A stretch of DNA of 52,881 bases, taken from IMG/VR virus record IMGVR_UViG_3300020446_000014, positions 1 to 52,881 of that record. One strand, written 5' to 3'. Under the pieces are notes generated by a model that did no database searches, had not been told where the DNA came from, and saw only the letters and a list, made by a program, of their open reading frames with translations. Both the position numbers and the translations under genes were made by a program. How positions within the stretch are numbered: position 1 is the first letter of the stretch; each line of letters begins with the position of its first letter. Below are positions 1-52,881 of this stretch, in pieces. Source of the stretch: a virus. Its lineage: Duplodnaviria; Caudoviricetes.

Positions 1-3000
1 ATAAGCCGGGAAAGACAAATCTCACATCACCGGGTGCGGATGTGAAGGATCCTGCAGCACCCGATACGGATTCCAAGTCGGAAGATGGTTCTTTGGAATA
101 TACAGGTTCTGAACCTTTTAAAGATTTTAAAGAAAAAAAATCAGTAATAACAGAAGAAGGTGAAGCAGAATTAAGACAACTTGGAGATGGTGAATTTCAA
201 CCTATTGAGCTAGAAGAGGTTGTTGTTGAAGGAGTAGACAAAACAAAAATAAGAGAAGCTAAAGAAAGAGACGCTAGAATTAAAGCTATTTCTAGTATAT
301 CAAAAATTCCTGAATTAGGTGTTTCAGTTTCAGCAGGAGTTGCAGCAACAACTTTAGATATAACAAAAGGATTTTTAGAATTAATAGATAAATATGGATC
401 AGTACCAGTTACTAATGCTATTGGTAAAGCTTTAGGGTATGACGCGACTCTTAAAGAAGATTTACAATTAAGTGCTGATAACTATGCTGCTTTTGATGAA
501 GTAACTAATTTGTTTAGAAATTATACTATTAAAAAGTTTGATGAAAAGGGCAATGAAATTGATATAGTAGGTTTACTTAAGAAAGGTGATTACGAAAATG
601 CAGCAGATTTGTCAATAAGTGAAGGTTTTAGTGCTGCACCTTATTTAGCTTTAAGTATAATAAGTCCTATTTACGGGAGTGCTTTAATTGGCGCATCTGT
701 TACCGGCCAAGAAATAGCAACAGCATTAAAAGAAAGACCTGAAGAGTCTTTATTAAAGTTATATGGAGCATCTGCTTTAAAAGGAGGTGTTGAATTTGCA
801 ACTAATGCTATAGGCGGTGGTTTACAAAGAGGATTTTTAGGAATTGGTAAAACATTAAATATAGGCACAAATGCTTATAAAAAAGCAGCAAAAGAGTTTA
901 CTAAAACTTATATGGGTAAATTTGCCTCGTCAGCAGCTGGATTAACTAAATCAGGCGCAGTAAATTTTATAGAAGAATTTTCTGCTGAAATTGGCAATTC
1001 ATTAGTTGACAATTTTGTTTATGGTGATAAACAAGAGTTTTATGCTGAAATAAGAAAAGCAACTAACGCTGGATTTGCAGGACTTGTATTAGGAGCCCCA
1101 ATAGGTGGTATTGGTGGGTTTAACTCTATAGCATCTAAAAATGAAGCTTTAAAATTTATTGCCCCTGCACAATGGAGAAAAGATTATGGCAAGTTAAGAT
1201 ATAGATTAAGTCAAGTTGAAGTAGATTTACAAAACGCACCAGAAAATAAAAAACAAAAATTTACAAAACAAAAAAGAAAGATAGAGTCTCTTATGAAAAT
1301 GAGAGAACAGCAATTAGCTGAATCTTTTAATAATTTGACTAAAAAAGAAAAGAAAACATATCTTGAAAATCTTAAAATTATTGATGATGCATTTGGCGAA
1401 ATTAATAATGATAGATACACTGATGCGCAACAATTAGAAGCTAAAGAAAGATTAGATAGAGCCGCTGCTGAAAATCAAATTTTAGTTGGACAAGAATTTG
1501 CTAATGCTGATGAAGAAATAGCATTAAGAATTATTGCAAGAGAAATAAGAAGTTCTGAAATAATAAAAGAATCACTTAAAAAAGCAAACGCTGCAGGTAT
1601 AAAAGATTTAGAAATAAAATTTGCTACTTCTGAAGATCTTAATAATCCAAGATTAGAAGGATTAAAAACAAGTGAAGGTGTTTATGATTCTAAAACTAAA
1701 ACTATATATATAAATCAAGCTATTGCTAATGAAGCTGAGCAAACAAATGTTATAGGCCATGAACTTTTGCATTATATTATGGCTCAAAAATTTGCTGTAG
1801 ATGATGCCTCTTTAGAACCTTTAGTTAATTCATTTAAAGAATATCTTAAAAAAACACAGCCTAGAATTTATGAAAAAATACAACAGCGAATTGATGAGTA
1901 TTATAGTGAAATAAATGAGGCGGGTGAAAAAGTAATTAAACAAGGAGCTCTGGAAGAATATTTTAATGTATTTTCTGATCTTGTTTCTAAAGAAAAAGTA
2001 ATTGTTAATGAAAGCTTCTCTGATAAAATAAAAAATACAACAAAAAGATTTTTAAATAGTCAAGGCTTTGGAAGTGTTGAATTAAATACAGGAAAAGAAG
2101 TTTTTGATTTTATAAGAAATTATACAAAAAATATTAAAAATTTTAACTTTAAACAATTAGGGGTAGATTTAAAATCTTCAGAAATACCTAAAAAGGTACA
2201 GGAAACAGTTAATGAAGAACAAACAAAGTTTTCTAAATCAGGAGCTTCAGAAAGAGTACAAGAAATATATGAATCTCAAGGTGCGGCTAATGCTTTAGAT
2301 ATAATAGATCAGTTTAAACCTATAACAAATAAAATAGTAAACAGATATAAAGATGTACCTGGTTTTGAATTTGAATTATTAAGAGATGAAATAGAAACAG
2401 GTAAAAGAGGTATACTTGACATGATAATGGATTACACACCTGAAAAAGCAAAAGGTGCTCCATTAGCTGCTTATATAAATAGCTTATTACCAAAAAGAGC
2501 TATTGAAGCGGCAAACCGTATATTAGACACTGAATTTAAACTTGATGTTACAGAGGCTAAAAGTGTTACTGATACAACAACAGAAGAAGTAACAGAAATA
2601 CAAGAACAAGAAACATCTGAAGAATTAAAAAGTTTACGCAAAAAAATGGGTATTGGTGATGAAATAATACCTATTGTTTTTGGAGCTGTTCAAAAAACTT
2701 TTGGCACCAAACTACCTGATATTGATGAAAAAACCTTTAAAAAAGAATTAGAAAAAAGATATAGAACAGAACTTAAAAAGCCTATTTCTAAATTATTTGG
2801 TAAAGGAGAAGCATATGAATCTTTTTTACGCGATAATTTTGAAACAATATATAATTCATTACCTCAATCTATATTTAATAAAAGATTAAAAGAATTTGCT
2901 GAGCCTGTATTAGATGAAGATGGAAAACAAAAAAGAGAAAAAACAGCTGAGGGTAATAAAATATTTACTAAGAAAAAAATATCTAAAGCTGAGTTTATAA

Positions 3001-6000
3001 AATATTTTTTAGGCAGCGACGTAGGAAGATCTACACAAGGTACAAGAAAAACAGCAATAGTAGAAGCTGTAGCAGAAGCATTTGCATTCGATGCTACCAT
3101 GGAAGTTTTATCTGATCCTGCAATTTTACAGAAAGCTGAAGATATAGCTGAATTACAAGGCAAAAAATTACCTGAAAATTTTTTAAATAAATTAAGCGAA
3201 ATAATTGATAGACCTATTAATCTTAAATTTTCTATATCTTTATCTAAAGCAATGGGATTAGAAAGCAAAGATGCTTTTTCTTATACAAACTTTAACGACG
3301 TTAATTTAGGTAGAATAGGTTATGTAGATTTATCAGAAAAAATGATAGCTGCTTATGGTATTCAAGAATTTGTAAATATTATTGATCCTCTTGTTGGCAG
3401 ACAATATAAAAGTAAAAAAGACCCTAGAGGAATTAGTGTAGCTAAAGGTATATCTGTTACAGAAGAAGAATTTAAAAAATATGAAAACGTATTTTTTGTA
3501 AGAAGTAAAATTGATGATAAATATAGAACAGCACAATTTTTAACATTAGGTAGAAAAGATTTTTACGAAAATATTTTAGCTAAAGCTATTAATAAAAAAG
3601 TAGTTTGGACTGGTAGAAGATTAATAATTGATGGTAAAGTAATTGAAAGACAAACGGTTCCACCTCAACAACCTACTAGTAAAGGAAATTATCCTGGTTT
3701 TGAAAATAAAGAAGGATGGGATGCTACTATGCCTGAAAGAGTAAATTTTGCAACAGATCAAAGAAGAGGGTTTAAAAAAATTGTAGATATGTTAAGCCTT
3801 ATATATAATAACTCAGATAAAACAAGAAATGAAGTAGCTAAAATAGGTATGATATTAAATAGTTTTAATTCAAGCACCGATGCTTTAGTTAGAACAGCTG
3901 CTATTCCTGGATTAGAAATGAGAGTTGAGGGATTAAAAAGTGATGAATATAGATACGAGCATACACAACCAGCATCTGAAACTTTAAGACAATTAGCAAA
4001 ATTAATTGTTGGAAATGAAAAAGCTCAGTCATTTGATGAAATAATGGAAAACTTTAGAGTTGCTATAATACCTAAAACATATGATGCAATTATAAATAAA
4101 ACAAAAGCTGACGGAAAAACATTACAAAGTAACTCCCCTTTAGATAGTGATGGTAATTTAATAAAACCTTCTGATCCAACTAAGCCCACAAGATATGTAG
4201 CAGCTGAAAAAGAAATTGCAGATGCTGGATTACCTCCTTTAATTTTAGAAGATTCACAATTAAAATATTCTAGATCATTAAGTAAAGAATTTAATAAATT
4301 ATTAGAACAAACTACAGGAGTTCCATTTTACGAAAAGTTTTCACCTGTTAAAGCTACAATGATGGGAAGGGGTAAAGGTAAAAAATTCTTTATACCTTAT
4401 TCAGCAGATGACTTTGTAGGTTTATTATATGCGACATTAGGCACTAAAAAGCAAGGCGGTAATGAACAAATGAAATGGTATCAAGAAAATTTACTTAGAC
4501 CATTTTCTCGCGGTATACAACAATATGAAACTGCAAAACAAGTTGCATTACGTAATTGGCAAGTTCTTAAGAAAGAAGCTAAAAAAAATGTACCTGGTGG
4601 TTTAAATAAAGTCAATGAAACCGGATTTACAAATCAAAATTCATTAAGAGTTTATATGTGGCGTAAACAAGGTATAAAAGATAAAGATATACCTGGAATA
4701 AGCTCGCAAGAATTAAGAGATAATAGTAGAATAGTAAGAAATAATCCTAAGCTAAAAGCTTTTGCTGAAAGATTAATGGCTTTAAACCCTGAAGGTTATC
4801 CTCCGCCATCTACAGAATGGATAGCTGGTGATATTACTACTGATTTAGTTTCTTATATAAATGATGTAAAGAGAGCTGAATATTTAACTCAATGGAAAGA
4901 AAATGTTGATCAAATATTTAATGATCAAAATAAAAACAAGTTAAAAGCATTATACGGTGAATCATATATTAAAGCATTAGAAAACATGCTTTATAGAATG
5001 GAAAAGGGTAGAAATAAATTTAAAGATGCTAGCGATATTGAAAGAAAGTTTCAAACATGGACTAACAATTCTGTAGGTACTATAATGTTCTTTAACGCTA
5101 GGTCTGCTGTACTGCAAACATTATCTGCTGTTAACTTTATAAACTTTAGTGATAATAATCCAATTGCTGCGGGTATAGCATTAGCTAATTTTCCGCAGTA
5201 TGTAAAAGATTTTTCAACATTATTTAATTCAGACTTTTTAAAACAAAGACGTTCTGGTTTACAAACTGATGTAAATGCTGATGAAATTGCAAAAGCAGCA
5301 GCTACATCTAAAAACCAAGTACAAGCAATGCTTGCTGCAATACTTAAGTTTGGATTTACACCAACACAAATTGCTGACTCATTTGCTATTGCTTCAGGTG
5401 GTGCTACGTTTTATAGAAACAGAATAAACAAATACAAAAAAGAAGGATTAAGTCAAAAAGAAGCAGAACAAAAAGCATTTACAGACTTTCAAGAAATAGC
5501 AGAAGAAACACAACAGTCTGCTAGGCCTGATAGAATATCTATGCAACAAGCAGGTTCATTAGGTAGACTTGTATTAGCATTTGGTAACACTCCAATGCAA
5601 TATGCAAGGCTTACAAAAAAGGCTACATTAGATTTAATTAATGGAAGAGGAGATTGGAAGACAAATATAAGTAAGATTGCGTATTATAGTGTAATACAGA
5701 ATATTATATTCTCCGCTTTACAACAAGGACTATTTGCACTGCTATTTGATGATGAAGAAGAAGATGATAAGAAAGCAAGATATTATAGAATAGGTAATAG
5801 TAGTGCTGATACATTATTAAGAGGTATGGGGGTTTATGGTGCTGCCGCGGCAACAGTTAAGAATATGATTATCAAGATAGTAGAAGAAGCTAAAAAATCT
5901 AGGCCTGATTATACTAAAGTTGCAATAGAAGCAACAGCCATATCACCGCCTATAAACTCTAAATTAAGAAAACTTGTTTCAGCTGGTAAAACATTTACAT

Positions 6001-6314
6001 ATAAGCAATCAAAAGAAAAAGTATTTACAGAAGGATTTAGTTTAGATAATCCAGCTTTTTTAGCCGCTGGAAAAGTAATTTCTGCTGGAACTAATTTACC
6101 CGCTGACCGTATAGTTTTAAAAATGGATCACATATATACAGCAATGCAACCTGAAACAGAACTTTGGCAAGGTACTGCATTAATGCTTGGATGGGGTGAA
6201 TGGGAATTAGGTATGATAGAAAAGCAAACCAAAAAAGAAAGTAAAGCAAAGTCCTTTTTGAAAACAAAAAAATTAAAAAGTGGTTTAAAAAGAAAAAAAT
6301 TAAAAACAAAATGA
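1..6314 (+). CDS. Giant multidomain virion/ejection (polyvalent) protein, 5'-truncated; zincin metallopeptidase, sigma70 region-2-like segment, EHxxP nuclease-like segment, helical C-terminal domain
   Basis: Frame is open from the window edge (KPGKTNLTSPGADVK before the GTG at 42). GVYD..TKTIYIN..VIGHELLH zincin motif at 1758-1772 with downstream EE. Sigma-like stretch at 2301-2525. Lies at the end of the structural operon. Confidence 0.75.
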   Translation, partial: KPGKTNLTSPGADVKDPAAPDTDSKSEDGSLEYTGSEPFKDFKEKKSVITEEGEAELRQLGDGEFQPIELEEVVVEGVDKTKIREAKERDARIKAISSISKIPELGVSVSAGVAATTLDITKGFLELIDKYGSVPVTNAIGKALGYDATLKEDLQLSADNYAAFDEVTNLFRNYTIKKFDEKGNEIDIVGLLKKGDYENAADLSISEGFSAAPYLALSIISPIYGSALIGASVTGQEIATALKERPEESLLKLYGASALKGGVEFATNAIGGGLQRGFLGIGKTLNIGTNAYKKAAKEFTKTYMGKFASSAAGLTKSGAVNFIEEFSAEIGNSLVDNFVYGDKQEFYAEIRKATNAGFAGLVLGAPIGGIGGFNSIASKNEALKFIAPAQWRKDYGKLRYRLSQVEVDLQNAPENKKQKFTKQKRKIESLMKMREQQLAESFNNLTKKEKKTYLENLKIIDDAFGEINNDRYTDAQQLEAKERLDRAAAENQILVGQEFANADEEIALRIIAREIRSSEIIKESLKKANAAGIKDLEIKFATSEDLNNPRLEGLKTSEGVYDSKTKTIYINQAIANEAEQTNVIGHELLHYIMAQKFAVDDASLEPLVNSFKEYLKKTQPRIYEKIQQRIDEYYSEINEAGEKVIKQGALEEYFNVFSDLVSKEKVIVNESFSDKIKNTTKRFLNSQGFGSVELNTGKEVFDFIRNYTKNIKNFNFKQLGVDLKSSEIPKKVQETVNEEQTKFSKSGASERVQEIYESQGAANALDIIDQFKPITNKIVNRYKDVPGFEFELLRDEIETGKRGILDMIMDYTPEKAKGAPLAAYINSLLPKRAIEAANRILDTEFKLDVTEAKSVTDTTTEEVTEIQEQETSEELKSLRKKMGIGDEIIPIVFGAVQKTFGTKLPDIDEKTFKKELEKRYRTELKKPISKLFGKGEAYESFLRDNFETIYNSLPQSIFNKRLKEFAEPVLDEDGKQKREKTAEGNKIFTKKKISKAEFIKYFLGSDVGRSTQGTRKTAIVEAVAEAFAFDATMEVLSDPAILQKAEDIAELQGKKLPENFLNKLSEIIDRPINLKFSISLSKAMGLESKDAFSYTNFNDVNLGRIGYVDLSEKMIAAYGIQEFVNIIDPLVGRQYKSKKDPRGISVAKGISVTEEEFKKYENVFFVRSKIDDKYRTAQFLTLGRKDFYENILAKAINKKVVWTGRRLIIDGKVIERQTVPPQQPTSKGNYPGFENKEGWDATMPERVNFATDQRRGFKKIVDMLSLIYNNSDKTRNEVAKIGMILNSFNSSTDALVRTAAIPGLEMRVEGLKSDEYRYEHTQPASETLRQLAKLIVGNEKAQSFDEIMENFRVAIIPKTYDAIINKTKADGKTLQSNSPLDSDGNLIKPSDPTKPTRYVAAEKEIADAGLPPLILEDSQLKYSRSLSKEFNKLLEQTTGVPFYEKFSPVKATMMGRGKGKKFFIPYSADDFVGLLYATLGTKKQGGNEQMKWYQENLLRPFSRGIQQYETAKQVALRNWQVLKKEAKKNVPGGLNKVNETGFTNQNSLRVYMWRKQGIKDKDIPGISSQELRDNSRIVRNNPKLKAFAERLMALNPEGYPPPSTEWIAGDITTDLVSYINDVKRAEYLTQWKENVDQIFNDQNKNKLKALYGESYIKALENMLYRMEKGRNKFKDASDIERKFQTWTNNSVGTIMFFNARSAVLQTLSAVNFINFSDNNPIAAGIALANFPQYVKDFSTLFNSDFLKQRRSGLQTDVNADEIAKAAATSKNQVQAMLAAILKFGFTPTQIADSFAIASGGATFYRNRINKYKKEGLSQKEAEQKAFTDFQEIAEETQQSARPDRISMQQAGSLGRLVLAFGNTPMQYARLTKKATLDLINGRGDWKTNISKIAYYSVIQNIIFSALQQGLFALLFDDEEEDDKKARYYRIGNSSADTLLRGMGVYGAAAATVKNMIIKIVEEAKKSRPDYTKVAIEATAISPPINSKLRKLVSAGKTFTYKQSKEKVFTEGFSLDNPAFLAAGKVISAGTNLPADRIVLKMDHIYTAMQPETELWQGTALMLGWGEWELGMIEKQTKKESKAKSFLKTKKLKSGLKRKKLKTK

Positions 6315-6472
6315 AGTACGCTCCGATAACATCAAAAACATGCACTAAGTCACCTTTACTTAAAAAGGATGCATGCTATAGAAAAGCAAAAGCTAAATAT
6401 AGAGTATTTCCTTCTGCATATGCATCAGGTTATATTGCAAAATGCCGTAAAAGAGGCGGTAATATAGGATAA
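6311..6472 (+). CDS. Small basic protein, 53 aa (MKYAPITSK...FPSAYASGYIAKCRKRGG), not in the ORF track
   Basis: ATG 6311 overlaps the upstream stop (ATGA); TAA 6470-6472 overlaps the next ATG (TAATG). Confidence 0.7.
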   Translation: MKYAPITSKTCTKSPLLKKDACYRKAKAKYRVFPSAYASGYIAKCRKRGGNIG

Positions 6473-6825
6473 TGCCTTACGTTAGTGATGCCCAAAGAAA
6501 AGCTGTATGGGCTAGTAAAAACGAAAGAGCTGCTTTAAAAAAAGTAAGAAAAACAGAACAAGGCGCTAATCTTAAAAGATGGTTTAAAGAAAAATGGGTT
6601 GATGTTCGTACAGGTAAACCCTGTGGTAGAAGCAAAGGAGAAAGCAGAGGTGTACCATATTGTAGGCCTAGTAAAAAAATATCTAGTAAAACAGGTAAAA
6701 CAGCAGGAGAAATGTCTGCTTCAGAAAAAAGAAGTAAAATTAGAGAGAAAACAAGGTTAGGGCAGCCAGCAGGTAAGCCGCGAAGAGTTAGTCCGATTAC
6801 AATGAAAAGCTCTTGTAAATATTAA
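6472..6825 (+). CDS. Basic phage protein (LKRWFKEKWVD / PYCRP type)
   Basis: 117-aa Lys/Arg-rich ORF translationally coupled to the upstream gene. Confidence 0.75.
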   Translation: MPYVSDAQRKAVWASKNERAALKKVRKTEQGANLKRWFKEKWVDVRTGKPCGRSKGESRGVPYCRPSKKISSKTGKTAGEMSASEKRSKIREKTRLGQPAGKPRRVSPITMKSSCKY

Positions 6826-6833
6826 TCAAAAAA

Positions 6834-6980
6834 ATGGTAGAAGATTTGAAAATATATAGCATAAATTTGATAGCATTAGCTACTAGTATGACTTCTGTTA
6901 CACCGGTTTTACAAACTCTTGTATTGCTGTTAAGTATTATTTATACAGTAATAGGCATTTATAAACGATTAAAAAAGTAA
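6834..6980 (+). CDS. Small membrane protein, 48 aa, holin-like
   Basis: MVEDLKIYSINLIALATSMTSVTPVLQTLVLLLSIIYTVIGIYKRLKK: hydrophobic helices and a basic tail; not in the ORF track. Confidence 0.6.
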   Translation: MVEDLKIYSINLIALATSMTSVTPVLQTLVLLLSIIYTVIGIYKRLKK

Positions 6981-6986
6981 AAATAT

Positions 6987-7412
6987 ATGGCACTTCCCAG
7001 AAACGGCGTTGCGCGCGAAATTAGACATTATGTAGGATCATTATTTATATTCCTATTTGTTATAGGTATTATTGTAGCACTTATACAATTCCCTGTGTTA
7101 GATACTAATAAAGAAGTTGTAATGATGCTTATTGGTACAATTTCCGCAAGTATTGGTATTGTGGTAAGTACAATCACTGGTGCCAAACCAGATGATGTTA
7201 CCGCTTTAAAAAATGAAGTTGAAAAGAAAAACAACCAAATTGACATGCTTGTTCAAGCAAAAGATAATTTAGAAGCCATGGTTATTGGTCTTCAAAAACA
7301 AATGCTTGACAATCAAGACAATGTGATGGATAAAATTATTCTTAAAGCAGCACTTGAGCATGATGACAGATATATGGCTAAAAAAGCAATGCAAGGTAAA
7401 AACAAATCATAA
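6987..7412 (+). CDS. Membrane protein with 2 TM helices and a C-terminal coiled coil
   Basis: Two hydrophobic stretches followed by a heptad-like region. Confidence 0.7.
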   Translation: MALPRNGVAREIRHYVGSLFIFLFVIGIIVALIQFPVLDTNKEVVMMLIGTISASIGIVVSTITGAKPDDVTALKNEVEKKNNQIDMLVQAKDNLEAMVIGLQKQMLDNQDNVMDKIILKAALEHDDRYMAKKAMQGKNKS

Positions 7413-7423
7413 AAAAATAAATT

Positions 7424-7732
7424 ATGACAACTGAAGAAAAAAATAAATTAACTACAGAAATTAAATCTTATGTACAAAGTGCTTTAAAAAGAAGTGATTG
7501 GTACATTACAAGAAAAGCTGAAAGAGATATAGCTATACCTCAATCTATTACAGATGAAAGAACAGCAATATTAGCAGCATATGATACTTATGAAGCCGGT
7601 ATAGATGCAAAATCAACATATCAAGAGGGATATGGGTTTATGACAGGCATTGTTATAAATAATGAGCCATTGCATTTTGAATTTTTAGCAAAGAAAAACC
7701 CTATGGTTTATCCTCAGGAAAGAATAATATAA
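7424..7732 (+). CDS. Putative tail fibre assembly chaperone-like protein
   Basis: LKRSDWYITRKAER motif; directly upstream of fibre genes. Confidence 0.5.
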   Translation: MTTEEKNKLTTEIKSYVQSALKRSDWYITRKAERDIAIPQSITDERTAILAAYDTYEAGIDAKSTYQEGYGFMTGIVINNEPLHFEFLAKKNPMVYPQERII

Positions 7733-7754
7733 ATAATATATAAAAATATAAGTT

Positions 7755-9686
7755 ATGCCAGAAAAATATGAATTGTTCTTAGATAAGAATAAAAAAGTAA
7801 AACTTGCCGCGAATGACCAAGGTGATTTTTTTGCAGAAGCAAACGGCAATAGAATTAAACTAGGGGAACAAGGCCTACAAACAATTAATAAAACAACAGG
7901 AGCTCCAGAAAGTGTTGGAGGCGCTCCAGACCCTAATCAAATAATACGAACTATTACTGGAGTTGAACAAAACGCATTTGGTGAAGATTCAGGTAGAACA
8001 ACATTTACTCATACCTCTTTACCTGGAGAAACTTTAATCGGATGGTATGCTCAAGCAAATAGTGGTAATTCACCAAGATTATTTCTTACAATAAACCCAG
8101 CTCTTAATAACTCCGGTACTCTTTCAGCTCCCGATGGAACTATAGTTTATGGAGGTAATAATGGTCCTTTCAAAATATCACTAAAAATAAATGGTAATGT
8201 TTATGGCCCAATGCGTATGAATTTGAATAATGCTTCTTGGTACAACGCTTCTCAAATAGCTTTTTCAGTACCTGCTCATGATCAAATTGTAATACAGTAC
8301 GCTCACCAAGATGTTTCAAATTTTTCTGCTATGGAAGCTGATTTATTAGCTGTTGCAAATACTACAGAATTAGCAGGTGCAGGACCAAATGATGCTTTTT
8401 CTAATGGATTTAGTCAAAGACAAGGAGGTATATATGGTCTTCCTTTATCTGCTGATATACAACTATATATAGTAGAAGACATAGATGTTACAACACCAAT
8501 TAAATTTAGTGAAACAACTAATTTTATTAAAAAGTTATCAATTGTAACAGATAATGAAGCTGAACAATTATTTAAAACAACAGATGATTTTAGTACTAAA
8601 ACACCATATTCTTCAGGAGATCAAAGATGGAATCATCAAGCAATGGCTTTAGATAATGTGTTACAAGTTAGTGGTGTAAAAGCAGGTGGTCTTTACAAAG
8701 TTCAGAGTTGGGGTGCTAATTTTAATAATGTTAATGAGATATTTACAAATAATAATACTCATGAGTTTCTAGGTATTGAAATAGAATTTGATAGATACAC
8801 AGATGAAAGCACGTATGGAATCACATATGTAGATCTTTTAATGGGTATGGAAGGTTTTTTAAATGCTAATCAATCCGGTAAAAAACATTTAATATTTTAT
8901 TCTAAAAATCATTCTCAGTATAATGGATCTGGCCCTGGTGAATATTTTATGTATACATTATATGGACAAGATAATGCACCTAACACTGGATCACAAAATT
9001 CACAAGGATTAGCTTATAGTGTTGATCCTAATGGAAGCGGAGGTTATGGTGTTGAATATCCTATGGAAACTTATTATCCTGGAAGAGGACATAGACTTAG
9101 GTTAGAAATTAATGGGAATGGCTATATGTATGGTTATCCTCTTGATAGAGGAGTTGACAAAAATCCAGGTTATGGTAGATTTGGACAATATGGTATTCCC
9201 GGAAATATAGTTAATATTGATTTAAGAGCACAAATTACAGGAAAAATGGGAGATCAGGATGCTAATGCTAATCCTTATATGTATAATGATTATTCAACTG
9301 GTAATCATATAAATATTAAAGTTACTCCTGGCACAAAATATTTTATAACAGATGGAGCTTGGCCTTCAAGTTCAGCTTTTCCTCCTGGCCAAGTAATAGG
9401 TGTAATTCTTGATTGCGCGTATCTAAAACAAGGTGATGAATTTGGTTTTGCTTTTGATCATTTAGGTAACGGGACAAATTTATGGCCGGGTCAAACAAAT
9501 TATAATGTTAATATAGTATTTGCTTTTGGTAATAATGGTTACCAAATGTGGCAGGGATATAGACCCAATTTCGGAGGTTCTGCAGATTTTAGAATGACTA
9601 TTTCTGAAACATCAGGAATAGTTGTATGGAATCAATTAAATGGAGGTACTTATTCTACTGCAACAATGAATACAGCATTAATATAA
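7755..9686 (+). CDS. Putative tail fibre/spike (receptor-binding) protein
   Basis: 643 aa, Gly/Asn/Tyr-rich and beta-like; flanked by chaperone-like genes. Confidence 0.55.
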   Translation: MPEKYELFLDKNKKVKLAANDQGDFFAEANGNRIKLGEQGLQTINKTTGAPESVGGAPDPNQIIRTITGVEQNAFGEDSGRTTFTHTSLPGETLIGWYAQANSGNSPRLFLTINPALNNSGTLSAPDGTIVYGGNNGPFKISLKINGNVYGPMRMNLNNASWYNASQIAFSVPAHDQIVIQYAHQDVSNFSAMEADLLAVANTTELAGAGPNDAFSNGFSQRQGGIYGLPLSADIQLYIVEDIDVTTPIKFSETTNFIKKLSIVTDNEAEQLFKTTDDFSTKTPYSSGDQRWNHQAMALDNVLQVSGVKAGGLYKVQSWGANFNNVNEIFTNNNTHEFLGIEIEFDRYTDESTYGITYVDLLMGMEGFLNANQSGKKHLIFYSKNHSQYNGSGPGEYFMYTLYGQDNAPNTGSQNSQGLAYSVDPNGSGGYGVEYPMETYYPGRGHRLRLEINGNGYMYGYPLDRGVDKNPGYGRFGQYGIPGNIVNIDLRAQITGKMGDQDANANPYMYNDYSTGNHINIKVTPGTKYFITDGAWPSSSAFPPGQVIGVILDCAYLKQGDEFGFAFDHLGNGTNLWPGQTNYNVNIVFAFGNNGYQMWQGYRPNFGGSADFRMTISETSGIVVWNQLNGGTYSTATMNTALI

Positions 9687-9718
9687 CAAATAAATAACAC
9701 AATAAATAACACAAAAGA

Positions 9719-10786
9719 ATGCCAGATAATAATAAGATAATTTTAGGTACAAATGATGATACTTATATTGCTGCAGATGATGCAGGAAATATAATATTAC
9801 AACACGAGGGAGGAAATAGAGTTTCTATGTCCAATACCTCTATAACTCCTGCTAGTAATGAGCAGATAGACTTAGGGTCTTCAACAAATAAATTTAGAGA
9901 TTTATATATATCTTCTAATTCTTTATTTGTAGGAAATACAAAAATATCAGCTGATCCAACTACGGGCGAATTAACTTCTGCTGTAGCAAATAATCAAGGA
10001 GTATTTGGAGCACCAGCAGCAATTGGAGGCGCTGATACTAGTAATTTAAATAATCCACAAGAAACATTGCTAGCTGTATGGAAGGGAGGAACTGCTTTAG
10101 GAGGAGATAATCCAACTACATTTCAGTTTGAAAATAATGCTGGAACGAATATTCCTAGCCCAATTATAGGTCATGCAACCGGTACAATAAATGGACCTGG
10201 AGGAATAGCTATTAATCATCCACTGCTTCAAACAAGAGTGCGATATGGTTCTAGTTATACTAATGTACCACTAGGAAATGCTACGCTTAAACTTAAAAAT
10301 AAAGGAAATATTCCATCTGGACAATTTATGTATGATGATGGTAATACTCCTAGTACTCCTGGTTATAGTATAAATCCTAATTTTGATCATTTAAAATTAG
10401 TTTATTATGAAGAAGGAATGGAAGGAGGATTTCCATTTTCAGGAACACCCACATATAATTATTACTGGAGAGTATTAGATGCAAACGGAAATGATGTTAA
10501 TTTATGGGATGGAGTTGATTTTTTCGCTTATAGTCCATTAGCTAATTTACAGTTTGGTCACAACTCAGATCCAGGTGGTTGGGGATTCCTAGATGTAGTT
10601 GTTAGAAATGCGACTGATCCTACTTGGGAATTGTATGAATCAACTAATCAAGTTGAAATTGAAGGAAGTATAAAAATTAAAGGAGAACCATATTCTAGTC
10701 AAGGAGTATTAATAAAAGACAACGCTGGTAGTTATAGAAGAATAACAGTAGATACAGTAGGTAATGTAAGTAGTGTATTAGTATAA
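9719..10786 (+). CDS. Putative tail fibre protein
   Basis: IDLGSSTNKFRDLY fibre-type motif; C-terminal RRITVDTVGN motif. Confidence 0.65.
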   Translation: MPDNNKIILGTNDDTYIAADDAGNIILQHEGGNRVSMSNTSITPASNEQIDLGSSTNKFRDLYISSNSLFVGNTKISADPTTGELTSAVANNQGVFGAPAAIGGADTSNLNNPQETLLAVWKGGTALGGDNPTTFQFENNAGTNIPSPIIGHATGTINGPGGIAINHPLLQTRVRYGSSYTNVPLGNATLKLKNKGNIPSGQFMYDDGNTPSTPGYSINPNFDHLKLVYYEEGMEGGFPFSGTPTYNYYWRVLDANGNDVNLWDGVDFFAYSPLANLQFGHNSDPGGWGFLDVVVRNATDPTWELYESTNQVEIEGSIKIKGEPYSSQGVLIKDNAGSYRRITVDTVGNVSSVLV

Positions 10787-10810
10787 TCAATAGCATTAAA
10801 AATTAAAAAT

Positions 10811-11035
10811 ATGACAATAGACGAAGCTAACGCAAGAGATGAGGCAAAATGGTGGGCTAATTTTAGAGCTCAAAGAAATGCAAAGTTAAAAAGTAGTGAC
10901 TGGACACAAGGCGCTGATGTACCTGATAGTATAAAAACACCTTATGCTGTTTATAGGCAGGAACTTAGAGATGCTCCAGTGAATTCTTCAACGGAGAATG
11001 GAAAAATAGTATGGCCAACTGAGCCATCAATATAA
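10811..11035 (+). CDS. Phage tail assembly chaperone
   Basis: RAQRNAKLKSSDWTQ..D.P...YRQELRD.P...WPTEP signature. Confidence 0.85.
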   Translation: MTIDEANARDEAKWWANFRAQRNAKLKSSDWTQGADVPDSIKTPYAVYRQELRDAPVNSSTENGKIVWPTEPSI

Positions 11036-11041
11036 ATAATT

Positions 11042-11067
11042 AAGGGGCTTTGCGGCCCCTTTTTTTT
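11042..11067. terminator. Intrinsic terminator between convergent operons
   Basis: AAGGGGC-TTTGCG-GCCCCTT followed by a T run, at the junction of the + structural and - nrdA units. Confidence 0.85.
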
Positions 11068-12808
11068 ATCCATCACACGATATGCAATCAGGATTCATAG
11101 CGTTTGCGGCTATATCACCGCGAAGTACAGATTCTGTTCTCATATAATATAAGGTTTTTATACCTCGTTTCCATGCTTCTAAATGTACTTTATTAATCCA
11201 TTTAGGTTCAGCAACAGAAGGAAACGCTAAATTTAAACTTACAGATTGATCTATATAATCTTGTCTTATACCTGCTTGACCTATTAATTCTAATTGATTT
11301 ATTTCTTTAAATGTTTTAAATACATTTTTTACAGGCTCACCATCTTCTTCGGTAAGTCTTCCTGAGTGATCGTAATACCATCCATCGAGTTTTTTAATTC
11401 CTTGAACGGATCCACCGTCTTCCAAAATTTTATCCCAAGTTTCTTTATTGTCGATTCCAATTTTTCTTAATATTTTTTTAAGTTCTTTATTTTTTCTAAT
11501 AAATGTTCCCTTAGCTGATTGTTCAGTAAACACATTAGCCGCCCAAGGTTCAATACCAGGTGATACATTACCCGATAGCTTACTATTTGAAACCGTTGGA
11601 GCTATTGATCTTAAATGTGTATTTCTAAAACCTGTACCAACACACCATAAAGGTTCACCATATATTTCAGCTAAAGCTCTTGAAGCTCTTTCAGTTTCAA
11701 TTTTTATTTTTGAAAATATTTCCCGCGTTTTGAATTGCGCTAATAAACCTTCGAAAGCTATTCCCTTTTTCTGTAATAGGCTGTGCCACCCAAGGACACC
11801 TAATCCAAGTGCCCTCCCTTTTTCCGCACTGCGTACAGAGTTCTCGAATCCCTTCATATTCTTTGCTCGTTGAATAAATTCTTCCAGCACACCGTCCAGG
11901 AACCAAGTTGCGTCGTAAATTAAATTCGTATTCTTCCATTCGTCGTATTTATCTAAATTTAAAGATGACAAGCAACAAACAAATGAATGTGACTCGTCAG
12001 TATGTAATGTTATTTCACTACATATGTTTGTCATATGAACTTTAAGTCCATTTGACTTATACGCTTTTGGGTTACTTTTGTTTGTATTTCCCTTAAATAA
12101 GATATAAGGTTCTCCAGTTGCTTTACGTTTCTGGAGTAGCTTACCCCACTTTCTTCTAGCGTCTTTATCTCCTCTATCAAGTTTTCGCATAAACTTGTCG
12201 CCGACCACAGCGCACTGGTGGAGATTGAGGGATTGTCTATTGACATCGCCTTTCGGTTCTCTGATCTCCAACCATTCTTCAAAGTCGGAATGATCAATAT
12301 TGATATTAACTGATGCAGCTCCTCTGCGGACAGATCCTTGATTAGTGGCGAGTATTGTTGAATCATAGATTTTGCAAAAAGGCACCACGCCGTCACTTGT
12401 TCCATTACCTGTAATTTTAGCTCCAGCGGGTCTAATCATATTAACTCCTATTCCAACACCGCCGCCATGCTTGGCTAAGAGCATCATTTCTAAATTTTTA
12501 TTCCCTATATCTTGTATACTATCTGCAACATCAATACCAAAACAACTAATAGGCAAACCTCTGTCTGTGCCTGTATTAGACAACACTGGTGAAGCTAAAC
12601 ACAACCAACCATCCCATATGTACTGGAAAAATTTATCGGCCATTTCAGGCTTATATAAACGCCTCGCAACAGTTTTTGCAACACGCATATACGCTTCTTT
12701 AGGTGACTCACCGTTGTATAAATAACCACCAGCTATTGTTTTTTTATAGACATCTGTATCTCCCCATACAGGATAGTCTTCACCTTTTTTCCAGTTACTA
12801 TTCCACAT
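11066..12808 (-). CDS. nrdA: Ribonucleotide reductase class I alpha subunit (short, no ATP cone)
   Basis: PISCF, TNICSEI, IAPTVSNS, KTLYY motifs and C-terminal CISC pair. Confidence 0.95.
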   Translation of the reverse strand: MWNSNWKKGEDYPVWGDTDVYKKTIAGGYLYNGESPKEAYMRVAKTVARRLYKPEMADKFFQYIWDGWLCLASPVLSNTGTDRGLPISCFGIDVADSIQDIGNKNLEMMLLAKHGGGVGIGVNMIRPAGAKITGNGTSDGVVPFCKIYDSTILATNQGSVRRGAASVNINIDHSDFEEWLEIREPKGDVNRQSLNLHQCAVVGDKFMRKLDRGDKDARRKWGKLLQKRKATGEPYILFKGNTNKSNPKAYKSNGLKVHMTNICSEITLHTDESHSFVCCLSSLNLDKYDEWKNTNLIYDATWFLDGVLEEFIQRAKNMKGFENSVRSAEKGRALGLGVLGWHSLLQKKGIAFEGLLAQFKTREIFSKIKIETERASRALAEIYGEPLWCVGTGFRNTHLRSIAPTVSNSKLSGNVSPGIEPWAANVFTEQSAKGTFIRKNKELKKILRKIGIDNKETWDKILEDGGSVQGIKKLDGWYYDHSGRLTEEDGEPVKNVFKTFKEINQLELIGQAGIRQDYIDQSVSLNLAFPSVAEPKWINKVHLEAWKRGIKTLYYMRTESVLRGDIAANAMNPDCISCDG

Positions 12809-13016
12809 TAGTTTTTTTCTTTTTATTATTCATTTCTTTCGAAATATCTTTCTGTAAATCTTCCAGTGCTTTTTCGTACCCGTCAAATTTCTTCACTAGG
12901 CTCATCGTCCCAATAGATAAATCTCTGAGATTGTTCATTTCGTTTATTATTTGTTGTACGTTTTGGCCCAGAACTTCTATCCTGTTCCACATTTCTATTA
13001 GTTTGCTTTCTTTCAT
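12798..13016 (-). CDS. Hypothetical coiled-coil protein
   Basis: 72-aa ORF coupled to both neighbours. Confidence 0.65.
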   Translation of the reverse strand: MKESKLIEMWNRIEVLGQNVQQIINEMNNLRDLSIGTMSLVKKFDGYEKALEDLQKDISKEMNNKKKKTNVE

Positions 13017-13276
13017 TATGCATTAAAATAATATATTATATAACCTATTATAACGTTTAAATTAACTATTACTAAATTCCATTGCTTAGCCAACCAAACT
13101 TGTGGTAATGCTAATGCTCCACCTATTATATAGGTGTAAATACCCATATCACCATAAGAAAGTAAATATGGAGACATCATAATAAACGCTGCCCCCATAT
13201 ACCCTAATCTATTAGATAATCTTTCTAACGGTGAAAGTCTACGAGGCTTTACTAGATTTTTTAAGTATTTTTTCAT
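13016..13276 (-). CDS. Small 3-TM membrane protein (possible PnuC/PQ-loop-like half transporter)
   Basis: Three hydrophobic segments and an ALPQV motif. Confidence 0.55.
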   Translation of the reverse strand: MKKYLKNLVKPRRLSPLERLSNRLGYMGAAFIMMSPYLLSYGDMGIYTYIIGGALALPQVWLAKQWNLVIVNLNVIIGYIIYYFNA

Positions 13277-13385
13277 TATTTAAATAAGGATAAAGATGTT
13301 CTTTTTCCCAATGCATTCTGTATTCATAACCATCAGGAAATTGTTCATCACATTGACTACATTTAATTATATTTTTTTTTACCAT
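13239..13385 (-). CDS. 48-aa C2H2 zinc-finger protein, not in the ORF track
   Basis: MVKKNIIKCSQCDEQFPDGYEYRMHWEKEH...: C-x2-C-x3-F-x5-Y-x2-H-x4-H; start overlaps the nrdB stop. Confidence 0.65.
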   Translation of the reverse strand: MVKKNIIKCSQCDEQFPDGYEYRMHWEKEHLYPYLNNEKILKKSSKAS

Positions 13386-14347
13386 ATATCCTCAAAATCT
13401 TCTCCTTCGTTTGCTTTAGAATAATCAGTAGGCCTAACTGCAAAGAAATCAGTGTGAGTATGACCACCGGTAAGATGATAAAACCAATCGAGATTGCTTG
13501 CTGATTTTTCTTTAAAAGCAAAGTACCCCCCGAGGTCGAGGTAGCCAAGTTCTGATAACTTTTCATTAAGTCTTTTTCTAATAAATTGTTTAAGATCGTC
13601 GGCTTTAAGGTTTTCAATATCACCTTGTTCGAACATTTTATCAATGTATCGCTCTTCTGCTTCAAGCATTGTTTCTGCTGCTTTAATAACATCTTCTCTA
13701 CAATCTTCTAATAATGTTTTATTTTCTTGACACATATGTCTAAATAATTGACAACCCATTCTACTATGTAATGATTCATCTCTTACAGACCATTTCATTT
13801 GTTGTCCAATACCCTTGAGTAAATTACGTAATTGGAAGCTATAAAGAACAGCAAAAGCAGAATAGAGACTAACTCCCTCTGCGAATGCACTAAATATTGC
13901 CAATGATCTACCAATACCCACGGGATCGTTACCATCGTAAGCAACGAGATTATCAAATCTATCAGCCGTTGTCGGCTCATGTAAAAATGCTTCAAAGTTT
14001 TCAAGTCCTAAAGTTTCGTTTAAATAACTATATGCAACCGCATGAATAGTTTCTTGTGATCCAAACATCATTGCCATTTGTTGTATTTCATGCTTCGGAA
14101 ACCATGATACAACTTTTTGTGTCCAGTAATCAGACACCGCACACTCTGTTTGCGCAAAACCCAGTAAAATATTTCCAACCAAGTTTTTCTCTGAGTCTGT
14201 AAGCTTTTCGTTCCAATCCTTGACATCACCTGACATTGGTATCTCGGTATGTAACCAGAACGCTTGAGCTTGTTTAAGCCATCCCTCAGTATAGTATTCG
14301 GGGTATTCAAATGGTTTATACGGTATTCTTTCATCAAATAATCCCAT
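13379..14347 (-). CDS. nrdB: Ribonucleotide reductase class I beta subunit
   Basis: Start reassigned to MGLFDERI (14347); ETIHAVAY, EGVSLYSAF, RDESLH, DFF.VRPTDY motifs. Confidence 0.95.
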   Translation of the reverse strand: MGLFDERIPYKPFEYPEYYTEGWLKQAQAFWLHTEIPMSGDVKDWNEKLTDSEKNLVGNILLGFAQTECAVSDYWTQKVVSWFPKHEIQQMAMMFGSQETIHAVAYSYLNETLGLENFEAFLHEPTTADRFDNLVAYDGNDPVGIGRSLAIFSAFAEGVSLYSAFAVLYSFQLRNLLKGIGQQMKWSVRDESLHSRMGCQLFRHMCQENKTLLEDCREDVIKAAETMLEAEERYIDKMFEQGDIENLKADDLKQFIRKRLNEKLSELGYLDLGGYFAFKEKSASNLDWFYHLTGGHTHTDFFAVRPTDYSKANEGEDFEDIW

Positions 14348-14496
14348 TATATTTTTTCTATTTCTATGCATAAATCTACAAAAGGTAGATAAAACACGTG
14401 TTGTACATAATCTTTTTCTACATAAGATCTCATACCAAGCAATATACCTGGATATAGTCCTATAGTTATTTCCCAATTATCTGGAACTAATCTCAT
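14347..14496 (-). CDS. Hypothetical protein, 49 aa (MRLVPDNWEITIGLYPGILLG...HVFYLPFVD)
   Basis: Complete ORF with TAATG coupling to nrdB; explains the spurious N-terminal extension in the track. Confidence 0.65.
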   Translation of the reverse strand: MRLVPDNWEITIGLYPGILLGMRSYVEKDYVQHVFYLPFVDLCIEIEKI

Positions 14497-14627
14497 TTGC
14501 CTTGACCTTTATAAAGTTTAACATAATTTTTACTGGTTTTTAATTTAGATGTTTTGCTTTTAGCGTGCACACCTTTTCTTTTTATTTTCTTTTTTTGTGT
14601 ATAATTACTTATTATATTTTTAGCCAT
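14493..14627 (-). CDS. Small Lys-rich protein, 44 aa, ending KLYKGQGK
   Basis: MAKNIISNYTQKKKIKRKGVHAKSKTSKLKTSKNYVKLYKGQGK; ATGA overlap with the next gene. Confidence 0.65.
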   Translation of the reverse strand: MAKNIISNYTQKKKIKRKGVHAKSKTSKLKTSKNYVKLYKGQGK

Positions 14628-14793
14628 AACATTTTATATTATACTGATCATGTATTTCAACAAGTTCTTTATATTTTAAATACCCTCTGTTCTCAATCGT
14701 CCATTTAATCCATTTTTCTATCTGGCGATTGGCATAATGCTTTCTAGCTATTTGTTTCGCATCTCCTTTATTATGCCTATTACTCTGTCGCAT
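14620..14793 (-). CDS. Hypothetical protein, 57 aa
   Basis: MRQSNRHNKGDAKQIARKHYANRQIEKWIKW...; fills the gap and overlaps the 3' end of the nuclease gene. Confidence 0.45.
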   Translation of the reverse strand: MRQSNRHNKGDAKQIARKHYANRQIEKWIKWTIENRGYLKYKELVEIHDQYNIKCYG

Positions 14794-15197
14794 TCTTTTT
14801 GATTTTGTGGTTTAAATAAAACGTAATCAGGAAATTGTTCAGAAACTAATCTTTTAAATAATTTCCATCTTATAGGAAACGATTCATTTGCTCTACCTTT
14901 TGTTTCTATTATAAAGTCGTCTCCTATAAAATCTGGTGTATATTTTATAGGTAATATTCTTTTACCTCCTCTATTAACTAATTCACCCTTTCCATTGGCT
15001 TGTCTTTCAAAAGATTGATTAGCTAAATGAAAACCGTTTATTAAAACAAATGTTTCACCTTCGTATTTAGCTTTTATCTTATGTTTTTTTAAAGCCATAT
15101 ACATATAGCGCTCAAGACCAGAAGCAAAGTTAACACCATCATAAGATATTTTCTTTGCTGTTACTGGACCTCTTTTTCTTTTAATTTTCTTGCGCAT
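14748..15197 (-). CDS. PD-(D/E)XK endonuclease (T7 endonuclease I/DUF1064-like resolvase)
   Basis: FASGLE, YTPDF and IIETKG motifs. Confidence 0.85.
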   Translation of the reverse strand: MRKKIKRKRGPVTAKKISYDGVNFASGLERYMYMALKKHKIKAKYEGETFVLINGFHLANQSFERQANGKGELVNRGGKRILPIKYTPDFIGDDFIIETKGRANESFPIRWKLFKRLVSEQFPDYVLFKPQNQKECDRVIGIIKEMRNK

Positions 15198-15408
15198 CCC
15201 TTACATAACATTCTTCAATCTCATCACGTAAAACCATTCGTGCTTTTTCAAGATAGTTAACAGCATCCATAAGTTCTTCTTGTAGGTGCTGTAGCCATGT
15301 GTCTAGTGGTTGCTCATCATCAGCTAAAGTAACTTTATATTTTTTATAGCCAACGTCAGAACGTGATTTAATTTTATTAATTACTTGTTCAATTATTCTA
15401 TCTCTCAT
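15181..15408 (-). CDS. Small all-alpha protein, possibly NTP-pyrophosphatase-related
   Basis: GYKKY..TL...WLQHLQEELMDA..YLEK motif. Confidence 0.6.
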   Translation of the reverse strand: MRDRIIEQVINKIKSRSDVGYKKYKVTLADDEQPLDTWLQHLQEELMDAVNYLEKARMVLRDEIEECYVRDAQEN

Positions 15409-16187
15409 AATGTATCTTTTACAAATGTTCCATCAATCATTCTACCAGTTCTATCAAAAATTTCATCATAAGCAGACTGAATACAGCTTTCAATGTCATA
15501 TCCGACCAATTTTGAGAGATTTGTAAGTACAACAACACTATCACCAATAGCGTCAATAATACCATTTTTATCGCCTTCAAGTATTGCTTTGGCGAGTTCT
15601 CCTGTTTCTTCATATAATTTAATTAATTGTGTCTTTGGATCACCTTCTTTATATATCCCTCGCTCATCTGCCCAGCTTCTAATAAGATCAAATATCTCTA
15701 CCTTATCATAAGTAGGTTTTGCTAAAAAAGCTTCATAATAAGCTTTATTATAAATAAAACAACGGTCATTGTTGTACATGGATGGCTTCACATTTGCTAG
15801 TATCCATTTTTTTGTTTCATTATTTATTTGAAACTCGCCAAGACTTGTTTTCCAAGATAGACCATCATTTTGATCTAATACCATTTCTAAGTCTTGTTTC
15901 TCACAATTAAACGTCGAGGTTTGTTCTGTGGGGTTAACTTTCATAGATTTAAGTTTTATTAAATTAGTATATAATTGTCTATCAACTTTATAGCCGTAGA
16001 ACTTTTGCAATTGTCTTTCCATCCAAGATGTTTTATCTACATTTCTTGATGAAAAAAGAATATCATATTCGTCTTTATTATATCCCTGTTCACTTTCAAC
16101 GCGTTTATTTAAATTACACGTCATTCCTATTTTTTGACCTGGAATGTGATAAATATAATATATTTTTTTATTGGTAGATTTTATCAT
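15405..16187 (-). CDS. GIY-YIG-like N-terminus fused to a MazG-like nucleotide pyrophosphohydrolase
   Basis: N-terminal YYIY..KIGMT.NLNKR; C-terminal KLYEETGELAKA...DAIGD..VVL. Confidence 0.75.
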   Translation of the reverse strand: MIKSTNKKIYYIYHIPGQKIGMTCNLNKRVESEQGYNKDEYDILFSSRNVDKTSWMERQLQKFYGYKVDRQLYTNLIKLKSMKVNPTEQTSTFNCEKQDLEMVLDQNDGLSWKTSLGEFQINNETKKWILANVKPSMYNNDRCFIYNKAYYEAFLAKPTYDKVEIFDLIRSWADERGIYKEGDPKTQLIKLYEETGELAKAILEGDKNGIIDAIGDSVVVLTNLSKLVGYDIESCIQSAYDEIFDRTGRMIDGTFVKDTL

Positions 16188-16587
16188 ATTTAGCTACAAC
16201 AAAAATTGACTCAGCGTTTTCAGATATTCCAAATCCAACTTTACTTATATCAGGATAAATCATTTGGTAAAATGGAACTCTATTGTCATCTTCTGATAAT
16301 GTCCAGTGAACTACTGCATCTAATATATAATTAACTTGTTGATTATAATATTCTTTATCTAAAGCATATATAGTTTCACCATATAAATCATCTTCGTGAG
16401 TGAAATTATTAGTTGCTGCTATATGATTTGCCCAAGCTTGTGCTTTGTTAGATAATTCTTTATCATAAGATAGTAAATCTAAATTATAATAACTTCTTAT
16501 ATTGTTTTGAAAATTTAACGCAGTAAAATATTCTACCTGCGCATTTATAAAAATTGGAAATAATAAAATTAAAATTAGTTTTTTCAT
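16168..16587 (-). CDS. Exported CAP/SCP-domain protein
   Basis: Signal peptide MKKLILILLFPIFINA; N..R...L..L.YD.EL...AQ.WA, GET, KVGFG and VVAKY motifs. Confidence 0.75.
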   Translation of the reverse strand: MKKLILILLFPIFINAQVEYFTALNFQNNIRSYYNLDLLSYDKELSNKAQAWANHIAATNNFTHEDDLYGETIYALDKEYYNQQVNYILDAVVHWTLSEDDNRVPFYQMIYPDISKVGFGISENAESIFVVAKYDKIYQ

Positions 16588-17405
16588 GTTGATAGTTTTG
16601 CTTTAATTGGTTTATTATATTTATAATTATTTAATTTAATTTCATCCGGTTCAGGGATGTATGTATAATTACCTTTTCCTCTTAGTGTTATTCCATAAGG
16701 TATTTTTAATTGCGGTAATTCAAAGGTAGACCTTTCTAATTGAATTTTTGCAGCTTCAATATGATTATTATATAAATGACAATCACCTAAGCTAGCAATC
16801 AATTGTTTAGGTTTATACCCGCTGCCTTTTGCGAGCAACTCTAGTAACAAGCCATACATTACTATATCATAAGGCAAACCGAGAAATATGTCAGCAGATC
16901 TTTGCTGCCACATTAAACTCATCTCGCCATTAACACAATAGACTTGAAAACCGTGATGACAAGGAGGCAATACCATATCATCAAGCTCACCAACGTTCCA
17001 CGCACTAACCATAAGTCTGCGCGAGGATGGATTATCTTGAATTTGCTGAAGTAAGGTGAACAACTGATCATTATTACCCCAACGACGCCACTGCTTGCCA
17101 TATACGGGACCCAGTGTACCATCGGTTCTACCCGATCGCTTATAATCTGCATCCCAATACTTAACATTGTGAGTATGCAAATAATCAAGATCTGTACGCC
17201 CGGATAATATCCATAATAACTCTGCAACAGCTTTTTCAAAATATATTTTTTTAGTTGTTAAAATAGGAAAGCCAAGAGCCATATCGTGTCTAAGCATTCT
17301 ACCAAATACAGCACGTGTTCCTGTGCCTGTGCGATCTGGTTTTTCAGTTCCTCCATGCAAGACTCCTGACAATAATCCTAAATATTCATTTTCTATGTTT
17401 ATCAT
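16584..17405 (-). CDS. thyA: Thymidylate synthase
   Basis: DRTGTGT, LGPVYGKQWR, LPPCH, QRSAD.FLGLP, GDCHLY; probable start MINIENEY at 17405. Confidence 0.95.
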   Translation of the reverse strand: MINIENEYLGLLSGVLHGGTEKPDRTGTGTRAVFGRMLRHDMALGFPILTTKKIYFEKAVAELLWILSGRTDLDYLHTHNVKYWDADYKRSGRTDGTLGPVYGKQWRRWGNNDQLFTLLQQIQDNPSSRRLMVSAWNVGELDDMVLPPCHHGFQVYCVNGEMSLMWQQRSADIFLGLPYDIVMYGLLLELLAKGSGYKPKQLIASLGDCHLYNNHIEAAKIQLERSTFELPQLKIPYGITLRGKGNYTYIPEPDEIKLNNYKYNKPIKAKLST

Positions 17406-17667
17406 AATAAAATTTACACATTCTATAATATTCGATCCATATTGTATTAGCATCATAAATACTAGGTGCAATATGTATTTTTTCTCCTTTTTTATATGGG
17501 CCTAATGAAATACCTATTTTCCATTTTTTCTTTTCACCGTTAATACCCAATGGCGATATTCTAATATTGTTTTGAACACAAAAATCCCGCCATTTAGTTT
17601 CTTCTTCATTTGGTAAATATATTGGCATACCTTCATTTTTCTTTTTGCTTTTTAAACCGCTTCCCAT
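17386..17667 (-). CDS. Hypothetical protein
   Basis: 93-aa ORF between the primase-helicase and thyA. Confidence 0.65.
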   Translation of the reverse strand: MGSGLKSKKKNEGMPIYLPNEEETKWRDFCVQNNIRISPLGINGEKKKWKIGISLGPYKKGEKIHIAPSIYDANTIWIEYYRMCKFYYDKHRK

Positions 17668-19367
17668 GGCATTACTTCATCTTTAACTTTTTCATAATGT
17701 GGTATAAAGCAACCAGACTTAGGTTCCCATTTAAAATATGCTTCAGCTCCATTCTCACCTAAATTTTGAAATTTAACTTTGAGAACTTTTGCTTTAACAG
17801 TTTTATTGTCGTAATCCCTATGAACAAGAAGACCATGATAAGAAGCATCATACCACTCACCACCTCCTTTAATATTGTACATTGTGGGTTCTTCAATTTT
17901 TCCATTAGTATCTTTATACATTTTAGTTGGATGAGCAACAATGATAACTAAAACATCATATTTTTTAGCAAATATTTCAATTTTAGTAAGATATTCCATA
18001 GTATATCTATTTACATCTTCTGTTTTAGCATCAATGTCTCTAATTTTATTAAATGGATCAATAACTAAACACTTAATCCCTTTCCGCTTTACAAGCTCAG
18101 CTCCTTTCTTTAATACAGACTCTAATGTATACCTTTCCATATCTATGAAAAAGAAATTATCATTAACGTGTCCAGCTATTGAGTTCCATTTATCTCCTCC
18201 TATATCACTTTTACGAGGCATATCTTGCCATACTTTTCTCATTAATTTATGAGCATGTAAAAATGTAGGTGCATTTTCAGGTGAGGCAAATGCTGTTTTC
18301 CAGCCATAATTTGCATTATAACCTATAACCATTTGATCAACAAAGTCAGACTTGCCAGAAGAAGGGATGCCAGTAACAGTAATAAATTGTCCGGTGTACG
18401 TTGAAAATATTTCATCAAAATTTTCCAGACCAACTTGATACCCTTTTTTAAACCCATTTTCCACAAAATCTGTAATCTCACCCTCAATATCTTTAAGGGT
18501 TGTAACGTTTTCGAGCGGTACCGGTTTTGCTTTGGTAATACACTGTACCAGTTTTTCTTTTCCATATTTTAATAAATATTCATTTGCATCTTTACAATCA
18601 TCAAAATCTGCTACATAACATACTTCTGCTCCTAACCTTCTAATTAATTCAGTTTTTAAAGCTACACCAGGTTCATCCTGATCAACAGCTATAATAACTT
18701 TATCTTTATCCGCAAAATAATCTATACAATTATCTAAATAATCTAAATTATTTGAGTTTAATGTAGCTCCATTAGGTACACTTATAACATTAGGTATACC
18801 AGCTTCATAAATGCTAAGAGCATCAATCTCGCCTTCCACAATAATACAATATTCATAACCAACAATGTTATTAATATTATAAAATATTTTTTCTGCTCCT
18901 TTATATAGTTTGAAATTTTTGCGACCATCTCTATATTTTACATTAATAAGTTCGTTACCAGCAAAATAATTGAAATGTATAGCATTTTCTTGTTTGCCAG
19001 TTTGAGGCATATACTCAGGGCCTTCAGAAACTTTTAAGGCTTCTAAAGTTTCCCGAGATATACCACGTTCACTAAACCATTTAGTAATCTTACTTCCTAA
19101 ATCCTGCTTCTTTACTTCAGGTTTAATGTAAATTTTATCTGCGTTACCTTTTCTTTGATATGTATGCAATTGAAAAGTTGAATTACAATTATGACAAGTA
19201 CCAAGACCCCGTTCCCAATCATAAGATGCACATTTGCGCTTTCTATTTTCAGGTTTTCTATCAGATGAACAAAGAGGGCAAATACCCTCTTTCTTACCTA
19301 TCTGTAGATCATATTGATTGAATGTATCAATCAAGAATCCATTGATCTCCGTATTGTTTATATTCAT
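17652..19367 (-). CDS. Primase-helicase (T7 gp4/Twinkle-like)
   Basis: Zn ribbon CPLC/CHNC, TOPRIM (IVEGEIDALS, DQDEPG, KDANE), Walker A GIPSSGKS, VIDP and AHP.K. Confidence 0.92.
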   Translation of the reverse strand: MNINNTEINGFLIDTFNQYDLQIGKKEGICPLCSSDRKPENRKRKCASYDWERGLGTCHNCNSTFQLHTYQRKGNADKIYIKPEVKKQDLGSKITKWFSERGISRETLEALKVSEGPEYMPQTGKQENAIHFNYFAGNELINVKYRDGRKNFKLYKGAEKIFYNINNIVGYEYCIIVEGEIDALSIYEAGIPNVISVPNGATLNSNNLDYLDNCIDYFADKDKVIIAVDQDEPGVALKTELIRRLGAEVCYVADFDDCKDANEYLLKYGKEKLVQCITKAKPVPLENVTTLKDIEGEITDFVENGFKKGYQVGLENFDEIFSTYTGQFITVTGIPSSGKSDFVDQMVIGYNANYGWKTAFASPENAPTFLHAHKLMRKVWQDMPRKSDIGGDKWNSIAGHVNDNFFFIDMERYTLESVLKKGAELVKRKGIKCLVIDPFNKIRDIDAKTEDVNRYTMEYLTKIEIFAKKYDVLVIIVAHPTKMYKDTNGKIEEPTMYNIKGGGEWYDASYHGLLVHRDYDNKTVKAKVLKVKFQNLGENGAEAYFKWEPKSGCFIPHYEKVKDEVMPWEAV

Positions 19368-19368
19368 A

Positions 19369-19686
19369 TTAGAATGGTAAATCCTCTTCTTTAGTATTGC
19401 TTATACTTTGTAACATTTCCACATTAGATTGTTCAGGTCGTGGTGGAGGTGAAGGAAATTCACCGTTAGTCCATACAACTTGTACATTACCTAAATATGT
19501 TTTGTCAACCTTTGTTTCCCGCTCTTCTTTAGTTTGTGAAACTATTACAGGTCCTTGATTTCCAAATTGATCGACTTCATCATTTACTGTAATTGTAATA
19601 GGTAAGTATTTACCTTTTTTACCTTCTATGATTTTGTCTTTTGGTATATTGGTTAAATTAATACTTGTTTTAATAATTCCTGCCAT
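19369..19686 (-). CDS. Putative single-stranded DNA-binding protein
   Basis: Acidic EEDLPF tail; between the recombination genes and the primase. Confidence 0.65.
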   Translation of the reverse strand: MAGIIKTSINLTNIPKDKIIEGKKGKYLPITITVNDEVDQFGNQGPVIVSQTKEERETKVDKTYLGNVQVVWTNGEFPSPPPRPEQSNVEMLQSISNTKEEDLPF

Positions 19687-19688
19687 TT

Positions 19689-20417
19689 TTATAATGTTTG
19701 GTTAATAAAATAGTTTTCTGGTTTAAAATTCTCTGTTTTGTAAAACAGCTCATACACATCAGTTGCTTTTTGTACTTTATCTAATCCTGTTTGATAAAAT
19801 TTATCAGACACATCAAATAAACCTAACTGATGAGTATTCTTATCTACAACGATAAACAAAAAGTCATAATTAAATAACTTACTATAAACATAGGCTTGAC
19901 TGTCATAATTATAACGTTTTGCACTATATTTAAATGATTGAATATCATTTGTAGTCTTGAGATCAATAATTAATCTCTCATCGTGATTTATAATATCCGC
20001 TTTGCCTTTCCACATATTATTTTCAATTTCAATAACACCTGGAACTTCATACTCAACATTGCCCGTAATTAATTTATTTATAATTTCATTGTTAAGCATT
20101 TTGTCTCGCATTACTTCTATTTGATCAACTTCATGTTGCAATAAACATAATTCACCTCCAGATAACTCCTTGTAATTCTTAGTGTTACGGGTAGAGCTAT
20201 CTATAACTTTATATTTCTTAAGCTTATCAGGCTCAAGAATACACGTGTGAAAATATCCTCCGACTAAAAAAGCGGGTGATGGTTTACTGGGTTTTTTAAA
20301 GTTGAGCGGATTTGTAAGTAATACGGAAATATCTGAATTGCTTAGAAACTTTTTACCATAATCACCATAATAATGATTATCGTCTCTTAGCTTTTCAATT
20401 ATTTCATCTTGGCTCAT
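19689..20417 (-). CDS. RecE/DUF3799-like PD-(D/E)XK exonuclease
   Basis: LSNS, G..FH..ILEP, KGKAD, IDLKTT and Y..QAY.Y motifs. Confidence 0.85.
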   Translation of the reverse strand: MSQDEIIEKLRDDNHYYGDYGKKFLSNSDISVLLTNPLNFKKPSKPSPAFLVGGYFHTCILEPDKLKKYKVIDSSTRNTKNYKELSGGELCLLQHEVDQIEVMRDKMLNNEIINKLITGNVEYEVPGVIEIENNMWKGKADIINHDERLIIDLKTTNDIQSFKYSAKRYNYDSQAYVYSKLFNYDFLFIVVDKNTHQLGLFDVSDKFYQTGLDKVQKATDVYELFYKTENFKPENYFINQTL

Positions 20418-20949
20418 GCACTTTTAATGTTAACATATCATCACTTTTTACATCATATTTACTTAATATTGCATCAACTGCCCCTCCTGATTCAACAAAA
20501 CTAATTGCTTTTGTCCAGTTTTCTGTTCCTTTAATTAATTTAGGTTTAGATTTACTAGACTTATTATGCGTATTTGTTGCATCTGAATCTGCAGTATCAT
20601 CAATAAGTAATAGATTACCAAGCGCATATTTTTTACCATAAGAAGATGCTGAACCAAATTGCTGAGGTACTTGCATTCCTTTCTGATTAAAATCTACGCC
20701 AACTAGTGCGGTTGCCGTAATAAAGTTTGCACCATCTGCATCAAATACAGTTGCTGCCGACTCGATAACGCCATCGCCTAGGTACTTCTCATTAACAGTA
20801 AAGTATACTGAATACTTTTTGTTAAATGGTTTAAGTGCTTCAAGAATGTCTTCGGCAGATCTGAAGTTGTACTTGCCGAAAGAGTTATATCGTGATTTTT
20901 TAGACTTAAACTCTTGTTGTATTAAACTTAATTTCTCATGAATAGTCAT
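20404..20949 (-). CDS. ERF-family single-strand annealing protein
   Basis: YNFRSAEDILEALKP and GSASSYGKKYAL.....D..DSD signature. Confidence 0.9.
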   Translation of the reverse strand: MTIHEKLSLIQQEFKSKKSRYNSFGKYNFRSAEDILEALKPFNKKYSVYFTVNEKYLGDGVIESAATVFDADGANFITATALVGVDFNQKGMQVPQQFGSASSYGKKYALGNLLLIDDTADSDATNTHNKSSKSKPKLIKGTENWTKAISFVESGGAVDAILSKYDVKSDDMLTLKVHEPR

Positions 20950-20979
20950 ATAATATATATTACGTATTAATGGTTAAAC

Positions 20980-21723
20980 TTATAGAAAATCAACTACTTG
21001 CGCGGGATCAACGCTGTCAATTAATTTATTTATTGCATCCCTTTTTATTTGTGATATTCTCACATATGACGCAGAGCCTTTTATATTTAATTTATCTGCT
21101 ATTTCTTTTGCGGACATTTTTCCACAATCTAGGCCATAACTCATTCTTAATACATCATATTCTTTTATAGTAAGATGAGACTCCATTATAGATAATAAAT
21201 ATTTATTCATTATATCTATATTATACTCTTTTGAATTATCTGGTATTTCATAAAAAGTATTATTATCTTGATCTGTTTCATCAATAGAATAAAATACACT
21301 ATTGAAAAACATTTGTACTGTTTTTTTATCTGTTTCAGAGTTCTTACGTATATCATTTAATTTATGCTCAGGTATACGTATGTTACCCCTATTAATATCA
21401 ATAGCTCTTCTTATAGCACCTTTTATTCTTTTAGATAAGAAACTATTTAAAGTTCTTTCTGGTTCAGTTGAATCTGTTATTTGATTCCAATCTATTTTAT
21501 CTACTGCTGCTATCAAACCTATTGTTCCTTCTTGTATTAAATCATTTATTGTCATCACTCCAGATGCTTGTTGTGATGTTGAAAATTTTCTTGCTATTGT
21601 TTCAACTAAACTTATATGTGATATAATTAAATCTTGTCTGCTGTCTCCTGTGTCAGGTATATTTCCATAAGATGCAATGTCATGCTTAAATCTAACATAA
21701 TTTGCAATATTATATTTCTTCAT
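20980..21723 (-). CDS. Phage RNA polymerase sigma-70-family factor
   Basis: Region 2 (DLIQEGTIGLIAAVDK, IKGAIRRAI, IRIP) and region 4 HTH (EIADKLNI...VRISQIKRDAINKL). Confidence 0.9.
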   Translation of the reverse strand: MKKYNIANYVRFKHDIASYGNIPDTGDSRQDLIISHISLVETIARKFSTSQQASGVMTINDLIQEGTIGLIAAVDKIDWNQITDSTEPERTLNSFLSKRIKGAIRRAIDINRGNIRIPEHKLNDIRKNSETDKKTVQMFFNSVFYSIDETDQDNNTFYEIPDNSKEYNIDIMNKYLLSIMESHLTIKEYDVLRMSYGLDCGKMSAKEIADKLNIKGSASYVRISQIKRDAINKLIDSVDPAQVVDFL

Positions 21724-22327
21724 TTAATAACGCCTTTTCTTTTTTTATTTCAGCGGTTATATTTCTATATATTGTTCTTGTTGAAACATCTAATACATTT
21801 GCTATTTTACTTATTGTTATCCTATTATTGTTTTCATGTATTCCTAACATTGCTTCATAAATATCTGGTGGCTCGGCTTTTTTTCTTTTACCTATTATAC
21901 TACCAACTATTTTTAATTTTTCTATTGATGTTAATCCAGAACCTTCTTTAAAAATAATTTTACGCATTTTATTTTTTGGAGGTGCTTCTAAGTCTTGTTC
22001 AAAGACTTCATCAACTAAATTTTTAATACTTATATTATTTAGTTTTATAGTAACAAATCCATTGTCCTTATCTGCAAGATAGTGCGTTAATTCCGAAAAA
22101 TCATCATATGTCATATGTTTATTTAAATACCATAATACTAATAAATGCCATTTAAATGATTTATAAGACGTTATCATAGCTTTAGATCTAAATAATTCAT
22201 AGCACTCGTATGTACCATTTTCATAAAAGTTACCCCAACTAAAAATTTCAGAAGGGGTATCAGTTATAGGTCCGCGTCGATATATGATGCGTCTTCGATG
22301 TAGATATTCGAGATTTCTATGTGACAT
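21710..22327 (-). CDS. DNA-binding protein with C-terminal HTH (candidate replication initiator or regulator)
   Basis: ITISKIANVLDVSTRTIYRNI helix-turn-helix; first gene of the replication operon. Confidence 0.7.
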   Translation of the reverse strand: MSHRNLEYLHRRRIIYRRGPITDTPSEIFSWGNFYENGTYECYELFRSKAMITSYKSFKWHLLVLWYLNKHMTYDDFSELTHYLADKDNGFVTIKLNNISIKNLVDEVFEQDLEAPPKNKMRKIIFKEGSGLTSIEKLKIVGSIIGKRKKAEPPDIYEAMLGIHENNNRITISKIANVLDVSTRTIYRNITAEIKKEKALLNEEI

Positions 22328-22365
22328 TAGCCTACTACTATATTATATTAATTTGCTATCGTCGC
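22321..22365 (-). promoter_or_regulatory. 45-bp dyad element, copy A
   Basis: GTGACATTAGC-N23-GCTATCGTCGC; its reverse complement matches 29047-29091 at 34/45 positions; overlaps the start codon of the HTH gene. Confidence 0.7.
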
Positions 22366-22368
22366 TAT

Positions 22369-22578
22369 TTAAAACAATATCATATTTAAATGTTTTCTGT
22401 ATTGTTTCATTCTGCTTCCAATAGCTTGAATTTCTTTTACTTTGCTATTTAATTGTTTACCTTTTAAATCTGATAGTTCTAACGAACTTTTAGACAATTT
22501 TCTATGCAGGAACAGTACATGGTCCCTAACGAGTGTTACGTGTTTTGTTTTTCTGCTTTGTAATTTTTCTAAAATCAT
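22369..22578 (-). CDS. Hypothetical basic coiled-coil protein
   Basis: 69-aa ORF in operon orientation. Confidence 0.55.
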   Translation of the reverse strand: MILEKLQSRKTKHVTLVRDHVLFLHRKLSKSSLELSDLKGKQLNSKVKEIQAIGSRMKQYRKHLNMILF

Positions 22579-22644
22579 TAATTTTGGTTTTTATATTAGC
22601 GTAATTATTAGAAATAATGTGCTTATAAATTTTGATCGCCTTCA

Positions 22645-22797
22645 TTAACAAACTTTCACAATATCAATCGAAGCTTCGCTACTAAAATATTTTAATATAT
22701 CATTTATAGCTTTCTCTTGTACATGCAAGGGTACTACAGTATTAATTAAATATTTTTTATGGCCATAAACAGGGCAATCTATTATAAGCTCACTCAT
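22645..22797 (-). CDS. Hypothetical protein, 50 aa (MSELIIDCPVYGHK...)
   Basis: Complete ORF with TAATG coupling; not in the ORF track. Confidence 0.5.
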   Translation of the reverse strand: MSELIIDCPVYGHKKYLINTVVPLHVQEKAINDILKYFSSEASIDIVKVC

Positions 22798-23072
22798 TAT
22801 AGTTTATTTATTTTAATTCTCAATATTCTAATTTTATTTTTAATTATTTCAGCTTTTTCATAATCTTCATTTTCTACATATGTATTAAGTAGATTTTCAA
22901 GTTTATGAAGCTCATATCCATAATATTCAATTTCTGATACTTGAGTATTATTACCAAATTCATCAGACACCATAAACGTTTGTGTATTTTTTTCAAACTT
23001 TTCTTGATGTTTAATTAATTTTTGAAATAACGACTCAGCTATTTGTTCGATTTCTTGTTTGCTTAAGGCCAT
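22797..23072 (-). CDS. Protein with a C-terminal UvrB/UvrC-type coiled-coil motif
   Basis: YVENEDYEKAEIIKNKI. Confidence 0.65.
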   Translation of the reverse strand: MALSKQEIEQIAESLFQKLIKHQEKFEKNTQTFMVSDEFGNNTQVSEIEYYGYELHKLENLLNTYVENEDYEKAEIIKNKIRILRIKINKL

Positions 23073-23088
23073 AAAAATAATATATTAC

Positions 23089-23292
23089 CTATTCTAATGT
23101 GTTATTTAACAATTTATACAGATCTAATTTGGTTTCAACGATTGACTCGCAGGCTTTGATAATGTCGTGTATAGCATTGCATTCGGGCATATCTAATTCA
23201 GTATCAGCTAAGTTACCGACTTCAAAATCATTTACAAAATTCCAAAGATTAGTTGCTGTTTCAGTTATATTATTTTTTATATGCATATTCAT
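23089..23292 (-). CDS. Hypothetical protein
   Basis: 67-aa ORF. Confidence 0.55.
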   Translation of the reverse strand: MNMHIKNNITETATNLWNFVNDFEVGNLADTELDMPECNAIHDIIKACESIVETKLDLYKLLNNTLE

Positions 23293-23503
23293 ATTTGTTC
23301 GCTTTTATAATGTGTTTATTAATAAACTTACCTATTGATCTAGAATTACGCATTCCTTCAAAAATAAATGGTTCTACACCAATATAACTATAAGTTTTTC
23401 CATTATTAAATTTCAGATCTAATATTTCATTAGCAAAATCATATTTAGCTTTTGTTATAGCCATTGAGTTTACATGTACTACTTCTTTATTTAATTTAAT
23501 CAT
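23270..23503 (-). CDS. KTSC-domain protein
   Basis: SMAI....YD....L..F.NG..Y.Y.GV.......S.S.GKF.N..I pattern. Confidence 0.85.
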   Translation of the reverse strand: MIKLNKEVVHVNSMAITKAKYDFANEILDLKFNNGKTYSYIGVEPFIFEGMRNSRSIGKFINKHIIKANKYEYAYKK

Positions 23504-23702
23504 AATGTTTTGATTTTTGATATTTAATTAATTTCATTCTTATTCTATTTTTGTCCCAGTATTCAATTGTTTTATCCTGTAATAACCTATGCTTAGTATA
23601 GTGCCGAGGATCACTAAAATCGTATCCAACACGATAACCTTCTTCATACATTGTTTTAACAATTGTATATACTTCTTTAGGATCTAATACTCTAACTCCC
23701 AT
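23496..23702 (-). CDS. Hypothetical protein
   Basis: 68-aa ORF overlapping its neighbours. Confidence 0.55.
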   Translation of the reverse strand: MGVRVLDPKEVYTIVKTMYEEGYRVGYDFSDPRHYTKHRLLQDKTIEYWDKNRIRMKLIKYQKSKHYD

Positions 23703-24090
23703 TTCTTAATAATTGATTTAGTTTTTGTTCTAATATATTTATGCGCTCCATAACATCTTTAAAACTAGGTGGAGGTTGAGGAGGTACATAGTGTTCATCT
23801 AAATCACTATATATTTTATTATATACAGTGTTCATATAGCTATCATATTTAGCTTCAGTATCAAACTTTTTTAAACCATTAAGTACAGTTGCGTGATCTC
23901 TCTTTACAGCTCTACCAATAGCAGCTAAGCTTGAATAACTACAAAACTTACGTGCTAGTTTAAAATATATAAATCTAGCTTGCGATAATTCACGTGTACG
24001 TTTTTTAGTTTTTAGGTTAAATAGATTTAATTCATCTTCAACCATTTTAAGTATATCTGTAGGTCTTGCGACTCTTGTTTTTGTTTTCAT
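23692..24090 (-). CDS. Stand-alone DnaA domain IV (C-terminal HTH)-like protein
   Basis: KKRTRELSQARFI...SLAAIGRAVKRDHATVLNG; probable start MKTKTR at 24090. Confidence 0.8.
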   Translation of the reverse strand: MKTKTRVARPTDILKMVEDELNLFNLKTKKRTRELSQARFIYFKLARKFCSYSSLAAIGRAVKRDHATVLNGLKKFDTEAKYDSYMNTVYNKIYSDLDEHYVPPQPPPSFKDVMERINILEQKLNQLLRNGS

Positions 24091-24096
24091 ATTTAT

Positions 24097-24128
24097 ATTA
24101 TCCATTTATATTCGTGTTTACCTTGTAA
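24097..24128 (-). promoter_or_regulatory. Early promoter-like motif, copy 1
   Basis: + strand ATTATCC-N8-TCGTGTT-N5-TGTAA. Confidence 0.8.
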
Positions 24129-24321
24129 TTGTCCAAAGTTTGTTGTGTACAAATTTCGTTTTGTACGAACGTTTACCAGCTATAATAATATCTTGATGTT
24201 TTAGATATTCTTTTAAAGTAAATGGCTTACATTCACCGTGAATAGCTTTTTGTTTAGCCCATTGTTTTGCTTTGGCTTTTCTTTTATCTTTAACGTATTG
24301 TTTTAATTCTTGTATTGTCAT
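24118..24321 (-). CDS. Hypothetical basic protein
   Basis: 67-aa ORF. Confidence 0.55.
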   Translation of the reverse strand: MTIQELKQYVKDKRKAKAKQWAKQKAIHGECKPFTLKEYLKHQDIIIAGKRSYKTKFVHNKLWTITR

Positions 24322-24472
24322 TTCTTTTTAATTATAGTTAAACCTTTTTTTCCAAAAGTATTTTTATATCCAAATTCATAGCCATCAGCTAATTCATATT
24401 TGATATTTTTTGCTGGAGGTATATTAGCACGACCTCCCATATATTTATCTATGAGGTATTGTTCTATATTCA

Positions 24473-24733
24473 TTATGATAATTGTTTTGCTTTATAAACT
24501 GTATATGGTTCAAGGGATTTAATTGGCATCCTATATTTAGATTCATCAATAAGTTTAGCCATTCTAATCCATACTCTTAAGTCTCTAATGTCACCCATAA
24601 TTCTTTTATAATTTAATTCAGGCCACATACCTTTGTGTCTTTCTTTAAACCCTTCTCGTATATTCAAACGGTAGTTAGCTATTTTTGATATGAGCATTGA
24701 TTCAATGCGATCGTCTATATATGTGTTATCCAT
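24473..24733 (-). CDS. Hypothetical protein
   Basis: 86-aa ORF downstream of the tRNA. Confidence 0.55.
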   Translation of the reverse strand: MDNTYIDDRIESMLISKIANYRLNIREGFKERHKGMWPELNYKRIMGDIRDLRVWIRMAKLIDESKYRMPIKSLEPYTVYKAKQLS

Positions 24734-24753
24734 TTTATTTAATTTAAAATTAG

Positions 24754-24826
24754 TTGCGCGGGCAGGATTCGAACCTGCGACCTCAGGGTTATGAGCCCTG
24801 CGAGCTGGCCACTGCTCTACCGCGCT
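24754..24826 (-). tRNA. tRNA-Met(CAT), initiator type; CCA not encoded
   Basis: AGCGCGG acceptor stem with an unpaired 1:72 position, anticodon arm CAGGG-CTCATAA-CCCTG (three G-C pairs), T-arm GCAGG-TTCGAAT-CCTGC. Confidence 0.93.
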
Positions 24827-24830
24827 AAAA

Positions 24831-25106
24831 GTTAGGGAATTGTTTAGTTCACTGTGGGCTCGCTTCTGAACGAAGTTACATCGCCTCCCCTAAACTTTTC
24901 CCTATATAATAACAGACGAGGTAGGTTTATTTCCACAGAGCCTACATTGTCATCACTTTATGCAACCCTCACCTTTGCTTTTCGTTTACTCTCCCATGCT
25001 AGCCAAGAGGTACGCCGGTTTTTTTGGGTTACTGTGGCCCGTCTGTATAAGATGCCCGATAGCTATATTAACTGAGGGAAATTCTAAAAAACCTCAACTA
25101 CCGGGC
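24831..25106 (-). ncRNA. Putative structured ncRNA (three domains, one pseudoknot) upstream of the tRNA
   Basis: GC-enriched region with no credible ORF; several complementary arms whose mismatches read as G.U pairs on the minus strand. Confidence 0.6.
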
Positions 25107-25137
25107 GGTTGAACACACACACAATTTGAAAAAAAGT

Positions 25138-26037
25138 TTATAATTGTTGATTAAGTATATAATTAATCACTTGCTTAGGTGTGCCCGTCATTTTATTTAT
25201 TTTGCCATGTTCGTCGTGAAATTCTAATTGATAGAAAGCTGGACGGTGTATAGCAAAAGGTGTATCATATTTGTTTCCTGCCATATTATTCATCTTTAGG
25301 TATATAATCATCTTCAGGTCGGTATTCAAATTTATCTCGCACGCGACCTTTTTGACTTGGTCTAGGTATACTATAACCTACGATCGGATTTATGTTGTGG
25401 TTCCAAAAGTCCCACGGCATTTCCTTTGTTTCAATTTTATCATCTAATATTCCCATAGGGTCATTATCAAATATTTCTTGTAATATTTTATCTTTTTTAT
25501 TCTTCGTCATCTTCGTTGTCTTTATGTTCTTCAATATAATCTTGTACTTCATACTCTGGTAAGTATATGTCTATGTCTGATATGTAAATGATTGCTTCAT
25601 TCATACCGTCATCTTCACCCACTTGTTTAATACGCTCAATAACTTGTTCAAATGATGGTTCATAATAGTATACATCATATTCAAAGTCTAAGTTGTGTGG
25701 GTCTTCAGTCATAACGTGTAGGTCATACCCGTCAGCTGTGTGCCATTCACCGATTTCAAGAGCGGTGCCTGATTTCCAATCTTCAGTTATTTCAGCTACT
25801 TTTAATAGCTGTGCTAATTGTTCTATATGTGTCATTTTAATATTCTTTTAATTTTTTAATTACTAATTGTCTTATATCTGTTATTGCTTCATTAAAATAA
25901 TCATCACTGAGTTCATCAACTTCTGTACCATCAACAGCCCATGCAATGCTATTATTAATGTGTTCATTTATTACGTCAGCAACGTTTGTTGCTATTTCAT
26001 CTAATTCTTTTTTCATAATATTTAATATTCTAAGCAT
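25138..26037 (-). CDS. Cluster of four small early hypothetical genes (25138-~25284, 25286-~25513, 25497-25835, 25837-~26016)
   Basis: Tightly packed minus-strand ORFs with A-rich leaders. Confidence 0.55.
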
Positions 26038-26110
26038 TCACCACAAATATCACAGAATTCAAATTCTTCTTCTGCCATTGGTTGAAAGCATATTTGACAA
26101 GTAAATTCAT

Positions 26111-26308
26111 TCATACTATTTCAAGATTTAGTTCACTAGCTACATAATTAATATGCTTTGTAGTTGTTGCGCTGTATGACCCTACACCTGGAACGTACCA
26201 GTTTAATCTGTATAGTTTGCCATCTTTTATTTCAGCAACGTGTGTGTCATATGATATAACGTCGTTGCCAATTATTTTTAGGTTTTGTTTGTATCTGTCT
26301 AATTTCAT
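26111..26308 (-). CDS. Early hypothetical protein (SYDTHVA...YSATTTKHINY type)
   Basis: 65-aa ORF in the early operon. Confidence 0.65.
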   Translation of the reverse strand: MKLDRYKQNLKIIGNDVISYDTHVAEIKDGKLYRLNWYVPGVGSYSATTTKHINYVASELNLEIV

Positions 26309-26309
26309 T

Positions 26310-26540
26310 TTATTTAGTATTTGTTGTTATTAATTCGCCATCTAGTTCAGCTTTGTCAATCCAAGCATGAAGCTTTACGGTCATGTATTCAATTACATCT
26401 TCAACGTCATATCCGTCTTCCCACATTTTAGGGACAAATTTTTCAAATGCATATCTTAAATCCCAGTCAGCATTTGTAAGGTTATCAATTCTTGTTACTT
26501 TTGATTGTATGTCTAAGTATGTTTGTATTTGTGTGTTCAT
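26310..26540 (-). CDS. Early hypothetical protein
   Basis: 76-aa ORF directly downstream of promoter-like motif copy 2. Confidence 0.65.
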   Translation of the reverse strand: MNTQIQTYLDIQSKVTRIDNLTNADWDLRYAFEKFVPKMWEDGYDVEDVIEYMTVKLHAWIDKAELDGELITTNTK

Positions 26541-26576
26541 AATATTTAATTTTAATTGTTATTGTTATTCATAATT

Positions 26577-26609
26577 ATTATCCGATTACTATCGTGTTAG
26601 GTCTGTAAA
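26577..26609 (-). promoter_or_regulatory. Early promoter-like motif, copy 2
   Basis: ATTATCC-gattacta-TCGTGTT-aggtc-TGTAAA. Confidence 0.8.
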
Positions 26610-26621
26610 AATGTATAGCAT

Positions 26622-27910
26622 TTAGCCAATGTATTGTAGTTCTTTTTTAACTTTCTTTAATATTTTAAAACTACTTTGTGCATTCTGCCATACGCCATAA
26701 TCAGGACCTAATTCAACTAAAGTGTTTATTGCTACTTTAGCATCCAGTAATAAGTCTTGAGCATTAGCTCTTGTTGTTTCTTGTTGTGTTTTCATATTAA
26801 TGTATTATCGGTTTGTTTTTATGGACCATCCATTCACAATTTGTAATGTTGTGGCCTAGTTCAGTTAGCTTTGATTCAAGGTCCTCATTATCTACATCCC
26901 ATACACTAATAGGATATTGACAGACATCACCTTGCTCAAAATCTAATACGGTTACATATTTCATTGGTTCTATCATATTATTTGTTTTAGGTTCCTGCAA
27001 ATGTCCAAGGATTATTTGCACAGTATTCATTAATTTCTTTCTCACGTTTTAATATATTTGGTAGGTCAACTAATGTGTCTTGAATACGCTGAGCACATTC
27101 TATGACGTTGTTCTCATTGACTTGAATTATACTATCACCCATGGCGGTTTTTAATCTTAATACTTTACCACCATAGAGTGCATTGTCTTCAAGTGTAAAA
27201 TACCATTCGCCGTTATGACTTGCATTGTAGCCAGGGAAATGGCCATCTAAAAATTGTTTTATTATGTATTCGTTAAGTGTTGTTCTTTTTGTATTCATCC
27301 TATATAATTTTTTTTGATTTGTTGTTTTAAATAATTGCGTCGAGTTAATAGTTTTTCGTTGGTGTATAGCAATTGACCTTGTTGGGCCAGTGGCATACCT
27401 TCGATTGATAACTCTTGTATCAATTCTAGTTTTGCTTCGACTGCTTTTAATTCATCTAATATTGTGTCCATTTATTTGTAATTTATAATTCCTCTTATAT
27501 CTTTTTCATCAAAGTCCCAGCGATTTAATATGCGCTTTACTATTTCATCTTCAGAGACGCCTTGGCGTTCCCATTTGTCTATTAGTTCTATTATATATTC
27601 TACTAGCATAATGTGTTTTTTATTTTGATTAGATTTGTTAATGTGTCTGTTATTGTTTCTTTTTTGCCATCAGCATATGTGATGTTGAGGTTAAACTTTT
27701 CTTTTATTAAACTACCTGTGATGTTCCAGTCAATTGTTTTTGTTTTCATTTTATATTTTTTATTAGATTATGTATTTCTTTTGTGTCTTTTATATGATAA
27801 TTAGAGTGGTACTTATCATTTACTTTTATTATTGTGTCTATTAGATAATCAAATTCTTTATCAGTGTAGTAAAGTTCAATTGATATTTTTTTAGTGTGTA
27901 TTTGTTTCAT
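26622..27910 (-). CDS. Cluster of tiny early hypothetical genes (e.g. 26622-26795, 26797-~26975, 26987-27298, 27746-27910)
   Basis: Consecutive 45-100 aa minus-strand ORFs, several below the track cut-off. Confidence 0.5.
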
Positions 27911-27935
27911 TTTGTTTTATTTAGTATTCAATTAT

Positions 27936-27968
27936 ATTATCCAATTTGATTCGTGTTTAGTTTGTAAA
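27936..27968 (-). promoter_or_regulatory. Early promoter-like motif, copy 3
   Basis: ATTATCC-aatttgat-TCGTGTT-tagtt-TGTAAA. Confidence 0.8.
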
Positions 27969-28379
27969 ATGTATAGCATTAGAGTTCAAATCTAGTATGT
28001 GCATAGTACACTTTAGTTGTATTGATATGGTTCCAGTGAGCATTTCTTGCAAAGGTTATTCTTGTTGGACCTTTAGAACCAAGTCTATACATAGTCATTT
28101 GTCTTTCAGTTTGCTTTGCTTGTCTTGCTAATTTTTTCTCTAATTTAGTTTTCATAAGGTGTGTATTTTATTTATTATTAAATTTTAGTTATGTGTTATT
28201 GTGCTTTGTCTCTGGTTATGTCAAAGAATTTATTGAGTAATATTTTCATATCTTGATGTGCTTGCTCAGGTAAATTATCAAAATCATCAGAGTTTAGTAA
28301 ATTTTCTAAAGCATATTCAATTAATTGTGATTGACTTTTTGTTAATTGCATTTTATTTTTATTTTATGTGTTCATATAT

Positions 28380-28412
28380 ATTATCCAGTTGAGGTCGTGT
28401 TTACTTTGTAAA
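28380..28412 (-). promoter_or_regulatory. Early promoter-like motif, copy 4
   Basis: ATTATCC-agttgagg-TCGTGTT-tactt-TGTAAA. Confidence 0.8.
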
Positions 28413-28558
28413 TTTCCAAGTAGCATTTTCAAATTCATCACAGTATTCACTGTCCCAAAGCATTTCTTCTAATACTTTATTAATTTCTTTTTTGCTTAAA
28501 TCTGTTTGTAGTGTAATAGTTATATTTTGCATTTTATTATATTTTTATGTTCTTATAT

Positions 28559-28591
28559 ATTATCCAATTCAGTTCGTGTTAACTCTGTAAA
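28559..28591 (-). promoter_or_regulatory. Early promoter-like motif, copy 5
   Basis: ATTATCC-aattcagt-TCGTGTT-aactc-TGTAAA. Confidence 0.8.
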
Positions 28592-28621
28592 AAACTCGCG
28601 GGCTCGCTGTGTCCGATGAGG

Positions 28622-28804
28622 TTAATAAGCTTTTGAAACTCTATTGTAAAACTCTTCAATTGCTTCATTATATTTCATTTCAATTCCACAATCTTTGAAT
28701 GCAAATTTTATTATCATTTTTTCCATTTCAATTTGTATTTTGCTGCCATAATAATTCTCATCATTTGCTAATAATTCTAATTCTTTTTTTATAATTTCTA
28801 ACAT
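28622..28804 (-). CDS. First early hypothetical gene
   Basis: 60-aa ORF downstream of motif copy 6. Confidence 0.6.
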   Translation of the reverse strand: MLEIIKKELELLANDENYYGSKIQIEMEKMIIKFAFKDCGIEMKYNEAIEEFYNRVSKAY

Positions 28805-28830
28805 AATTTTTATATTTTATTTACATTTAT

Positions 28831-28863
28831 ATTATCCAAAATAGTTCGTGTTTAGCTTGTAAA
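28831..28863 (-). promoter_or_regulatory. Early promoter-like motif, copy 6
   Basis: ATTATCC-aaaatagt-TCGTGTT-tagct-TGTAAA. Confidence 0.8.
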
Positions 28864-29046
28864 AATTTGCATTAAAAAGGCAAAAAGTTAAAGTGTTGAT
28901 ATACAATTAGTTAGGGGGTGGGGTTTAAAATATGGTTTTAGTTTAAGTGGCTGAGTGTCAAATAGTTACGCGTAATACAAAACCTATAAACTTATAACAA
29001 AAAAATAATTTACCTACCCGGGGTATATTAAAAAACCTTAAGTGGT

Positions 29047-29091
29047 ATGACAATAGGGTATTAATATAATAATGTAGGGGGCTAACGTCAC
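29047..29091 (+). promoter_or_regulatory. 45-bp dyad element, copy B
   Basis: ATGACAATAGG-N23-GCTAACGTCAC; inverted relative to copy A. Confidence 0.7.
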
Positions 29092-29129
29092 ACTTTTGAC
29101 TTCTGAGAATAGCATGTAATAAAATATGC

Positions 29130-29369
29130 ATGCAAGATTCATTTATAAAAAATAACTTATCTATAGTTATATCATTCGTAGCCGCTGTATTCGCAGCAGG
29201 TGGTATATTCTCTGAATTCACATCACTGAAAGATGAACTACATCTGGTCCATGAAAGATTAGATGATAAGATTATTATTATAGATCGTCTTGAAATGCGT
29301 ATACTCGAAATAGAAAAACAATTAGAGTATGAACGTGGACTGCTTGAAGCAAATAAAAAACGCAAATAA
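29130..29369 (+). CDS. Membrane-anchored coiled-coil protein (i-spanin/holin-like)
   Basis: N-terminal TM helix followed by heptad repeats. Confidence 0.6.
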   Translation: MQDSFIKNNLSIVISFVAAVFAAGGIFSEFTSLKDELHLVHERLDDKIIIIDRLEMRILEIEKQLEYERGLLEANKKRK

Positions 29370-29378
29370 AATTTAATT

Positions 29379-29582
29379 ATGAGTAAAGATACAGTATACA
29401 TAAAGAGTAACGGTATACGTAATGAACTAAAGGAGATACGAAAGAGTATCGACTCACTAACTAACGCGCTTATTGAAATACATATCGCACAAACAAACAA
29501 ACCTTATGAAAACGATAATAATGACTGCACTTGTGGGGAGTCTAGCCGCAAGCTGCGTAAGTCAAAAAAACCTAGCAAATGA
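29379..29582 (+). CDS. Hypothetical protein
   Basis: 67-aa ORF with a short coiled coil (NGIRNELKEIRKSIDSL). Confidence 0.55.
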   Translation: MSKDTVYIKSNGIRNELKEIRKSIDSLTNALIEIHIAQTNKPYENDNNDCTCGESSRKLRKSKKPSK

Positions 29583-29685
29583 GTACAAGCAAAAAACAAT
29601 AGATGTAAACAGGGATAATCCTGTGGAGGTAACTTTAGCTCAACATCTTTATAATGAAATGAAACCGCTTAAGTCAAACAATTAA
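29506..29685 (+). CDS. Small lipoprotein (o-spanin-like)
   Basis: MKTIIMTALVGSLAAS-C lipobox from ATG 29506; overlaps the upstream ORF out of frame. Confidence 0.55.
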   Translation: MKTIIMTALVGSLAASCVSQKNLANEYKQKTIDVNRDNPVEVTLAQHLYNEMKPLKSNN

Positions 29686-29750
29686 GACGTGATATAACAA
29701 GTTATAATACATGCATGTAAACTAAAAGATTAATCTTAAAAAAACAACAA

Positions 29751-30248
29751 ATGAAGTCACCATTCAAAATGATGCCTAAGACGCCATTTATGAAAGCGCT
29801 TGTAGGTAACCAACACAGATTGCCGGAACATCTTAAAAAGGCAATACTAGCTGCGCCAGCTAAATCATACGGTAAATCCCCAATTAAAAAAGAAGGAACT
29901 GGAAAAGATCCTAAAAGAAAAACTTTAGCAGAAGTAGGTAAAGGAGAATATACTAAAATTCGTGATTACACACCACAAGAGCTAGTTGAACAAGTTAAAA
30001 AAAGAGGTGTAACATCTGCACAAATTAAAAAAGAAGTAGCTGACTATAAAGCTAAATCACAAAAAATAAGATCAAGCAGTAAAGCAATTCCTAATTCTGG
30101 ATCACAAATGGCCGAAATACTTAAAGAAGGTGGAGCTGGAGGAGAAAGAGGTATTGCAAGAGCAGCTAAAAGAAGAGGTTCTGGTAAAAAGACTCCAATA
30201 AAATCTTACGGCAAAAAGACTCCTATTAAAAAACATTGCTATAAATAA
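29751..30248 (+). CDS. Lys-rich protein with repeated K[ST]P[FI] motifs (possible internal virion protein)
   Basis: KSPFK, KTPFMK, KSPIKK, KTPIKS, KTPIKK. Confidence 0.65.
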   Translation: MKSPFKMMPKTPFMKALVGNQHRLPEHLKKAILAAPAKSYGKSPIKKEGTGKDPKRKTLAEVGKGEYTKIRDYTPQELVEQVKKRGVTSAQIKKEVADYKAKSQKIRSSSKAIPNSGSQMAEILKEGGAGGERGIARAAKRRGSGKKTPIKSYGKKTPIKKHCYK

Positions 30249-30256
30249 TAATAGTA

Positions 30257-30496
30257 ATGCCTCAAAAATTATCACCTGACGCAAAGCGTCGCAAAGCAAT
30301 CCGCGACAAAAAAGTTGCGATGACACCGCGGCGCCGAGCTATGAAGGCTGAAAACCAACGTAAGCGGAGGGCTGCAAAAAAGAAAGGAAAAAATATTAAT
30401 GGTATGGATTACGACCATACTACAAGTTCTTTTGTATCTGCAAAACGAAATCGATCAGGATTTGGTAAAGGAACTAAATTAAACAACACAAAGTAA
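30257..30496 (+). CDS. Basic protein with a degenerate HNH-like motif
   Basis: GMDYDH...SAKRNR. Confidence 0.6.
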   Translation: MPQKLSPDAKRRKAIRDKKVAMTPRRRAMKAENQRKRRAAKKKGKNINGMDYDHTTSSFVSAKRNRSGFGKGTKLNNTK

Positions 30497-33213
30497 TGCC
30501 AATAATTAATAACTACGACATAGACACAAATATAGATGCTACCGATTTTTTTATTGGTATATCGGGAGAAGACGGTAGAACTAGAAAGTTTAGTGCTACT
30601 ACTGTTTCCAACTTTGTGCAATTACAAGCAAATAGTGTAACAGACACAAATTTTTATTTAGAAAATGTTTCTGCAAACTCATCAACAGGAGACGTTACGT
30701 TTACAGTAAATGGATCTTCTGATTTAGTATTATCATTAGGAACAGCCGCATTTTCACAAGTAGATGATTTTGCTACAGCAACTCACGTGCATGCATTTTC
30801 CGATATTGCTACACCAAATATAGTAACATCAGAATATTTAAATGTTGGTGGCAACGGAACATTAGGACAGGTATTAACATCAGATGGAACTGGAGGGTTT
30901 ACATGGGAAAATGTTTCTGCAGTAGGTGATACTAATTTTTATTTAAACGGTATAACACAATCTGGAAATTCTTTAACATTTAGTGTTTTAGGTGGAACAG
31001 ATCATATTGTTGATTTTGGCGAAGGAGCATTTCTGTCATTACAACAAATAGTAGATAATGTACAATTAAATATAAATGTAAACGATATTGTAAATGCATT
31101 AGGCGGTTTAGCAGGTTTAAATTCTGTTGGTACTGCTAATATAGATGCTGCTTCTATTACCGCATCAAAAATTCAAGACGGTATAATAACAGAACAAAAA
31201 TTAAACGTATCAAATACACCACAAAACGGATACGTATTAACTTCAGATGGCGCTTCTGGATTTACATGGGTTTTAAATTCTTCATCAAATTACTTTGTAA
31301 ATAATATAGTAAGAAACGGTAACGCTTTAACATTTGAATTAGCAGGCGGTGCTGCTCCATCAACTTTTGCTTCATACACTTTAGGTGAAGCTGCTTATAG
31401 AGATGTAGGTACTAATTTAGGACAAGTAGCCGACGGGGCACATACCCACGATATTTCAACAATACTTAACGCAGGTGTTTTAGCAACACTAGATACAGTA
31501 AATACAGCACAAATAGATAATAGTGCTGTAACAATAGATAAACTATCTGCCTCAGGTACTGACGGACAATTTTTAACAATAACTTCAGGATCTTTAGCAT
31601 GGACAACAATTTCTACGGCAAATATTGATTTCTTATCATTACCAAACACACCGTCTTCTTTTGCAAGTCAAGCAGGTAAGGTAGTAAAAGTTAATTCCGG
31701 AGAAACAGCTTTAGAGTTTGTAGACTTTACAATAGATTTAAATTCTATAACAACAGCAAACGTTGGTGCACCTGGTAAAGTATTAAGTGTTGATTCAAAT
31801 GGAAATCTTACTTGGATTAATGTAACAGCAGGTGGTACTATAACAATATACCCAGATGATTTAAATGGTATAACAACCTACGGAACATCTGGCCAAACTA
31901 TTCAAACAAATGGAAACGGCACATTTAGTTATCATACTCCTTTTGACTATCAGTTTAGTTCTTTACTAAATACACCAACAACAGTATCAGGTTATGGAAT
32001 AACTGATGCAATGACAACAGCACATGACGCTAATGTTATTACTTCAGCAGATATTTCAAACTGGAATACAGCATACGGATGGGGTGATCATTCGCTTGTG
32101 GGATATTTAACAGCAGAAACTGATCCTATATTTACTGCATCAGCGGCTGGAGGCATAACTGCTACACAAGTTACAAATTGGGATACAGCTTACAGCTGGG
32201 GTGATCATTCTTTAGCTGGTTATATAACGGCTGAATCAGACCCTGTATTTAGTGTTTCGCCAGCAGGTACAATAACAAATACAAATATTGCAAATTGGAA
32301 CACTGCTTATGGTTGGGGCGATCACAGTACTCAAGGCTATATAAATAGTGAAACAACTACAACACTTGCTTTAGCTAATAATACACTTACATATACCGAT
32401 GAAACAGGTACTGCCACAAATATTGATTTATCATTATATTTAGATGACACAAATTTAGCTAGACTTACAAGTGGTACATTAAATGGATCTACAGGTATTG
32501 CAACATTTACAAGAGATGATAATTCTACATTTAATGTAGATTTTAGTGCTTTTTTAAGCGGCGGCGGTTTAACAGATACGTATGTTAATGCTGCTTCATT
32601 TAATACAAATACAGGTGTATTAACATTAACTAGAAATAATTCAGCAACAGTTGATGTAGATCTTGATAACAGATATTTACAAACATATAGTGAATCATCA
32701 ACATTAGATGATGTAGTTGGAAGAAATAATGCAACAACAACTACAGCGGTAATTCCTTTTTATTATGCAAATCAAGCAGCATTTCCAAGTGCAGGAACAT
32801 ATCATGGTGCTATAGCACATTCACACATTGATGGTACAATGTATTATGCTCATAGTAGTGCTTGGCATGAATTAGCAAATGCAGATGCAAGTAATATATC
32901 TAATGCTATAGGATATGCTCAAACTGCAAATGAATTTAAAACCTCAACTACATTTACTACAGATGTAGATTTTTCAACAGCTGCAGTATTTACACAAACA
33001 CTTTCCGGAAACTTAACAATGACATTTTCAAACGCTGGAATTGGTATGACCAAAATACTTTTAATTACGGGAGGTAATGGAGGTTATACTTTAACATTCC
33101 CAGCGGGCGCAACAAAATTAGAAGGTACTTATGATGATACCGTAGTAAACTTTATACAGGTTACTTGTACGGGATCAGGAGAATACTATTATACAATTTC
33201 ACAACCAGCATAA
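30496..33213 (+). CDS. Long tail/head fibre protein with internal repeats
   Basis: Repeated DTNFYL, G.VLTSDG.G.FTW and three NW.TAY.WGDHS units. Confidence 0.8.
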   Translation: MPIINNYDIDTNIDATDFFIGISGEDGRTRKFSATTVSNFVQLQANSVTDTNFYLENVSANSSTGDVTFTVNGSSDLVLSLGTAAFSQVDDFATATHVHAFSDIATPNIVTSEYLNVGGNGTLGQVLTSDGTGGFTWENVSAVGDTNFYLNGITQSGNSLTFSVLGGTDHIVDFGEGAFLSLQQIVDNVQLNINVNDIVNALGGLAGLNSVGTANIDAASITASKIQDGIITEQKLNVSNTPQNGYVLTSDGASGFTWVLNSSSNYFVNNIVRNGNALTFELAGGAAPSTFASYTLGEAAYRDVGTNLGQVADGAHTHDISTILNAGVLATLDTVNTAQIDNSAVTIDKLSASGTDGQFLTITSGSLAWTTISTANIDFLSLPNTPSSFASQAGKVVKVNSGETALEFVDFTIDLNSITTANVGAPGKVLSVDSNGNLTWINVTAGGTITIYPDDLNGITTYGTSGQTIQTNGNGTFSYHTPFDYQFSSLLNTPTTVSGYGITDAMTTAHDANVITSADISNWNTAYGWGDHSLVGYLTAETDPIFTASAAGGITATQVTNWDTAYSWGDHSLAGYITAESDPVFSVSPAGTITNTNIANWNTAYGWGDHSTQGYINSETTTTLALANNTLTYTDETGTATNIDLSLYLDDTNLARLTSGTLNGSTGIATFTRDDNSTFNVDFSAFLSGGGLTDTYVNAASFNTNTGVLTLTRNNSATVDVDLDNRYLQTYSESSTLDDVVGRNNATTTTAVIPFYYANQAAFPSAGTYHGAIAHSHIDGTMYYAHSSAWHELANADASNISNAIGYAQTANEFKTSTTFTTDVDFSTAAVFTQTLSGNLTMTFSNAGIGMTKILLITGGNGGYTLTFPAGATKLEGTYDDTVVNFIQVTCTGSGEYYYTISQPA
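32059..32350 (+). repeat. Tandem 117-nt (39-aa) coding repeats, about 2.5 units
   Basis: NWxTAYxWGDHS starts at 32059, 32176 and 32293. Confidence 0.85.
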
Positions 33214-33214
33214 A

Positions 33215-35518
33215 ATGATTTTTGGACCTCAGTTTATACACATTTCCTCATCTTCTGGTGGAGGTTCGGGATCTGGTCCTGAAGTTGTAACTCCAGCAAT
33301 TTTAGGGCTTGTTAAAAAATTAGGCAATAAGCTTTTTGCTACTTCAGCTGATGGCAATATGTATGAATCATCAGATAATGGTGCTACTTGGAGTAATGTT
33401 TCAGCGGTATCAACAACGCTGCATAGTCAACATACTTATAGTGTTAATGAAGAATCATCAAGATTATCATTTTCTGATACTAGTTTAGATTTAGTAACAT
33501 TTGATGGTACAAATAATGTATCAACAGTAAATTTTACAACTAGTTCAAATGCATTACAATTTTTAAAAAAAATAGGTTCTAGGTATTATGCTTCTGAATC
33601 TGTTTCTGGAGGTAATGCTTTATATTATACTACAGACAGTACGTTTGCTACAGGTTGGACATCACTAGGAACAGGCACAGCATCGCATTGGATAGAAGAA
33701 GGAAATGGCGTAGAAATTAGAGATAATGGAGGCACAGTATATAGAAGTACAGATGGATTTGCAACCTCTACAACTATATATGGATTTTCATCAAGTAGTG
33801 CTCCCCAATTAATAACAGACGGTAATGATAATTGGATTAGATTAGGCGGAGGTAATTCAGCAAGAATTTCTACTGATAATGGTGTTAACTGGACTAATAA
33901 ATATATAATAGAAGCGGGAGGAAGTTATCCTAGTGATATTATTCAAGCAAAAGCAGATACATCTGGTAATGCTTTTTATTATGATGGTAATTTTTATTTT
34001 ATGAATACCAATTATTCTAATAATTATACTCCTCCAAATAGAGCATATAAATTACCTGTTTCTGAACTAAGTAATACATATCCTGAAGCAACTGTATTAT
34101 ATGACTTTAATGTTTCAAGCAATCCAGCATTATCATCTTATACTTCAATAATTCCTTTATATATTTCATATACTAATAACTATGCATATATAAGTGCTTA
34201 TGATAATGATCAATTAGGTACTATAACTCCGTTATTATTTTCTTTTCAGTTATCTCAAAATTATGTTCAATCTTACAGTATAACACCAGCATCAAGTGGT
34301 TCATTTTTTGGATTTGACACTAATAATATACGGTTCCAATCTAATGAACATACCACCCCTGCAGAATCAAAAAGACTTTGGAATTTAGGAAATAATACAA
34401 TTCAAGTATCATACCAATGGTATATTGATACAACAAATTTAGAGGCAGGAACTAAATTATATACTTCATCTGGTTTAACCGATTTAGCAATGGGACCTAA
34501 TGGTTGGCCTGTAGAAACAAGAAACACATATGGGTATTATTTAATTAATTCAAATGCATCAAACCAATATAATGTAAACCCAGCTTCTGTAGATTATTGG
34601 GTTAAAGTAGATACAGCTACAAGCAAGGTTCTTCATGTGTACGCAGATTCAGATGTTACAGCAAATACATTAAAAGATCTTACTTCTAATGTAGGTACAG
34701 GTGGAACTGTTGGAACAAACGGTGCAATTTTCTTCGGTGATGGAAATACAGGATATAGCACTTATCAAGGAGCTTTAGGTGCTAATATTTCTAATCAGGA
34801 TTATGGTTATCAAATATATACTGATGCTGAAGATAAATATCCAAAACCAGGCGATAGAACTTATCTAACAACAACCGCTACATCATCTCAAGTATGGTCA
34901 TCGGGAGGTGGTGCTGGTAAGTGGTATCCTTTTTTATTAGAAGGTACAACGTCATCTAATAGTGTTTCGTACGCAATACAATTTGGTTATGCAAGTCATG
35001 ATGGATCAAACATTGCAACAACATCACCAAACCATAATAATGGTTTATTTATTACCGATATTAAAGATAGTAATGGTAATAGTATAACAGAAATTCCAAG
35101 TAATGCTACGCCTACTACACCTGCTGTTCCAATGGGATGGTTTGCTAATGCATATGATGAATATAGTGCGTTTTCAACAAGATCAAATGCTTGCTCAGGA
35201 GGATTTGCTAATTCAACAAGTATAAGAGTACACTTTAAGTCAGGAAATACTATAGCATATCCAACCACAACACAAGATATTATCGATGGATCACTCTCGG
35301 GTTCAGGTACAAATTTAGATCTGTACACTGATAGCAATGGCAGTCCAGCTACTAAATTCAGGGGTGGAGCTTTATATGTTGGTTTAGTTTATAAACCCAT
35401 AAGCAATCAAAATACTTCTACTCAACCTCAGCTAACTTTAACTGCTCTTGGAAGTTCAACTGATTATCCACCTTATATTGCAGAAGGAACATATGATTAT
35501 GTGCAGTCATGCCCATAA
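33215..35518 (+). CDS. Putative receptor-binding protein with a BNR/Asp-box beta-propeller
   Basis: SSDNGATW, RSTDGFAT and STDNGVNW Asp-box repeats. Confidence 0.7.
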   Translation: MIFGPQFIHISSSSGGGSGSGPEVVTPAILGLVKKLGNKLFATSADGNMYESSDNGATWSNVSAVSTTLHSQHTYSVNEESSRLSFSDTSLDLVTFDGTNNVSTVNFTTSSNALQFLKKIGSRYYASESVSGGNALYYTTDSTFATGWTSLGTGTASHWIEEGNGVEIRDNGGTVYRSTDGFATSTTIYGFSSSSAPQLITDGNDNWIRLGGGNSARISTDNGVNWTNKYIIEAGGSYPSDIIQAKADTSGNAFYYDGNFYFMNTNYSNNYTPPNRAYKLPVSELSNTYPEATVLYDFNVSSNPALSSYTSIIPLYISYTNNYAYISAYDNDQLGTITPLLFSFQLSQNYVQSYSITPASSGSFFGFDTNNIRFQSNEHTTPAESKRLWNLGNNTIQVSYQWYIDTTNLEAGTKLYTSSGLTDLAMGPNGWPVETRNTYGYYLINSNASNQYNVNPASVDYWVKVDTATSKVLHVYADSDVTANTLKDLTSNVGTGGTVGTNGAIFFGDGNTGYSTYQGALGANISNQDYGYQIYTDAEDKYPKPGDRTYLTTTATSSQVWSSGGGAGKWYPFLLEGTTSSNSVSYAIQFGYASHDGSNIATTSPNHNNGLFITDIKDSNGNSITEIPSNATPTTPAVPMGWFANAYDEYSAFSTRSNACSGGFANSTSIRVHFKSGNTIAYPTTTQDIIDGSLSGSGTNLDLYTDSNGSPATKFRGGALYVGLVYKPISNQNTSTQPQLTLTALGSSTDYPPYIAEGTYDYVQSCP

Positions 35519-35612
35519 AACACTATAATAATGAAAACAGTAAAAACATATAATTAAATGTAATATACTATATAACCAAAAAACAATTTTTTAACCTTAA
35601 AACCAAATACCT

Positions 35613-35897
35613 ATGACGTATTTTTATTATAAGACCAATACATGGTCTAGTGAACCACAAGTATCCAAAGAAACCAAAAACCTTTGGAAAGAATATGCCG
35701 AAAAAAGCAATTGGCGAATTACACAATTACCTAATGGTTTTTATCAAACAGAATTTAATAATGATGATAACTGGCAAGGTATAACAAGAAGAGAAACAAT
35801 AGAAGGTGCTGAAAAAGCAATTGATTCTTCTATTGATCACTATAAGAAAAAACTCAAACTATCAGAGGGACCTATTGTAGTGAAAACATTTAAGTAA
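35613..35897 (+). CDS. Hypothetical protein upstream of the chaperonin
   Basis: 94-aa ORF (WRITQLPNG.YQTE...TRRETIEGAE). Confidence 0.7.
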   Translation: MTYFYYKTNTWSSEPQVSKETKNLWKEYAEKSNWRITQLPNGFYQTEFNNDDNWQGITRRETIEGAEKAIDSSIDHYKKKLKLSEGPIVVKTFK

Positions 35898-35915
35898 TAT
35901 TTAAAATTTAATTTA

Positions 35916-37466
35916 ATGGAATTTAATCATCCGAGTGAGATTGTTAAAAATTTATCTTTTAGCAATAACGCTCAAGACAAAATTATGTCAGGAGTTGACA
36001 AATTAGCTAAAGCTGTTGCGTCTACAATGGGAGCATCTGGTAAATGCGTTATATATGAAGATGCCTTAGGTAAACCAATAGTTACAAAAGACGGAGTGAC
36101 TGTTGCAAATAGCGTTATCCTTATGGATCCCGTCGAGAATATCGGCGCAACCCTCATTAAAGAGGCAGCTCAAAAAACAGTTAAGGAAGCGGGCGACGGT
36201 ACTACTACAGCTACCGTGCTCGCACACTCCATTTTAAAAGAATACTGGAAAATAGAAGATCCAGATATAAGAAGAATAAAAGAAGATATAAATAAAGCAT
36301 CAAAAGAAATATGTGCTTATTTAGAAAAATCTTCTAAAAAAGTTACAGGCAAAATGCTAGACCATGTTGCTACTATATCAACAAATAATGATGCGACATT
36401 AGGTACTATAATAGCAGATGCTTATAATAAAGTTGGTAAAGACGGTGTTGTACTTATGGAAGAATCTGAAACAGATGAAACATATGTTGATACAGTTGAT
36501 GGTGTACAATTTGATTCAGGTTTAAAATCTCAGCATTTAATTACCGATAAAGAAAAAAATAAAGTAATACTTGAAGAGCCTTTAGTGTTGATAGTAGATT
36601 CAGAAATTGAATCAATAAGAAAAATACAAAATGTTTTAGAGTATGCTATAAAAAACAATAAACCTATATTAATAATAGGTAATGTTTCTCAACAAGTATT
36701 GTCTGCGCTTATTATGAATAAAGTAAAAGGCAATATAAAAGTAAATATAATTGATCCACCTGGTTTTTCTTCTATAAGAAAAGAGATGCTAGAAGATCTA
36801 GCAATAATAACTGGAGCTAAAGTTATTAATGAAGAATTAGGCGATGATTTAGATTTAATAAATGAAACGTGTTTAGGTATTGCATCTAAAGTTGTAACTG
36901 ATGAAAATAATACTGTTATAGCTACTAATGTAGATACTGAAGATATAAAAGAAAGAATTGCGACAATAGACAAGCAAATAAAGAATGAAAAAAATCCTTA
37001 TTCTTTAAAAAAGCTAGAACAACGTAAAGCAATGCTTTCAGGTTCTGTAGGTATTATATACGTAGGTGCTGATTCTAAAATAGAATTAAAAGAAAAAAAA
37101 GATAGAGTTGAAGACGCTATTTATGCTGTTAAAGCGGCTTTAAAAGAAGGTATTGTTTCTGGAGCTGGAATTGCACTGCACAATGCATCTAATGAAATAC
37201 AAGACGGAACAAATGGTAGAGACTTATTGTTAAATGCAATAAAATCACCATATAAAACAATTCTTGAAAACGCTGGAATATCTTATGATAATCCCACAAA
37301 AAAAGGATGGGGTAAAAATGTTGTAAATAGTGAAAGCGTTAACTTAATTAAAGAAGGAATTATTGATCCTGTATTGGTAACAAAAACTGCATTAAAAAAT
37401 GCTGTATCAGTTGCCACAACAATAATGTCAGCTGATTGTGTAATATCTAATGTAAGAGAACAATGA
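35916..37466 (+). CDS. groEL: Phage chaperonin GroEL
   Basis: VTKDGVTVA, AGDGTTTATVLA, KDRVEDA, GIIDP..VTK; no GGM tail. Confidence 0.97.
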   Translation: MEFNHPSEIVKNLSFSNNAQDKIMSGVDKLAKAVASTMGASGKCVIYEDALGKPIVTKDGVTVANSVILMDPVENIGATLIKEAAQKTVKEAGDGTTTATVLAHSILKEYWKIEDPDIRRIKEDINKASKEICAYLEKSSKKVTGKMLDHVATISTNNDATLGTIIADAYNKVGKDGVVLMEESETDETYVDTVDGVQFDSGLKSQHLITDKEKNKVILEEPLVLIVDSEIESIRKIQNVLEYAIKNNKPILIIGNVSQQVLSALIMNKVKGNIKVNIIDPPGFSSIRKEMLEDLAIITGAKVINEELGDDLDLINETCLGIASKVVTDENNTVIATNVDTEDIKERIATIDKQIKNEKNPYSLKKLEQRKAMLSGSVGIIYVGADSKIELKEKKDRVEDAIYAVKAALKEGIVSGAGIALHNASNEIQDGTNGRDLLLNAIKSPYKTILENAGISYDNPTKKGWGKNVVNSESVNLIKEGIIDPVLVTKTALKNAVSVATTIMSADCVISNVREQ

Positions 37467-37723
37467 GAGCTGTAAATAAGTATATTATAATAAAACCTAT
37501 TAAAGAAGAAGTTAAACCAAATAAATCAGGTTTAATAATTACAGAAAAACATCAAGATGAAATACGCTATAGAAAAGCACAAGTTAAATCTGTGGGTAAT
37601 TATGTAGAAGGTATTTCAAAAGATGATGAAATTTTTTATGATAGGTTTGCAGGGTATGGTATTGATTTTGATAATGAATATCTTCAAGTTATAAAAGAAC
37701 AAGACGTTGTTGTAGTATTATGA
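37463..37723 (+). CDS. groES: Co-chaperonin GroES
   Basis: SGLII mobile loop, VKSVG and IKEQDVV; adjacent to groEL. Confidence 0.9.
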   Translation: MRAVNKYIIIKPIKEEVKPNKSGLIITEKHQDEIRYRKAQVKSVGNYVEGISKDDEIFYDRFAGYGIDFDNEYLQVIKEQDVVVVL

Positions 37724-38160
37724 AAATAGAGCCTAATGATTTAAGAAATATAGGCCTATTAAAGTATTATAGATTAGTTAGAAAGTGGGCTTGTAAAACT
37801 TATAAATTAACTGATGCTGAATTAGAATTATTAATTCATTTTGATTGCTTAGGGACTTTTACACGCGATGATTATATTAAGGGAACTTATATATATTCCT
37901 GGGATAAACATAGATGGCAAAAACTAAGATCGAATGGTTGGATTGATATATATTCTAAACGTAATAAAACTACAATTAAATATAATGTGTATAAGGTTTC
38001 AACACATTGTAAATATATAATAAGCAGGATATATAGAATTCTTTTAGGAGAAGAAGACTTACCTGTTTCAAGAAGAAGTGTATTTAATAAAAATGCAACT
38101 TATACGGATAAAGTGTTTAACTCTGCTATAAATAGCATGAATAAAGATTTACAAAGATAA
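37720..38160 (+). CDS. Hypothetical protein (possible winged-helix)
   Basis: 146-aa ORF coupled to groES. Confidence 0.65.
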   Translation: MKIEPNDLRNIGLLKYYRLVRKWACKTYKLTDAELELLIHFDCLGTFTRDDYIKGTYIYSWDKHRWQKLRSNGWIDIYSKRNKTTIKYNVYKVSTHCKYIISRIYRILLGEEDLPVSRRSVFNKNATYTDKVFNSAINSMNKDLQR

Positions 38161-38483
38161 TGGCTTACAAAATGAAAAACACCGTTGAAAATATTATAAT
38201 GAATAACGGTAAAGTTGTAAAAACAAGCTTACCCGATGGAGTACACGGAGTTACTGAAAATGACGGTACAGTTTTTATAAATAGTAAGCTATCACCTGTG
38301 CAGCAAAAAATTGCTGAAAAGCATGAAAAAGTGCATAGAGATCAAATATTGAGAGGGGATCTTTCTTATGATGATGAAAATGTTTATTGGAAAGGAAAAA
38401 AATACCCCAGAAAATCAATGAAAGAAGGTTCTCCTAAATTAGCTTGGGAAGCCGAAGCATATAAAAAACAAAATAAAAAATAA
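38160..38483 (+). CDS. Small zincin metallopeptidase-like protein
   Basis: G.VFIN...HEKVH..Q...WEAEAY. Confidence 0.75.
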   Translation: MAYKMKNTVENIIMNNGKVVKTSLPDGVHGVTENDGTVFINSKLSPVQQKIAEKHEKVHRDQILRGDLSYDDENVYWKGKKYPRKSMKEGSPKLAWEAEAYKKQNKK

Positions 38484-38488
38484 AAAAA

Positions 38489-38626
38489 ATGGATATTCCT
38501 ATTACTAAAAAAGTGCACGCATTCAAATCAGCTTCAAAAGAAGAAATTTGCCCAACTTGTAAAGAGCCTATTGGAAATAGCAAATATTGTGATAGACCAT
38601 ATTTGCATGTAAGGGGCGGAAAATAA
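38489..38626 (+). CDS. 45-aa protein with a CxxC..C..H motif
   Basis: MDIPITKK...CPTCKEPIGNSKYCDRPYLH; not in the ORF track. Confidence 0.55.
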   Translation: MDIPITKKVHAFKSASKEEICPTCKEPIGNSKYCDRPYLHVRGGK

Positions 38627-38639
38627 TATTAATAAAAAA

Positions 38640-38786
38640 ATGAAAATAAAAGCGCCAAAAGGATATCATTGGATGAAATCAGGCAAAGGACTTCCAAAGC
38701 TTATGAAACATAAAGGTAAATATAAACCTCACAAGGGGGCAAGTTTGTCTTTTAATTTTGAAATACAAAAAATACATAAAAAATAA
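38640..38786 (+). CDS. 48-aa basic protein (KAPKGYHWM...KPHKGAS)
   Basis: Complete ORF; not in the ORF track. Confidence 0.65.
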   Translation: MKIKAPKGYHWMKSGKGLPKLMKHKGKYKPHKGASLSFNFEIQKIHKK

Positions 38787-38803
38787 TTTATATTTAATTT
38801 AAT

Positions 38804-39271
38804 ATGACTAAAATCTCAGAACATATAAGTTTAAAAGAAGCTACTAGATCAAATACAGCTGAAAGAAAGGGTATAGATAATTTTCCTGATAATGATACAC
38901 TAATAACTATGCAAATAACAGCTGAGCACATATTTGAACCTTTACGCAATAATTTTAATGAACCTATTTATATATCTTCATTTTATCGTTCGCCTGAATT
39001 GAATAAAGCGATTGGTGGAAGTTCTCGGTCGCAGCATTGCCTTGGTGAAGCTATTGATATTGATGATATTTATAGTAAAGCTAGTAATGCTGATTTTTTT
39101 AACTATATAAAAGATAGGTTAGAATTTGACCAGCTTATATGGGAATTTGGAGATGATGAAAACCCCGCATGGGTTCACGTTAGTTATAGATTAGCTAAAA
39201 ACAGAATGCGTGTTTTAAAAGCTATTAAAGAAAATGGAAAAACAAAATATATAGACATTACACATGAGTAA
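38804..39271 (+). CDS. Endolysin, peptidase M15 family
   Basis: SSFYRS.ELN.AIGG...SQH..GEAID...WVHVS. Confidence 0.9.
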   Translation: MTKISEHISLKEATRSNTAERKGIDNFPDNDTLITMQITAEHIFEPLRNNFNEPIYISSFYRSPELNKAIGGSSRSQHCLGEAIDIDDIYSKASNADFFNYIKDRLEFDQLIWEFGDDENPAWVHVSYRLAKNRMRVLKAIKENGKTKYIDITHE

Positions 39272-39590
39272 GCCAATAACATCAATAGTATTACAGTCAC
39301 CTTTTATGAAAAAGCCACCAGCCCCTTCTAAAAAGAAAAGCTTAGGCTATTATAATAAAGCTAATAAAACCGGCACTGGTGCTGCAGCAGGAGGAGGTAT
39401 GAGTCAAAAAGGTGTTGACAAATACAGAAGAGACAATCCTGGCAGTAAGCTTAAAACGGCGGTAACTACCCCGCCGAGTAAATTAAAAAAAGGTAGTAAA
39501 GCGTATAAACGCAGAAAATCATTTTGTGCGAGATCAAAAAGCTGGACTTCAGAAAGAGGTAGAGCTGCTCGTAGAAGATGGAATTGTTAA
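39264..39590 (+). CDS. Basic phage protein (RRKSFCARS...RRWNC type)
   Basis: NPGSKLKTAV and RRKSFCAR motifs. Confidence 0.75.
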   Translation: MSKPITSIVLQSPFMKKPPAPSKKKSLGYYNKANKTGTGAAAGGGMSQKGVDKYRRDNPGSKLKTAVTTPPSKLKKGSKAYKRRKSFCARSKSWTSERGRAARRRWNC

Positions 39591-39606
39591 TTTTAAATTT
39601 TATATT

Positions 39607-39888
39607 ATGAGTACTATTACAATTATATTAACAGTAATAACTGTTTTATCAATTTTATTAAACTTCTATCTTATACAACTTTATACTGGAAAGATTAAAG
39701 ATGCAGATAAGGACATGATTGCAGACTCAGCTGAAGAAGCTGCAGCAGCAATTAAGGAACGAGCTACAGCGGTAATGAAAGAAATTAAAGACGTTGGAGT
39801 TGCAGTTAAAGAAGTGGGTAATCAAATTGAAGATGTAGCAAGCGCATCAACCGGAAAAAAAAGATCCGGAAGAAAGCCTAAAAATTAA
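39607..39888 (+). CDS. Membrane-anchored protein of the lysis region
   Basis: Probable start MSTITIIL at 39607; one TM helix and an amphipathic helix. Confidence 0.65.
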   Translation: MSTITIILTVITVLSILLNFYLIQLYTGKIKDADKDMIADSAEEAAAAIKERATAVMKEIKDVGVAVKEVGNQIEDVASASTGKKRSGRKPKN

Positions 39889-40307
39889 TGGCTGAAAAGA
39901 AAAAATTTAAAGACACTGCTGTCGGAAAATTTTTACTTAATAAAATACCAAATGTAGTTGGTGCCATAGCTGGAGATACTCCAGTTGGTTCTGTAATTGA
40001 AGCAATTATCGGTGGAAGCGATATGTCTGAAACCGATAAAAGCGTAGCTTTAGAAAAGCTAAAAATGGAAAGAGCAGAAATAGATGGTGTAACTAAAAGA
40101 TGGGTAGCTGACGCGAGATCAGGGTCGTGGCTTGCATCAAATGTGCGGCCTTTGATATTAGTATTTTTAACTGTCAGTTATGTTATTGGATGGTATATGG
40201 GATATTCCCTTGACCAGATTACGGGTCTTTTAACAATAGTAATTGGTGGCTATTTCGGCTCTCGTGGAGTAGAAAAAGTTTTTGGAAATAATAAACATAA
40301 AAATTAA
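39888..40307 (+). CDS. Holin-like membrane protein
   Basis: RW.AD...SWL..NVRPL and GGYFGSRG.EK motifs, TM helices, near the endolysin. Confidence 0.75.
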   Translation: MAEKKKFKDTAVGKFLLNKIPNVVGAIAGDTPVGSVIEAIIGGSDMSETDKSVALEKLKMERAEIDGVTKRWVADARSGSWLASNVRPLILVFLTVSYVIGWYMGYSLDQITGLLTIVIGGYFGSRGVEKVFGNNKHKN

Positions 40308-40308
40308 A

Positions 40309-40458
40309 ATGGAAATTAAATTAAATGAATCTCAATTGAGTAGAATCAATCAAGTATTAAATGAATTACCTATAAAAGAAATAAATAAGGTAAAAGCTAT
40401 TTTATCTATTATAGATGAATCTAATCAAAATAAAAATGAATCTAATAAGAAAAATTAG
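40309..40458 (+). CDS. Hypothetical protein, 49 aa
   Basis: MEIKLNESQLSRINQVLNELPIKE...; not in the ORF track. Confidence 0.55.
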   Translation: MEIKLNESQLSRINQVLNELPIKEINKVKAILSIIDESNQNKNESNKKN

Positions 40459-40654
40459 TATTGGTAGAGATTACAAAAATGACGCCATGCATTACAGTGT
40501 AGGGCAAGAAGTTTTTGGAGGTCATATAATATCAGAAATACTCGAAGAAAAAGAATGCTATAAAATATATATTAAAAAAAATGACGAGGTATTACCTTGG
40601 AAAGAATTTAATAAAAATATGGCAGTAAGTATAGAATTTAATTTAGAATATTAA
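40436..40654 (+). CDS. Hypothetical protein (IRKISIG.DYK.DAMHY.VGQ)
   Basis: Probable start MNLIRK at 40436. Confidence 0.7.
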   Translation: MNLIRKISIGRDYKNDAMHYSVGQEVFGGHIISEILEEKECYKIYIKKNDEVLPWKEFNKNMAVSIEFNLEY

Positions 40655-41253
40655 TGAGGCATACACATTGCTATATTGTAGAACCTGTAAACGGAAGATA
40701 CAATAATAAAAAAAGTGTAGCAGATAAAGAACTGATATTAAATACTTCAATAGAAGATCATAAGTTTGTAAATAGAAATGCAGTTATAATTGCATTGCCT
40801 ATTGTTAATGAAAATGAATATTTACAAATAGGAGATGAGTTAATAATACATCATAATGTGTTTAGAAGATATTATGATGTTAGAGGTAAAGAAAAAAATA
40901 GTAAAAGCTTTTTTGAAGAAGATAAATATTTTTGTTACCACGACCAAATATTTCTTTATAAAAGAAACAATAAATGGTATACCCCTCCTGGTTTTTGTTT
41001 TGTAAAACCAATTCATAATCTAAATTCTTTGCACGTAGATAAAGAAGAACCGTTAACAGGCGTTTTAAAGCACATAGGAAGCGATTTAAAAGCTTTTGGT
41101 TTATCTAATAATGATTTAATAGGTTTTACTCCTAATAGTGAATATGAATTCGTTATAGATAACGAAAGATTATACAGGGTACCTCTAAATTCAATTTCAA
41201 TTAAATATGACAGAAAAGGAACTGAAGTCGAATATAATACAAGCTGGGTATAA
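40654..41253 (+). CDS. Tandem GroES-like domain protein
   Basis: Two GroES-like halves (YIVEP...IGDELIIH; FVKPI...DLIGF...EFVIDNERLYRV). Confidence 0.55.
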   Translation: MRHTHCYIVEPVNGRYNNKKSVADKELILNTSIEDHKFVNRNAVIIALPIVNENEYLQIGDELIIHHNVFRRYYDVRGKEKNSKSFFEEDKYFCYHDQIFLYKRNNKWYTPPGFCFVKPIHNLNSLHVDKEEPLTGVLKHIGSDLKAFGLSNNDLIGFTPNSEYEFVIDNERLYRVPLNSISIKYDRKGTEVEYNTSWV

Positions 41254-41482
41254 AGCTGTTCATGAGCTTATACGTGTAGCAGAAGAAGAAATAATTGTTG
41301 AAGGTGGTGAAGATGAACTTGCCGCTGATAGATTAAAAAACGCTGCTGCAACAAAAAAGCTTGCAATATTTGATGCTTTTGAAATACTCTCTCGTATAGA
41401 AACAGAAAAAAATATTATGGAAGATAAACCCGTTGAAAACAAAAATAGCTTTTCAGGGTTTGCTGAAAAAAGATCTAAATAA
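41207..41482 (+). CDS. Putative terminase small subunit
   Basis: Helical 91-aa protein coupled to the large terminase. Confidence 0.5.
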   Translation: MTEKELKSNIIQAGYKAVHELIRVAEEEIIVEGGEDELAADRLKNAAATKKLAIFDAFEILSRIETEKNIMEDKPVENKNSFSGFAEKRSK

Positions 41483-43689
41483 TGTACGAGCAAACTTTAA
41501 TAAAAACTATATATCCTATTAAAGAAAAAATTATTAAAAAAAATAATAGATACAAAAAATGGGAATATGGTTATAACAAAGAATTTGACGTAGTAATTAT
41601 AAGTAAAGATGGTACTATAGGTGATATTATTGAAATACAAAATTTAGCAATTGCTTTGCCATCAAAACCAAAAAGTATTGAAAATAATAATGATTGCTGG
41701 GTTCCTCATAAATACCCTAAAGAATTAAATAGAATAAATACTATATTTGATTGGGAATCATATCCTGAATCATTTAAAAATAAATGGTATGCATATATTG
41801 ATAAAGAGTTTGTTAAAAGAGAACAGGGACATTGGTTTAAAAATAAAAATGTTGACACTTATATTACTGGCTCTCATTATATGTACTTGCAACACTCCAA
41901 GATTGATGTTGGGAAGCCAGACTACAGAGAAGCTAATAGAATTTTCTATATCTTCTGGGAAGCTTGTAAGGCCGACGTTAGATGTTATGGAATGTGCTAT
42001 CTTAAAAACAGAAGGTCAGGCTTCTCTTTTATGTCTTCATCAGAAGCCGTCGCTCAGGCGACAATTACTTCAGACGCACGTTTCGGGATATTGTCCAAAT
42101 CTGGAGCTGATGCTAAAAAAATGTTTACAGATAAAGTCGTACCAATATCCGTCAACTATCCATTCTTTTTCAAACCAATACAAGATGGAATGGACAGGCC
42201 TAAAACAGAATTGGCATACAGAGTTCCAGCTTCCAAACTTACCCGTAAGTCGATTACAAACACAGAAGAAAGACAGATATTAGAAGGATTAGATACAACA
42301 ATTGATTGGAAAAATACAGGAGATAATAGTTATGATGGTGAAAAGTTAAAGTTATTGATACATGATGAATCAGGTAAATGGGAAAGGCCTGATAATATAT
42401 TAAATAACTGGCGAGTTACAAAAACTACATTAAGATTAGGTAGCAGAATTATAGGAAAATGTATGATGGGCTCAACATCAAATTCATTAGATAAAGGAGG
42501 TGATAACTTTAAAAAACTATATTATGATTCAGACGTTACTGCACGAAATAAAAATGGCCAGACTAGCTCAGGATTATATTCTTTGTTCATTCCTATGGAA
42601 TGGAACTACGAAGGATACATTGATTCTTATGGACACCCTGTCTTTAATACGCCAGAAATACCCAGAACTGACAAAGATGGATATAACATTGAGACAGGAG
42701 TCATTGAATTCTGGGAAAATGAAGTGGAAGGACTTAAGCATGACAGTGACGGACTAAATGAATATTATAGACAATTTCCTAGAACAGAGGAACATGCATT
42801 TAGAGATGAAGCTAAAAATAGCATCTTTAATCTTTCAAAAATTTATGAGCAAATAGATTTTAATGAAGATGTAATTCGTACAGGTGCGGTAACTAAAGGA
42901 TCTTTTATTTGGGAGAACGGTATTAAAGATACTAAAGTTATTTTTTCACCAAATAATAGTGGAAGATTTTTAATTAGCTGGGTACCATCTAAAGATTTAC
43001 AAAATAACGTGATAGTAAAGAATGGGTCTAAACATCCAGGTAATGAACATATTGGATGTTTTGGTTGTGACTCATATGATATATCAGGAACAACAGATGG
43101 TGTAGGTTCTAAAGGAGCTTTACACGGATTGACAAAATTTAGTATGGAGGATGCTCCTCCTAATACGTTTTTTTTAGAATATATTGCAAGACCTCAAACC
43201 GCTGAAATGTTTTTTGAGGATGTTTTAATGGCTTGTGTATTTTATGGGATGCCAATACTTGCAGAAAATAATAAACCTAGATTGTTATATCATTTTAGAA
43301 GAAGAGGATACAGAGGATTTTCTATGAATAGACCTGATAAAATTTGGAATAAATTATCAGTAACAGAAAAAGAAATAGGAGGTATACCTAATTCATCTGA
43401 AGATATAAAACAAGCGCATGCCGCAGCAATTGAAACATATATTAATAAGTATGTTGGGATTACTGAAAACGGTGGAGGTAATATTTATTTTAATAAAACA
43501 CTTAATGACTGGGCAAAGTTTGATATTAATAAACGAACAAAGTATGACGCCACTATTTCAAGTGGGCTCGCTATTATGGGTTGTAATAGGCATTTATATC
43601 ATCCGAAGCCAAATCGTGAGAAACAAGCATTAAACATAAGCATAAAAAGATTTAATAATAAAGGAATGCATTCGCAAATAATTAAATAG
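41482..43689 (+). CDS. Terminase large subunit
   Basis: KNRRSGFS Walker A variant, LIHDESGK Walker B, GCDSYD RNase H-like motif, YDATIS. Confidence 0.9.
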   Translation: MYEQTLIKTIYPIKEKIIKKNNRYKKWEYGYNKEFDVVIISKDGTIGDIIEIQNLAIALPSKPKSIENNNDCWVPHKYPKELNRINTIFDWESYPESFKNKWYAYIDKEFVKREQGHWFKNKNVDTYITGSHYMYLQHSKIDVGKPDYREANRIFYIFWEACKADVRCYGMCYLKNRRSGFSFMSSSEAVAQATITSDARFGILSKSGADAKKMFTDKVVPISVNYPFFFKPIQDGMDRPKTELAYRVPASKLTRKSITNTEERQILEGLDTTIDWKNTGDNSYDGEKLKLLIHDESGKWERPDNILNNWRVTKTTLRLGSRIIGKCMMGSTSNSLDKGGDNFKKLYYDSDVTARNKNGQTSSGLYSLFIPMEWNYEGYIDSYGHPVFNTPEIPRTDKDGYNIETGVIEFWENEVEGLKHDSDGLNEYYRQFPRTEEHAFRDEAKNSIFNLSKIYEQIDFNEDVIRTGAVTKGSFIWENGIKDTKVIFSPNNSGRFLISWVPSKDLQNNVIVKNGSKHPGNEHIGCFGCDSYDISGTTDGVGSKGALHGLTKFSMEDAPPNTFFLEYIARPQTAEMFFEDVLMACVFYGMPILAENNKPRLLYHFRRRGYRGFSMNRPDKIWNKLSVTEKEIGGIPNSSEDIKQAHAAAIETYINKYVGITENGGGNIYFNKTLNDWAKFDINKRTKYDATISSGLAIMGCNRHLYHPKPNREKQALNISIKRFNNKGMHSQIIK

Positions 43690-43690
43690 C

Positions 43691-46114
43691 ATGGCGGAAA
43701 CAATATTAAAAAGTTCATTTCCAAGTCAAATAGCAAGTGACTCAGAAAAAGCTAGTTCAGAATATGGACTGCAAATAGCTCGTGCGATTGAACATGAGTG
43801 GTTTAAAAGAGATTCGGGATCTACTAGATTTTTTTCTAATAGAGATGAATTTCATAGATTAAGGTTATATGCTAGAGGTGAACAATCAATAAAAAAATAT
43901 AAAGATGAGTTATCTATAAATGGTGATTTATCATATCTTAATTTAGACTGGAAGCCTGTGCCTATTATACCAAAGTTTGTTGATATAGTAGTTAACGGAA
44001 TGTCAGATAGACTTTATGATGTAAAAGCTTTTTCTCAAGATCCAGCATCAATGAAGCAACGTACCGATTATGTAGAGTCTATATTAATGGACATGCAAAC
44101 AAAAGAAATATCGGACCAAATTCAAAGCCAGCTGGGGATAAACGTGTATAGCAACGATATTGAAACGCTTCCAGAAAACGAAGAAGAGCTAGCGTTACAC
44201 ATGCAACTTGAATATAAGCAAGCTATAGAAATTGCTGAAGAGCAAGCTATTAATACAGTATTAAATTCTAATAATTATGAATTAACACAAAGAAGAGTTA
44301 ATTATGATTTAGCTGTTATAGGCATAGGTTGTGTTAAAAATGAATTTAATAATTCAGAAGGAATAAAAATAAAATATGTAGATCCTGCAGATATTGTTTA
44401 TTCTTATACTCATTCACCTTATTTTGATGATATATATTATATAGGGGAGGTAAGATCAGTAACTATTAATGAATTAAAACAACAATTTCCTGATTTAGAT
44501 GATTCTGATTTAAAAGAAATAGCTAATCAAGGTACACAAACAGCAGCATCTCATAATAGATATATTAATGAGGATAGTGTTTTAGATGCTAATACAATAC
44601 AGGTTTTATATTTTAATTATAAAACTTATAATAATGAAGTATTTAAAATAAAGAAAACAGCTACAGGTGCTGATAAAGCTATTGAAAAAAATGATCAGTT
44701 TAATCCACCTAAGGATAATAGATCTTTATTTACAAAGCAATCAAGATCAATTGAAGTTGTATATGATGGAGCTTTTGTTTTAGGAACAAGAAAATTATTA
44801 AAATGGGAACTATCAAAAAATATGATTAGGCCCAAAAGTGATACTACAAAAGTAATGATGAATTATAATGTGGTTGCACCTCGTATATATAAAGGAAGAA
44901 TTGAATCATTAGTTAGCAGAATAACTGCATTTGCAGATACTATTCAATTAACACATTTAAAACTACAACAGGTTATGTCAAGAATGATACCTGATGGAGT
45001 TTATTTAGACGCGGATGGATTAGCTGAAATTGATTTAGGTAATGGTACAAATTATAATCCGCAAGAAGCATTAAATATGTTTTTCCAAACAGGTTCAGTT
45101 ATTGGTAGATCAATGACAACTGATGGAGACTTAAATTCAGGCAGAGTTCCTATTCAAGAGTTAACTTCTAATGGTGGTAATAATAAAATATCATCATTAA
45201 TTAATACGTATAATTATTATTTACAAATGATACGTGACGTTACCGGGTTAAATGAAGCAAGAGACGGTTCAATGCCTGATAAAAATGCTTTAGTTGGTGT
45301 ACAGAAATTAGCAGCAGCAAACTCTAATACTGCTACAAGACATATATTACAATCAAGCTTATATCTTACAGCAAAAACAGCTGAGGCTATTAGTTTAAGA
45401 GTTTCTGATATATTAGAATTTTCACCAACAAGAGATTCTTTTATATCTAGTATAGGAAGATTTAATGTAGCAACATTAGATGATATTAAAAATATGCATC
45501 TTCATGACTTTGGTATATTTATAGAACTAACTCCGGATGAAGAAGAAAAACAGTTATTAGAAAATAACATACAGCAGGCTCTTGCTAAAGATCAAATATA
45601 TTTAGAGGATGCTATTGATATTAGAGAAATAAAAAATATAAAATTAGCTAATCAATTATTAAAAGTAAGAAGACGTAAAAAATTACAACAAGATCAAGAA
45701 AGAGCACAAGCAAATATTCAAGCACAAGCTAATGCAAATACTCAATCAACTCAAGCTGCTGCACAAATGGAAATGCAAAAAAATCAAGCTATTTCACAAC
45801 AAAAAGCTGAGTTAGCAGAAATTGAAGCTAATCTTGAAATGCGAAAATTACAGCAAGAAAAAGAACTTAAGAAAGAACTTATGAAATATGAGTTTGATTT
45901 AAGCATGGCAATGAAAGATAAAGATAGCGAAATGCTAACTGATAAAGAAAAATATAAAGAGGATCGTAAAGACGAAAGAACTAGAATACAAGCCTCACAA
46001 CAATCTAAACTTATAGAACAACGTAAGGATAGAAAAGGAGAGCAAGCATTTGAATCTGCTGGTAATGATACCATGGGTAGCGGATTTAACTTAGAAATGT
46101 TTGAGCCAAGATAA
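43691..46114 (+). CDS. Portal protein
   Basis: 807 aa after TerL; PIIPKFVDIVVNG motif and a long Q/A-rich C-terminal coiled coil. Confidence 0.85.
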   Translation: MAETILKSSFPSQIASDSEKASSEYGLQIARAIEHEWFKRDSGSTRFFSNRDEFHRLRLYARGEQSIKKYKDELSINGDLSYLNLDWKPVPIIPKFVDIVVNGMSDRLYDVKAFSQDPASMKQRTDYVESILMDMQTKEISDQIQSQLGINVYSNDIETLPENEEELALHMQLEYKQAIEIAEEQAINTVLNSNNYELTQRRVNYDLAVIGIGCVKNEFNNSEGIKIKYVDPADIVYSYTHSPYFDDIYYIGEVRSVTINELKQQFPDLDDSDLKEIANQGTQTAASHNRYINEDSVLDANTIQVLYFNYKTYNNEVFKIKKTATGADKAIEKNDQFNPPKDNRSLFTKQSRSIEVVYDGAFVLGTRKLLKWELSKNMIRPKSDTTKVMMNYNVVAPRIYKGRIESLVSRITAFADTIQLTHLKLQQVMSRMIPDGVYLDADGLAEIDLGNGTNYNPQEALNMFFQTGSVIGRSMTTDGDLNSGRVPIQELTSNGGNNKISSLINTYNYYLQMIRDVTGLNEARDGSMPDKNALVGVQKLAAANSNTATRHILQSSLYLTAKTAEAISLRVSDILEFSPTRDSFISSIGRFNVATLDDIKNMHLHDFGIFIELTPDEEEKQLLENNIQQALAKDQIYLEDAIDIREIKNIKLANQLLKVRRRKKLQQDQERAQANIQAQANANTQSTQAAAQMEMQKNQAISQQKAELAEIEANLEMRKLQQEKELKKELMKYEFDLSMAMKDKDSEMLTDKEKYKEDRKDERTRIQASQQSKLIEQRKDRKGEQAFESAGNDTMGSGFNLEMFEPR

Positions 46115-46147
46115 AAACCCTATTTATTAATTTTATAATATTTTATT

Positions 46148-47407
46148 ATGTCAGAAGAAACAACACCGGTTGAAGAAACTGTACAAGAGACAGTTGAACA
46201 ACAAGCAGAAGAAAAAAATAAAGCTGCTGAAGAATCTAAAACACCTGATAATGTATCAGTTGCCGAAGATGGAACTATTAAAGTAGATTTACGTAATACA
46301 AAACAAGAAACAGATGCCGTTCAAGAGCAAAGCACAGATGAGGTTTCTGTACGCGACGGATCCGAAACTAGCGGAGAGGTACAAGAACAAAACATCGAAA
46401 AAACAGATGAAAAACCTACCGGAAAAAGTCAGCCCGATAACAATGAAGATGCGGTGCTCGAACGCTTACCGGATGAAGAAGAGGTAAAAGAAGAAAAAAG
46501 CTTAGCGGATAAAATAAAAGATATACCTAATAAGCTTAAAGAAGATGTAGAAGATGTAAATAATAATCAAGAAGCCAGACAGTTACCAGAAAATGTTGAA
46601 AAATTAGTTCAATTTATGGAAGAAACTGGTGGTTCAGTACAAGATTATGTAAATCTTAATAAAAATTATGATGATATGGATGATATGCAGCTATTGCGTG
46701 AATACTATCATCAAACAAAACCTCATTTAGCTTCTGATGAAGTTGACTTTTTAATTGAAGACAATTTTTCATATGATGAAGAAGTTGATGAAGAAAAAGA
46801 TATAAAGCGAAAAAAATTAATGTTTAAAGAAGCTATTGCAGACGCAAAGTCTAATCTTTCAAATCTGAAGAATAAATATTACGAAGAACTTAAGTTAGGT
46901 TCTAAGTTAACATCAGATCAAAAAGAAGCGGTAGATTTCTTTAATAATTATAAATCTGAACAAGAGTCAACGCAACAATTGCTTGAAAAACAAAGAAACA
47001 TTTTTTCTGAAAAAACAAATCAATTATTTTCTAATGAATTCAAAGGTTTTGAATATAAAGTTGGAGATAATAGATATAGATTCAATGTAAAAGATGTTGA
47101 TAGCGTTAAATCCCAGCAGTCAGACATAAATAAGTTTGTCAGCAAGTTTGTTGATAGTAATAACGAATTAAATGATGCAAGAGGATACCATAAAGCTTTG
47201 TTTACAGCAATGAACGCAGATGCTATAGCTAATCATTTTTATGAGCAAGGTAAAGCAGACGCAATTAAAGATTCTATGGCCAAATCTAAAAACATAGATA
47301 TGGAAGGTAGAAAAACTCATGAAGCTGTAACAACAGATTCTGGTATAAAAATAAGAGCAATAAGCGGAGATGATAGTTCAAAACTAAGAGTGAAAATTAA
47401 AAATTAA
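46148..47407 (+). CDS. Capsid scaffolding protein
   Basis: Very acidic N-terminus; between portal and capsid. Confidence 0.7.
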   Translation: MSEETTPVEETVQETVEQQAEEKNKAAEESKTPDNVSVAEDGTIKVDLRNTKQETDAVQEQSTDEVSVRDGSETSGEVQEQNIEKTDEKPTGKSQPDNNEDAVLERLPDEEEVKEEKSLADKIKDIPNKLKEDVEDVNNNQEARQLPENVEKLVQFMEETGGSVQDYVNLNKNYDDMDDMQLLREYYHQTKPHLASDEVDFLIEDNFSYDEEVDEEKDIKRKKLMFKEAIADAKSNLSNLKNKYYEELKLGSKLTSDQKEAVDFFNNYKSEQESTQQLLEKQRNIFSEKTNQLFSNEFKGFEYKVGDNRYRFNVKDVDSVKSQQSDINKFVSKFVDSNNELNDARGYHKALFTAMNADAIANHFYEQGKADAIKDSMAKSKNIDMEGRKTHEAVTTDSGIKIRAISGDDSSKLRVKIKN

Positions 47408-47425
47408 TATTTAAACAAACTTACA

Positions 47426-48859
47426 ATGGGATTATTTTCTACAGGTGGATCGTTTCCAGCAGGATTAACGCCTTCACCTACTAAAACACTTTTTTCAGGT
47501 AACTACCTGACATTTGATTCTGTCTCTGGAGGCGGAACATTTGCACAACAATTCCTACCAGATGTTTATGAAAAAGAAGTTGAAAGATATGGTAACAGAT
47601 CTGTATCTTCTTTTTTAAGAATGGTAGGAGCTGAGATTCCTTCTGCTTCAGATCAAATTATTTGGTCAGAGCAAGGAAGATTACATATTGCGTATGATAG
47701 CGCATCTGCTGATACTGCAACTGGTATTATTACTCAAGCTGACCATGCCGTAAGAGTTGGACAGACTGTAGCAATTGCTGAAGGGCTTGTTACTGTAAAA
47801 GGAGTTGTTACTGCTGCAGACGCTACTACATTTACAGTTGCTGCTTATGGCGGTGCTGATCTTGATGCTGCAGGGCTTTCAACTGGAGGTGCTGTATCTG
47901 TAAAGGTATTTGTATATGGTTCTGAATTTGGCAAAGGTACTGCAGGAATGCAAGGATCTGTTGATGCTGGTTTCCAGCAGTTCAGCAATTCTCCTATTAT
48001 CATTAAAGATAAATATGAGATTTCTGGATCTGATGCTGCACAAATTGGATGGGTTGAAGTAACTACTGAAAATGGAGCATCTGGATACCTATGGTATTTA
48101 AAATCTGAGCATGAAACAAGACTACGTTTTGAAGATTACTTAGAAACTGCTATGATTGAAGGTGAATTAGCTGCTGCAGGTTCTGCTGCCGCTACTGCTT
48201 CATATAAAGGTACTGAAGGTTTATTTGCTGCTGTTGAAAGCAGAGGTAATATCTATCAAAACTTTAATTCAGGTGAAGCAACGCTTTCTAACGCTGGTGC
48301 TGATAGAACTGCGCTACAAGATTTTGATGAAATACTTAAAAATCTTGATAAGCAAGGTGCTATTGAAGAAAACATGCTTTTCTTAAACAGAGCAACTGCG
48401 CTTGCATTTGATGATATGTTGGGAGCTGTAAATGCTCATTATAATGGAGGTACTTCTTATGGAGTATTTAATAATAGTGAGGATATGGCACTTAATTTAG
48501 GATTCAGCGGATTTAGAAGAGGTTCTTATGACTTTTATAAAACTGACTGGAAATATCTAAATGACGCTGCTACACGTGGCCTTACTGAAGATATTGATGG
48601 TATACTTGTACCTGCTGGTACTTCAACTGTATACGATCAGACTTTAGGTAAGAACATTAAGCGTCCTTTCTTACACGTTCGTTATAGAGCTTCTGAAGCT
48701 GACGATAGAAAGATGAAATCTTGGATCACTGGATCTGTAGGTGGAAACTTCACGAGCGATGTTGACAAGATGGAAGTACAATTCCTATCTGAAAGATGTC
48801 TTTGTGTGCAAGGAGCAAACAACTTCGTGTTATTCAAGTCTGTTACTCAGTCACCATAA
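47426..48859 (+). CDS. Major capsid protein
   Basis: 477 aa with strong codon bias, following the scaffold and followed by a terminator. Confidence 0.85.
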   Translation: MGLFSTGGSFPAGLTPSPTKTLFSGNYLTFDSVSGGGTFAQQFLPDVYEKEVERYGNRSVSSFLRMVGAEIPSASDQIIWSEQGRLHIAYDSASADTATGIITQADHAVRVGQTVAIAEGLVTVKGVVTAADATTFTVAAYGGADLDAAGLSTGGAVSVKVFVYGSEFGKGTAGMQGSVDAGFQQFSNSPIIIKDKYEISGSDAAQIGWVEVTTENGASGYLWYLKSEHETRLRFEDYLETAMIEGELAAAGSAAATASYKGTEGLFAAVESRGNIYQNFNSGEATLSNAGADRTALQDFDEILKNLDKQGAIEENMLFLNRATALAFDDMLGAVNAHYNGGTSYGVFNNSEDMALNLGFSGFRRGSYDFYKTDWKYLNDAATRGLTEDIDGILVPAGTSTVYDQTLGKNIKRPFLHVRYRASEADDRKMKSWITGSVGGNFTSDVDKMEVQFLSERCLCVQGANNFVLFKSVTQSP

Positions 48860-48867
48860 TTTTTAAT

Positions 48868-48910
48868 GTAAGGATGGGGCGTCATACGGCGCCTCAATCT
48901 TTACTTTTTA
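48868..48910 (+). terminator. Intrinsic terminator after the capsid gene
   Basis: GTAAGGAT-GGGGCGTC-ATAC-GGCGCCTC-A-ATCTTTAC followed by TTTTT. Confidence 0.8.
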
Positions 48911-48931
48911 TTAATCTTATTATATTATATC

Positions 48932-49696
48932 ATGGCAACAAAAGAAGCTACACAAGCAAAAGCTTGGAAAATTAAGGATAGAACTTATATATTAAAAGGT
49001 GATAAAACGCCTATAACTTTTACATTAGCGTCTAAACATCATTCAAGAAACCCTTTAATGTGGTTTGATGAAGAAACAGGACAAAACAGGGAATTGAGAT
49101 ACGCAAGTAATCAAAATTCACCATTTAGAGATGAACAAGACGGAATGTCTACTTTAAAGCATATAGTTTTTAAAGATGGATCTTTATTTGTGCCTAGAGC
49201 ACAACAATCTTTACAAAAACTACTTTCATTGTATCATCCGCAGTTAAATAAAACATATTACGAATTAGATAACGTAGCGGTGGCTAAAGATGAGCTTTTT
49301 GATATTGAATTAGAAATAAAAGCACTTAATTTAGCAAAAGATTTAGAAGTTGATCATGCAGAAGCAGTACTAAGAGTCGAAATGGGCTCTACCGTTTCTA
49401 AAATGACTTCTTCGGAAATTAAAAGAGACTTATTATTATTTGCAAAAAGAAATCCAGATACTTTTTTAGCATTAGTTGAGGATGATAACGTACAATTACG
49501 CAATTTTAGTATTAAAGCTGAAGAAGCAGGCGTAATTAAATTATCAGGCGATCAAAAGTCTTTTCATTGGGCTAGTAATAATAAAAAATTAATGACTGTT
49601 CCATTTGATGAAAACCCATATTCTGCATTTGCAGCTTGGTTAAAAACAGATGAAGGAACAGAAGTTTATAAGTCTATACAGAAAAAATTAAAATAG
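48932..49696 (+). CDS. Conserved hypothetical/structural protein
   Basis: 254-aa ORF between capsid and tail genes. Confidence 0.7.
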   Translation: MATKEATQAKAWKIKDRTYILKGDKTPITFTLASKHHSRNPLMWFDEETGQNRELRYASNQNSPFRDEQDGMSTLKHIVFKDGSLFVPRAQQSLQKLLSLYHPQLNKTYYELDNVAVAKDELFDIELEIKALNLAKDLEVDHAEAVLRVEMGSTVSKMTSSEIKRDLLLFAKRNPDTFLALVEDDNVQLRNFSIKAEEAGVIKLSGDQKSFHWASNNKKLMTVPFDENPYSAFAAWLKTDEGTEVYKSIQKKLK

Positions 49697-49703
49697 GAAT
49701 ATC

Positions 49704-49746
49704 TTATAATGATAAGGGTCATTTAAGATGGCCCTTTTCATTATAA
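49704..49746 (+). terminator. Long intergenic hairpin (terminator or processing site)
   Basis: TTATAATGA-TAAGGGTCAT-ttaag-ATGGCCCTTT-TCATTATAA. Confidence 0.65.
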
Positions 49747-49759
49747 TAAAAAAAATAAT

Positions 49760-50452
49760 ATGGTTAGTGTAGATACGGTATATCAAACAGTATTGGCAAT
49801 ACTAAATAAAGAAAACAGAGGATATATGACTCCACAAGAGTTTAATCTTTTAGCTAATCAAGCTCAAAATGAAATATTTGAGCAATATTTTTATGATTTA
49901 AATCAATATAAACGCAGAGGTGCGATAACAAATGAGTTTGCTAATATTGTAAAAAATATACAAGAAAAAATTGATTTATTTAAAGCACAATTAGTTCCAT
50001 TAGTATATTCTACAAATAAATTTAATTTACCTTCTGATTTATATAGGGTAGGTTCAATTAATTTTCAAAAAATAACGGCAGTAGAACAAGTAACTAATAA
50101 AGAATATATATATTATTCTCAGTCTCCGTTAACAGCTCCATCAGTATCTTATCCTATGTACATTAGAGAGGAAAATTGTATATATGTTCATCCAAATTCT
50201 ATTATTTCAGAAATATTTTGTACTTATATAAGAAAACCCGCACCGGTTAACTGGACTTATAATACAGTTAATAATGAAGCTTTTTATAACCCAAGTGCTT
50301 TAGATGCTCAAAATTTTGAATTGCATGCATCTGAAGTATCTAATTTAGTTATAAAAATATTAAGCTATGCTGGAATTGTAATAAAACAAGCTGAAATTAT
50401 TCAATTAGCAGAAGCTAAAGAGAATAAAAAAATAACTCAAGAAAAATCTTAA
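49760..50452 (+). CDS. Tail tubular/ring protein (P22 gp4-like adaptor)
   Basis: LNKE.RGY.TPQEFN..A..AQ and Y.RKP..V.W motifs; position after the capsid module. Confidence 0.7.
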   Translation: MVSVDTVYQTVLAILNKENRGYMTPQEFNLLANQAQNEIFEQYFYDLNQYKRRGAITNEFANIVKNIQEKIDLFKAQLVPLVYSTNKFNLPSDLYRVGSINFQKITAVEQVTNKEYIYYSQSPLTAPSVSYPMYIREENCIYVHPNSIISEIFCTYIRKPAPVNWTYNTVNNEAFYNPSALDAQNFELHASEVSNLVIKILSYAGIVIKQAEIIQLAEAKENKKITQEKS

Positions 50453-50455
50453 TAA

Positions 50456-51343
50456 ATGGCTTTAGCTAAAGTAACACCAGTACAACATTACGCCTCAAAT
50501 AATATGGGGCAGTACCAATTTATTAGTTTAAAAGATATTGTAAATAATTTTATTGTTTCTCAAGTTGGAGATGATAAAATAATTAAAAGCGCAAAAAGAT
50601 CAGAGGTACTATATCATGCACAACGTGGTATTGCTGAATTAAACTATGATACTCTTGGAAATATAAAAACACAAGAAATAGAATTACCTCCATCTTTATC
50701 AATAGCTATACCTCATGATTTTGTAAATATTGTTGAAATTTGTTTTGTTAATTCTAAAGGTATTTTATACCCAATACAAAAAAGCTCTGTTTCAGCAGAC
50801 CCTAGCTCAATACAACAAGATATAGATTATAACTATATATTTGATTTTGATGGTTTTCCAACAATAGCTTCTCAATCTGTAACTGCAGATAGATTTTTAG
50901 ATGCTACAAAAGGTAATGTAGCAAATAGAAATGAAATAGATTTTTTAGAGGAAGGCTTTGGTTATACAGTAGACAAAGGAGCTAGATATGGTATAGATCC
51001 AACATTAGCAAATAAAAACGGATCTTATTTAATAAATGATAAATTTGGTTTAATAAGTTTTAGTGGTGATTTAGCTGGTAGTATTATTGTTCTTAAATAT
51101 ATATCAGATGGTCTGCATTCAGATGCTGATATGGAAATACATAAATTTGCAGAAGAAGCAATGTATAAAATAATTGCATATGGCCTTGTATCTGCTAAAT
51201 CAAATATACCTGAATATCAAGTTAATAGGTTCAAAAAAGAAAAAAGAGCATCAATAAGAAATGCAAAATTAAGATTAGCAAAGCTAAGCCCTAATGAAAT
51301 TATTCAGGAACTAAGAGGTAAATCTAAACAAATTAAACATTAA
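50456..51343 (+). CDS. Second tail ring/structural protein
   Basis: IPHDFVN and LKYISDG motifs; position in the tail module. Confidence 0.65.
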   Translation: MALAKVTPVQHYASNNMGQYQFISLKDIVNNFIVSQVGDDKIIKSAKRSEVLYHAQRGIAELNYDTLGNIKTQEIELPPSLSIAIPHDFVNIVEICFVNSKGILYPIQKSSVSADPSSIQQDIDYNYIFDFDGFPTIASQSVTADRFLDATKGNVANRNEIDFLEEGFGYTVDKGARYGIDPTLANKNGSYLINDKFGLISFSGDLAGSIIVLKYISDGLHSDADMEIHKFAEEAMYKIIAYGLVSAKSNIPEYQVNRFKKEKRASIRNAKLRLAKLSPNEIIQELRGKSKQIKH

Positions 51344-51346
51344 TAA

Positions 51347-52881
51347 ATGGCAGAGCTTAAGCATACTTTCCTTAAGGGGAAGATGGATAAAGATAGCGAT
51401 GAAAGATTAGTTGAAAACGGAGCGTATAGAGATGCGCTTAATATACATGTGTCTTCTTCAGACGGTGCTAATGCTGGTGCAATAGAAAATTTATTAGGTA
51501 ATGAACAACTTTCTTCATTACAATTAAAAAATGCAAAAGTATTAGGTTCTGTAGTTTATACTTTAAAAGATAAATTGTATTGGATTGTAACTTCAGATAA
51601 TATAGATGGTATATATGAATATGACCAAATACAAAAAGAAATATCACCTATATTAATTGACACAAAAAGTGCTAGTACAAAAACTTTTTTCTCTACAATT
51701 ATAGACTCTAATTCTGATAATGAATTAATTTTAGATAATGTATCTAATACAGATATAAGTACAATATTTGGCAACGTCCCAAATAGCAATAATGATGAAA
51801 CGCTTGTTTCAAATAATATTGATCTTTATTGTGAAAATCCATATATAAAAATATCTATACCAAAAGATACGGTAATAAGAAAAGAAAATGATTTACTTGT
51901 GTTTAAGAATATACATTATTCTGGGCAAGCATATGGTGGTGTTGATTTAAATGTAGATTTTTCATTAAAAAGTGTATTGAATTTTTCAAAAAATAATATT
52001 ATAACAGGTATTAATATTATAGATGATATGCTTTTTTGGACAGATAATTTAAATGGACCAAGAAAAATAAATATTTCAAGATTTAAAAAATATACAGAGT
52101 CACAAAAATCAAATAACGTAAATATATTTGAAACACAAACAAAAGTATTGTTTGACGATAAAGATATACATGGGAATATATTTACTAATACAAGAAATTT
52201 TACAGAAGATGATATTAGTTTAGCTAAAAAAGTGCCAATGAGTGCACCCACATTATCATTATCTAATACATTAACTAATTCAGGCATTACTACAATACCA
52301 TTTTTAACTAATTTTCAAAATAATAATGTAAACGTTGACATTGGTGATGATTTATTTATACCCGTTAAAACATTACCTATTTGGAAAGTAGGAGATACTA
52401 TAACAATAATAGCTGAAAATCCAACTGTTGAAACTATTGAGCTTACAGCTACTGTAAAATCAATTTCTTTTATTGGCATAACATTAACATTAACGACTAA
52501 AGATTCTGATATAGACTATAGCTTAAACTATGAAGCTACATTTACTTTATTAGAAAAGAAACCAATTCATGAATTGTCTTTTGTTAGATTTGGTTATAGA
52601 TGGAAATATAATGATAATGAGTATTCATCTATTTCGCCTTTTTCTGAAGTTGCTTTTATACCCGGTGATACATTTAAGTATAATGCTAAAGAAGGCATTA
52701 ATACCTCAATGGAAAATCAACTTAGAATAATTAAATTATCTGATTTTGATACGGGGGATGATAATGTTTCAGAAATAGAAATATTATATAAAGAAAGTGC
52801 TAATCAAAATATATATACTTTAAGATCAATAAAAAGAATAGATTTTGAAGATACTTACGAAATAACAAAAGAACAAATACA
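51347..52881 (+). CDS. Tail stabilisation/hub protein (P22 gp10-like), 3'-truncated
   Basis: MAELKHTFLKGKMDKDSDERLVENGAYRDALNI...GAIENLLGN; LFWTDN..PRKINI; RFGYRWKY.DNEYS; runs off the window, so absent from the track. Confidence 0.75.
   Translation, partial: MAELKHTFLKGKMDKDSDERLVENGAYRDALNIHVSSSDGANAGAIENLLGNEQLSSLQLKNAKVLGSVVYTLKDKLYWIVTSDNIDGIYEYDQIQKEISPILIDTKSASTKTFFSTIIDSNSDNELILDNVSNTDISTIFGNVPNSNNDETLVSNNIDLYCENPYIKISIPKDTVIRKENDLLVFKNIHYSGQAYGGVDLNVDFSLKSVLNFSKNNIITGINIIDDMLFWTDNLNGPRKINISRFKKYTESQKSNNVNIFETQTKVLFDDKDIHGNIFTNTRNFTEDDISLAKKVPMSAPTLSLSNTLTNSGITTIPFLTNFQNNNVNVDIGDDLFIPVKTLPIWKVGDTITIIAENPTVETIELTATVKSISFIGITLTLTTKDSDIDYSLNYEATFTLLEKKPIHELSFVRFGYRWKYNDNEYSSISPFSEVAFIPGDTFKYNAKEGINTSMENQLRIIKLSDFDTGDDNVSEIEILYKESANQNIYTLRSIKRIDFEDTYEITKEQI

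What the first reader, a model, noticed from the sequence alone, without database searches (positions are those of the whole stretch)
1680..4277. Possible self-processing polyprotein: zincin protease followed by three K[FY]SxS boundary motifs
Seen: HELLH at 1758-1772 with downstream EE, then TKFSKS (K at 2226), LKFSISLSK (3225) and LKYSRSLSK (4263). These divide the rest of the protein into blocks of 333, 346 and about 682 aa that coincide with apparent domain changes. Established: zincin metallopeptidase domains are common in phage polyvalent proteins. Inference: the motifs are cleavage sites that release separate effectors during maturation or after injection.
Basis: partly seen in the sequence, partly recalled or inferred. 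Interest (0 to 1): 0.8.

Follow-up and report, generated by a model that had tools for sequence, protein, structure and literature searches.

The report
Giant phage protein with protease-linked junction motifs
A giant protein of an uncultured marine phage is built from swappable modules joined by a short conserved K-F-S-K-S peptide that disappears together with the protein's built-in zinc protease, which suggests, but does not prove, that the protein cuts itself into separate parts, one of which looks like a bacterial sigma factor domain.

Summary
HELLH (nt 1758) and three K[FY]SxS motifs (nt 2226, 3225, 4263) lie in one 2103-aa ORF cut by the contig start. Shuffles of the protein give 0.08 such motifs.

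The motif is conserved in a very large family of 2000-3000-aa metagenomic viral proteins. It sits where homology between relatives breaks: 26-38% of internal BLAST breakpoints lie within 10 aa of a motif, against 3% for random sites. Its central Ser uses both TCN and AGY codons, so selection acts on the peptide. Motifs 2 and 3 fall in low-confidence linkers of the AlphaFold model; motif 1 is borderline.

Of 14 relatives without HExxH, 12 lack the strict motif at junction 3, with the residues deleted in otherwise conserved alignments.

The best reading is an embedded gluzincin that cuts at these junctions. This is inferred: no cleavage product was seen. Directly after motif 1 lies a domain with a sigma-factor region-2-like fold (Z 8.3; top 23 rows all sigma). 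That fits a virion-delivered transcription module, though Pfam and Foldseek do not confirm it.

It is a new variant of the "polyvalent protein" theme.

The parts
3..6314 (+). Giant ORF, 2103 aa plus stop. The 5' end is cut by the contig start, with about 35-40 N-terminal residues missing.
   Evidence: Its first residues align to residues 37-57 onward of the stop-to-stop reading frames of loci L002, L003, L006 and L009. The window is a whole linear viral record.
3..1607 (+). N-terminal region, aa 1-535. It is variable among relatives and holds a hydrophobic stretch at aa 211-233.
   Evidence: Coverage by homologues is only 32-89 of 120. Hydropathy. No Pfam or PHROG match.
1608..2207 (+). Zincin (gluzincin-type) metallopeptidase domain, aa ~536-735. 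HELLH is at nt 1758-1772 and the invariant Glu652 at nt 1956-1958.
   Evidence: H586, E587, H590 and E652 are invariant. Weak Pfam DUF6782 and M78 matches and PHROG 87 metallo-protease. Local fold matches to selecase and jannalysin and to two large zincin toxin folds at Z 5.2-5.6.
2226..2240 (+). Junction motif 1, KFSKS (aa 742-746).
   Evidence: Conserved as K[FLES]S[KR][ST] in many homologues. It lies at a helix break with pLDDT about 55-62, 9 aa after a segment with pLDDT below 50.
2244..2534 (+). Domain with a sigma-factor region-2-like fold (aa 748-844).
   Evidence: VIA wide search: Z 8.3, rmsd 2.5 A over 85 aa to SigB, and the top 23 rows are all sigma factors. The larger model gave the same at Z 7.6. 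A profile against PDB gave SigK region 2 as top hit at E 0.073. hhalign aligned it in register to the phage's own sigma factor, but at probability 2%.
2538..2627 (+). Acidic disordered linker (aa 846-875) with no junction motif.
   Evidence: pLDDT below 50 in both models.
2631..3212 (+). Second, mostly helical half of block A (aa 877-1070). Highly conserved; fold not identified.
   Evidence: Many invariant residues in alignment A3. pLDDT 80-90. Only low, unrelated matches.
3225..3251 (+). Junction motif 2, KFSISLSK (aa 1075-1082), with flanking residues.
   Evidence: F1076 and S1077 are at least 90% conserved. The motif lies at the start of the low-pLDDT segment aa 1073-1106. Homology to most relatives ends here.
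3240..4262 (+). Variable cassette B (aa 1080-1420), shared by only about 32-60 of 120 homologues.
   Evidence: No Pfam family. The atlas search gave no named neighbour.
4263..4277 (+). Junction motif 3, KYSRS (aa 1421-1425), followed by LSKEFN.
   Evidence: S1423, L1426, F1430 and N1431 are at least 90% conserved. The motif lies inside the low-pLDDT segment aa 1419-1426. Homology to most relatives resumes here.
4278..6311 (+). Block C (aa 1426-2103), the family-defining C-terminal module. It has a hydrophobic stretch at aa 1897-1915 and a Lys-rich tail.
   Evidence: 2524 cluster representatives match with E<=0.001, nearly always at the C-terminus of 2000-3000-aa proteins. Hydropathy and tail. 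No Pfam match. Atlas leads to LPD38 and LPD39 only.

Best explanation
The ORF encodes a giant, probably virion-associated protein of a Flavobacteriia-type podophage. Its layout is a chain of modules: variable N-terminal region, gluzincin protease, junction 1, sigma-2-like domain plus a conserved helical domain, junction 2, one or more swappable cassettes, junction 3, conserved 680-aa C-terminal module. The junction peptide has the consensus hydrophobic-K-[FYL]-S-[KR]-[ST]-L. I propose it is the recognition and cleavage site of the embedded protease, which cuts the precursor into separate proteins in the capsid or after ejection into the host. Shown here: the motif is real, is selected as a peptide, marks the module borders and recombination breakpoints, lies in flexible linkers at two of three sites, and is lost where the protease is lost. 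Inferred: that the protease is active, that it cuts there, when it cuts, and that the products act separately. From the usual preference of gluzincins for a hydrophobic P1' residue (recalled knowledge), I guess the cut falls between K and F/Y/L.
For: (1) Conservation. The motif recurs at all three junctions in most of 120 homologues, in contexts such as DRxEDFKFSKSL and KFSKSLxKEFN. The family total is 188 K[FY]S.S against 10.1 expected.
(2) Module borders. Coverage drops after aa 1075 and returns at aa 1426. HSPs to 23 loci end at q1072-1098 and restart at q1414-1425 in most of them. In L006 the upstream part is 56% identical and block C 96% identical, which is a mosaic. In an all-against-all comparison of 144 proteins, 26.5% of internal HSP starts and 38.3% of internal HSP ends lie within 10 aa of a motif. 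Random sites give 2.7-2.9%, with a maximum of 4.6%. The peaks are at offsets 0 and +4.
(3) More motifs go with longer cassette regions. The median length is 324, 403, 554, 562 and 725 aa for 0, 1, 2, 3 and 4 internal motifs, in 133 proteins.
(4) Selection on the peptide. The central Ser is TCN 46 times and AGY 27 times across loci.
(5) Structure. Motifs 2 and 3 lie in segments with pLDDT below 50.
(6) Link to the protease. HExxH and E652 are invariant where the domain is present. In the first set, 141 of 144 proteins have HExxH, and the 3 without it have no motif, with the motif residues deleted at all three junctions while the flanks align. L039, from a distant lineage, also lacks both. Among 133 proteins with both junctions located, all 9 without HExxH lack [KRQ][FYWL]S at junctions 2 and 3. 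In 254 proteins, the counts for (HExxH, strict motif 3) are (1,1) 153, (1,0) 87, (0,0) 12 and (0,1) 2. Of 14 independent pairs, 6-8 go the same way and 0 the other way, with median p 0.016.
(7) Lineage-specific variants appear at both junctions of the same protein: KAS/KAS in 4, QFS/QFS in 6, KRS/KRS in 1. The residue after K is the same at junctions 2 and 3 in 64 of 114, against a permutation mean of 55.9 and maximum of 63.
(8) Prior art. Autoprocessing by zincin domains has been predicted for phage polyvalent proteins (PMC5512222, passages read).
Against: No cleavage product or mature N-terminus was seen; everything is comparative. Motif 1 is not in a clearly disordered segment. The longest disordered linker, aa 846-875, has no motif. 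P0301 (2594 aa) has no HExxH and no zincin HMM hit, yet keeps 4 strict motifs. P0316 and P0279 keep ASK-type variants without HExxH. 87 of 240 HExxH-bearing proteins lack the strict motif at junction 3 (36 of 240 by the looser pattern), and L074, L075 and L078 have HExxH but no motif there. With the looser motif definition the pair test is weaker: 9-10 the same way, 2 the other way, p about 0.065. The block C tree over-counts independent losses, because block C recombines separately from the upstream part; 8 of the zincin-less proteins share the same block A end. At junction 3 the S-K-S-L part runs straight into the conserved start of block C, so part of its conservation could belong to that domain. 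The zincin matches Pfam models only below their cut-offs.
Confidence: 0.5

Rival explanations
1. The junction peptides are conserved linkers or docking elements that are not cut. They might be contact points for the zincin-like domain, the capsid interior or the portal, or N-caps of the following modules. The protein then acts as one long chain.
For: At junction 3 the motif is continuous with the conserved start of block C (SLxKEFN). Motif 1 sits at the edge of a helix. Known large virion proteins with a C-terminal zincin are transferred full-length, according to passages of PMC5512222. Many zincin-bearing relatives have degenerate motifs.
Against: The catalytic HExxH...E is invariant. The core is precisely deleted when the protease is absent, while the flanks stay conserved.
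Confidence: 0.22
2. The motifs are cleavage sites, but for another protease: a phage head-maturation protease or a host enzyme. The embedded zincin would then act on host targets.
For: Head proteases that trim packaged proteins at short motifs are well known (T4 and phiKZ; recalled knowledge). PMC5512222 also considers zincin domains as effectors against host proteins.
Against: No other real ORF of the window's structural module carries the motif. No protease gene was recognised between portal and capsid genes; the 419-aa ORF there has no PHROG or Pfam match, though the genome is only 83% complete. Loss of the motif tracks loss of the embedded zincin.
Confidence: 0.12
3. The motifs are only footprints of recombination: short conserved DNA stretches where cassettes are exchanged, with no role as peptides.
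For: Homology breakpoints pile up at the motifs, and the protein is mosaic.
Against: The central Ser switches between TCN (46) and AGY (27) codons, and Lys and Phe codons vary too, also between junctions of one gene. So the DNA is not conserved but the peptide is. 15 bases is also very short for homologous exchange.
Confidence: 0.05

Closest known systems
Polyvalent proteins of phages and conjugative elements with zincin-like metallopeptidase domains (Iyer, Burroughs, Anand, de Souza, Aravind 2017, PMC5512222; abstract and passages read)
   Same: A giant multi-domain phage protein in the virion gene block, with an embedded HExxH zincin and disparate, shuffled modules. Autoprocessing by the zincin was predicted there. 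One relative's cassette weakly matches ART-PolyVal (22.5 bits, below the cut-off of 31.2).
   Different: None of the passages shown by my two term searches of that paper describes a conserved junction or cleavage motif; I did not read the whole text. The word 'sigma' occurs 0 times in it. The window's protein matches no LPD, MuF or other polyvalent Pfam family; the atlas hints to LPD38 and LPD39 are leads only. The paper's supplementary files could not be seen.
MARTX toxins: effector modules released by an internal cysteine protease domain cutting in linkers (recalled knowledge, no call)
   Same: It works alike if the reading is right: one huge precursor, a built-in protease, short linker sites between modules, and a mosaic, recombining set of cargo modules.
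   Different: The protease class differs (Cys versus zinc), as do the site, the delivery route (type I secretion into eukaryotic cells) and the organism. There is no sequence or fold relation.
Packaged head proteins trimmed at short consensus sites (T4 internal proteins by gp21; phiKZ inner-body proteins by gp175; recalled knowledge, no call)
   Same: Virion-packaged proteins processed at short recurring motifs.
   Different: There the protease is a separate head-maturation enzyme that also cuts capsid proteins. Here the motif is confined to one protein and tracks an embedded zincin.
Virion-delivered transcription machinery such as the phage N4 virion RNA polymerase (abstract of PMC13492108 seen in the listing; passages of PMC5512222)
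   Same: A giant virion protein that would bring a transcription function into the cell with the DNA.
   Different: Here it is not a polymerase but a domain with a sigma region-2-like fold. Its function is untested, and the phage also encodes an ordinary sigma factor at 20980-21723.
Minigluzincins (selecase, jannalysin) and larger zincin folds
   Same: HExxH plus a downstream Glu. Local Foldseek matches: 4qhf prob 0.77 and 4jix prob 0.60. VIA Z 5.2-5.6 over model residues 21-246 to two large zincin toxin structures.
   Different: All matches are weak (E about 1; Z below 6). No family HMM passes its cut-off.

Membership tests
Zincin / gluzincin metallopeptidase | HExxH zinc-binding and catalytic motif | tested here: met
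   HELLH at aa 586-590. H, E and H are invariant in 68 sequences and in 20 sequences.
Zincin / gluzincin metallopeptidase | Third zinc ligand Glu downstream of HExxH | tested here: met
   E652, in the motif EEY[FL]T.FSD, is invariant in 20 of 20. Its role as a ligand is inferred, not seen.
Zincin / gluzincin metallopeptidase | Match to a curated family model above its cut-off | tested here: not met
   DUF6782 scores 18.8 bits (cut-off 27) and Peptidase_M78 18.3 bits (cut-off 22). PHROG 87 'metallo-protease' has E 6e-6.
Zincin / gluzincin metallopeptidase | Zincin fold | tested here: inconclusive
   Selecase 4qhf prob 0.77 and jannalysin 4jix prob 0.60, both with E about 1. VIA Z 5.2-5.6 to two large zincins. 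The domain was not folded alone.
Zincin / gluzincin metallopeptidase | Proteolytic activity | not testable with these tools
   Needs expression of the wild type against an E587A mutant.
Polyvalent proteins (Iyer et al. 2017) | Several unrelated domains in one polypeptide of a phage or mobile element | tested here: met
   Zincin, sigma-2-like domain, variable cassettes and block C lie in one ORF. The context is phage structural genes.
Polyvalent proteins (Iyer et al. 2017) | Presence of domains catalogued for the class (LPDs, MuF, ART-PolyVal and others) | tested here: inconclusive
   None in the window's protein. ART-PolyVal scores 22.5 bits (cut-off 31.2) in a cassette of relative L060. The atlas's nearest named clusters are LPD39 (28% of members) and LPD38, at scores 0.93-0.95.
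Polyvalent proteins (Iyer et al. 2017) | Packaged in the virion and delivered with the DNA | not testable with these tools
   Only position speaks for it. The gene follows the virion structural genes. It is syntenic with the 3694-aa 'structural protein' gp18 of Flavobacterium phage Elemovirus (depositor's label). That protein shares weak similarity with N-terminal parts of some homologues (E 1e-13).
Sigma-70 family (for aa 748-844) | Fold of sigma domain 2 | tested here: met
   Z 8.3, rmsd 2.5 A, 85 aa aligned to SigB. The top 23 rows are all sigma factors and cover the whole domain. The 981-aa model gave the same at Z 7.6. Caveat from the tool: a Z below 8-13 for helical domains may reflect only a common arrangement.
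Sigma-70 family (for aa 748-844) | Match to Sigma70_r2 sequence models | tested here: not met
   0 of 21 block A sequences match at E<=5. A profile against PDB gave SigK region 2 as top hit at E 0.073, but a smaller profile did not. hhalign to the phage's own sigma factor gave probability 2%. Foldseek on pdb and BFVD gave no match with E<=0.001, only weak sigma rows.
Sigma-70 family (for aa 748-844) | A region-4 (-35 binding) domain | tested here: inconclusive
   The second half of block A (aa 877-1070) gave no sigma-4 match, but that part was barely tested.
Sigma-70 family (for aa 748-844) | Binding to RNA polymerase core and promoter recognition | not testable with these tools
   Needs pull-down and in vitro transcription.
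Self-processing polyprotein | Embedded protease with intact catalytic residues | tested here: met
Self-processing polyprotein | Short conserved motif at module borders | tested here: met
Self-processing polyprotein | Sites in exposed, flexible linkers | tested here: inconclusive
   Motifs 2 and 3 lie in segments with pLDDT below 50. Motif 1 is at pLDDT about 55-62, at a helix break.
Self-processing polyprotein | Sites and protease occur together | tested here: met
   12 of 14 HExxH-less proteins lack the strict motif at junction 3. The exceptions are P0301 and the N-terminally truncated entry P0365. All 9 of 9 lack it at junctions 2 and 3. Independence of the losses is uncertain.
Self-processing polyprotein | Observed cleavage products | not testable with these tools
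   No proteomic data are at hand, and no cultured relative was found.

The most novel reading that the evidence does not exclude
A widespread family of marine podophages packs a MARTX-like 'cargo train' into the virion. It would be a giant precursor whose own zinc protease cuts at K-F-S-K-S junctions after entry. That would free a sigma-factor-like module, which captures the host RNA polymerase for the first phage genes, together with freely exchangeable effector cassettes. This would be a way to jump-start transcription that differs from the virion RNA polymerases of N4-like and crAss-like phages. It would also be the first defined cleavage code for polyvalent proteins.
Probability: 0.2. Interest if true: 0.85.

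Novelty: new variant of a known kind. Interest (0 to 1): 0.68.

Why it matters
Giant multi-domain 'polyvalent' phage proteins are common, and their processing by embedded zincins has so far been only a prediction without a known site. This report gives a concrete, testable site: a five-residue junction motif whose presence tracks the protease across a family of more than 2500 sequence clusters. If confirmed, the motif would let unknown cassettes in such proteins be delimited automatically. It would also explain how modules are swapped without breaking the protein, and it would give a handle for finding new anti-host effectors. The sigma-2-like module directly behind the first junction raises the possibility that some phages deliver a sigma-like factor with their DNA.

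Tried and rejected
- **Stand-alone block C genes.** The atlas and the length-restricted search listed many 670-730-aa entries, several starting exactly at the motif, e.g. P0168 'MQFSR...'. The DNA shows that P0168 is an internal piece of a 2439-aa ORF (L044). 34 of the 37 related loci hold reading frames of 2033 aa or more; two of the others are cut by an end of their contig (L048, L070). L051 has a stop 26 aa upstream of the match. So there is no evidence for gene fission at the junction.
- **DNA-level recombination signal.** Rejected on codon variation.
- **General head-protease site.** No motif occurs in other structural ORFs.
- **Protease-peptide docking.** Complex prediction on the zincin domain plus the 38-aa junction 2 peptide plus Zn gave 'no answer' (score 0.07 against a mark of 0.32). 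This is evidence neither way.
- **Family searches.** Pfam on 20 variable cassettes found only DUF6934 in 2 of 20. Pfam on the zincin-less, motif-bearing P0301, P0279 and P0316 found nothing useful. Pfam on 8 further cassettes found only the sub-threshold ART-PolyVal and DUF7659.
- **HAD-like cassette.** A DxDxT...YFADDA signature that I noticed before junction 3 in many relatives was not confirmed by Pfam.
- **Fold searches.** Foldseek on the 981-aa model gave no match with E<=0.001, as did the block A model against pdb and BFVD. The atlas search on cassette B gave no named neighbour.
- **Cultured relatives.** tblastn of the whole protein against 50,697 phage records gave no match.
- **Literature.** 'KFSKS' occurs in 8 papers, of which the 7 listed concern tRNA synthetases and other unrelated topics. 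The search 'sigma factor + virion + ejected + bacteriophage + polyprotein' found 23 papers; none of the 15 listed titles and abstract openings concerns a virion-delivered sigma factor. 'vB_FspP + Flavobacterium' gave 2 unrelated papers.
- **Clustering of cassette regions.** Single linkage merged 125 of 133, so it gave no count of cassette types.
- **Tool problems.** A larger alignment for block A failed internally, so the 21-row alignment A3 was folded instead.

Full report
**What the window is.** The window is a whole linear viral record of 52,881 bases, estimated 83% complete, with about 31% G+C. Its + strand carries a head and virion module:
- large terminase (41482-43689)
- portal (43691-46114)
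- a 419-aa ORF without matches
- a capsid-type 'virion structural protein' (47426-48859)
- further structural proteins, up to the 3' end of the contig.

The portal is 42% identical to that of Flavobacterium podophages of the genus Elemovirus; Cellulophaga, Tenacibaculum and Maribacter phages match too. In Elemovirus the same gene order ends with a 3694-aa 'structural protein', gp18 (depositor's label). The ORF under study (3..6314, + strand, 2103 aa) starts at the contig edge. Its first residues align to residues 37-57 onward of the stop-to-stop reading frames of related loci, so roughly 35-40 residues are missing. It therefore sits where a giant virion protein is expected. Virion association is nonetheless inferred from position alone.

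**The observation.**
- HELLH is at nt 1758-1772 (aa 586-590).
- EE is at aa 651-652.
- K742 is at nt 2226, K1075 at nt 3225 and K1421 at nt 4263.
- The blocks are 333, 346 and 683 aa.

Three K[FY]S.S in this protein compare with a mean of 0.079 in 3000 shuffles; 1 of 3000 reached three. In a six-frame scan, no other real ORF of the window carries the motif except ORF 20980-21723(-). That ORF is a sigma factor in which 'RKFS' is part of region 2.1, so the match is chance.

**The family.** A search with aa 560-1460 found 548 proteins with E<=0.001 among 7992 scored candidates. The 120 listed are almost all 2000-2600 aa long and come from metagenomes. A full scan with block C (aa 1421-2103) found 2524 cluster representatives with E<=0.001, and the match lies nearly always at the C-terminus of 2000-3000-aa proteins. 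No relative is among 50,697 deposited phage records. Pfam and PHROGs recognise only a weak metallopeptidase signal around HELLH.

**The motif marks module borders.**
- Coverage: about 118 of 120 homologues cover aa 576-1075. Coverage falls to 32-40 directly after aa 1075 and returns to about 110 at aa 1426.
- Loci: against 23 viral loci, most alignments end at query residues 1072-1098 and restart at 1414-1425.
- Mosaicism: in L006 the zincin and block A part is 56% identical, while block C is 96% identical.
- Breakpoints: in an all-against-all comparison of 144 proteins, 26.5% of 30,528 internal alignment starts and 38.3% of 18,124 internal ends lie within 10 residues of a motif. Randomly placed sites give 2.7-2.9%, with a maximum of 4.6% in 50 trials. 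The peaks sit exactly at the first and last residue of the motif.
- Extra copies: relatives with longer variable regions carry extra copies of the motif inside them. Median lengths are 324, 403, 554, 562 and 725 aa for 0, 1, 2, 3 and 4 internal copies, in 133 proteins.
- Consensus: over 387 sites the motif is hydrophobic-K(89%)-F/L/Y-S(100% by definition)-K(76%)-S/T-L.

**It is a peptide signal, not a DNA signal.** Across the loci the central serine is encoded by TCT or TCA 46 times and by AGT or AGC 27 times. Lys and Phe/Leu codons vary as well, also between junctions of one gene.

**Structure.** An AlphaFold2 model of aa 480-1460 (68-row alignment, mean pLDDT 71) has low-confidence segments at aa 1073-1106 and at aa 1419-1426. 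Motif 2 starts at aa 1075 and motif 3 at aa 1421, so both lie in these segments. Motif 1 (aa 742-746) lies at a break between two helices, at pLDDT about 55-62. It is nine residues after a segment with pLDDT below 50 (aa 720-733), so it is borderline. Another long disordered, acidic stretch (aa 846-875) has no motif.

**The protease.** H586, E587 and H590 are invariant in 68 sequences. In 20 aligned domains, E652 is invariant too, within EEY[FL]T.FSD, 62 residues after the HExxH. That is the gluzincin pattern. Local fold matches are weak: selecase prob 0.77 and jannalysin prob 0.60, and Z 5.2-5.6 to two large zincin structures.

**The link between protease and motif.**
- In the first 144 proteins, 141 have HExxH. 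The three that lack it (L016, L018, L022) have no motif at all.
- Their alignments show the motif residues deleted or replaced at all three junctions, while the flanks stay conserved. Examples are 'KEAK-----KVNEIY' at junction 1, 'IDRAINYLDNL' at junction 2 and 'PTKP--------SLDKQFN' at junction 3.
- L039 is a 2280-aa ORF from a distant lineage. It also lacks both, whereas its relatives L035-L038 have HEVGH and a lineage-specific variant (I/V-K-R-S) at junctions 2 and 3.
- Among 133 proteins in which both junctions could be located, all 9 without HExxH lack [KRQ][FYWL]S at junctions 2 and 3.
- Among 254 proteins of at least 1800 aa, the counts for (HExxH, strict motif at junction 3) are (1,1) 153, (1,0) 87, (0,0) 12 and (0,1) 2.
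- On a FastTree of block C, 14 independent pairs differ in HExxH. The motif goes the same way in 6-8 and the other way in 0 (median p 0.016). With a looser motif pattern the result is 9-10 against 2 (p about 0.065).

Caveats on this link:
- Block C recombines independently of the upstream part, so 14 is an over-count. Eight of the zincin-less proteins share one type of block A end.
- P0365, one of the two exceptions, is an N-terminally truncated entry.
- P0301 is a true exception, with 4 strict motifs and no detectable zincin. P0316 and P0279 keep ASK-type variants.
- Many zincin-bearing proteins have a degenerate junction 3 (87 of 240 by the strict pattern).

Unusual variants tend to occur at both junctions of the same protein. 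KAS/KAS occurs in 4, QFS/QFS in 6 and KRS/KRS in 1. The residue after K is the same at junctions 2 and 3 in 64 of 114, against a permutation mean of 55.9 and a maximum of 63. Relatedness inflates this figure.

**What the modules are.** Right after motif 1, aa 748-844 form a helical domain. Its best structural matches, in a search of 48,161 representative chains, are sigma-factor domain 2. The 981-aa model gave Z 7.6. A separate 323-aa model (pLDDT 78.6) gave Z 8.3, rmsd 2.5 A over 85 residues to S. aureus SigB, with the top 23 rows all sigma factors and the whole domain covered.

Sequence evidence for this is thin:
- A whole-family profile had SigK region 2 as its best PDB hit, at E 0.073, but a smaller profile did not.
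- 0 of 21 block A sequences match Pfam Sigma70_r2.
- hhalign to the phage's own sigma factor aligns the regions in register, but at 2% probability.
- Foldseek gives only weak sigma rows.

I therefore call it a sigma-2-like fold and not a member of the family. The second half of block A (aa 877-1070) is strongly conserved, but its fold is unidentified. Cassette B (aa 1080-1420) matches nothing. One relative's cassette weakly matches ART-PolyVal. Block C has one hydrophobic stretch and a Lys-rich tail, and the whole protein has no cysteine.

**Mechanism proposed.**
- Shown: the anatomy, the conservation, the border position, the linker location of two sites, and the co-loss with the protease.
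- Inferred: that the zincin is active and cuts at the junctions, and that the pieces act separately.
- Inferred from recalled knowledge that gluzincins favour a hydrophobic P1' residue: that the cut may fall between K and F/Y/L.
- Unknown: whether this happens in the head or after ejection.

**Comparison with what is known.** Passages of the polyvalent-protein paper (PMC5512222) predict autoprocessing by zincin domains. The passages shown by my two term searches give no site motif, and the word 'sigma' occurs 0 times in the text. Functionally, the nearest analogy is the MARTX toxin layout (recalled). Packaged proteins trimmed by T4 or phiKZ head proteases differ in having a separate protease (recalled). 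A literature search for 'KFSKS' found only unrelated papers among those listed.

**Verdict.** I rate it a new variant of a known kind, with interest 0.68.

Noticed in passing
window 20980-21723 (-): A 247-aa phage sigma-70-family factor. PHROG 351 has E 2e-21. Pfam Sigma70_r2 scores 25.1 bits (cut-off 24) and r4 scores 23.6 bits (cut-off 24.1). No phage RNA polymerase was recognised among the 20 ORFs scanned, so the phage probably redirects the host polymerase.
   Followed up: partly
window 2244-2534 (+): Directly after junction motif 1 lies a domain with a sigma region-2-like fold (Z 8.3; the top 23 rows are all sigma factors). The word 'sigma' occurs 0 times in the polyvalent-protein paper.
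   Followed up: yes
window 35916-37466 (+): A GroEL-type chaperonin gene (PHROG 5725, E 1e-133). The related Elemovirus record has a GroES gene before its terminase.
   Followed up: no
window 3-6314 (+): The 2103-aa protein has no cysteine at all. It has only two hydrophobic stretches (aa 211-233 and 1897-1915) and ends in a Lys-rich tail.
   Followed up: no
window 1-3 and 51347-52879: Both contig ends lie inside genes: the giant ORF at the 5' end and a PHROG 14478 virion protein at the 3' end. The reading frames do not join directly across the ends, so DNA is missing between them.
   Followed up: partly
window 11066-19367 (-): A nucleotide-metabolism and replication block: ribonucleotide reductase large and small subunits, MazG-like pyrophosphatase, thymidylate synthase and primase/helicase. 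A tRNA-Met lies at 24753-24826 (-).
   Followed up: no
L044 (match at 8001-10019) and protein P0168: Database entries that look like stand-alone 670-700-aa block C proteins starting at the motif are fragments. The sequence identical to P0168 lies inside a 2439-aa ORF.
   Followed up: yes
L060:6801-8030: The cassette just before junction 3 in this relative weakly matches ART-PolyVal, the ADP-ribosyltransferase of polyvalent proteins (E 2e-4; 22.5 bits, below the cut-off of 31.2).
   Followed up: no
L025 18719-29803 (Elemovirus gp18): The syntenic 3694-aa 'structural protein' of a cultured Flavobacterium phage has one HExxH (HEIFH) and none of the junction motifs. It shares only weak similarity (E 1e-13) with N-terminal parts of some family members.
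   Followed up: partly
L051 (match at 8001-9989): In this locus the reading frame is closed by a stop 26 aa upstream of junction 3, whereas its close relative L050 has a 2456-aa frame. It may be a sequencing error, a pseudogene or a rare split.
   Followed up: no

Follow-up and report, generated by a model that had tools for sequence, protein, structure and literature searches.

The viral DNA analysed here, a single stretch of 52,881 nucleotides (the window), repeats one tripartite motif before six genes of its leftward arm, which raises the question of what this motif does and, if it is a promoter, which RNA polymerase reads it. An earlier note on the sequence had placed plus-strand copies of ATTATCC-N8-TCGTGTT-N5-TGTAA at 24097, 26577, 27936, 28380, 28559 and 28831, and a pattern search of the whole window agreed, returning exactly six matches, all on the plus strand; they vary in the spacers but at none of the 19 specified bases. 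The exact motif was expected 0.00 times by chance (100 dinucleotide-preserving shuffles), and with three mismatches allowed there were still six matches versus 0.02 expected. Read on the coding (minus) strand, the motif is TTACA-N5-AACACGA-N8-GGATAATA, and an A directly follows it in all six copies. From GGATAAT to the next minus-strand ORF start codon there are, for copies 1 to 6, 6, 36, 25, 28, 26 and 26 intervening bases, the same spacing that had been described as 7 to 37 nt upstream of a minus-strand ATG. The copies and the genes behind them are as follows.

28831–28862, minus strand: candidate promoter copy 6, TTACAAGCTAAACACGAACTATTTTGGATAAT, the furthest upstream of the six in the leftward arm; predicted start G 28824, ORF start 28804
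28559–28590, minus strand: candidate promoter copy 5; predicted start G 28552, ORF start 28532
28380–28411, minus strand: candidate promoter copy 4, which overlaps the upstream ORF at its stop codon; predicted start G 28373, ORF start 28351
27936–27967, minus strand: candidate promoter copy 3; predicted start G 27929, ORF start 27910
26577–26608, minus strand: candidate promoter copy 2, with a tRNA-Met within its transcription unit; predicted start G 26570, ORF start 26540
24097–24128, minus strand: candidate promoter copy 1, at the head of an operon that continues to the HTH-205 and sigma genes; predicted start at the A of ATG 24090
24118–28804, minus strand: cassette of about 30 small ORFs behind the motif copies

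The gene start after copy 1 was placed at the second in-frame ATG, 24090, because the first falls inside the motif; with this arrangement, the DnaA-C-like HTH gene at 23692–24090 (Bac_DnaA_C domain, E 2.7e-12) is predicted to have a leaderless mRNA.

Conservation and anatomy of the motif

Judged from its distribution, the motif appears to be a real, conserved promoter signal of a group of uncultured marine flavobacterial phages, podophages of about 60 to 66 kb. The exact motif occurs 84 times in 48 IMG/VR stretches, and the A after GGATAAT, a position outside the search pattern, is present in 81 of 81 instances. In 64 loci with a homologue of the phage sigma gene described below, a relaxed form of the motif gave 287 matches on the strand of the sigma gene versus 2 on the opposite strand, and at least three matches were found in 37 of the 41 loci with at least 6 kb of sequence upstream of sigma. 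Across 16 near-complete genomes, AAYACGA-N9-GATAATA matched 90 times versus once for a control pattern, 89 of the 90 matches lying on the sigma-gene strand in the early arm.

These rules of strand and position bear on whether the copies could instead be replication or packaging sites, such as DnaA-box-like sites (plus-strand TTATCCA) for the DnaA-C-like protein, or operators. The DnaA box consensus opens with six bases similar to TTATCC, and copy 1 immediately precedes the Bac_DnaA_C gene. We nevertheless regard such a function as very improbable: the strand bias is near complete and the position before start codons fixed, the rest of the DnaA box is unconserved, only 2 of 27 distant motif-bearing loci have the DnaA-C-like gene, and dnaA-like genes are annotated in MW202828.1, a record without the motif.

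The description of the motif as promoter-like, in contrast, stood up well, since it is strand-specific, keeps a fixed distance before genes, contains a -10-like GATAAT and is followed by a purine 7 nt downstream. An ORF start lies within 150 nt downstream in 219 of 244 unique instances (median 24 nt), and a purine occupies the seventh position after GATAAT in 400 of 404 (G 222, A 178, T 4). The distances from the motif to nearby ATGs have their peak, 43 instances, at exactly 6 bases in between; transcription would then begin at the A of the start codon, which predicts leaderless mRNAs. The ATG of copy 1 sits at this peak, as expected if, as the earlier note had it, copy 1 is near-leaderless. 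On sequence grounds, GATAAT, which is invariant, behaves like a sigma-70-type -10 box, with the general features of the family (A at -11, T at -7 and a purine at the predicted start 6 to 8 nt downstream) all present.

The upstream part is less conventional. There is no -35 element 16 to 18 bp upstream of the -10 hexamer, and a consensus scan found no enrichment (57 observed versus 59.2 expected); TTACA, at 21 bp from GATAAT, stands 3 bp upstream of the expected -35 position, and AAYACGA, at 9 bp, falls inside the nominal spacer. Since this geometry is non-canonical for a sigma-70 holoenzyme, a second protein may take part.

A phage sigma factor downstream of the copies

The following genes and elements bear on the reader and on such a second protein.

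20980–21723, minus strand: phage sigma-70-family factor, 247 aa, RpoD-like, with region 2, an IRIPEH stretch and region 4
21710–22327, minus strand: HTH-205, 205 aa, with a C-terminal three-helix HTH
22320–22366, minus strand: inverted-repeat element CGACGATAGC...GGCTAATGTCACA, overlapping the HTH-205 ATG
29046–29092, plus strand: second copy of the inverted-repeat element, TGACAATAGGG...GGCTAACGTCACA, where the two arms diverge

The 247-aa ORF aligns to SigA/RpoD regions 2–3.0 and 4, with IRIPEH opposite the SigA stretch IRLPVH, and curated models for regions 2 and 4 place it in the sigma-70 family: Pfam Sigma70_r2 scored 25.1 bits (cut-off 24), r4 scored 23.6, slightly below its cut-off of 24.1, and TIGR02937 scored 55.4 (cut-off 42.9). 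The gene is free-standing, lies downstream of all six copies in the same direction of transcription and is the sole sigma gene found. It co-occurs with the motif, being encoded in every one of the 16 motif-bearing records of at least 90% completeness and in all near (12/12) and distant (27/27) loci, and being absent from MW202828.1; in related phages without sigma, the motif and Sigma70_r2 are both missing (5/5). No other recognisable sequence-specific transcription protein of the leftward arm has this pattern of presence across the near loci, the distant loci and MW202828.1. The co-occurrence is at clade level and could stem from shared descent. The DNA-reading stretches of the protein, KSFLSKRIKGAIRR...IRIPEH, are almost invariant, as is GATAATA; a T at -13, in place of G, A or C, occurs in two loci only, which are also the only loci with IRIPEY for IRIPEH, a covariation that, coming from one lineage, is a lead only.

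We consider it moderately probable, and the likeliest of the readings compared, that the six copies are clade-specific promoters read by host core RNA polymerase with this phage sigma factor. The proposed mechanism would comprise several steps: (i) host core RNA polymerase with the phage sigma (20980–21723, minus strand) bound would recognise a sigma-70-type -10 element, GATAAT(A), spanning -12 to -6, and further upstream two blocks at fixed positions, AAYACGA (about -28 to -22) and TTACA (about -38 to -34); (ii) transcription would start at the purine 7 nt downstream of the -10 element; (iii) the promoters would drive the hypervariable cassette of small, host-takeover-like genes, which we infer to be early and most of whose ORFs have a homologue in 0 of 27 distant loci; and (iv) read-through would reach the operon with the RpoD-like sigma. 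As the sigma gene lies downstream of the motif promoters, reading by the sigma factor would create a positive feedback loop. Small early gene clusters are, in phage SPO1, usually served by the host sigma, which counts against reading by the phage sigma.

The second protein could be an activator, in the manner of the T4 middle promoters, which combine a MotA box with a -10 element and depend on sigma appropriation: a holoenzyme with host or phage sigma would read GATAAT only, and a phage protein bound to AAYACGA and/or TTACA would replace -35 recognition. AAYACGA, 9 bp upstream of the -10 box, is in a place normally unread by any sigma-70 region, and the spacings (N5 and N8/9) are rigid. One candidate is HTH-205, whose gene overlaps the start of the sigma gene by 14 nt and is found in 59 of 65 sigma loci; the sole lineage without it (four loci, L086, L094, L097 and L102, the most complete record being 97% complete) has ATCGAA for TTACAA as its upstream block. 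The AAYACGA-GATAATA core persists in the absence of HTH-205, though, and HTH-205 has a separate and different putative site, the inverted-repeat element at 22320–22366 being probably its operator. The DnaA-C-like protein is present in only 2 of 27 distant loci, and the arm has no further recognisable DNA-binding protein that is conserved, all of which makes an activator of this kind improbable.

Host promoters and transcription before new sigma is made

The motif had also been called unlike the Bacteroidota consensus, and the comparison bears this out, with neither a TTG at -33 nor a TAnnTTTG -7 box. In the register given in the available portion of PMC9723704, the -7 box TAnnTTTG spans -12 to -5, where the motif has GATAATAW; only A-11 and T-7 agree, i.e., 2 of 6 specified positions, and the bases 19 to 21 bp upstream of the -7 box read ACA, CAA or AAA. 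The sigma motifs mapped in Flavobacterium psychrophilum comprise, in the same portion of that source, TAnnTTTG variants, sigma-54, TAnnTTGY and a CGT box, and by its sequence the motif matches none of the flavobacterial host promoter classes. Host-type TTG-N17-21-TAnnTTTG occurs in the window once in sense and seven times in antisense orientation, none before a gene; the host-dependent arm of phage phi14:2 has six sense and one antisense. Neither AAYACGA-N9-GATAATA (12 matches versus 26 for the control in 150 host-family genomes) nor TTACA-N20-GGATAATA (11 versus 16 in 60 host-family genomes) was enriched there, and all 14 motif matches in one Flavobacteriaceae MAG (G052) fell within two contigs, clustered as in the early arm of the phage. 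This lack of enrichment, together with the absence of the motif from sigma-less relatives, lends indirect support to the earlier proposal that a phage-specified factor is needed.

In the genomes without HTH-205, the 110 nt before the sigma start read as the end of the preceding gene and do not contain the inverted-repeat element. With sigma downstream and no sense host-type promoter found before any gene of the window, something must fire promoters before new sigma is made, be it the motif promoters or unseen ones. This bootstrapping problem, which weighs against reading by the phage sigma, would vanish if the host holoenzyme alone read the motif, the copies being strong immediate-early promoters, as in the host-takeover module of SPO1, and the phage sigma, made from them, serving later genes through a different and less conspicuous promoter. 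The copies do head the arm, before the hypervariable small ORFs and with sigma downstream, and the -10 box retains both A-11 and T-7. Cellulophaga baltica RNA polymerase transcribes the T7 A1 promoter in vitro, according to the available portion of 10.1101/2020.03.07.982082. If the -10 box of T7 A1 starts with G, a G-first box would be within reach of the host enzyme. Candidates for a sigma-dependent class exist as well, namely GTAATATA boxes 5 to 8 nt ahead of the ATG start codons at 6472, 20949 and 23072, along with a conserved GTAATATA box 45 nt before 35613. Reading by host sigma is nonetheless rather unlikely in view of the poor match to the host consensus, the lack of enrichment in host-family genomes, the resemblance of host-dependent Cellulophaga phage promoters to the host consensus, which the motif does not share, and the absence of the motif from all five sigma-less relatives, which infect the same bacterial family.

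The bootstrapping problem would equally be solved by a factor delivered with the DNA and reading the motif at infection onset, whether a packaged sigma, an ejected domain of a giant protein or a cryptic virion RNA polymerase. The giant protein in question is encoded at the start of the window.

3–6314, plus strand: giant structural-arm ORF, C-terminal 2103 aa, with an HExxH metallopeptidase motif

Crass-like phages inject an RNA polymerase (10.1101/2020.03.07.982082, available portion), and the structural arm is crassvirus-like, with a crAss_MUZ_C domain in the homologue, in genome G021, of the ORF at the 3' end of the window and a gene order (GroEL, terminase, portal, ..., giant proteins) that is the same as in phi14:2. 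Weak leads (scores <0.9) also connect the giant ORF with "polyvalent protein" families, whose members travel with DNA. The earlier note had named a virion-borne sigma-like domain as the natural candidate, a suggestion that found no support, as neither Pfam nor an unfiltered clade-specific sigma HMM found one in ORF 3–6314, and the G021 homologue of this ORF and its four adjacent structural-arm proteins had no Pfam sigma match. Searches for a polymerase gave a similar picture: (i) a DFDxD-type motif, D[FYWLIVM]DxD, is absent from the 2103 aa of the giant ORF; (ii) PF00623 had no match in the window or four complete relatives (controls matched in 14/14 genomes); and (iii) no homologue of phi14:2 gp66 was found in the same five, in a search that had no positive control. 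PF00940 (T7-like polymerase) matched 0 of 5 genomes and no control genome either. An AlphaFold model of the C-terminal 700 aa was too poor to judge the fold (pLDDT 48). The giant protein is a mosaic with only two modules common to the clade (42–76% identity) and no BLAST similarity to the giant protein of MW202828.1, whereas the motif is invariant. The copies, folded as single-stranded DNA, have no N4-type hairpin (z-scores -0.85 to +1.2), and GATAAT with a purine at 7 nt is the signature of a sigma-70-type holoenzyme, unlike known virion polymerases. A delivered factor is, on this evidence, unlikely, and it is quite unlikely that virions carry the phage sigma itself and deliver it along with the DNA, reprogramming host core RNA polymerase at entry.

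Relation to known systems and implications

Phage sigma factors with their own promoter class include gp28 of Bacillus phage SPO1 (middle promoters) and gp36 of phiEco32. Reading by the phage sigma would resemble these in that a sigma-70-family protein, encoded among early genes, redirects host core to promoters outside the host consensus; it would differ in that the special promoters head the earliest-looking cassette, upstream of the sigma gene itself, in the three-block promoter with its non-canonical spacing and in the host, a member of the Bacteroidota with atypical promoters of its own. The primary-sigma promoters of Bacteroidota (phi14:2 middle promoters, F. psychrophilum start-site maps) share A at -11, T at -7, leaders of about 20 nt or leaderless mRNAs and the lack of a Shine-Dalgarno sequence, but have the -33 TTG and the TTTG of the -7 box that the motif lacks, and no counterpart of AAYACGA and TTACA. 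Like T4 middle promoters, the motif has a -10 element plus a conserved box about 10 to 13 bp upstream replacing the canonical -35; unlike them, it has a third block further upstream, and the phage has a sigma of its own and no recognised MotA/AsiA homologue. The virion RNA polymerase systems (N4, crAss-like gp66) are podophages with giant structural-arm proteins, crassvirus-like structural genes and early genes clustered at one arm end, as here, but no hairpin, polymerase domain or gp66 homologue was found. The early transcripts of phi14:2 have, according to the available portion of 10.1101/2020.03.07.982082, no common upstream motif, whereas the motif here is -10-like and of extreme regularity.

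Little is understood of transcription in Bacteroidota and their phages, and the promoters of the hosts are atypical. With more than 600 terminase-related stretches and at least 8000 sigma relatives found, the clade described here appears to be abundant in marine metagenomes. Its very regular promoter, private to the phages, is combined with a compact RpoD-like sigma, and no host-type promoter is recognisable. If the sigma were packaged, a promoter class unread by any host sigma would be used from the moment of entry, and the early cassette, including re-made sigma, would be transcribed with no host-type promoter in the genome, giving a sigma-based counterpart to the RNA polymerases that N4 and crass-like phages inject. 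The motif may serve as a marker by which hundreds of uncultured genomes could be annotated for early regions and start sites, and the sigma-promoter pair is a candidate orthogonal tool for Flavobacteriia. The system may thus provide a clean and directly testable case of phage takeover of flavobacterial RNA polymerase.

Motif copies, gene layout and distribution in the clade

The pattern ATTATCC-N8-TCGTGTT-N5-TGTAA, for which the earlier note had listed six copies, has exactly six matches in the window, all on the plus strand (copy 1 at 24097 to copy 6 at 28831), and none in 100 dinucleotide-preserving shuffles; allowing three mismatches adds no further copy. Read on the minus strand, the coding strand between 28862 and 11066, the copies follow (t)TTACAR-N3-WAACACGA-N8-GGATAATA(W)(W), with an A after GGATAAT in all six. 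GGATAAT is separated from the following ORF start by 6, 36, 25, 28, 26 and 26 bases in copies 1 to 6, and in two cases the copy overlaps the stop codon that ends the ORF before it. The window, an entire IMG/VR virus record estimated to be 83% complete, is organized as follows.

Plus-strand arm: tail fibre, GroEL, large terminase, portal and virion proteins, with a giant ORF at the end
51347-52879, plus strand: ORF open at the contig 3' end, the start of a virion protein of about 2300 aa
Minus-strand arm, head: about 30 small ORFs and a tRNA-Met
Minus-strand arm, next: a DnaA-C-like HTH protein, a 205-aa HTH protein (HTH-205, 21710-22327) and a 247-aa sigma-70-family protein (sigma, 20980-21723)
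Minus-strand arm, after sigma: Erf, exonuclease, primase/helicase, thymidylate synthase, MazG and ribonucleotide reductase

As in the crass-like Cellulophaga phage phi14:2, the genes run GroEL, terminase, portal, ..., giant proteins, and the homologue of ORF 51347-52879 in the complete relative G021 (locus L209, 10966-17868, minus strand) carries the crassvirus muzzle C-terminal domain (E 8.5e-10). The terminase shares 33-45% identity with those of Flavobacterium, Cellulophaga and Tenacibaculum phages and 63% with that of the uncultured MW202828.1, and megablast returned no close DNA relative among cultured phages. The regions 5' of the start codons are A-rich and lack a Shine-Dalgarno sequence, an absence expected in Bacteroidota hosts (PMC9723704). 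The tRNA-Met is the sole Rfam match in the window; directly upstream of it, a noncoding stretch of about 300 nt (24827-25137, minus strand), higher in G+C than its surroundings, matched no Rfam family and showed no sign of folding (z 0.13). Right after copy 2, before the true gene start at 26540, lies a mini-ORF of six codons (ATG AAT AAC AAT AAC AAT TAA; 26570-26553, minus strand).

The exact 19-base pattern occurs 84 times in 48 IMG/VR stretches, with variable flanks, and many of the motif-bearing contigs are 58-66 kb long. The scan of related genomes proposed in the earlier note found the motif to be clade-wide and strongly strand biased: homologues of sigma were found in 67 loci, and a relaxed scan of 64 of these gave 287 matches on the strand of sigma versus 2 on the opposite strand, with at least three matches in 37 of the 41 loci having at least 6 kb upstream of sigma. 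Across 16 near-complete genomes, AAYACGA-N9-GATAATA has 90 matches versus 1 for the reversed control; 89 of the 90 are co-oriented on the strand of the sigma gene, all are grouped within a few kilobases at the start of one arm, and the approximately 45 kb of structural genes contain none. The per-genome consensus differs slightly between sublineages in the upstream block (TTACA, ATACA, ACACA, GTACA, or ATCGA), the middle block (AACACGA or AATACGA) and the base preceding GATAATA (G, A, C, or T), while ACGA-N9-GATAATA and all spacings are fixed. The promoters are kept even though the ORFs behind them are hypervariable, most having a homologue in 0 of 27 distant loci.

In the metagenome-assembled genome G052, titled Flavobacteriaceae bacterium, the exact motif occurs in two contigs, C7 and C18 (loci L213, L214 and L216), which together hold all 14 of its matches. 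The 117-kb C7 carries two early-arm clusters about 62.4 kb apart, which points either to a phage assembled in tandem or as a concatemer or to two related phages that were binned with a host. Marine Flavobacteriaceae are suggested as the hosts of the clade.

Predicted promoter anatomy

GATAAT shares five of its six bases, A-11 and T-7 included, with the sigma-70-type -10 hexamer. Among 404 unique instances, 222 have G, 178 have A and 4 have T as the seventh base past GATAAT. Open ATGs near the motif peak sharply at six intervening bases (43 instances), placing the A of the ATG on that seventh base, as would be expected if this base were the transcription start and some mRNAs were leaderless. 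Copy 1 belongs to this predicted leaderless type: the ATG at 24090 falls at the predicted transcript start, in line with the near-leaderless mRNA suggested in the earlier note, and the other five copies have predicted leaders of about 19-30 nt. An ORF starts within 150 nt downstream in 219 of 244 unique instances (median, 24 nt). With the predicted +1, AAYACGA would lie at about -28 to -22 and TTACA at about -38 to -34, a noncanonical arrangement in which the blocks stand 21 bp and 9 bp from the hexamer, versus 17 bp for a -35 box. A standard E. coli-type sigma-70 promoter scan of the window gave no enrichment, and a search of sequencing runs found no RNA data set containing the stretch.

The copies form no hairpins, so a hairpin promoter was rejected. 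A role other than that of a promoter is very unlikely because the strand and position rules count against it, as does the patchy distribution of the DnaA-C-like gene. A reading of the motif as a DnaA box was rejected as well.

Candidate readers of the motif

The phage sigma is RpoD-like, with a region 2, an IRIPEH stretch that aligns to IRLPVH of SigA, and a region 4. It is encoded by all 16 motif-bearing records with a completeness of 90% or more and by 23 of all 46, the remainder being fragments; five relatives without sigma are also without the motif. Replication proteins aside, no other universally conserved arm gene is lacking in MW202828.1, the nearest relative without sigma. The DNA-reading segments of sigma, like GATAATA, show almost no variation, and the one lineage carrying T at -13 has a Y in place of the H of IRIPEH, a pairing that, as a single event, is only a lead. 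A tblastn search with sigma matched no flavobacterial phage and no cultured phage in the phage collection. Host core polymerase together with the phage sigma would read the motif copies, and we consider such a holoenzyme the best candidate reader, somewhat more likely than not, because a free-standing sigma fits on several counts and no sigma domain was found in the giant ORF.

The weak point of this reading is that the sigma gene lies downstream of the motif promoters. In a lineage of four loci lacking HTH-205, the 110 nt upstream of the sigma start read as the end of the gene that precedes it. Since sigma is downstream and no host-type promoter was seen before a gene in the window, the initial supply of sigma has to have one of three origins: (i) leaky host initiation, (ii) unrecognised promoters, or (iii) protein delivered with the DNA. 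This keeps alive three rivals: the host holoenzyme, a delivered factor and a separate activator.

The host holoenzyme alone might read the motif, with sigma used later, which is rather unlikely. Middle promoters of phi14:2 were mapped by primer extension and attributed to the host RNA polymerase (10.1101/2020.03.07.982082), and the sequences upstream of its g070, g075, g108 and g110 carry plain TTG-N20-TAnnTTTG promoters. Full host-type sites number six sense and one antisense in the phi14:2 arm, and one sense and seven antisense in the window, none of them before a gene; the motif differs from these sites, which bears out the mismatch with the Bacteroidota consensus that the earlier note had pointed out. 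The genome-wide start-site map of F. psychrophilum (PMC9723704) holds only TAnnTTTG variants (-12 to -5), a sigma-54 motif, TAnnTTGY and an ECF-type CGT box. Within the family of G052, the two inner blocks had 12 matches versus 26 for the control (150 genomes) and the two outer blocks 11 versus 16 (60 genomes), so a host regulon was rejected for the genomes searched. The motif matches none of these host promoter classes.

A delivered factor, packaged sigma included, is an unlikely reader. The earlier note had proposed a virion-borne sigma-like domain, and none was found in the giant ORF (3-6314, plus strand) by Pfam, which gave only a weak metallopeptidase signal, or by an unfiltered HMM built from 54 distinct sigma homologues, which in six frames of the window matched only ORF 20980-21723. 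The G021 homologue of the giant ORF and four neighbouring structural-arm proteins likewise gave no sigma match. The giant ORF has no DFDxD motif, and the window and four complete relatives have neither a PF00623 domain nor a homologue of gp66, the phi14:2 virion RNA polymerase; the giant protein of MW202828.1 has no PDB sequence match. ORF 3-6314 is open at the contig 5' end, with HExxH at residue 586, and the protein is mosaic between relatives, only two modules (about 555-1080 and 1414-2075) being common within the clade. ESM Atlas returned weak leads to polyvalent-protein families (LPD, MuF_C) under the reliable score, and an AlphaFold model of the conserved C-terminal 700 aa is all-helical and of low confidence (pLDDT 48; 4-sequence alignment).

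A separate activator acting on the upstream blocks is quite improbable. HTH-205 as the reader of TTACA is not supported, because it has a separate inverted-repeat site of its own; that the lineage lacking HTH-205 carries ATCGAA in place of TTACAA is a lead only. That site, a second conserved element, is the imperfect inverted repeat TGTGACRATAGCC-N~17-GGCTAATGTCACA (consensus TGACRATAGSS-N~17-SSCTAAYGTCA), with two copies in the window.

About 22320-22366, minus strand: first copy, overlapping the HTH-205 start codon (ATG)
About 29046-29092, plus strand: second copy, in the divergent region between the arms

The repeat is probably the operator of HTH-205, because it is found clade-wide and is missing wherever HTH-205 is missing, the region before sigma in the lineage lacking HTH-205 included. 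Its spacer, ATTAATATAATA, has nine matches as a repeated word versus 5.5 expected, which alone is not significant. The HTH-205 model is confident (pLDDT 84.6); by VIA-align only its C-terminal three-helix HTH matches TetR-type DNA-binding domains, with a modest Z of 5-6.4, and Foldseek gave no match at E <= 0.001.

Other signals and novelty

A late-promoter search gave no promoter class assignable to sigma; the candidates, all weak, were GTAATATA boxes and, in the few intergenic gaps, TATAAT-like boxes. Sense GTAATATA boxes lie 5-8 nt before ATGs at 20963 (minus strand; ATG at 20949, Erf), 23088 (minus strand; 23072) and 6459 (plus strand; 6472); another, at 35560 (plus strand), lies 45 nt before the GroES-like gene and is conserved in the relatives G036, G021 and G006, and at 52 nt in G043. 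These boxes may be a second, -10-only promoter class. Between the arms, at about 28900-29040, a conserved noncoding block common to relatives (GTATTACGCGTAACTATTTGACA..CAGCCACTTAA...CCCCACCCCC) is a candidate origin, packaging site or small RNA. The early arm of MW202828.1 (L208; 43.7-55.2 kb) holds 14 exact copies of a perfect 16-bp palindrome, GTGTCGTTAACGACAC, often 18-25 nt before start codons, which is a different early-arm signal of a sister lineage.

A narrow literature search by motif words, covering main texts, did not find the motif, and one on phage sigma factors in flavobacterial phages gave nothing relevant to it; for crAss-like early promoters and Cellulophaga-phage promoters, the search returned only papers already cited here. 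Phage sigma factors with private promoters are an already known kind. What is new here is the three-block architecture with noncanonical spacing, placed ahead of the sigma gene. Also new are its occurrence in a Bacteroidota setting and a genome in which host-type promoters are apparently lacking.

What the first reader, a model, noticed from the sequence alone, without database searches (positions are those of the whole stretch)
24831..25106. Unannotated ~280-nt multi-domain RNA with a pseudoknot directly upstream of tRNA-fMet
Seen (+ coordinates, minus-strand RNA). Domain C: 25054-25063 pairs with 25097-25106, with an inner TGAGG/CCTCA stem. Domain B: closed by 24912-24920/25038-25046, containing helices 24962-24968/25026-25032 and 24921-24925/24941-24945. 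The loop of the latter (24933-24938) is complementary to 25032-25037, forming a pseudoknot. Domain A: 24833-24839/24898-24904 plus 24842-24847/24890-24895 and a CTTC/GAAG hairpin. The imperfect pairs I checked become G.U only on the minus strand, the strand of the tRNA. Established: phage tRNA loci often neighbour structured RNAs and ribozymes. I do not recognise this one.
Basis: partly seen in the sequence, partly recalled or inferred. Interest (0 to 1): 0.78.

Follow-up and report, generated by a model that had tools for sequence, protein, structure and literature searches.

The report
Modular structured RNAs beside phage tRNA
The GC-rich gap upstream of a marine phage's initiator-type tRNA gene is real structured non-coding RNA, but it is a mosaic of three separately conserved, swappable RNA modules of unknown function, not one fixed 280-nt pseudoknotted molecule.

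Summary
Their four imperfect pairs are G.U only on the tRNA (minus) strand. The region is non-coding, GC-rich and has no Rfam match.

It is not one conserved RNA. It is three autonomous modules.
- Module C is a hairpin found in four lineages only.
- Module B holds a ~74-nt core found in 11 distinct versions. Its outer helix covaries strongly.
- Module A holds a 42-nt near-invariant core found in 63 distinct marine contexts. It always sits at the tip of a covarying helix.

A close relative lacks A exactly, and others carry B or A alone. In 23 of 63 contexts the A core sits inside a tmRNA-like tRNA-like domain. The window and its complete relative have no such domain.

The pseudoknot is possible but unproven. 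Contigs from RNA libraries of three studies cover the region.

Best reading: a co-transcribed tRNA leader made of cassette-like small RNA modules, probably protein-binding, function unknown. These are new RNA motifs of a known general kind.

The parts
24753..24826 (-). tRNA-Met (CAT), initiator type. It has a mismatch at the 1-72 position and three G-C pairs closing the anticodon stem.
   Evidence: ARAGORN. Rfam tRNA at 65.3 bits, with the alignment showing the 1-72 mismatch and GGG/CCC in the anticodon stem.
24827..24832 (-). 6-nt leader spacer (ACUUUU) between the last module and the tRNA 5' end. It is conserved in relatives whatever module lies upstream.
   Evidence: Sequences.
24833..24904 (-).
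   Evidence: Helices checked. MFE z = -2.45. Covariance model R2 scores 81.9 bits, E 1.3e-23. The same clamp scaffold recurs in L005, L103, L155, L162 and L132, with compensatory changes.
24848..24889 (-). A core, 42 nt. It has two invariant internal loops around an invariant GGC/GCC helix, plus the CUUC/GAAG hairpin (24872-24875/24863-24866).
   Evidence: 31 columns are invariant in 43 distinct sequences. The hairpin is 100% paired, with CG:41 and UA:2 at one pair and 5 G.U cells. RNAalifold predicts the same fold.
24912..25046 (-). A 9-bp closing helix (24912-24920/25038-25046) encloses the B core and a side hairpin (24921-24925/24941-24945). The hairpin loop (24933-24938) is complementary to 25032-25037.
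   Evidence: The extension occurs only in the window, L002/L003 and L005 lineages. The L005 substitutions in the closing helix and in 25032-25037 keep pairing through wobble.
24960..25033 (-). B core: outer helix P1, an A-rich strand, P2, hairpin P3, a second A-rich strand, and an invariant UGA.
   Evidence: Covariance model R1 scores 100.3 bits. There are 11 distinct homologues. 6 of 8 P1 pairs change on both sides. Covariation score is 0.402 against 0.188 in shuffles, reached by 0 of 500.
25054..25106 (-).
   Evidence: MFE z = -4.23, 0 of 200 shuffles. Found only in four lineages. The inner stem shows one compensatory change in L012 (CGAGG/CCUCG) and one break in L005.

Best explanation
The 24833-25106 gap encodes, on the tRNA strand, three autonomous structured RNA modules (C, B, A) lying head to tail upstream of an initiator-type tRNA-Met.

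Each module is closed by its own terminal helix. Related marine phages, probably phages of Flavobacteriia, gain, lose or swap the modules as cassettes.

The module next to the tRNA sits in a conserved 'clamp' stem 6 nt from the tRNA 5' end (5' strand UAGGGnn, 3' strand nnCCCUA). In relatives the same clamp holds either the A core or the B core.

I read the array as a leader transcribed together with the tRNA. RNase P cleavage at the tRNA 5' end would free it as one or several stable small RNAs. The near-invariant internal loops of these RNAs would act in trans as protein-binding (decoy or aptamer-like) elements.

In other phages the A core is displayed at the tip of an alanine-identity, tmRNA-like tRNA-like domain. 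For that reason the likeliest field of action is the host translation or ribosome-rescue machinery.

Shown: non-coding status, strand, modularity, covariation of the A-enclosing helix and of B P1, and absence from Rfam and from bacterial genomes.
Inferred: co-transcription and release by RNase P.
Speculative: protein binding and the target.
For: Non-coding status:
- No frame stays open across the homologues on either strand.
- There is no Pfam hit for the 3 local ORFs.
- GC is 0.42-0.54 here against 0.22-0.35 in the flanks.

Strand:
- In the structural alignments G.U cells outnumber A.C cells, 26 to 2 for A and 22 to 7 for B.

Modularity:
- L002 has C and B joined directly to the tRNA leader, with A missing.
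- L012 has C plus a minimal B. L007 has B and then A inside a tRNA-like domain. L025, L018 and L037 have the A core alone.
- Model R1 (B) hits the window and 7 of 48 relatives. Model R2 (A) hits the window and 6 of 48.

A core:
- It is found in 10 IMG/VR and 68 metagenome stretches and in 0 of the species genomes scanned.
- It occurs in 63 distinct contexts.
- The enclosing helix has a covariation score of 0.418 against 0.170 in shuffles (0 of 500). Slid registers score at most 0.139.

B core:
- P1 has 7 different sequences in 11 homologues, all paired.
- The short-form pattern has 0 hits in bacterial genomes.

Clamp:
- The same UAUAGGG...CCCUAAC stem precedes the tRNA with a B payload in L083, L090 and L012, and with an A payload in the window, L005, L103, L132 and L155.

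Presence in RNA libraries:
- Short contigs (161-392 nt) from 4 runs of 3 studies lie on 24731-25107. Some carry C+B, some A+tRNA, and one is the A-less form.

Precedent:
- T4 carries annotated small stable RNAs rnaC and rnaD next to tRNA-Arg on the same strand.
Against: - No experiment or read-level data shows a transcript, its ends or its strand. Contigs from RNA libraries can contain DNA and cannot show ends.
- No promoter or terminator was recognised. The scan used covers sigma-70-type sites only, and the likely hosts use another promoter type.
- B modules are not more stable than shuffles (z = -0.36 and -0.48).
- P2 of the B core is poorly paired in the window's subtype in the simple register, with 3-4 of 6 pairs in 7 of 11 homologues.
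- No binding protein, ligand or target is identified.
- The link to translation rests only on the scaffold used in other phages. The window record and its complete relative have no tRNA-like domain and no SmpB.
- The near-invariance of the A core, with no intermediate forms, would also fit recent lateral spread.
Confidence: 0.5

Rival explanations
1. One reading: one ~280-nt multi-domain RNA that folds as a whole, with a loop-to-junction pseudoknot, and acts as a unit. Examples would be a ribozyme or a large functional RNA such as those found beside phage tRNAs.
For: - All helices exist.
- The identical full arrangement is kept in the complete relative L005 and in L109.
- Three L005 substitutions in B helices or the pseudoknot strand stay pairing-compatible.
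- One RNA-library contig spans C and B together.
Against: - L002/L003 lacks A exactly, and the same A-less junction appears in an RNA-library contig.
- L012 lacks the B extension and A.
- A and B occur alone in dozens of other contexts.
- The whole-region MFE is not better than shuffles.
- The pseudoknot complementarity arises in 12-17% of shuffles.
- No ribozyme or large-RNA family of Rfam matches.
Confidence: 0.12
2. A cis-acting leader. The modules, especially the clamp 6 nt from the tRNA, would control transcription, RNase P processing or stability of the initiator tRNA and have no role of their own in trans.
For: - The clamp stem and the ACUUUU spacer sit at a fixed distance from the tRNA in 8 contexts.
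- Modules are always on the tRNA strand and upstream of a tRNA or a tRNA-like domain.
Against: - The A core also occurs with no tRNA nearby, and inside tRNA-like domains (40 and 23 of 63 contexts).
- The B core in L008 and L172 is followed by neither a tRNA nor a tRNA-like domain.
- 18 of 47 relatives have the tRNA-Met, and many of them have only coding sequence upstream.
Confidence: 0.15
3. Decaying remnants. Domain A would be what is left of a tmRNA-like gene that lost its T arm and D region. The rest would be debris of recombination in a hypervariable early-region island, with no present function.
For: - The 3' end of the window's domain A resembles the 3' trailer of the tRNA-like domains.
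- The distribution is patchy.
- P2 of B is weak in the window.
Against: - The hairpin-scaffold form of A recurs in at least 5 distinct contexts with compensatory changes that keep both stems, for example GUCUAG/CUAGAU in L132.
- The core is as invariant there as inside tRNA-like domains.
- Domain A is 100% identical between the window and L005, while C and B differ at about 8 positions.
Confidence: 0.1
4. Not RNA at all: a small protein gene or a DNA-level element such as an attachment site, an origin or promoter operators.
For: - Antisense ORFs of 73 and 50 codons exist in the window.
- tRNA genes are common integration sites (established knowledge).
Against: - The ORFs are not kept in L012, L103 or L083, where the longest open stretch is at most 33 codons.
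- There is no Pfam hit.
- Covariation keeps pairing and G.U on one strand only.
- There is no integrase in the record.
- The tRNA is complete.
Confidence: 0.03

Closest known systems
Small stable RNAs of the phage T4 tRNA cluster (rnaC 'species 1', rnaD 'species 2')
   Same: Both are non-coding, structured, of unknown function, and lie head to tail with a phage tRNA on the same strand. In the T4 record rnaC is 139 nt and rnaD 119 nt, next to tRNA-Arg. That the T4 RNAs are cut out of the tRNA precursor is recalled, not checked here.
   Different: No sequence or structure likeness: models R1 and R2 give only noise on the T4 stretch, best 9.6 bits at E 0.25. The T4 RNAs lie downstream of the tRNA and these lie upstream. 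These are cassette-like and swapped between relatives.
TLD-only tmRNA of mycobacteriophage DS6A, and tmRNA generally
   Same: Relatives of this phage carry 73-126-nt RNAs with a 7-bp acceptor stem holding G3.U70, a tRNA-type T arm and a discriminator A. There are 37 distinct ones, in 16 of 48 relatives. In 11 of them the payload is the window's A core. Hudson et al. 2014 (PMC4131195, passages read) list DS6A as 'TLD only'. They note that such a molecule inhibits tmRNA, perhaps by titrating SmpB.
   Different: The window itself has no tRNA-like domain, and neither does its complete relative. The relatives' RNAs are not called by ARAGORN (0 tmRNA in 47 loci). They stay below the Rfam cut-off, at 16.8 against 47 bits, with only the 3' half aligned. 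No credible tag frame or pseudoknots were found.
Large ornate RNAs found beside tRNAs in phages (GOLLD, ROOL)
   Same: Unexplained structured RNAs that tend to neighbour tRNA genes in phage or prophage DNA. This is recalled; only the search listing was seen.
   Different: GOLLD and ROOL are single RNAs, recalled to be several hundred nt long, and each has an Rfam model. No Rfam family other than tRNA matches here. This region is made of ~55-135-nt independent units.
tRNA-scaffold display of foreign RNA (engineered), and bacterial Y RNAs with tRNA-like modules (YrlA)
   Same: Both combine a tRNA-like element with another structured RNA module. This resembles the relatives in which the A core sits at the tip of the helix that stands in for the anticodon arm. 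Both comparators are recalled.
   Different: No Rfam match at E<=10 overlaps the finding, so Y RNA models in that library did not match. In the window the payload is in a plain hairpin, not in a tRNA-like scaffold.

Membership tests
tmRNA (RF00023 and permuted forms) | tRNA-like domain: 7-bp acceptor stem with G3.U70, T arm, discriminator A | tested here: not met
   A regex scan finds 37 such domains in fetched loci and none in the window. The 3'-end pattern with up to 1 mismatch has 0 hits in the window record and 0 in the complete relative G005.
tmRNA (RF00023 and permuted forms) | Score at or above the Rfam gathering cut-off, or an ARAGORN call | tested here: not met
   No tmRNA hit in the window at gathering score, and none at E<=10 in 24500-25400. 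ARAGORN calls only the tRNA.
tmRNA (RF00023 and permuted forms) | mRNA-like domain with a resume codon, tag frame and stop | tested here: inconclusive
   The A core contains GCG-AUG-UAA (ACG or AGG as the second codon in some copies) and a longer frame ending in the enclosing helix. The core is equally invariant in 40 of 63 contexts without a tRNA-like domain. The long frame has no nearby stop in L055 and L061. This is not convincing as a tag.
tRNA or pseudo-tRNA array | Cloverleaf recognised by ARAGORN or Rfam RF00005 | tested here: not met
   Only 24753-24826 is recognised.
Any Rfam 15 family, including self-cleaving ribozymes, riboswitches, Y RNA, GOLLD and ROOL | Covariance-model match | tested here: not met
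   At gathering score only tRNA matches. At E<=10 over 24500-25400 there are 4 further matches (E 0.87-3.9). One is antisense to the tRNA and three lie outside 24831-25106.
T4 rnaC / rnaD | Homology in sequence or structure | tested here: not met
   Models R1 and R2 with filters off on the T4 tRNA cluster give a best score of 9.6 bits, E 0.25, with scattered placements.
T4 rnaC / rnaD | Small non-coding RNA adjacent to, and on the same strand as, a phage tRNA gene | tested here: met
   Window layout compared with the T4 annotation. This is a likeness of kind, not of family.
Kink-turn motif (recalled consensus: 3-nt bulge followed by tandem G.A / A.G between two helices) | Bulge plus tandem sheared G.A pairs in the right polarity | tested here: inconclusive
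   By eye on alignment A1, the loop 5' GAN-GUAA / 3' NGA next to GGC/GCC has the polarity and the first G.A. It has U where the consensus has A. The other loop could form tandem G.A pairs but with a 6-nt bulge. No structural test was possible.

The most novel reading that the evidence does not exclude
A group of marine phages, probably of Flavobacteriia, runs a cassette system for small RNAs. Conserved scaffolds display interchangeable, highly conserved 'payload' motifs, including the A core, the B core and several others seen in relatives.

Two scaffolds are seen. One is an alanine-identity tmRNA-like tRNA-like domain that would depend on host SmpB. The other is a clamp stem abutting the initiator tRNA.

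The payloads would bind or decoy host translation, ribosome-rescue or defence proteins. Under this reading the window shows the clamp version, with two payloads in tandem.
Probability: 0.25. Interest if true: 0.85.

Novelty: new variant of a known kind. Interest (0 to 1): 0.6.

Why it matters
Phage tRNA loci are known to hold unexplained stable RNAs, but few have been defined by comparative evidence. This work defines two new RNA motifs.
- The A core occurs in 63 contexts and the B core in 11 versions.
- Both have covariation support, no Rfam family, and no exact-pattern match in one genome each of 185,579 bacterial and archaeal species.
- Both behave as exchangeable cassettes.

In related phages the same A core is mounted on a tmRNA-like tRNA-like domain. 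This links the motifs to ribosome rescue, a process phages are known to depend on or interfere with. It also gives a concrete, testable handle for follow-up work. Candidate tests are alanylation, SmpB and EF-Tu binding, RNase P processing, and pull-downs with a 42-nt invariant RNA.

If the payload idea holds, it would be a new way for phages to package trans-acting RNAs.

Tried and rejected
- **Phage isolates:** blastn of 24700-25200 against 50,697 phage records matched 273 records. All 40 listed rows covered only query positions 36-141 (the tRNA), and 0 records covered 80% or more. No isolate genome helped.
- **Kin search:** I used the search for related loci instead.
- **Loose B-core pattern:** it gave 41 IMG/VR stretches, but most were chance hits in coding DNA. 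Only about 8 contigs were real. A second pattern added one real hit (L172) and one chance hit (L171).
- **Promoters and terminators:** the sigma-70 promoter and intrinsic terminator scan found 3 weak promoter-like sites (shuffles average 5.3) and 0 terminators. This is uninformative, and the likely hosts use other promoters.
- **Coverage gaps in RNA libraries:** the RNA-library contigs leave the flanking ORFs (24400-24730 and 25114-25400) uncovered. By the tool's own caution a part without cover proves nothing, so I do not count this as evidence of a discrete RNA.
- **Splicing of domain A:** I considered whether the A-less junction in an RNA-library contig (24833 joined to 24912) is RNA splicing. 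I rejected this because the same junction exists in a DNA contig, L002/L003.
- **A core as a minimal tmRNA tag (GCG-AUG-UAA):** not adopted (see membership test).
- **A core resembling 5S rRNA loop C:** this was an impression from memory. No 5S hit appears at E<=10, so I dropped it.
- **Module X of relatives as a hammerhead (it contains CUGACGAG):** rejected by eye, because that stretch is the conserved loop of a small covarying hairpin. No Rfam hit appears at gathering score in 9 loci.
- **B core as a coding tag:** frames are not conserved.
- **SmpB and integrase:** neither is found in the window record. SmpB is absent from 5 relatives' records.
- **Supplementary files of papers:** closed, and not needed for any claim here.

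Full report
**Setting**

The window is an IMG/VR virus record of 52,881 bases, estimated 83% complete. It is AT-rich. Its genes include ribonucleotide reductase, a primase-helicase, Erf, an exonuclease, a sigma-like factor and a Cpn60-type chaperonin. The primase-helicase is closest to that of Cellulophaga phage phi10:1, at 43.1% identity over 96% of the query. Phages of Tenacibaculum and Flavobacterium, and one unnamed-host phage (vB_RanS_PJN03), follow. A host among the Flavobacteriia is therefore likely, by inference.

All small ORFs around the finding are on the minus strand. ARAGORN and Rfam find one RNA gene, a tRNA-Met (CAT) at 24753-24826 on the minus strand. It has a mismatch at position 1-72 and three G-C pairs next to the anticodon loop, which makes it initiator type.

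**The observation**

The stretch between that tRNA and the next ORF (stop at 25138) has 0.42-0.54 GC against 0.22-0.35 around it. The four imperfect pairs are G.U on the minus-strand RNA and A.C on the other strand.

Thermodynamic stability is unremarkable for the whole region (z = -0.34) and for module B. It is clear for hairpin C (z = -4.23) and moderate for A (z = -2.45).

- Rfam 15 gives nothing but the tRNA at gathering score.
- At E<=10 no match overlaps 24831-25106.
- No frame is open in all homologues on either strand, and the three local ORFs have no Pfam match.
- No integrase is present.

**Relatives show a mosaic**

A neighbouring 205-aa protein brought in 48 related IMG/VR loci. 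nhmmer with the 304-nt region found the full arrangement only in L005, whose record is a complete 61,378-base genome with terminal repeats.

- L002/L003 has C and B at about 97% identity, but the tRNA leader follows B directly. A 78-nt piece holding all of domain A is absent. The same junction (24833 joined to 24912) stands in a contig of an RNA library. Because it also exists as DNA, it is a genomic variant, not splicing.
- L012 has C and a minimal B abutting the tRNA.
- L007 has B, then another module, then the A core.
- L025, L026, L018 and L037 have only the A core.

**Module A**

A gapped pattern for its core found 10 IMG/VR stretches and 68 metagenome stretches. It found none in the one-genome-per-species collection. 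This gives 63 distinct contexts.

In 43 distinct 68-nt versions, 31 columns are invariant. One further version, L170, was left out because it carries an 8-nt insertion in the hairpin. The core is always capped by a helix whose sequence differs from context to context.

- Columns 7-13 paired with 56-62 are almost always paired, with up to five pair types per position.
- The whole-structure covariation score is 0.418, against 0.170 in shuffles (0 of 500 reach it) and at most 0.139 in slid registers.
- RNAalifold predicts the same fold on its own.
- The CUUC/GAAG hairpin is 100% paired, with one double change and five G.U cells.
- The 3-bp GGC/GCC helix and both internal loops never vary, so their pairing cannot be tested.
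- The apical hairpin tolerates insertions. L170 shows this, as does a 34-nt insertion in RNA-library contigs.

A covariance model finds one copy in the window (81.9 bits) and in 6 of 48 relatives, with no weak hits.

**Scaffolds of the A core**

In 23 of 63 contexts a tRNA-type T arm follows 10-11 nt downstream. These are 102-104-nt RNAs with:
- a 7-bp acceptor stem, carrying G3.U70 in 11 of the 12 versions found (L057 has A-U at that pair);
- a D-like GG segment;
- a helix tipped by the A core;
- a T arm and a discriminator A.

I found 37 distinct RNAs of this kind (73-126 nt) that meet the G3.U70 filter, with various payloads. 11 of them carry the A core. They occur in 16 of 48 relatives, and 30 of the 37 are followed by CUAA.

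ARAGORN calls none of them (0 tmRNA in 47 loci). The Rfam tmRNA model reaches 16.8 bits against a cut-off of 47, aligning only the T arm and acceptor 3' strand with confidence. No SmpB gene is in five such records or in the window record.

Hudson et al. 2014 (PMC4131195, passages read) describe a 'TLD only' tmRNA in mycobacteriophage DS6A. They cite evidence that such a molecule inhibits tmRNA, perhaps by titrating SmpB. Buchholz et al. 2022 (PMC9004378, passages read) report tmRNA genes in 402 of 18,146 phage genomes. Bartlau et al. 2021 (PMC8776804, passages read) note one tmRNA in the flavobacterial phage Calle. None of the passages read mentions these short forms or the A core.

The window does not have this scaffold, and neither does its complete relative. 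Here the A core and its helix sit in a plain hairpin whose outer stem is 5' UAGGGAA and 3' UUCCCUA. This form recurs in L005, L103, L162, L155 and L132, always followed by UAACUU and the tRNA. It shows compensatory changes in both stems, so it is a maintained form, not debris.

**Module B**

Its core (24960-25033) has 11 distinct versions. The outer helix P1 is paired in all 11, with seven different sequences.

- 6 of 8 P1 pairs change on both sides.
- The whole-structure covariation score is 0.402 against 0.188 in shuffles (0 of 500) and at most 0.081 in slid registers. That alignment was fitted to the model, which favours the structure somewhat.
- P3 is 97.7% paired, with one-sided changes only.
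- P2 is a perfect 6-bp helix in 4 of 11 versions (two sequence types). In the window's subtype (7 of 11) only 3-4 of 6 pairs form in that register.
- By eye, the window's subtype reads better as CC/GG, a 1x3 loop, then GC/GC. This matches a small hairpin module seen as a payload in some tRNA-like domains. I offer this as an inference.

The short-form pattern has no hit in bacterial genomes.

The window's B is an extended form. A 9-bp closing helix encloses the core plus a side hairpin. This extension exists only in the window, L002/L003 and L005 lineages.

Between the window and L005 there are about eight substitutions in C and B. Four fall in proposed helices. Three of those stay paired through wobble: the closing helix, the strand 25032-25037, and P1. 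One breaks a pair in the inner stem of C. L012 carries the compensated form of that C pair.

**The pseudoknot**

The 6-nt complementarity is real. The L005 change keeps it as U.G. However, there is no double compensatory change and there are only three lineages. Comparable complementarity appears in 12-17% of shuffles. The same six bases could also extend the closing helix if the side hairpin opens. It remains a reasonable but untested proposal.

**Strand and expression**

G.U cells outnumber A.C cells 26 to 2 for A and 22 to 7 for B in the structural alignments. This fixes the RNA strand as that of the tRNA.

The sequence occurs in marine DNA runs of several studies. Four RNA-library runs from three studies hold short contigs on 24731-25107:
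- one of 263 nt on C+B, in the L005 variant;
- one of 177 nt lying wholly within C+B;
- one with the A-less junction;
- two with A+tRNA in another context;
- two carrying an A core variant in yet another scaffold.

Such contigs can include DNA and cannot show ends or strand. I count this as weak support for transcription.

**How it most likely works**

Three things are shown.
- The region holds three autonomous, structured, non-coding units on the tRNA strand.
- Two of them are members of wider motif families under strong constraint.
- Both families are restricted to marine viral sequence.

The unit next to the tRNA uses a conserved clamp (5' UAUAGGG, 3' CCCUAAC) that in other phages holds the B core instead. 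This points to cassette exchange at conserved scaffolds.

Two further steps are inferred. First, the array is transcribed with the tRNA and freed when RNase P cuts the tRNA 5' end, as recalled for the T4 tRNA cluster. The T4 record does annotate two small stable RNAs beside tRNA-Arg, but they are unrelated to A and B. Second, the invariant internal loops of the A core, with an apical loop that tolerates insertions, look like a protein-binding or tertiary-contact surface rather than a coding or base-pairing element.

Because other phages mount the same core on an alanine-identity tRNA-like domain, the translation or ribosome-rescue machinery is the most likely field of action. This last step is speculation.

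**Verdict**

In kind it belongs with the unexplained small RNAs of phage tRNA loci. In detail the motifs and their cassette behaviour are new.

Noticed in passing
L059:522-624 (also L007:1240-1341, L057:2262-2365 and others): There are 73-126-nt tmRNA-like tRNA-like domains with G3.U70, a T arm and a discriminator A, but with no recognisable tag frame or pseudoknots. They carry varied payload hairpins. 37 distinct ones were found, in 16 of 48 relatives. ARAGORN and Rfam do not call them, and their records hold no SmpB gene.
   Followed up: partly
L007:1162-1240; L090 and L006 equivalents; L020 and L030 upstream of the tRNA-like domain: Further conserved RNA modules are shuffled in the same islands. 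One has a covarying closing stem, a small hairpin with the loop UGACGA, and the motif AUACUAGUUA. Two others (starting GCUAGACGAGUAG..., or containing UAACAGUAAAUCGACGCC...) occur in different orders in L020, L030 and L042.
   Followed up: no
window 24867-24870 (table 5c): RNA-library contigs of runs X16 and X17 (depth 23.8 and 13.7) carry an A core whose apical hairpin is replaced by 34 other letters. It sits in a different scaffold. The apical loop is therefore a tolerated insertion point.
   Followed up: no
window 35916-37466 (+): Phage-encoded Cpn60/GroEL-type chaperonin of 516 aa (PF00118, E 7.4e-48).
   Followed up: no
window 11066-12808 (-) and 13379-14476 (-): Ribonucleotide reductase large and small subunits (PF02867 at E 3.3e-87; PF00268 at E 1.6e-57).
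   Followed up: no
window 3-6314 (+): An ORF of 2103 codons runs off the 5' end of the record. It was not examined.
   Followed up: no
window 25107-25137 and the equivalent in L004, L006, L007, L008, L172: A T-run followed by a GT-rich stretch (TTTTTTTCAAA...GTGTGTGT) directly precedes the first RNA module in several relatives. It may be the promoter region. The scan used covers sigma-70-type sites only.
   Followed up: no
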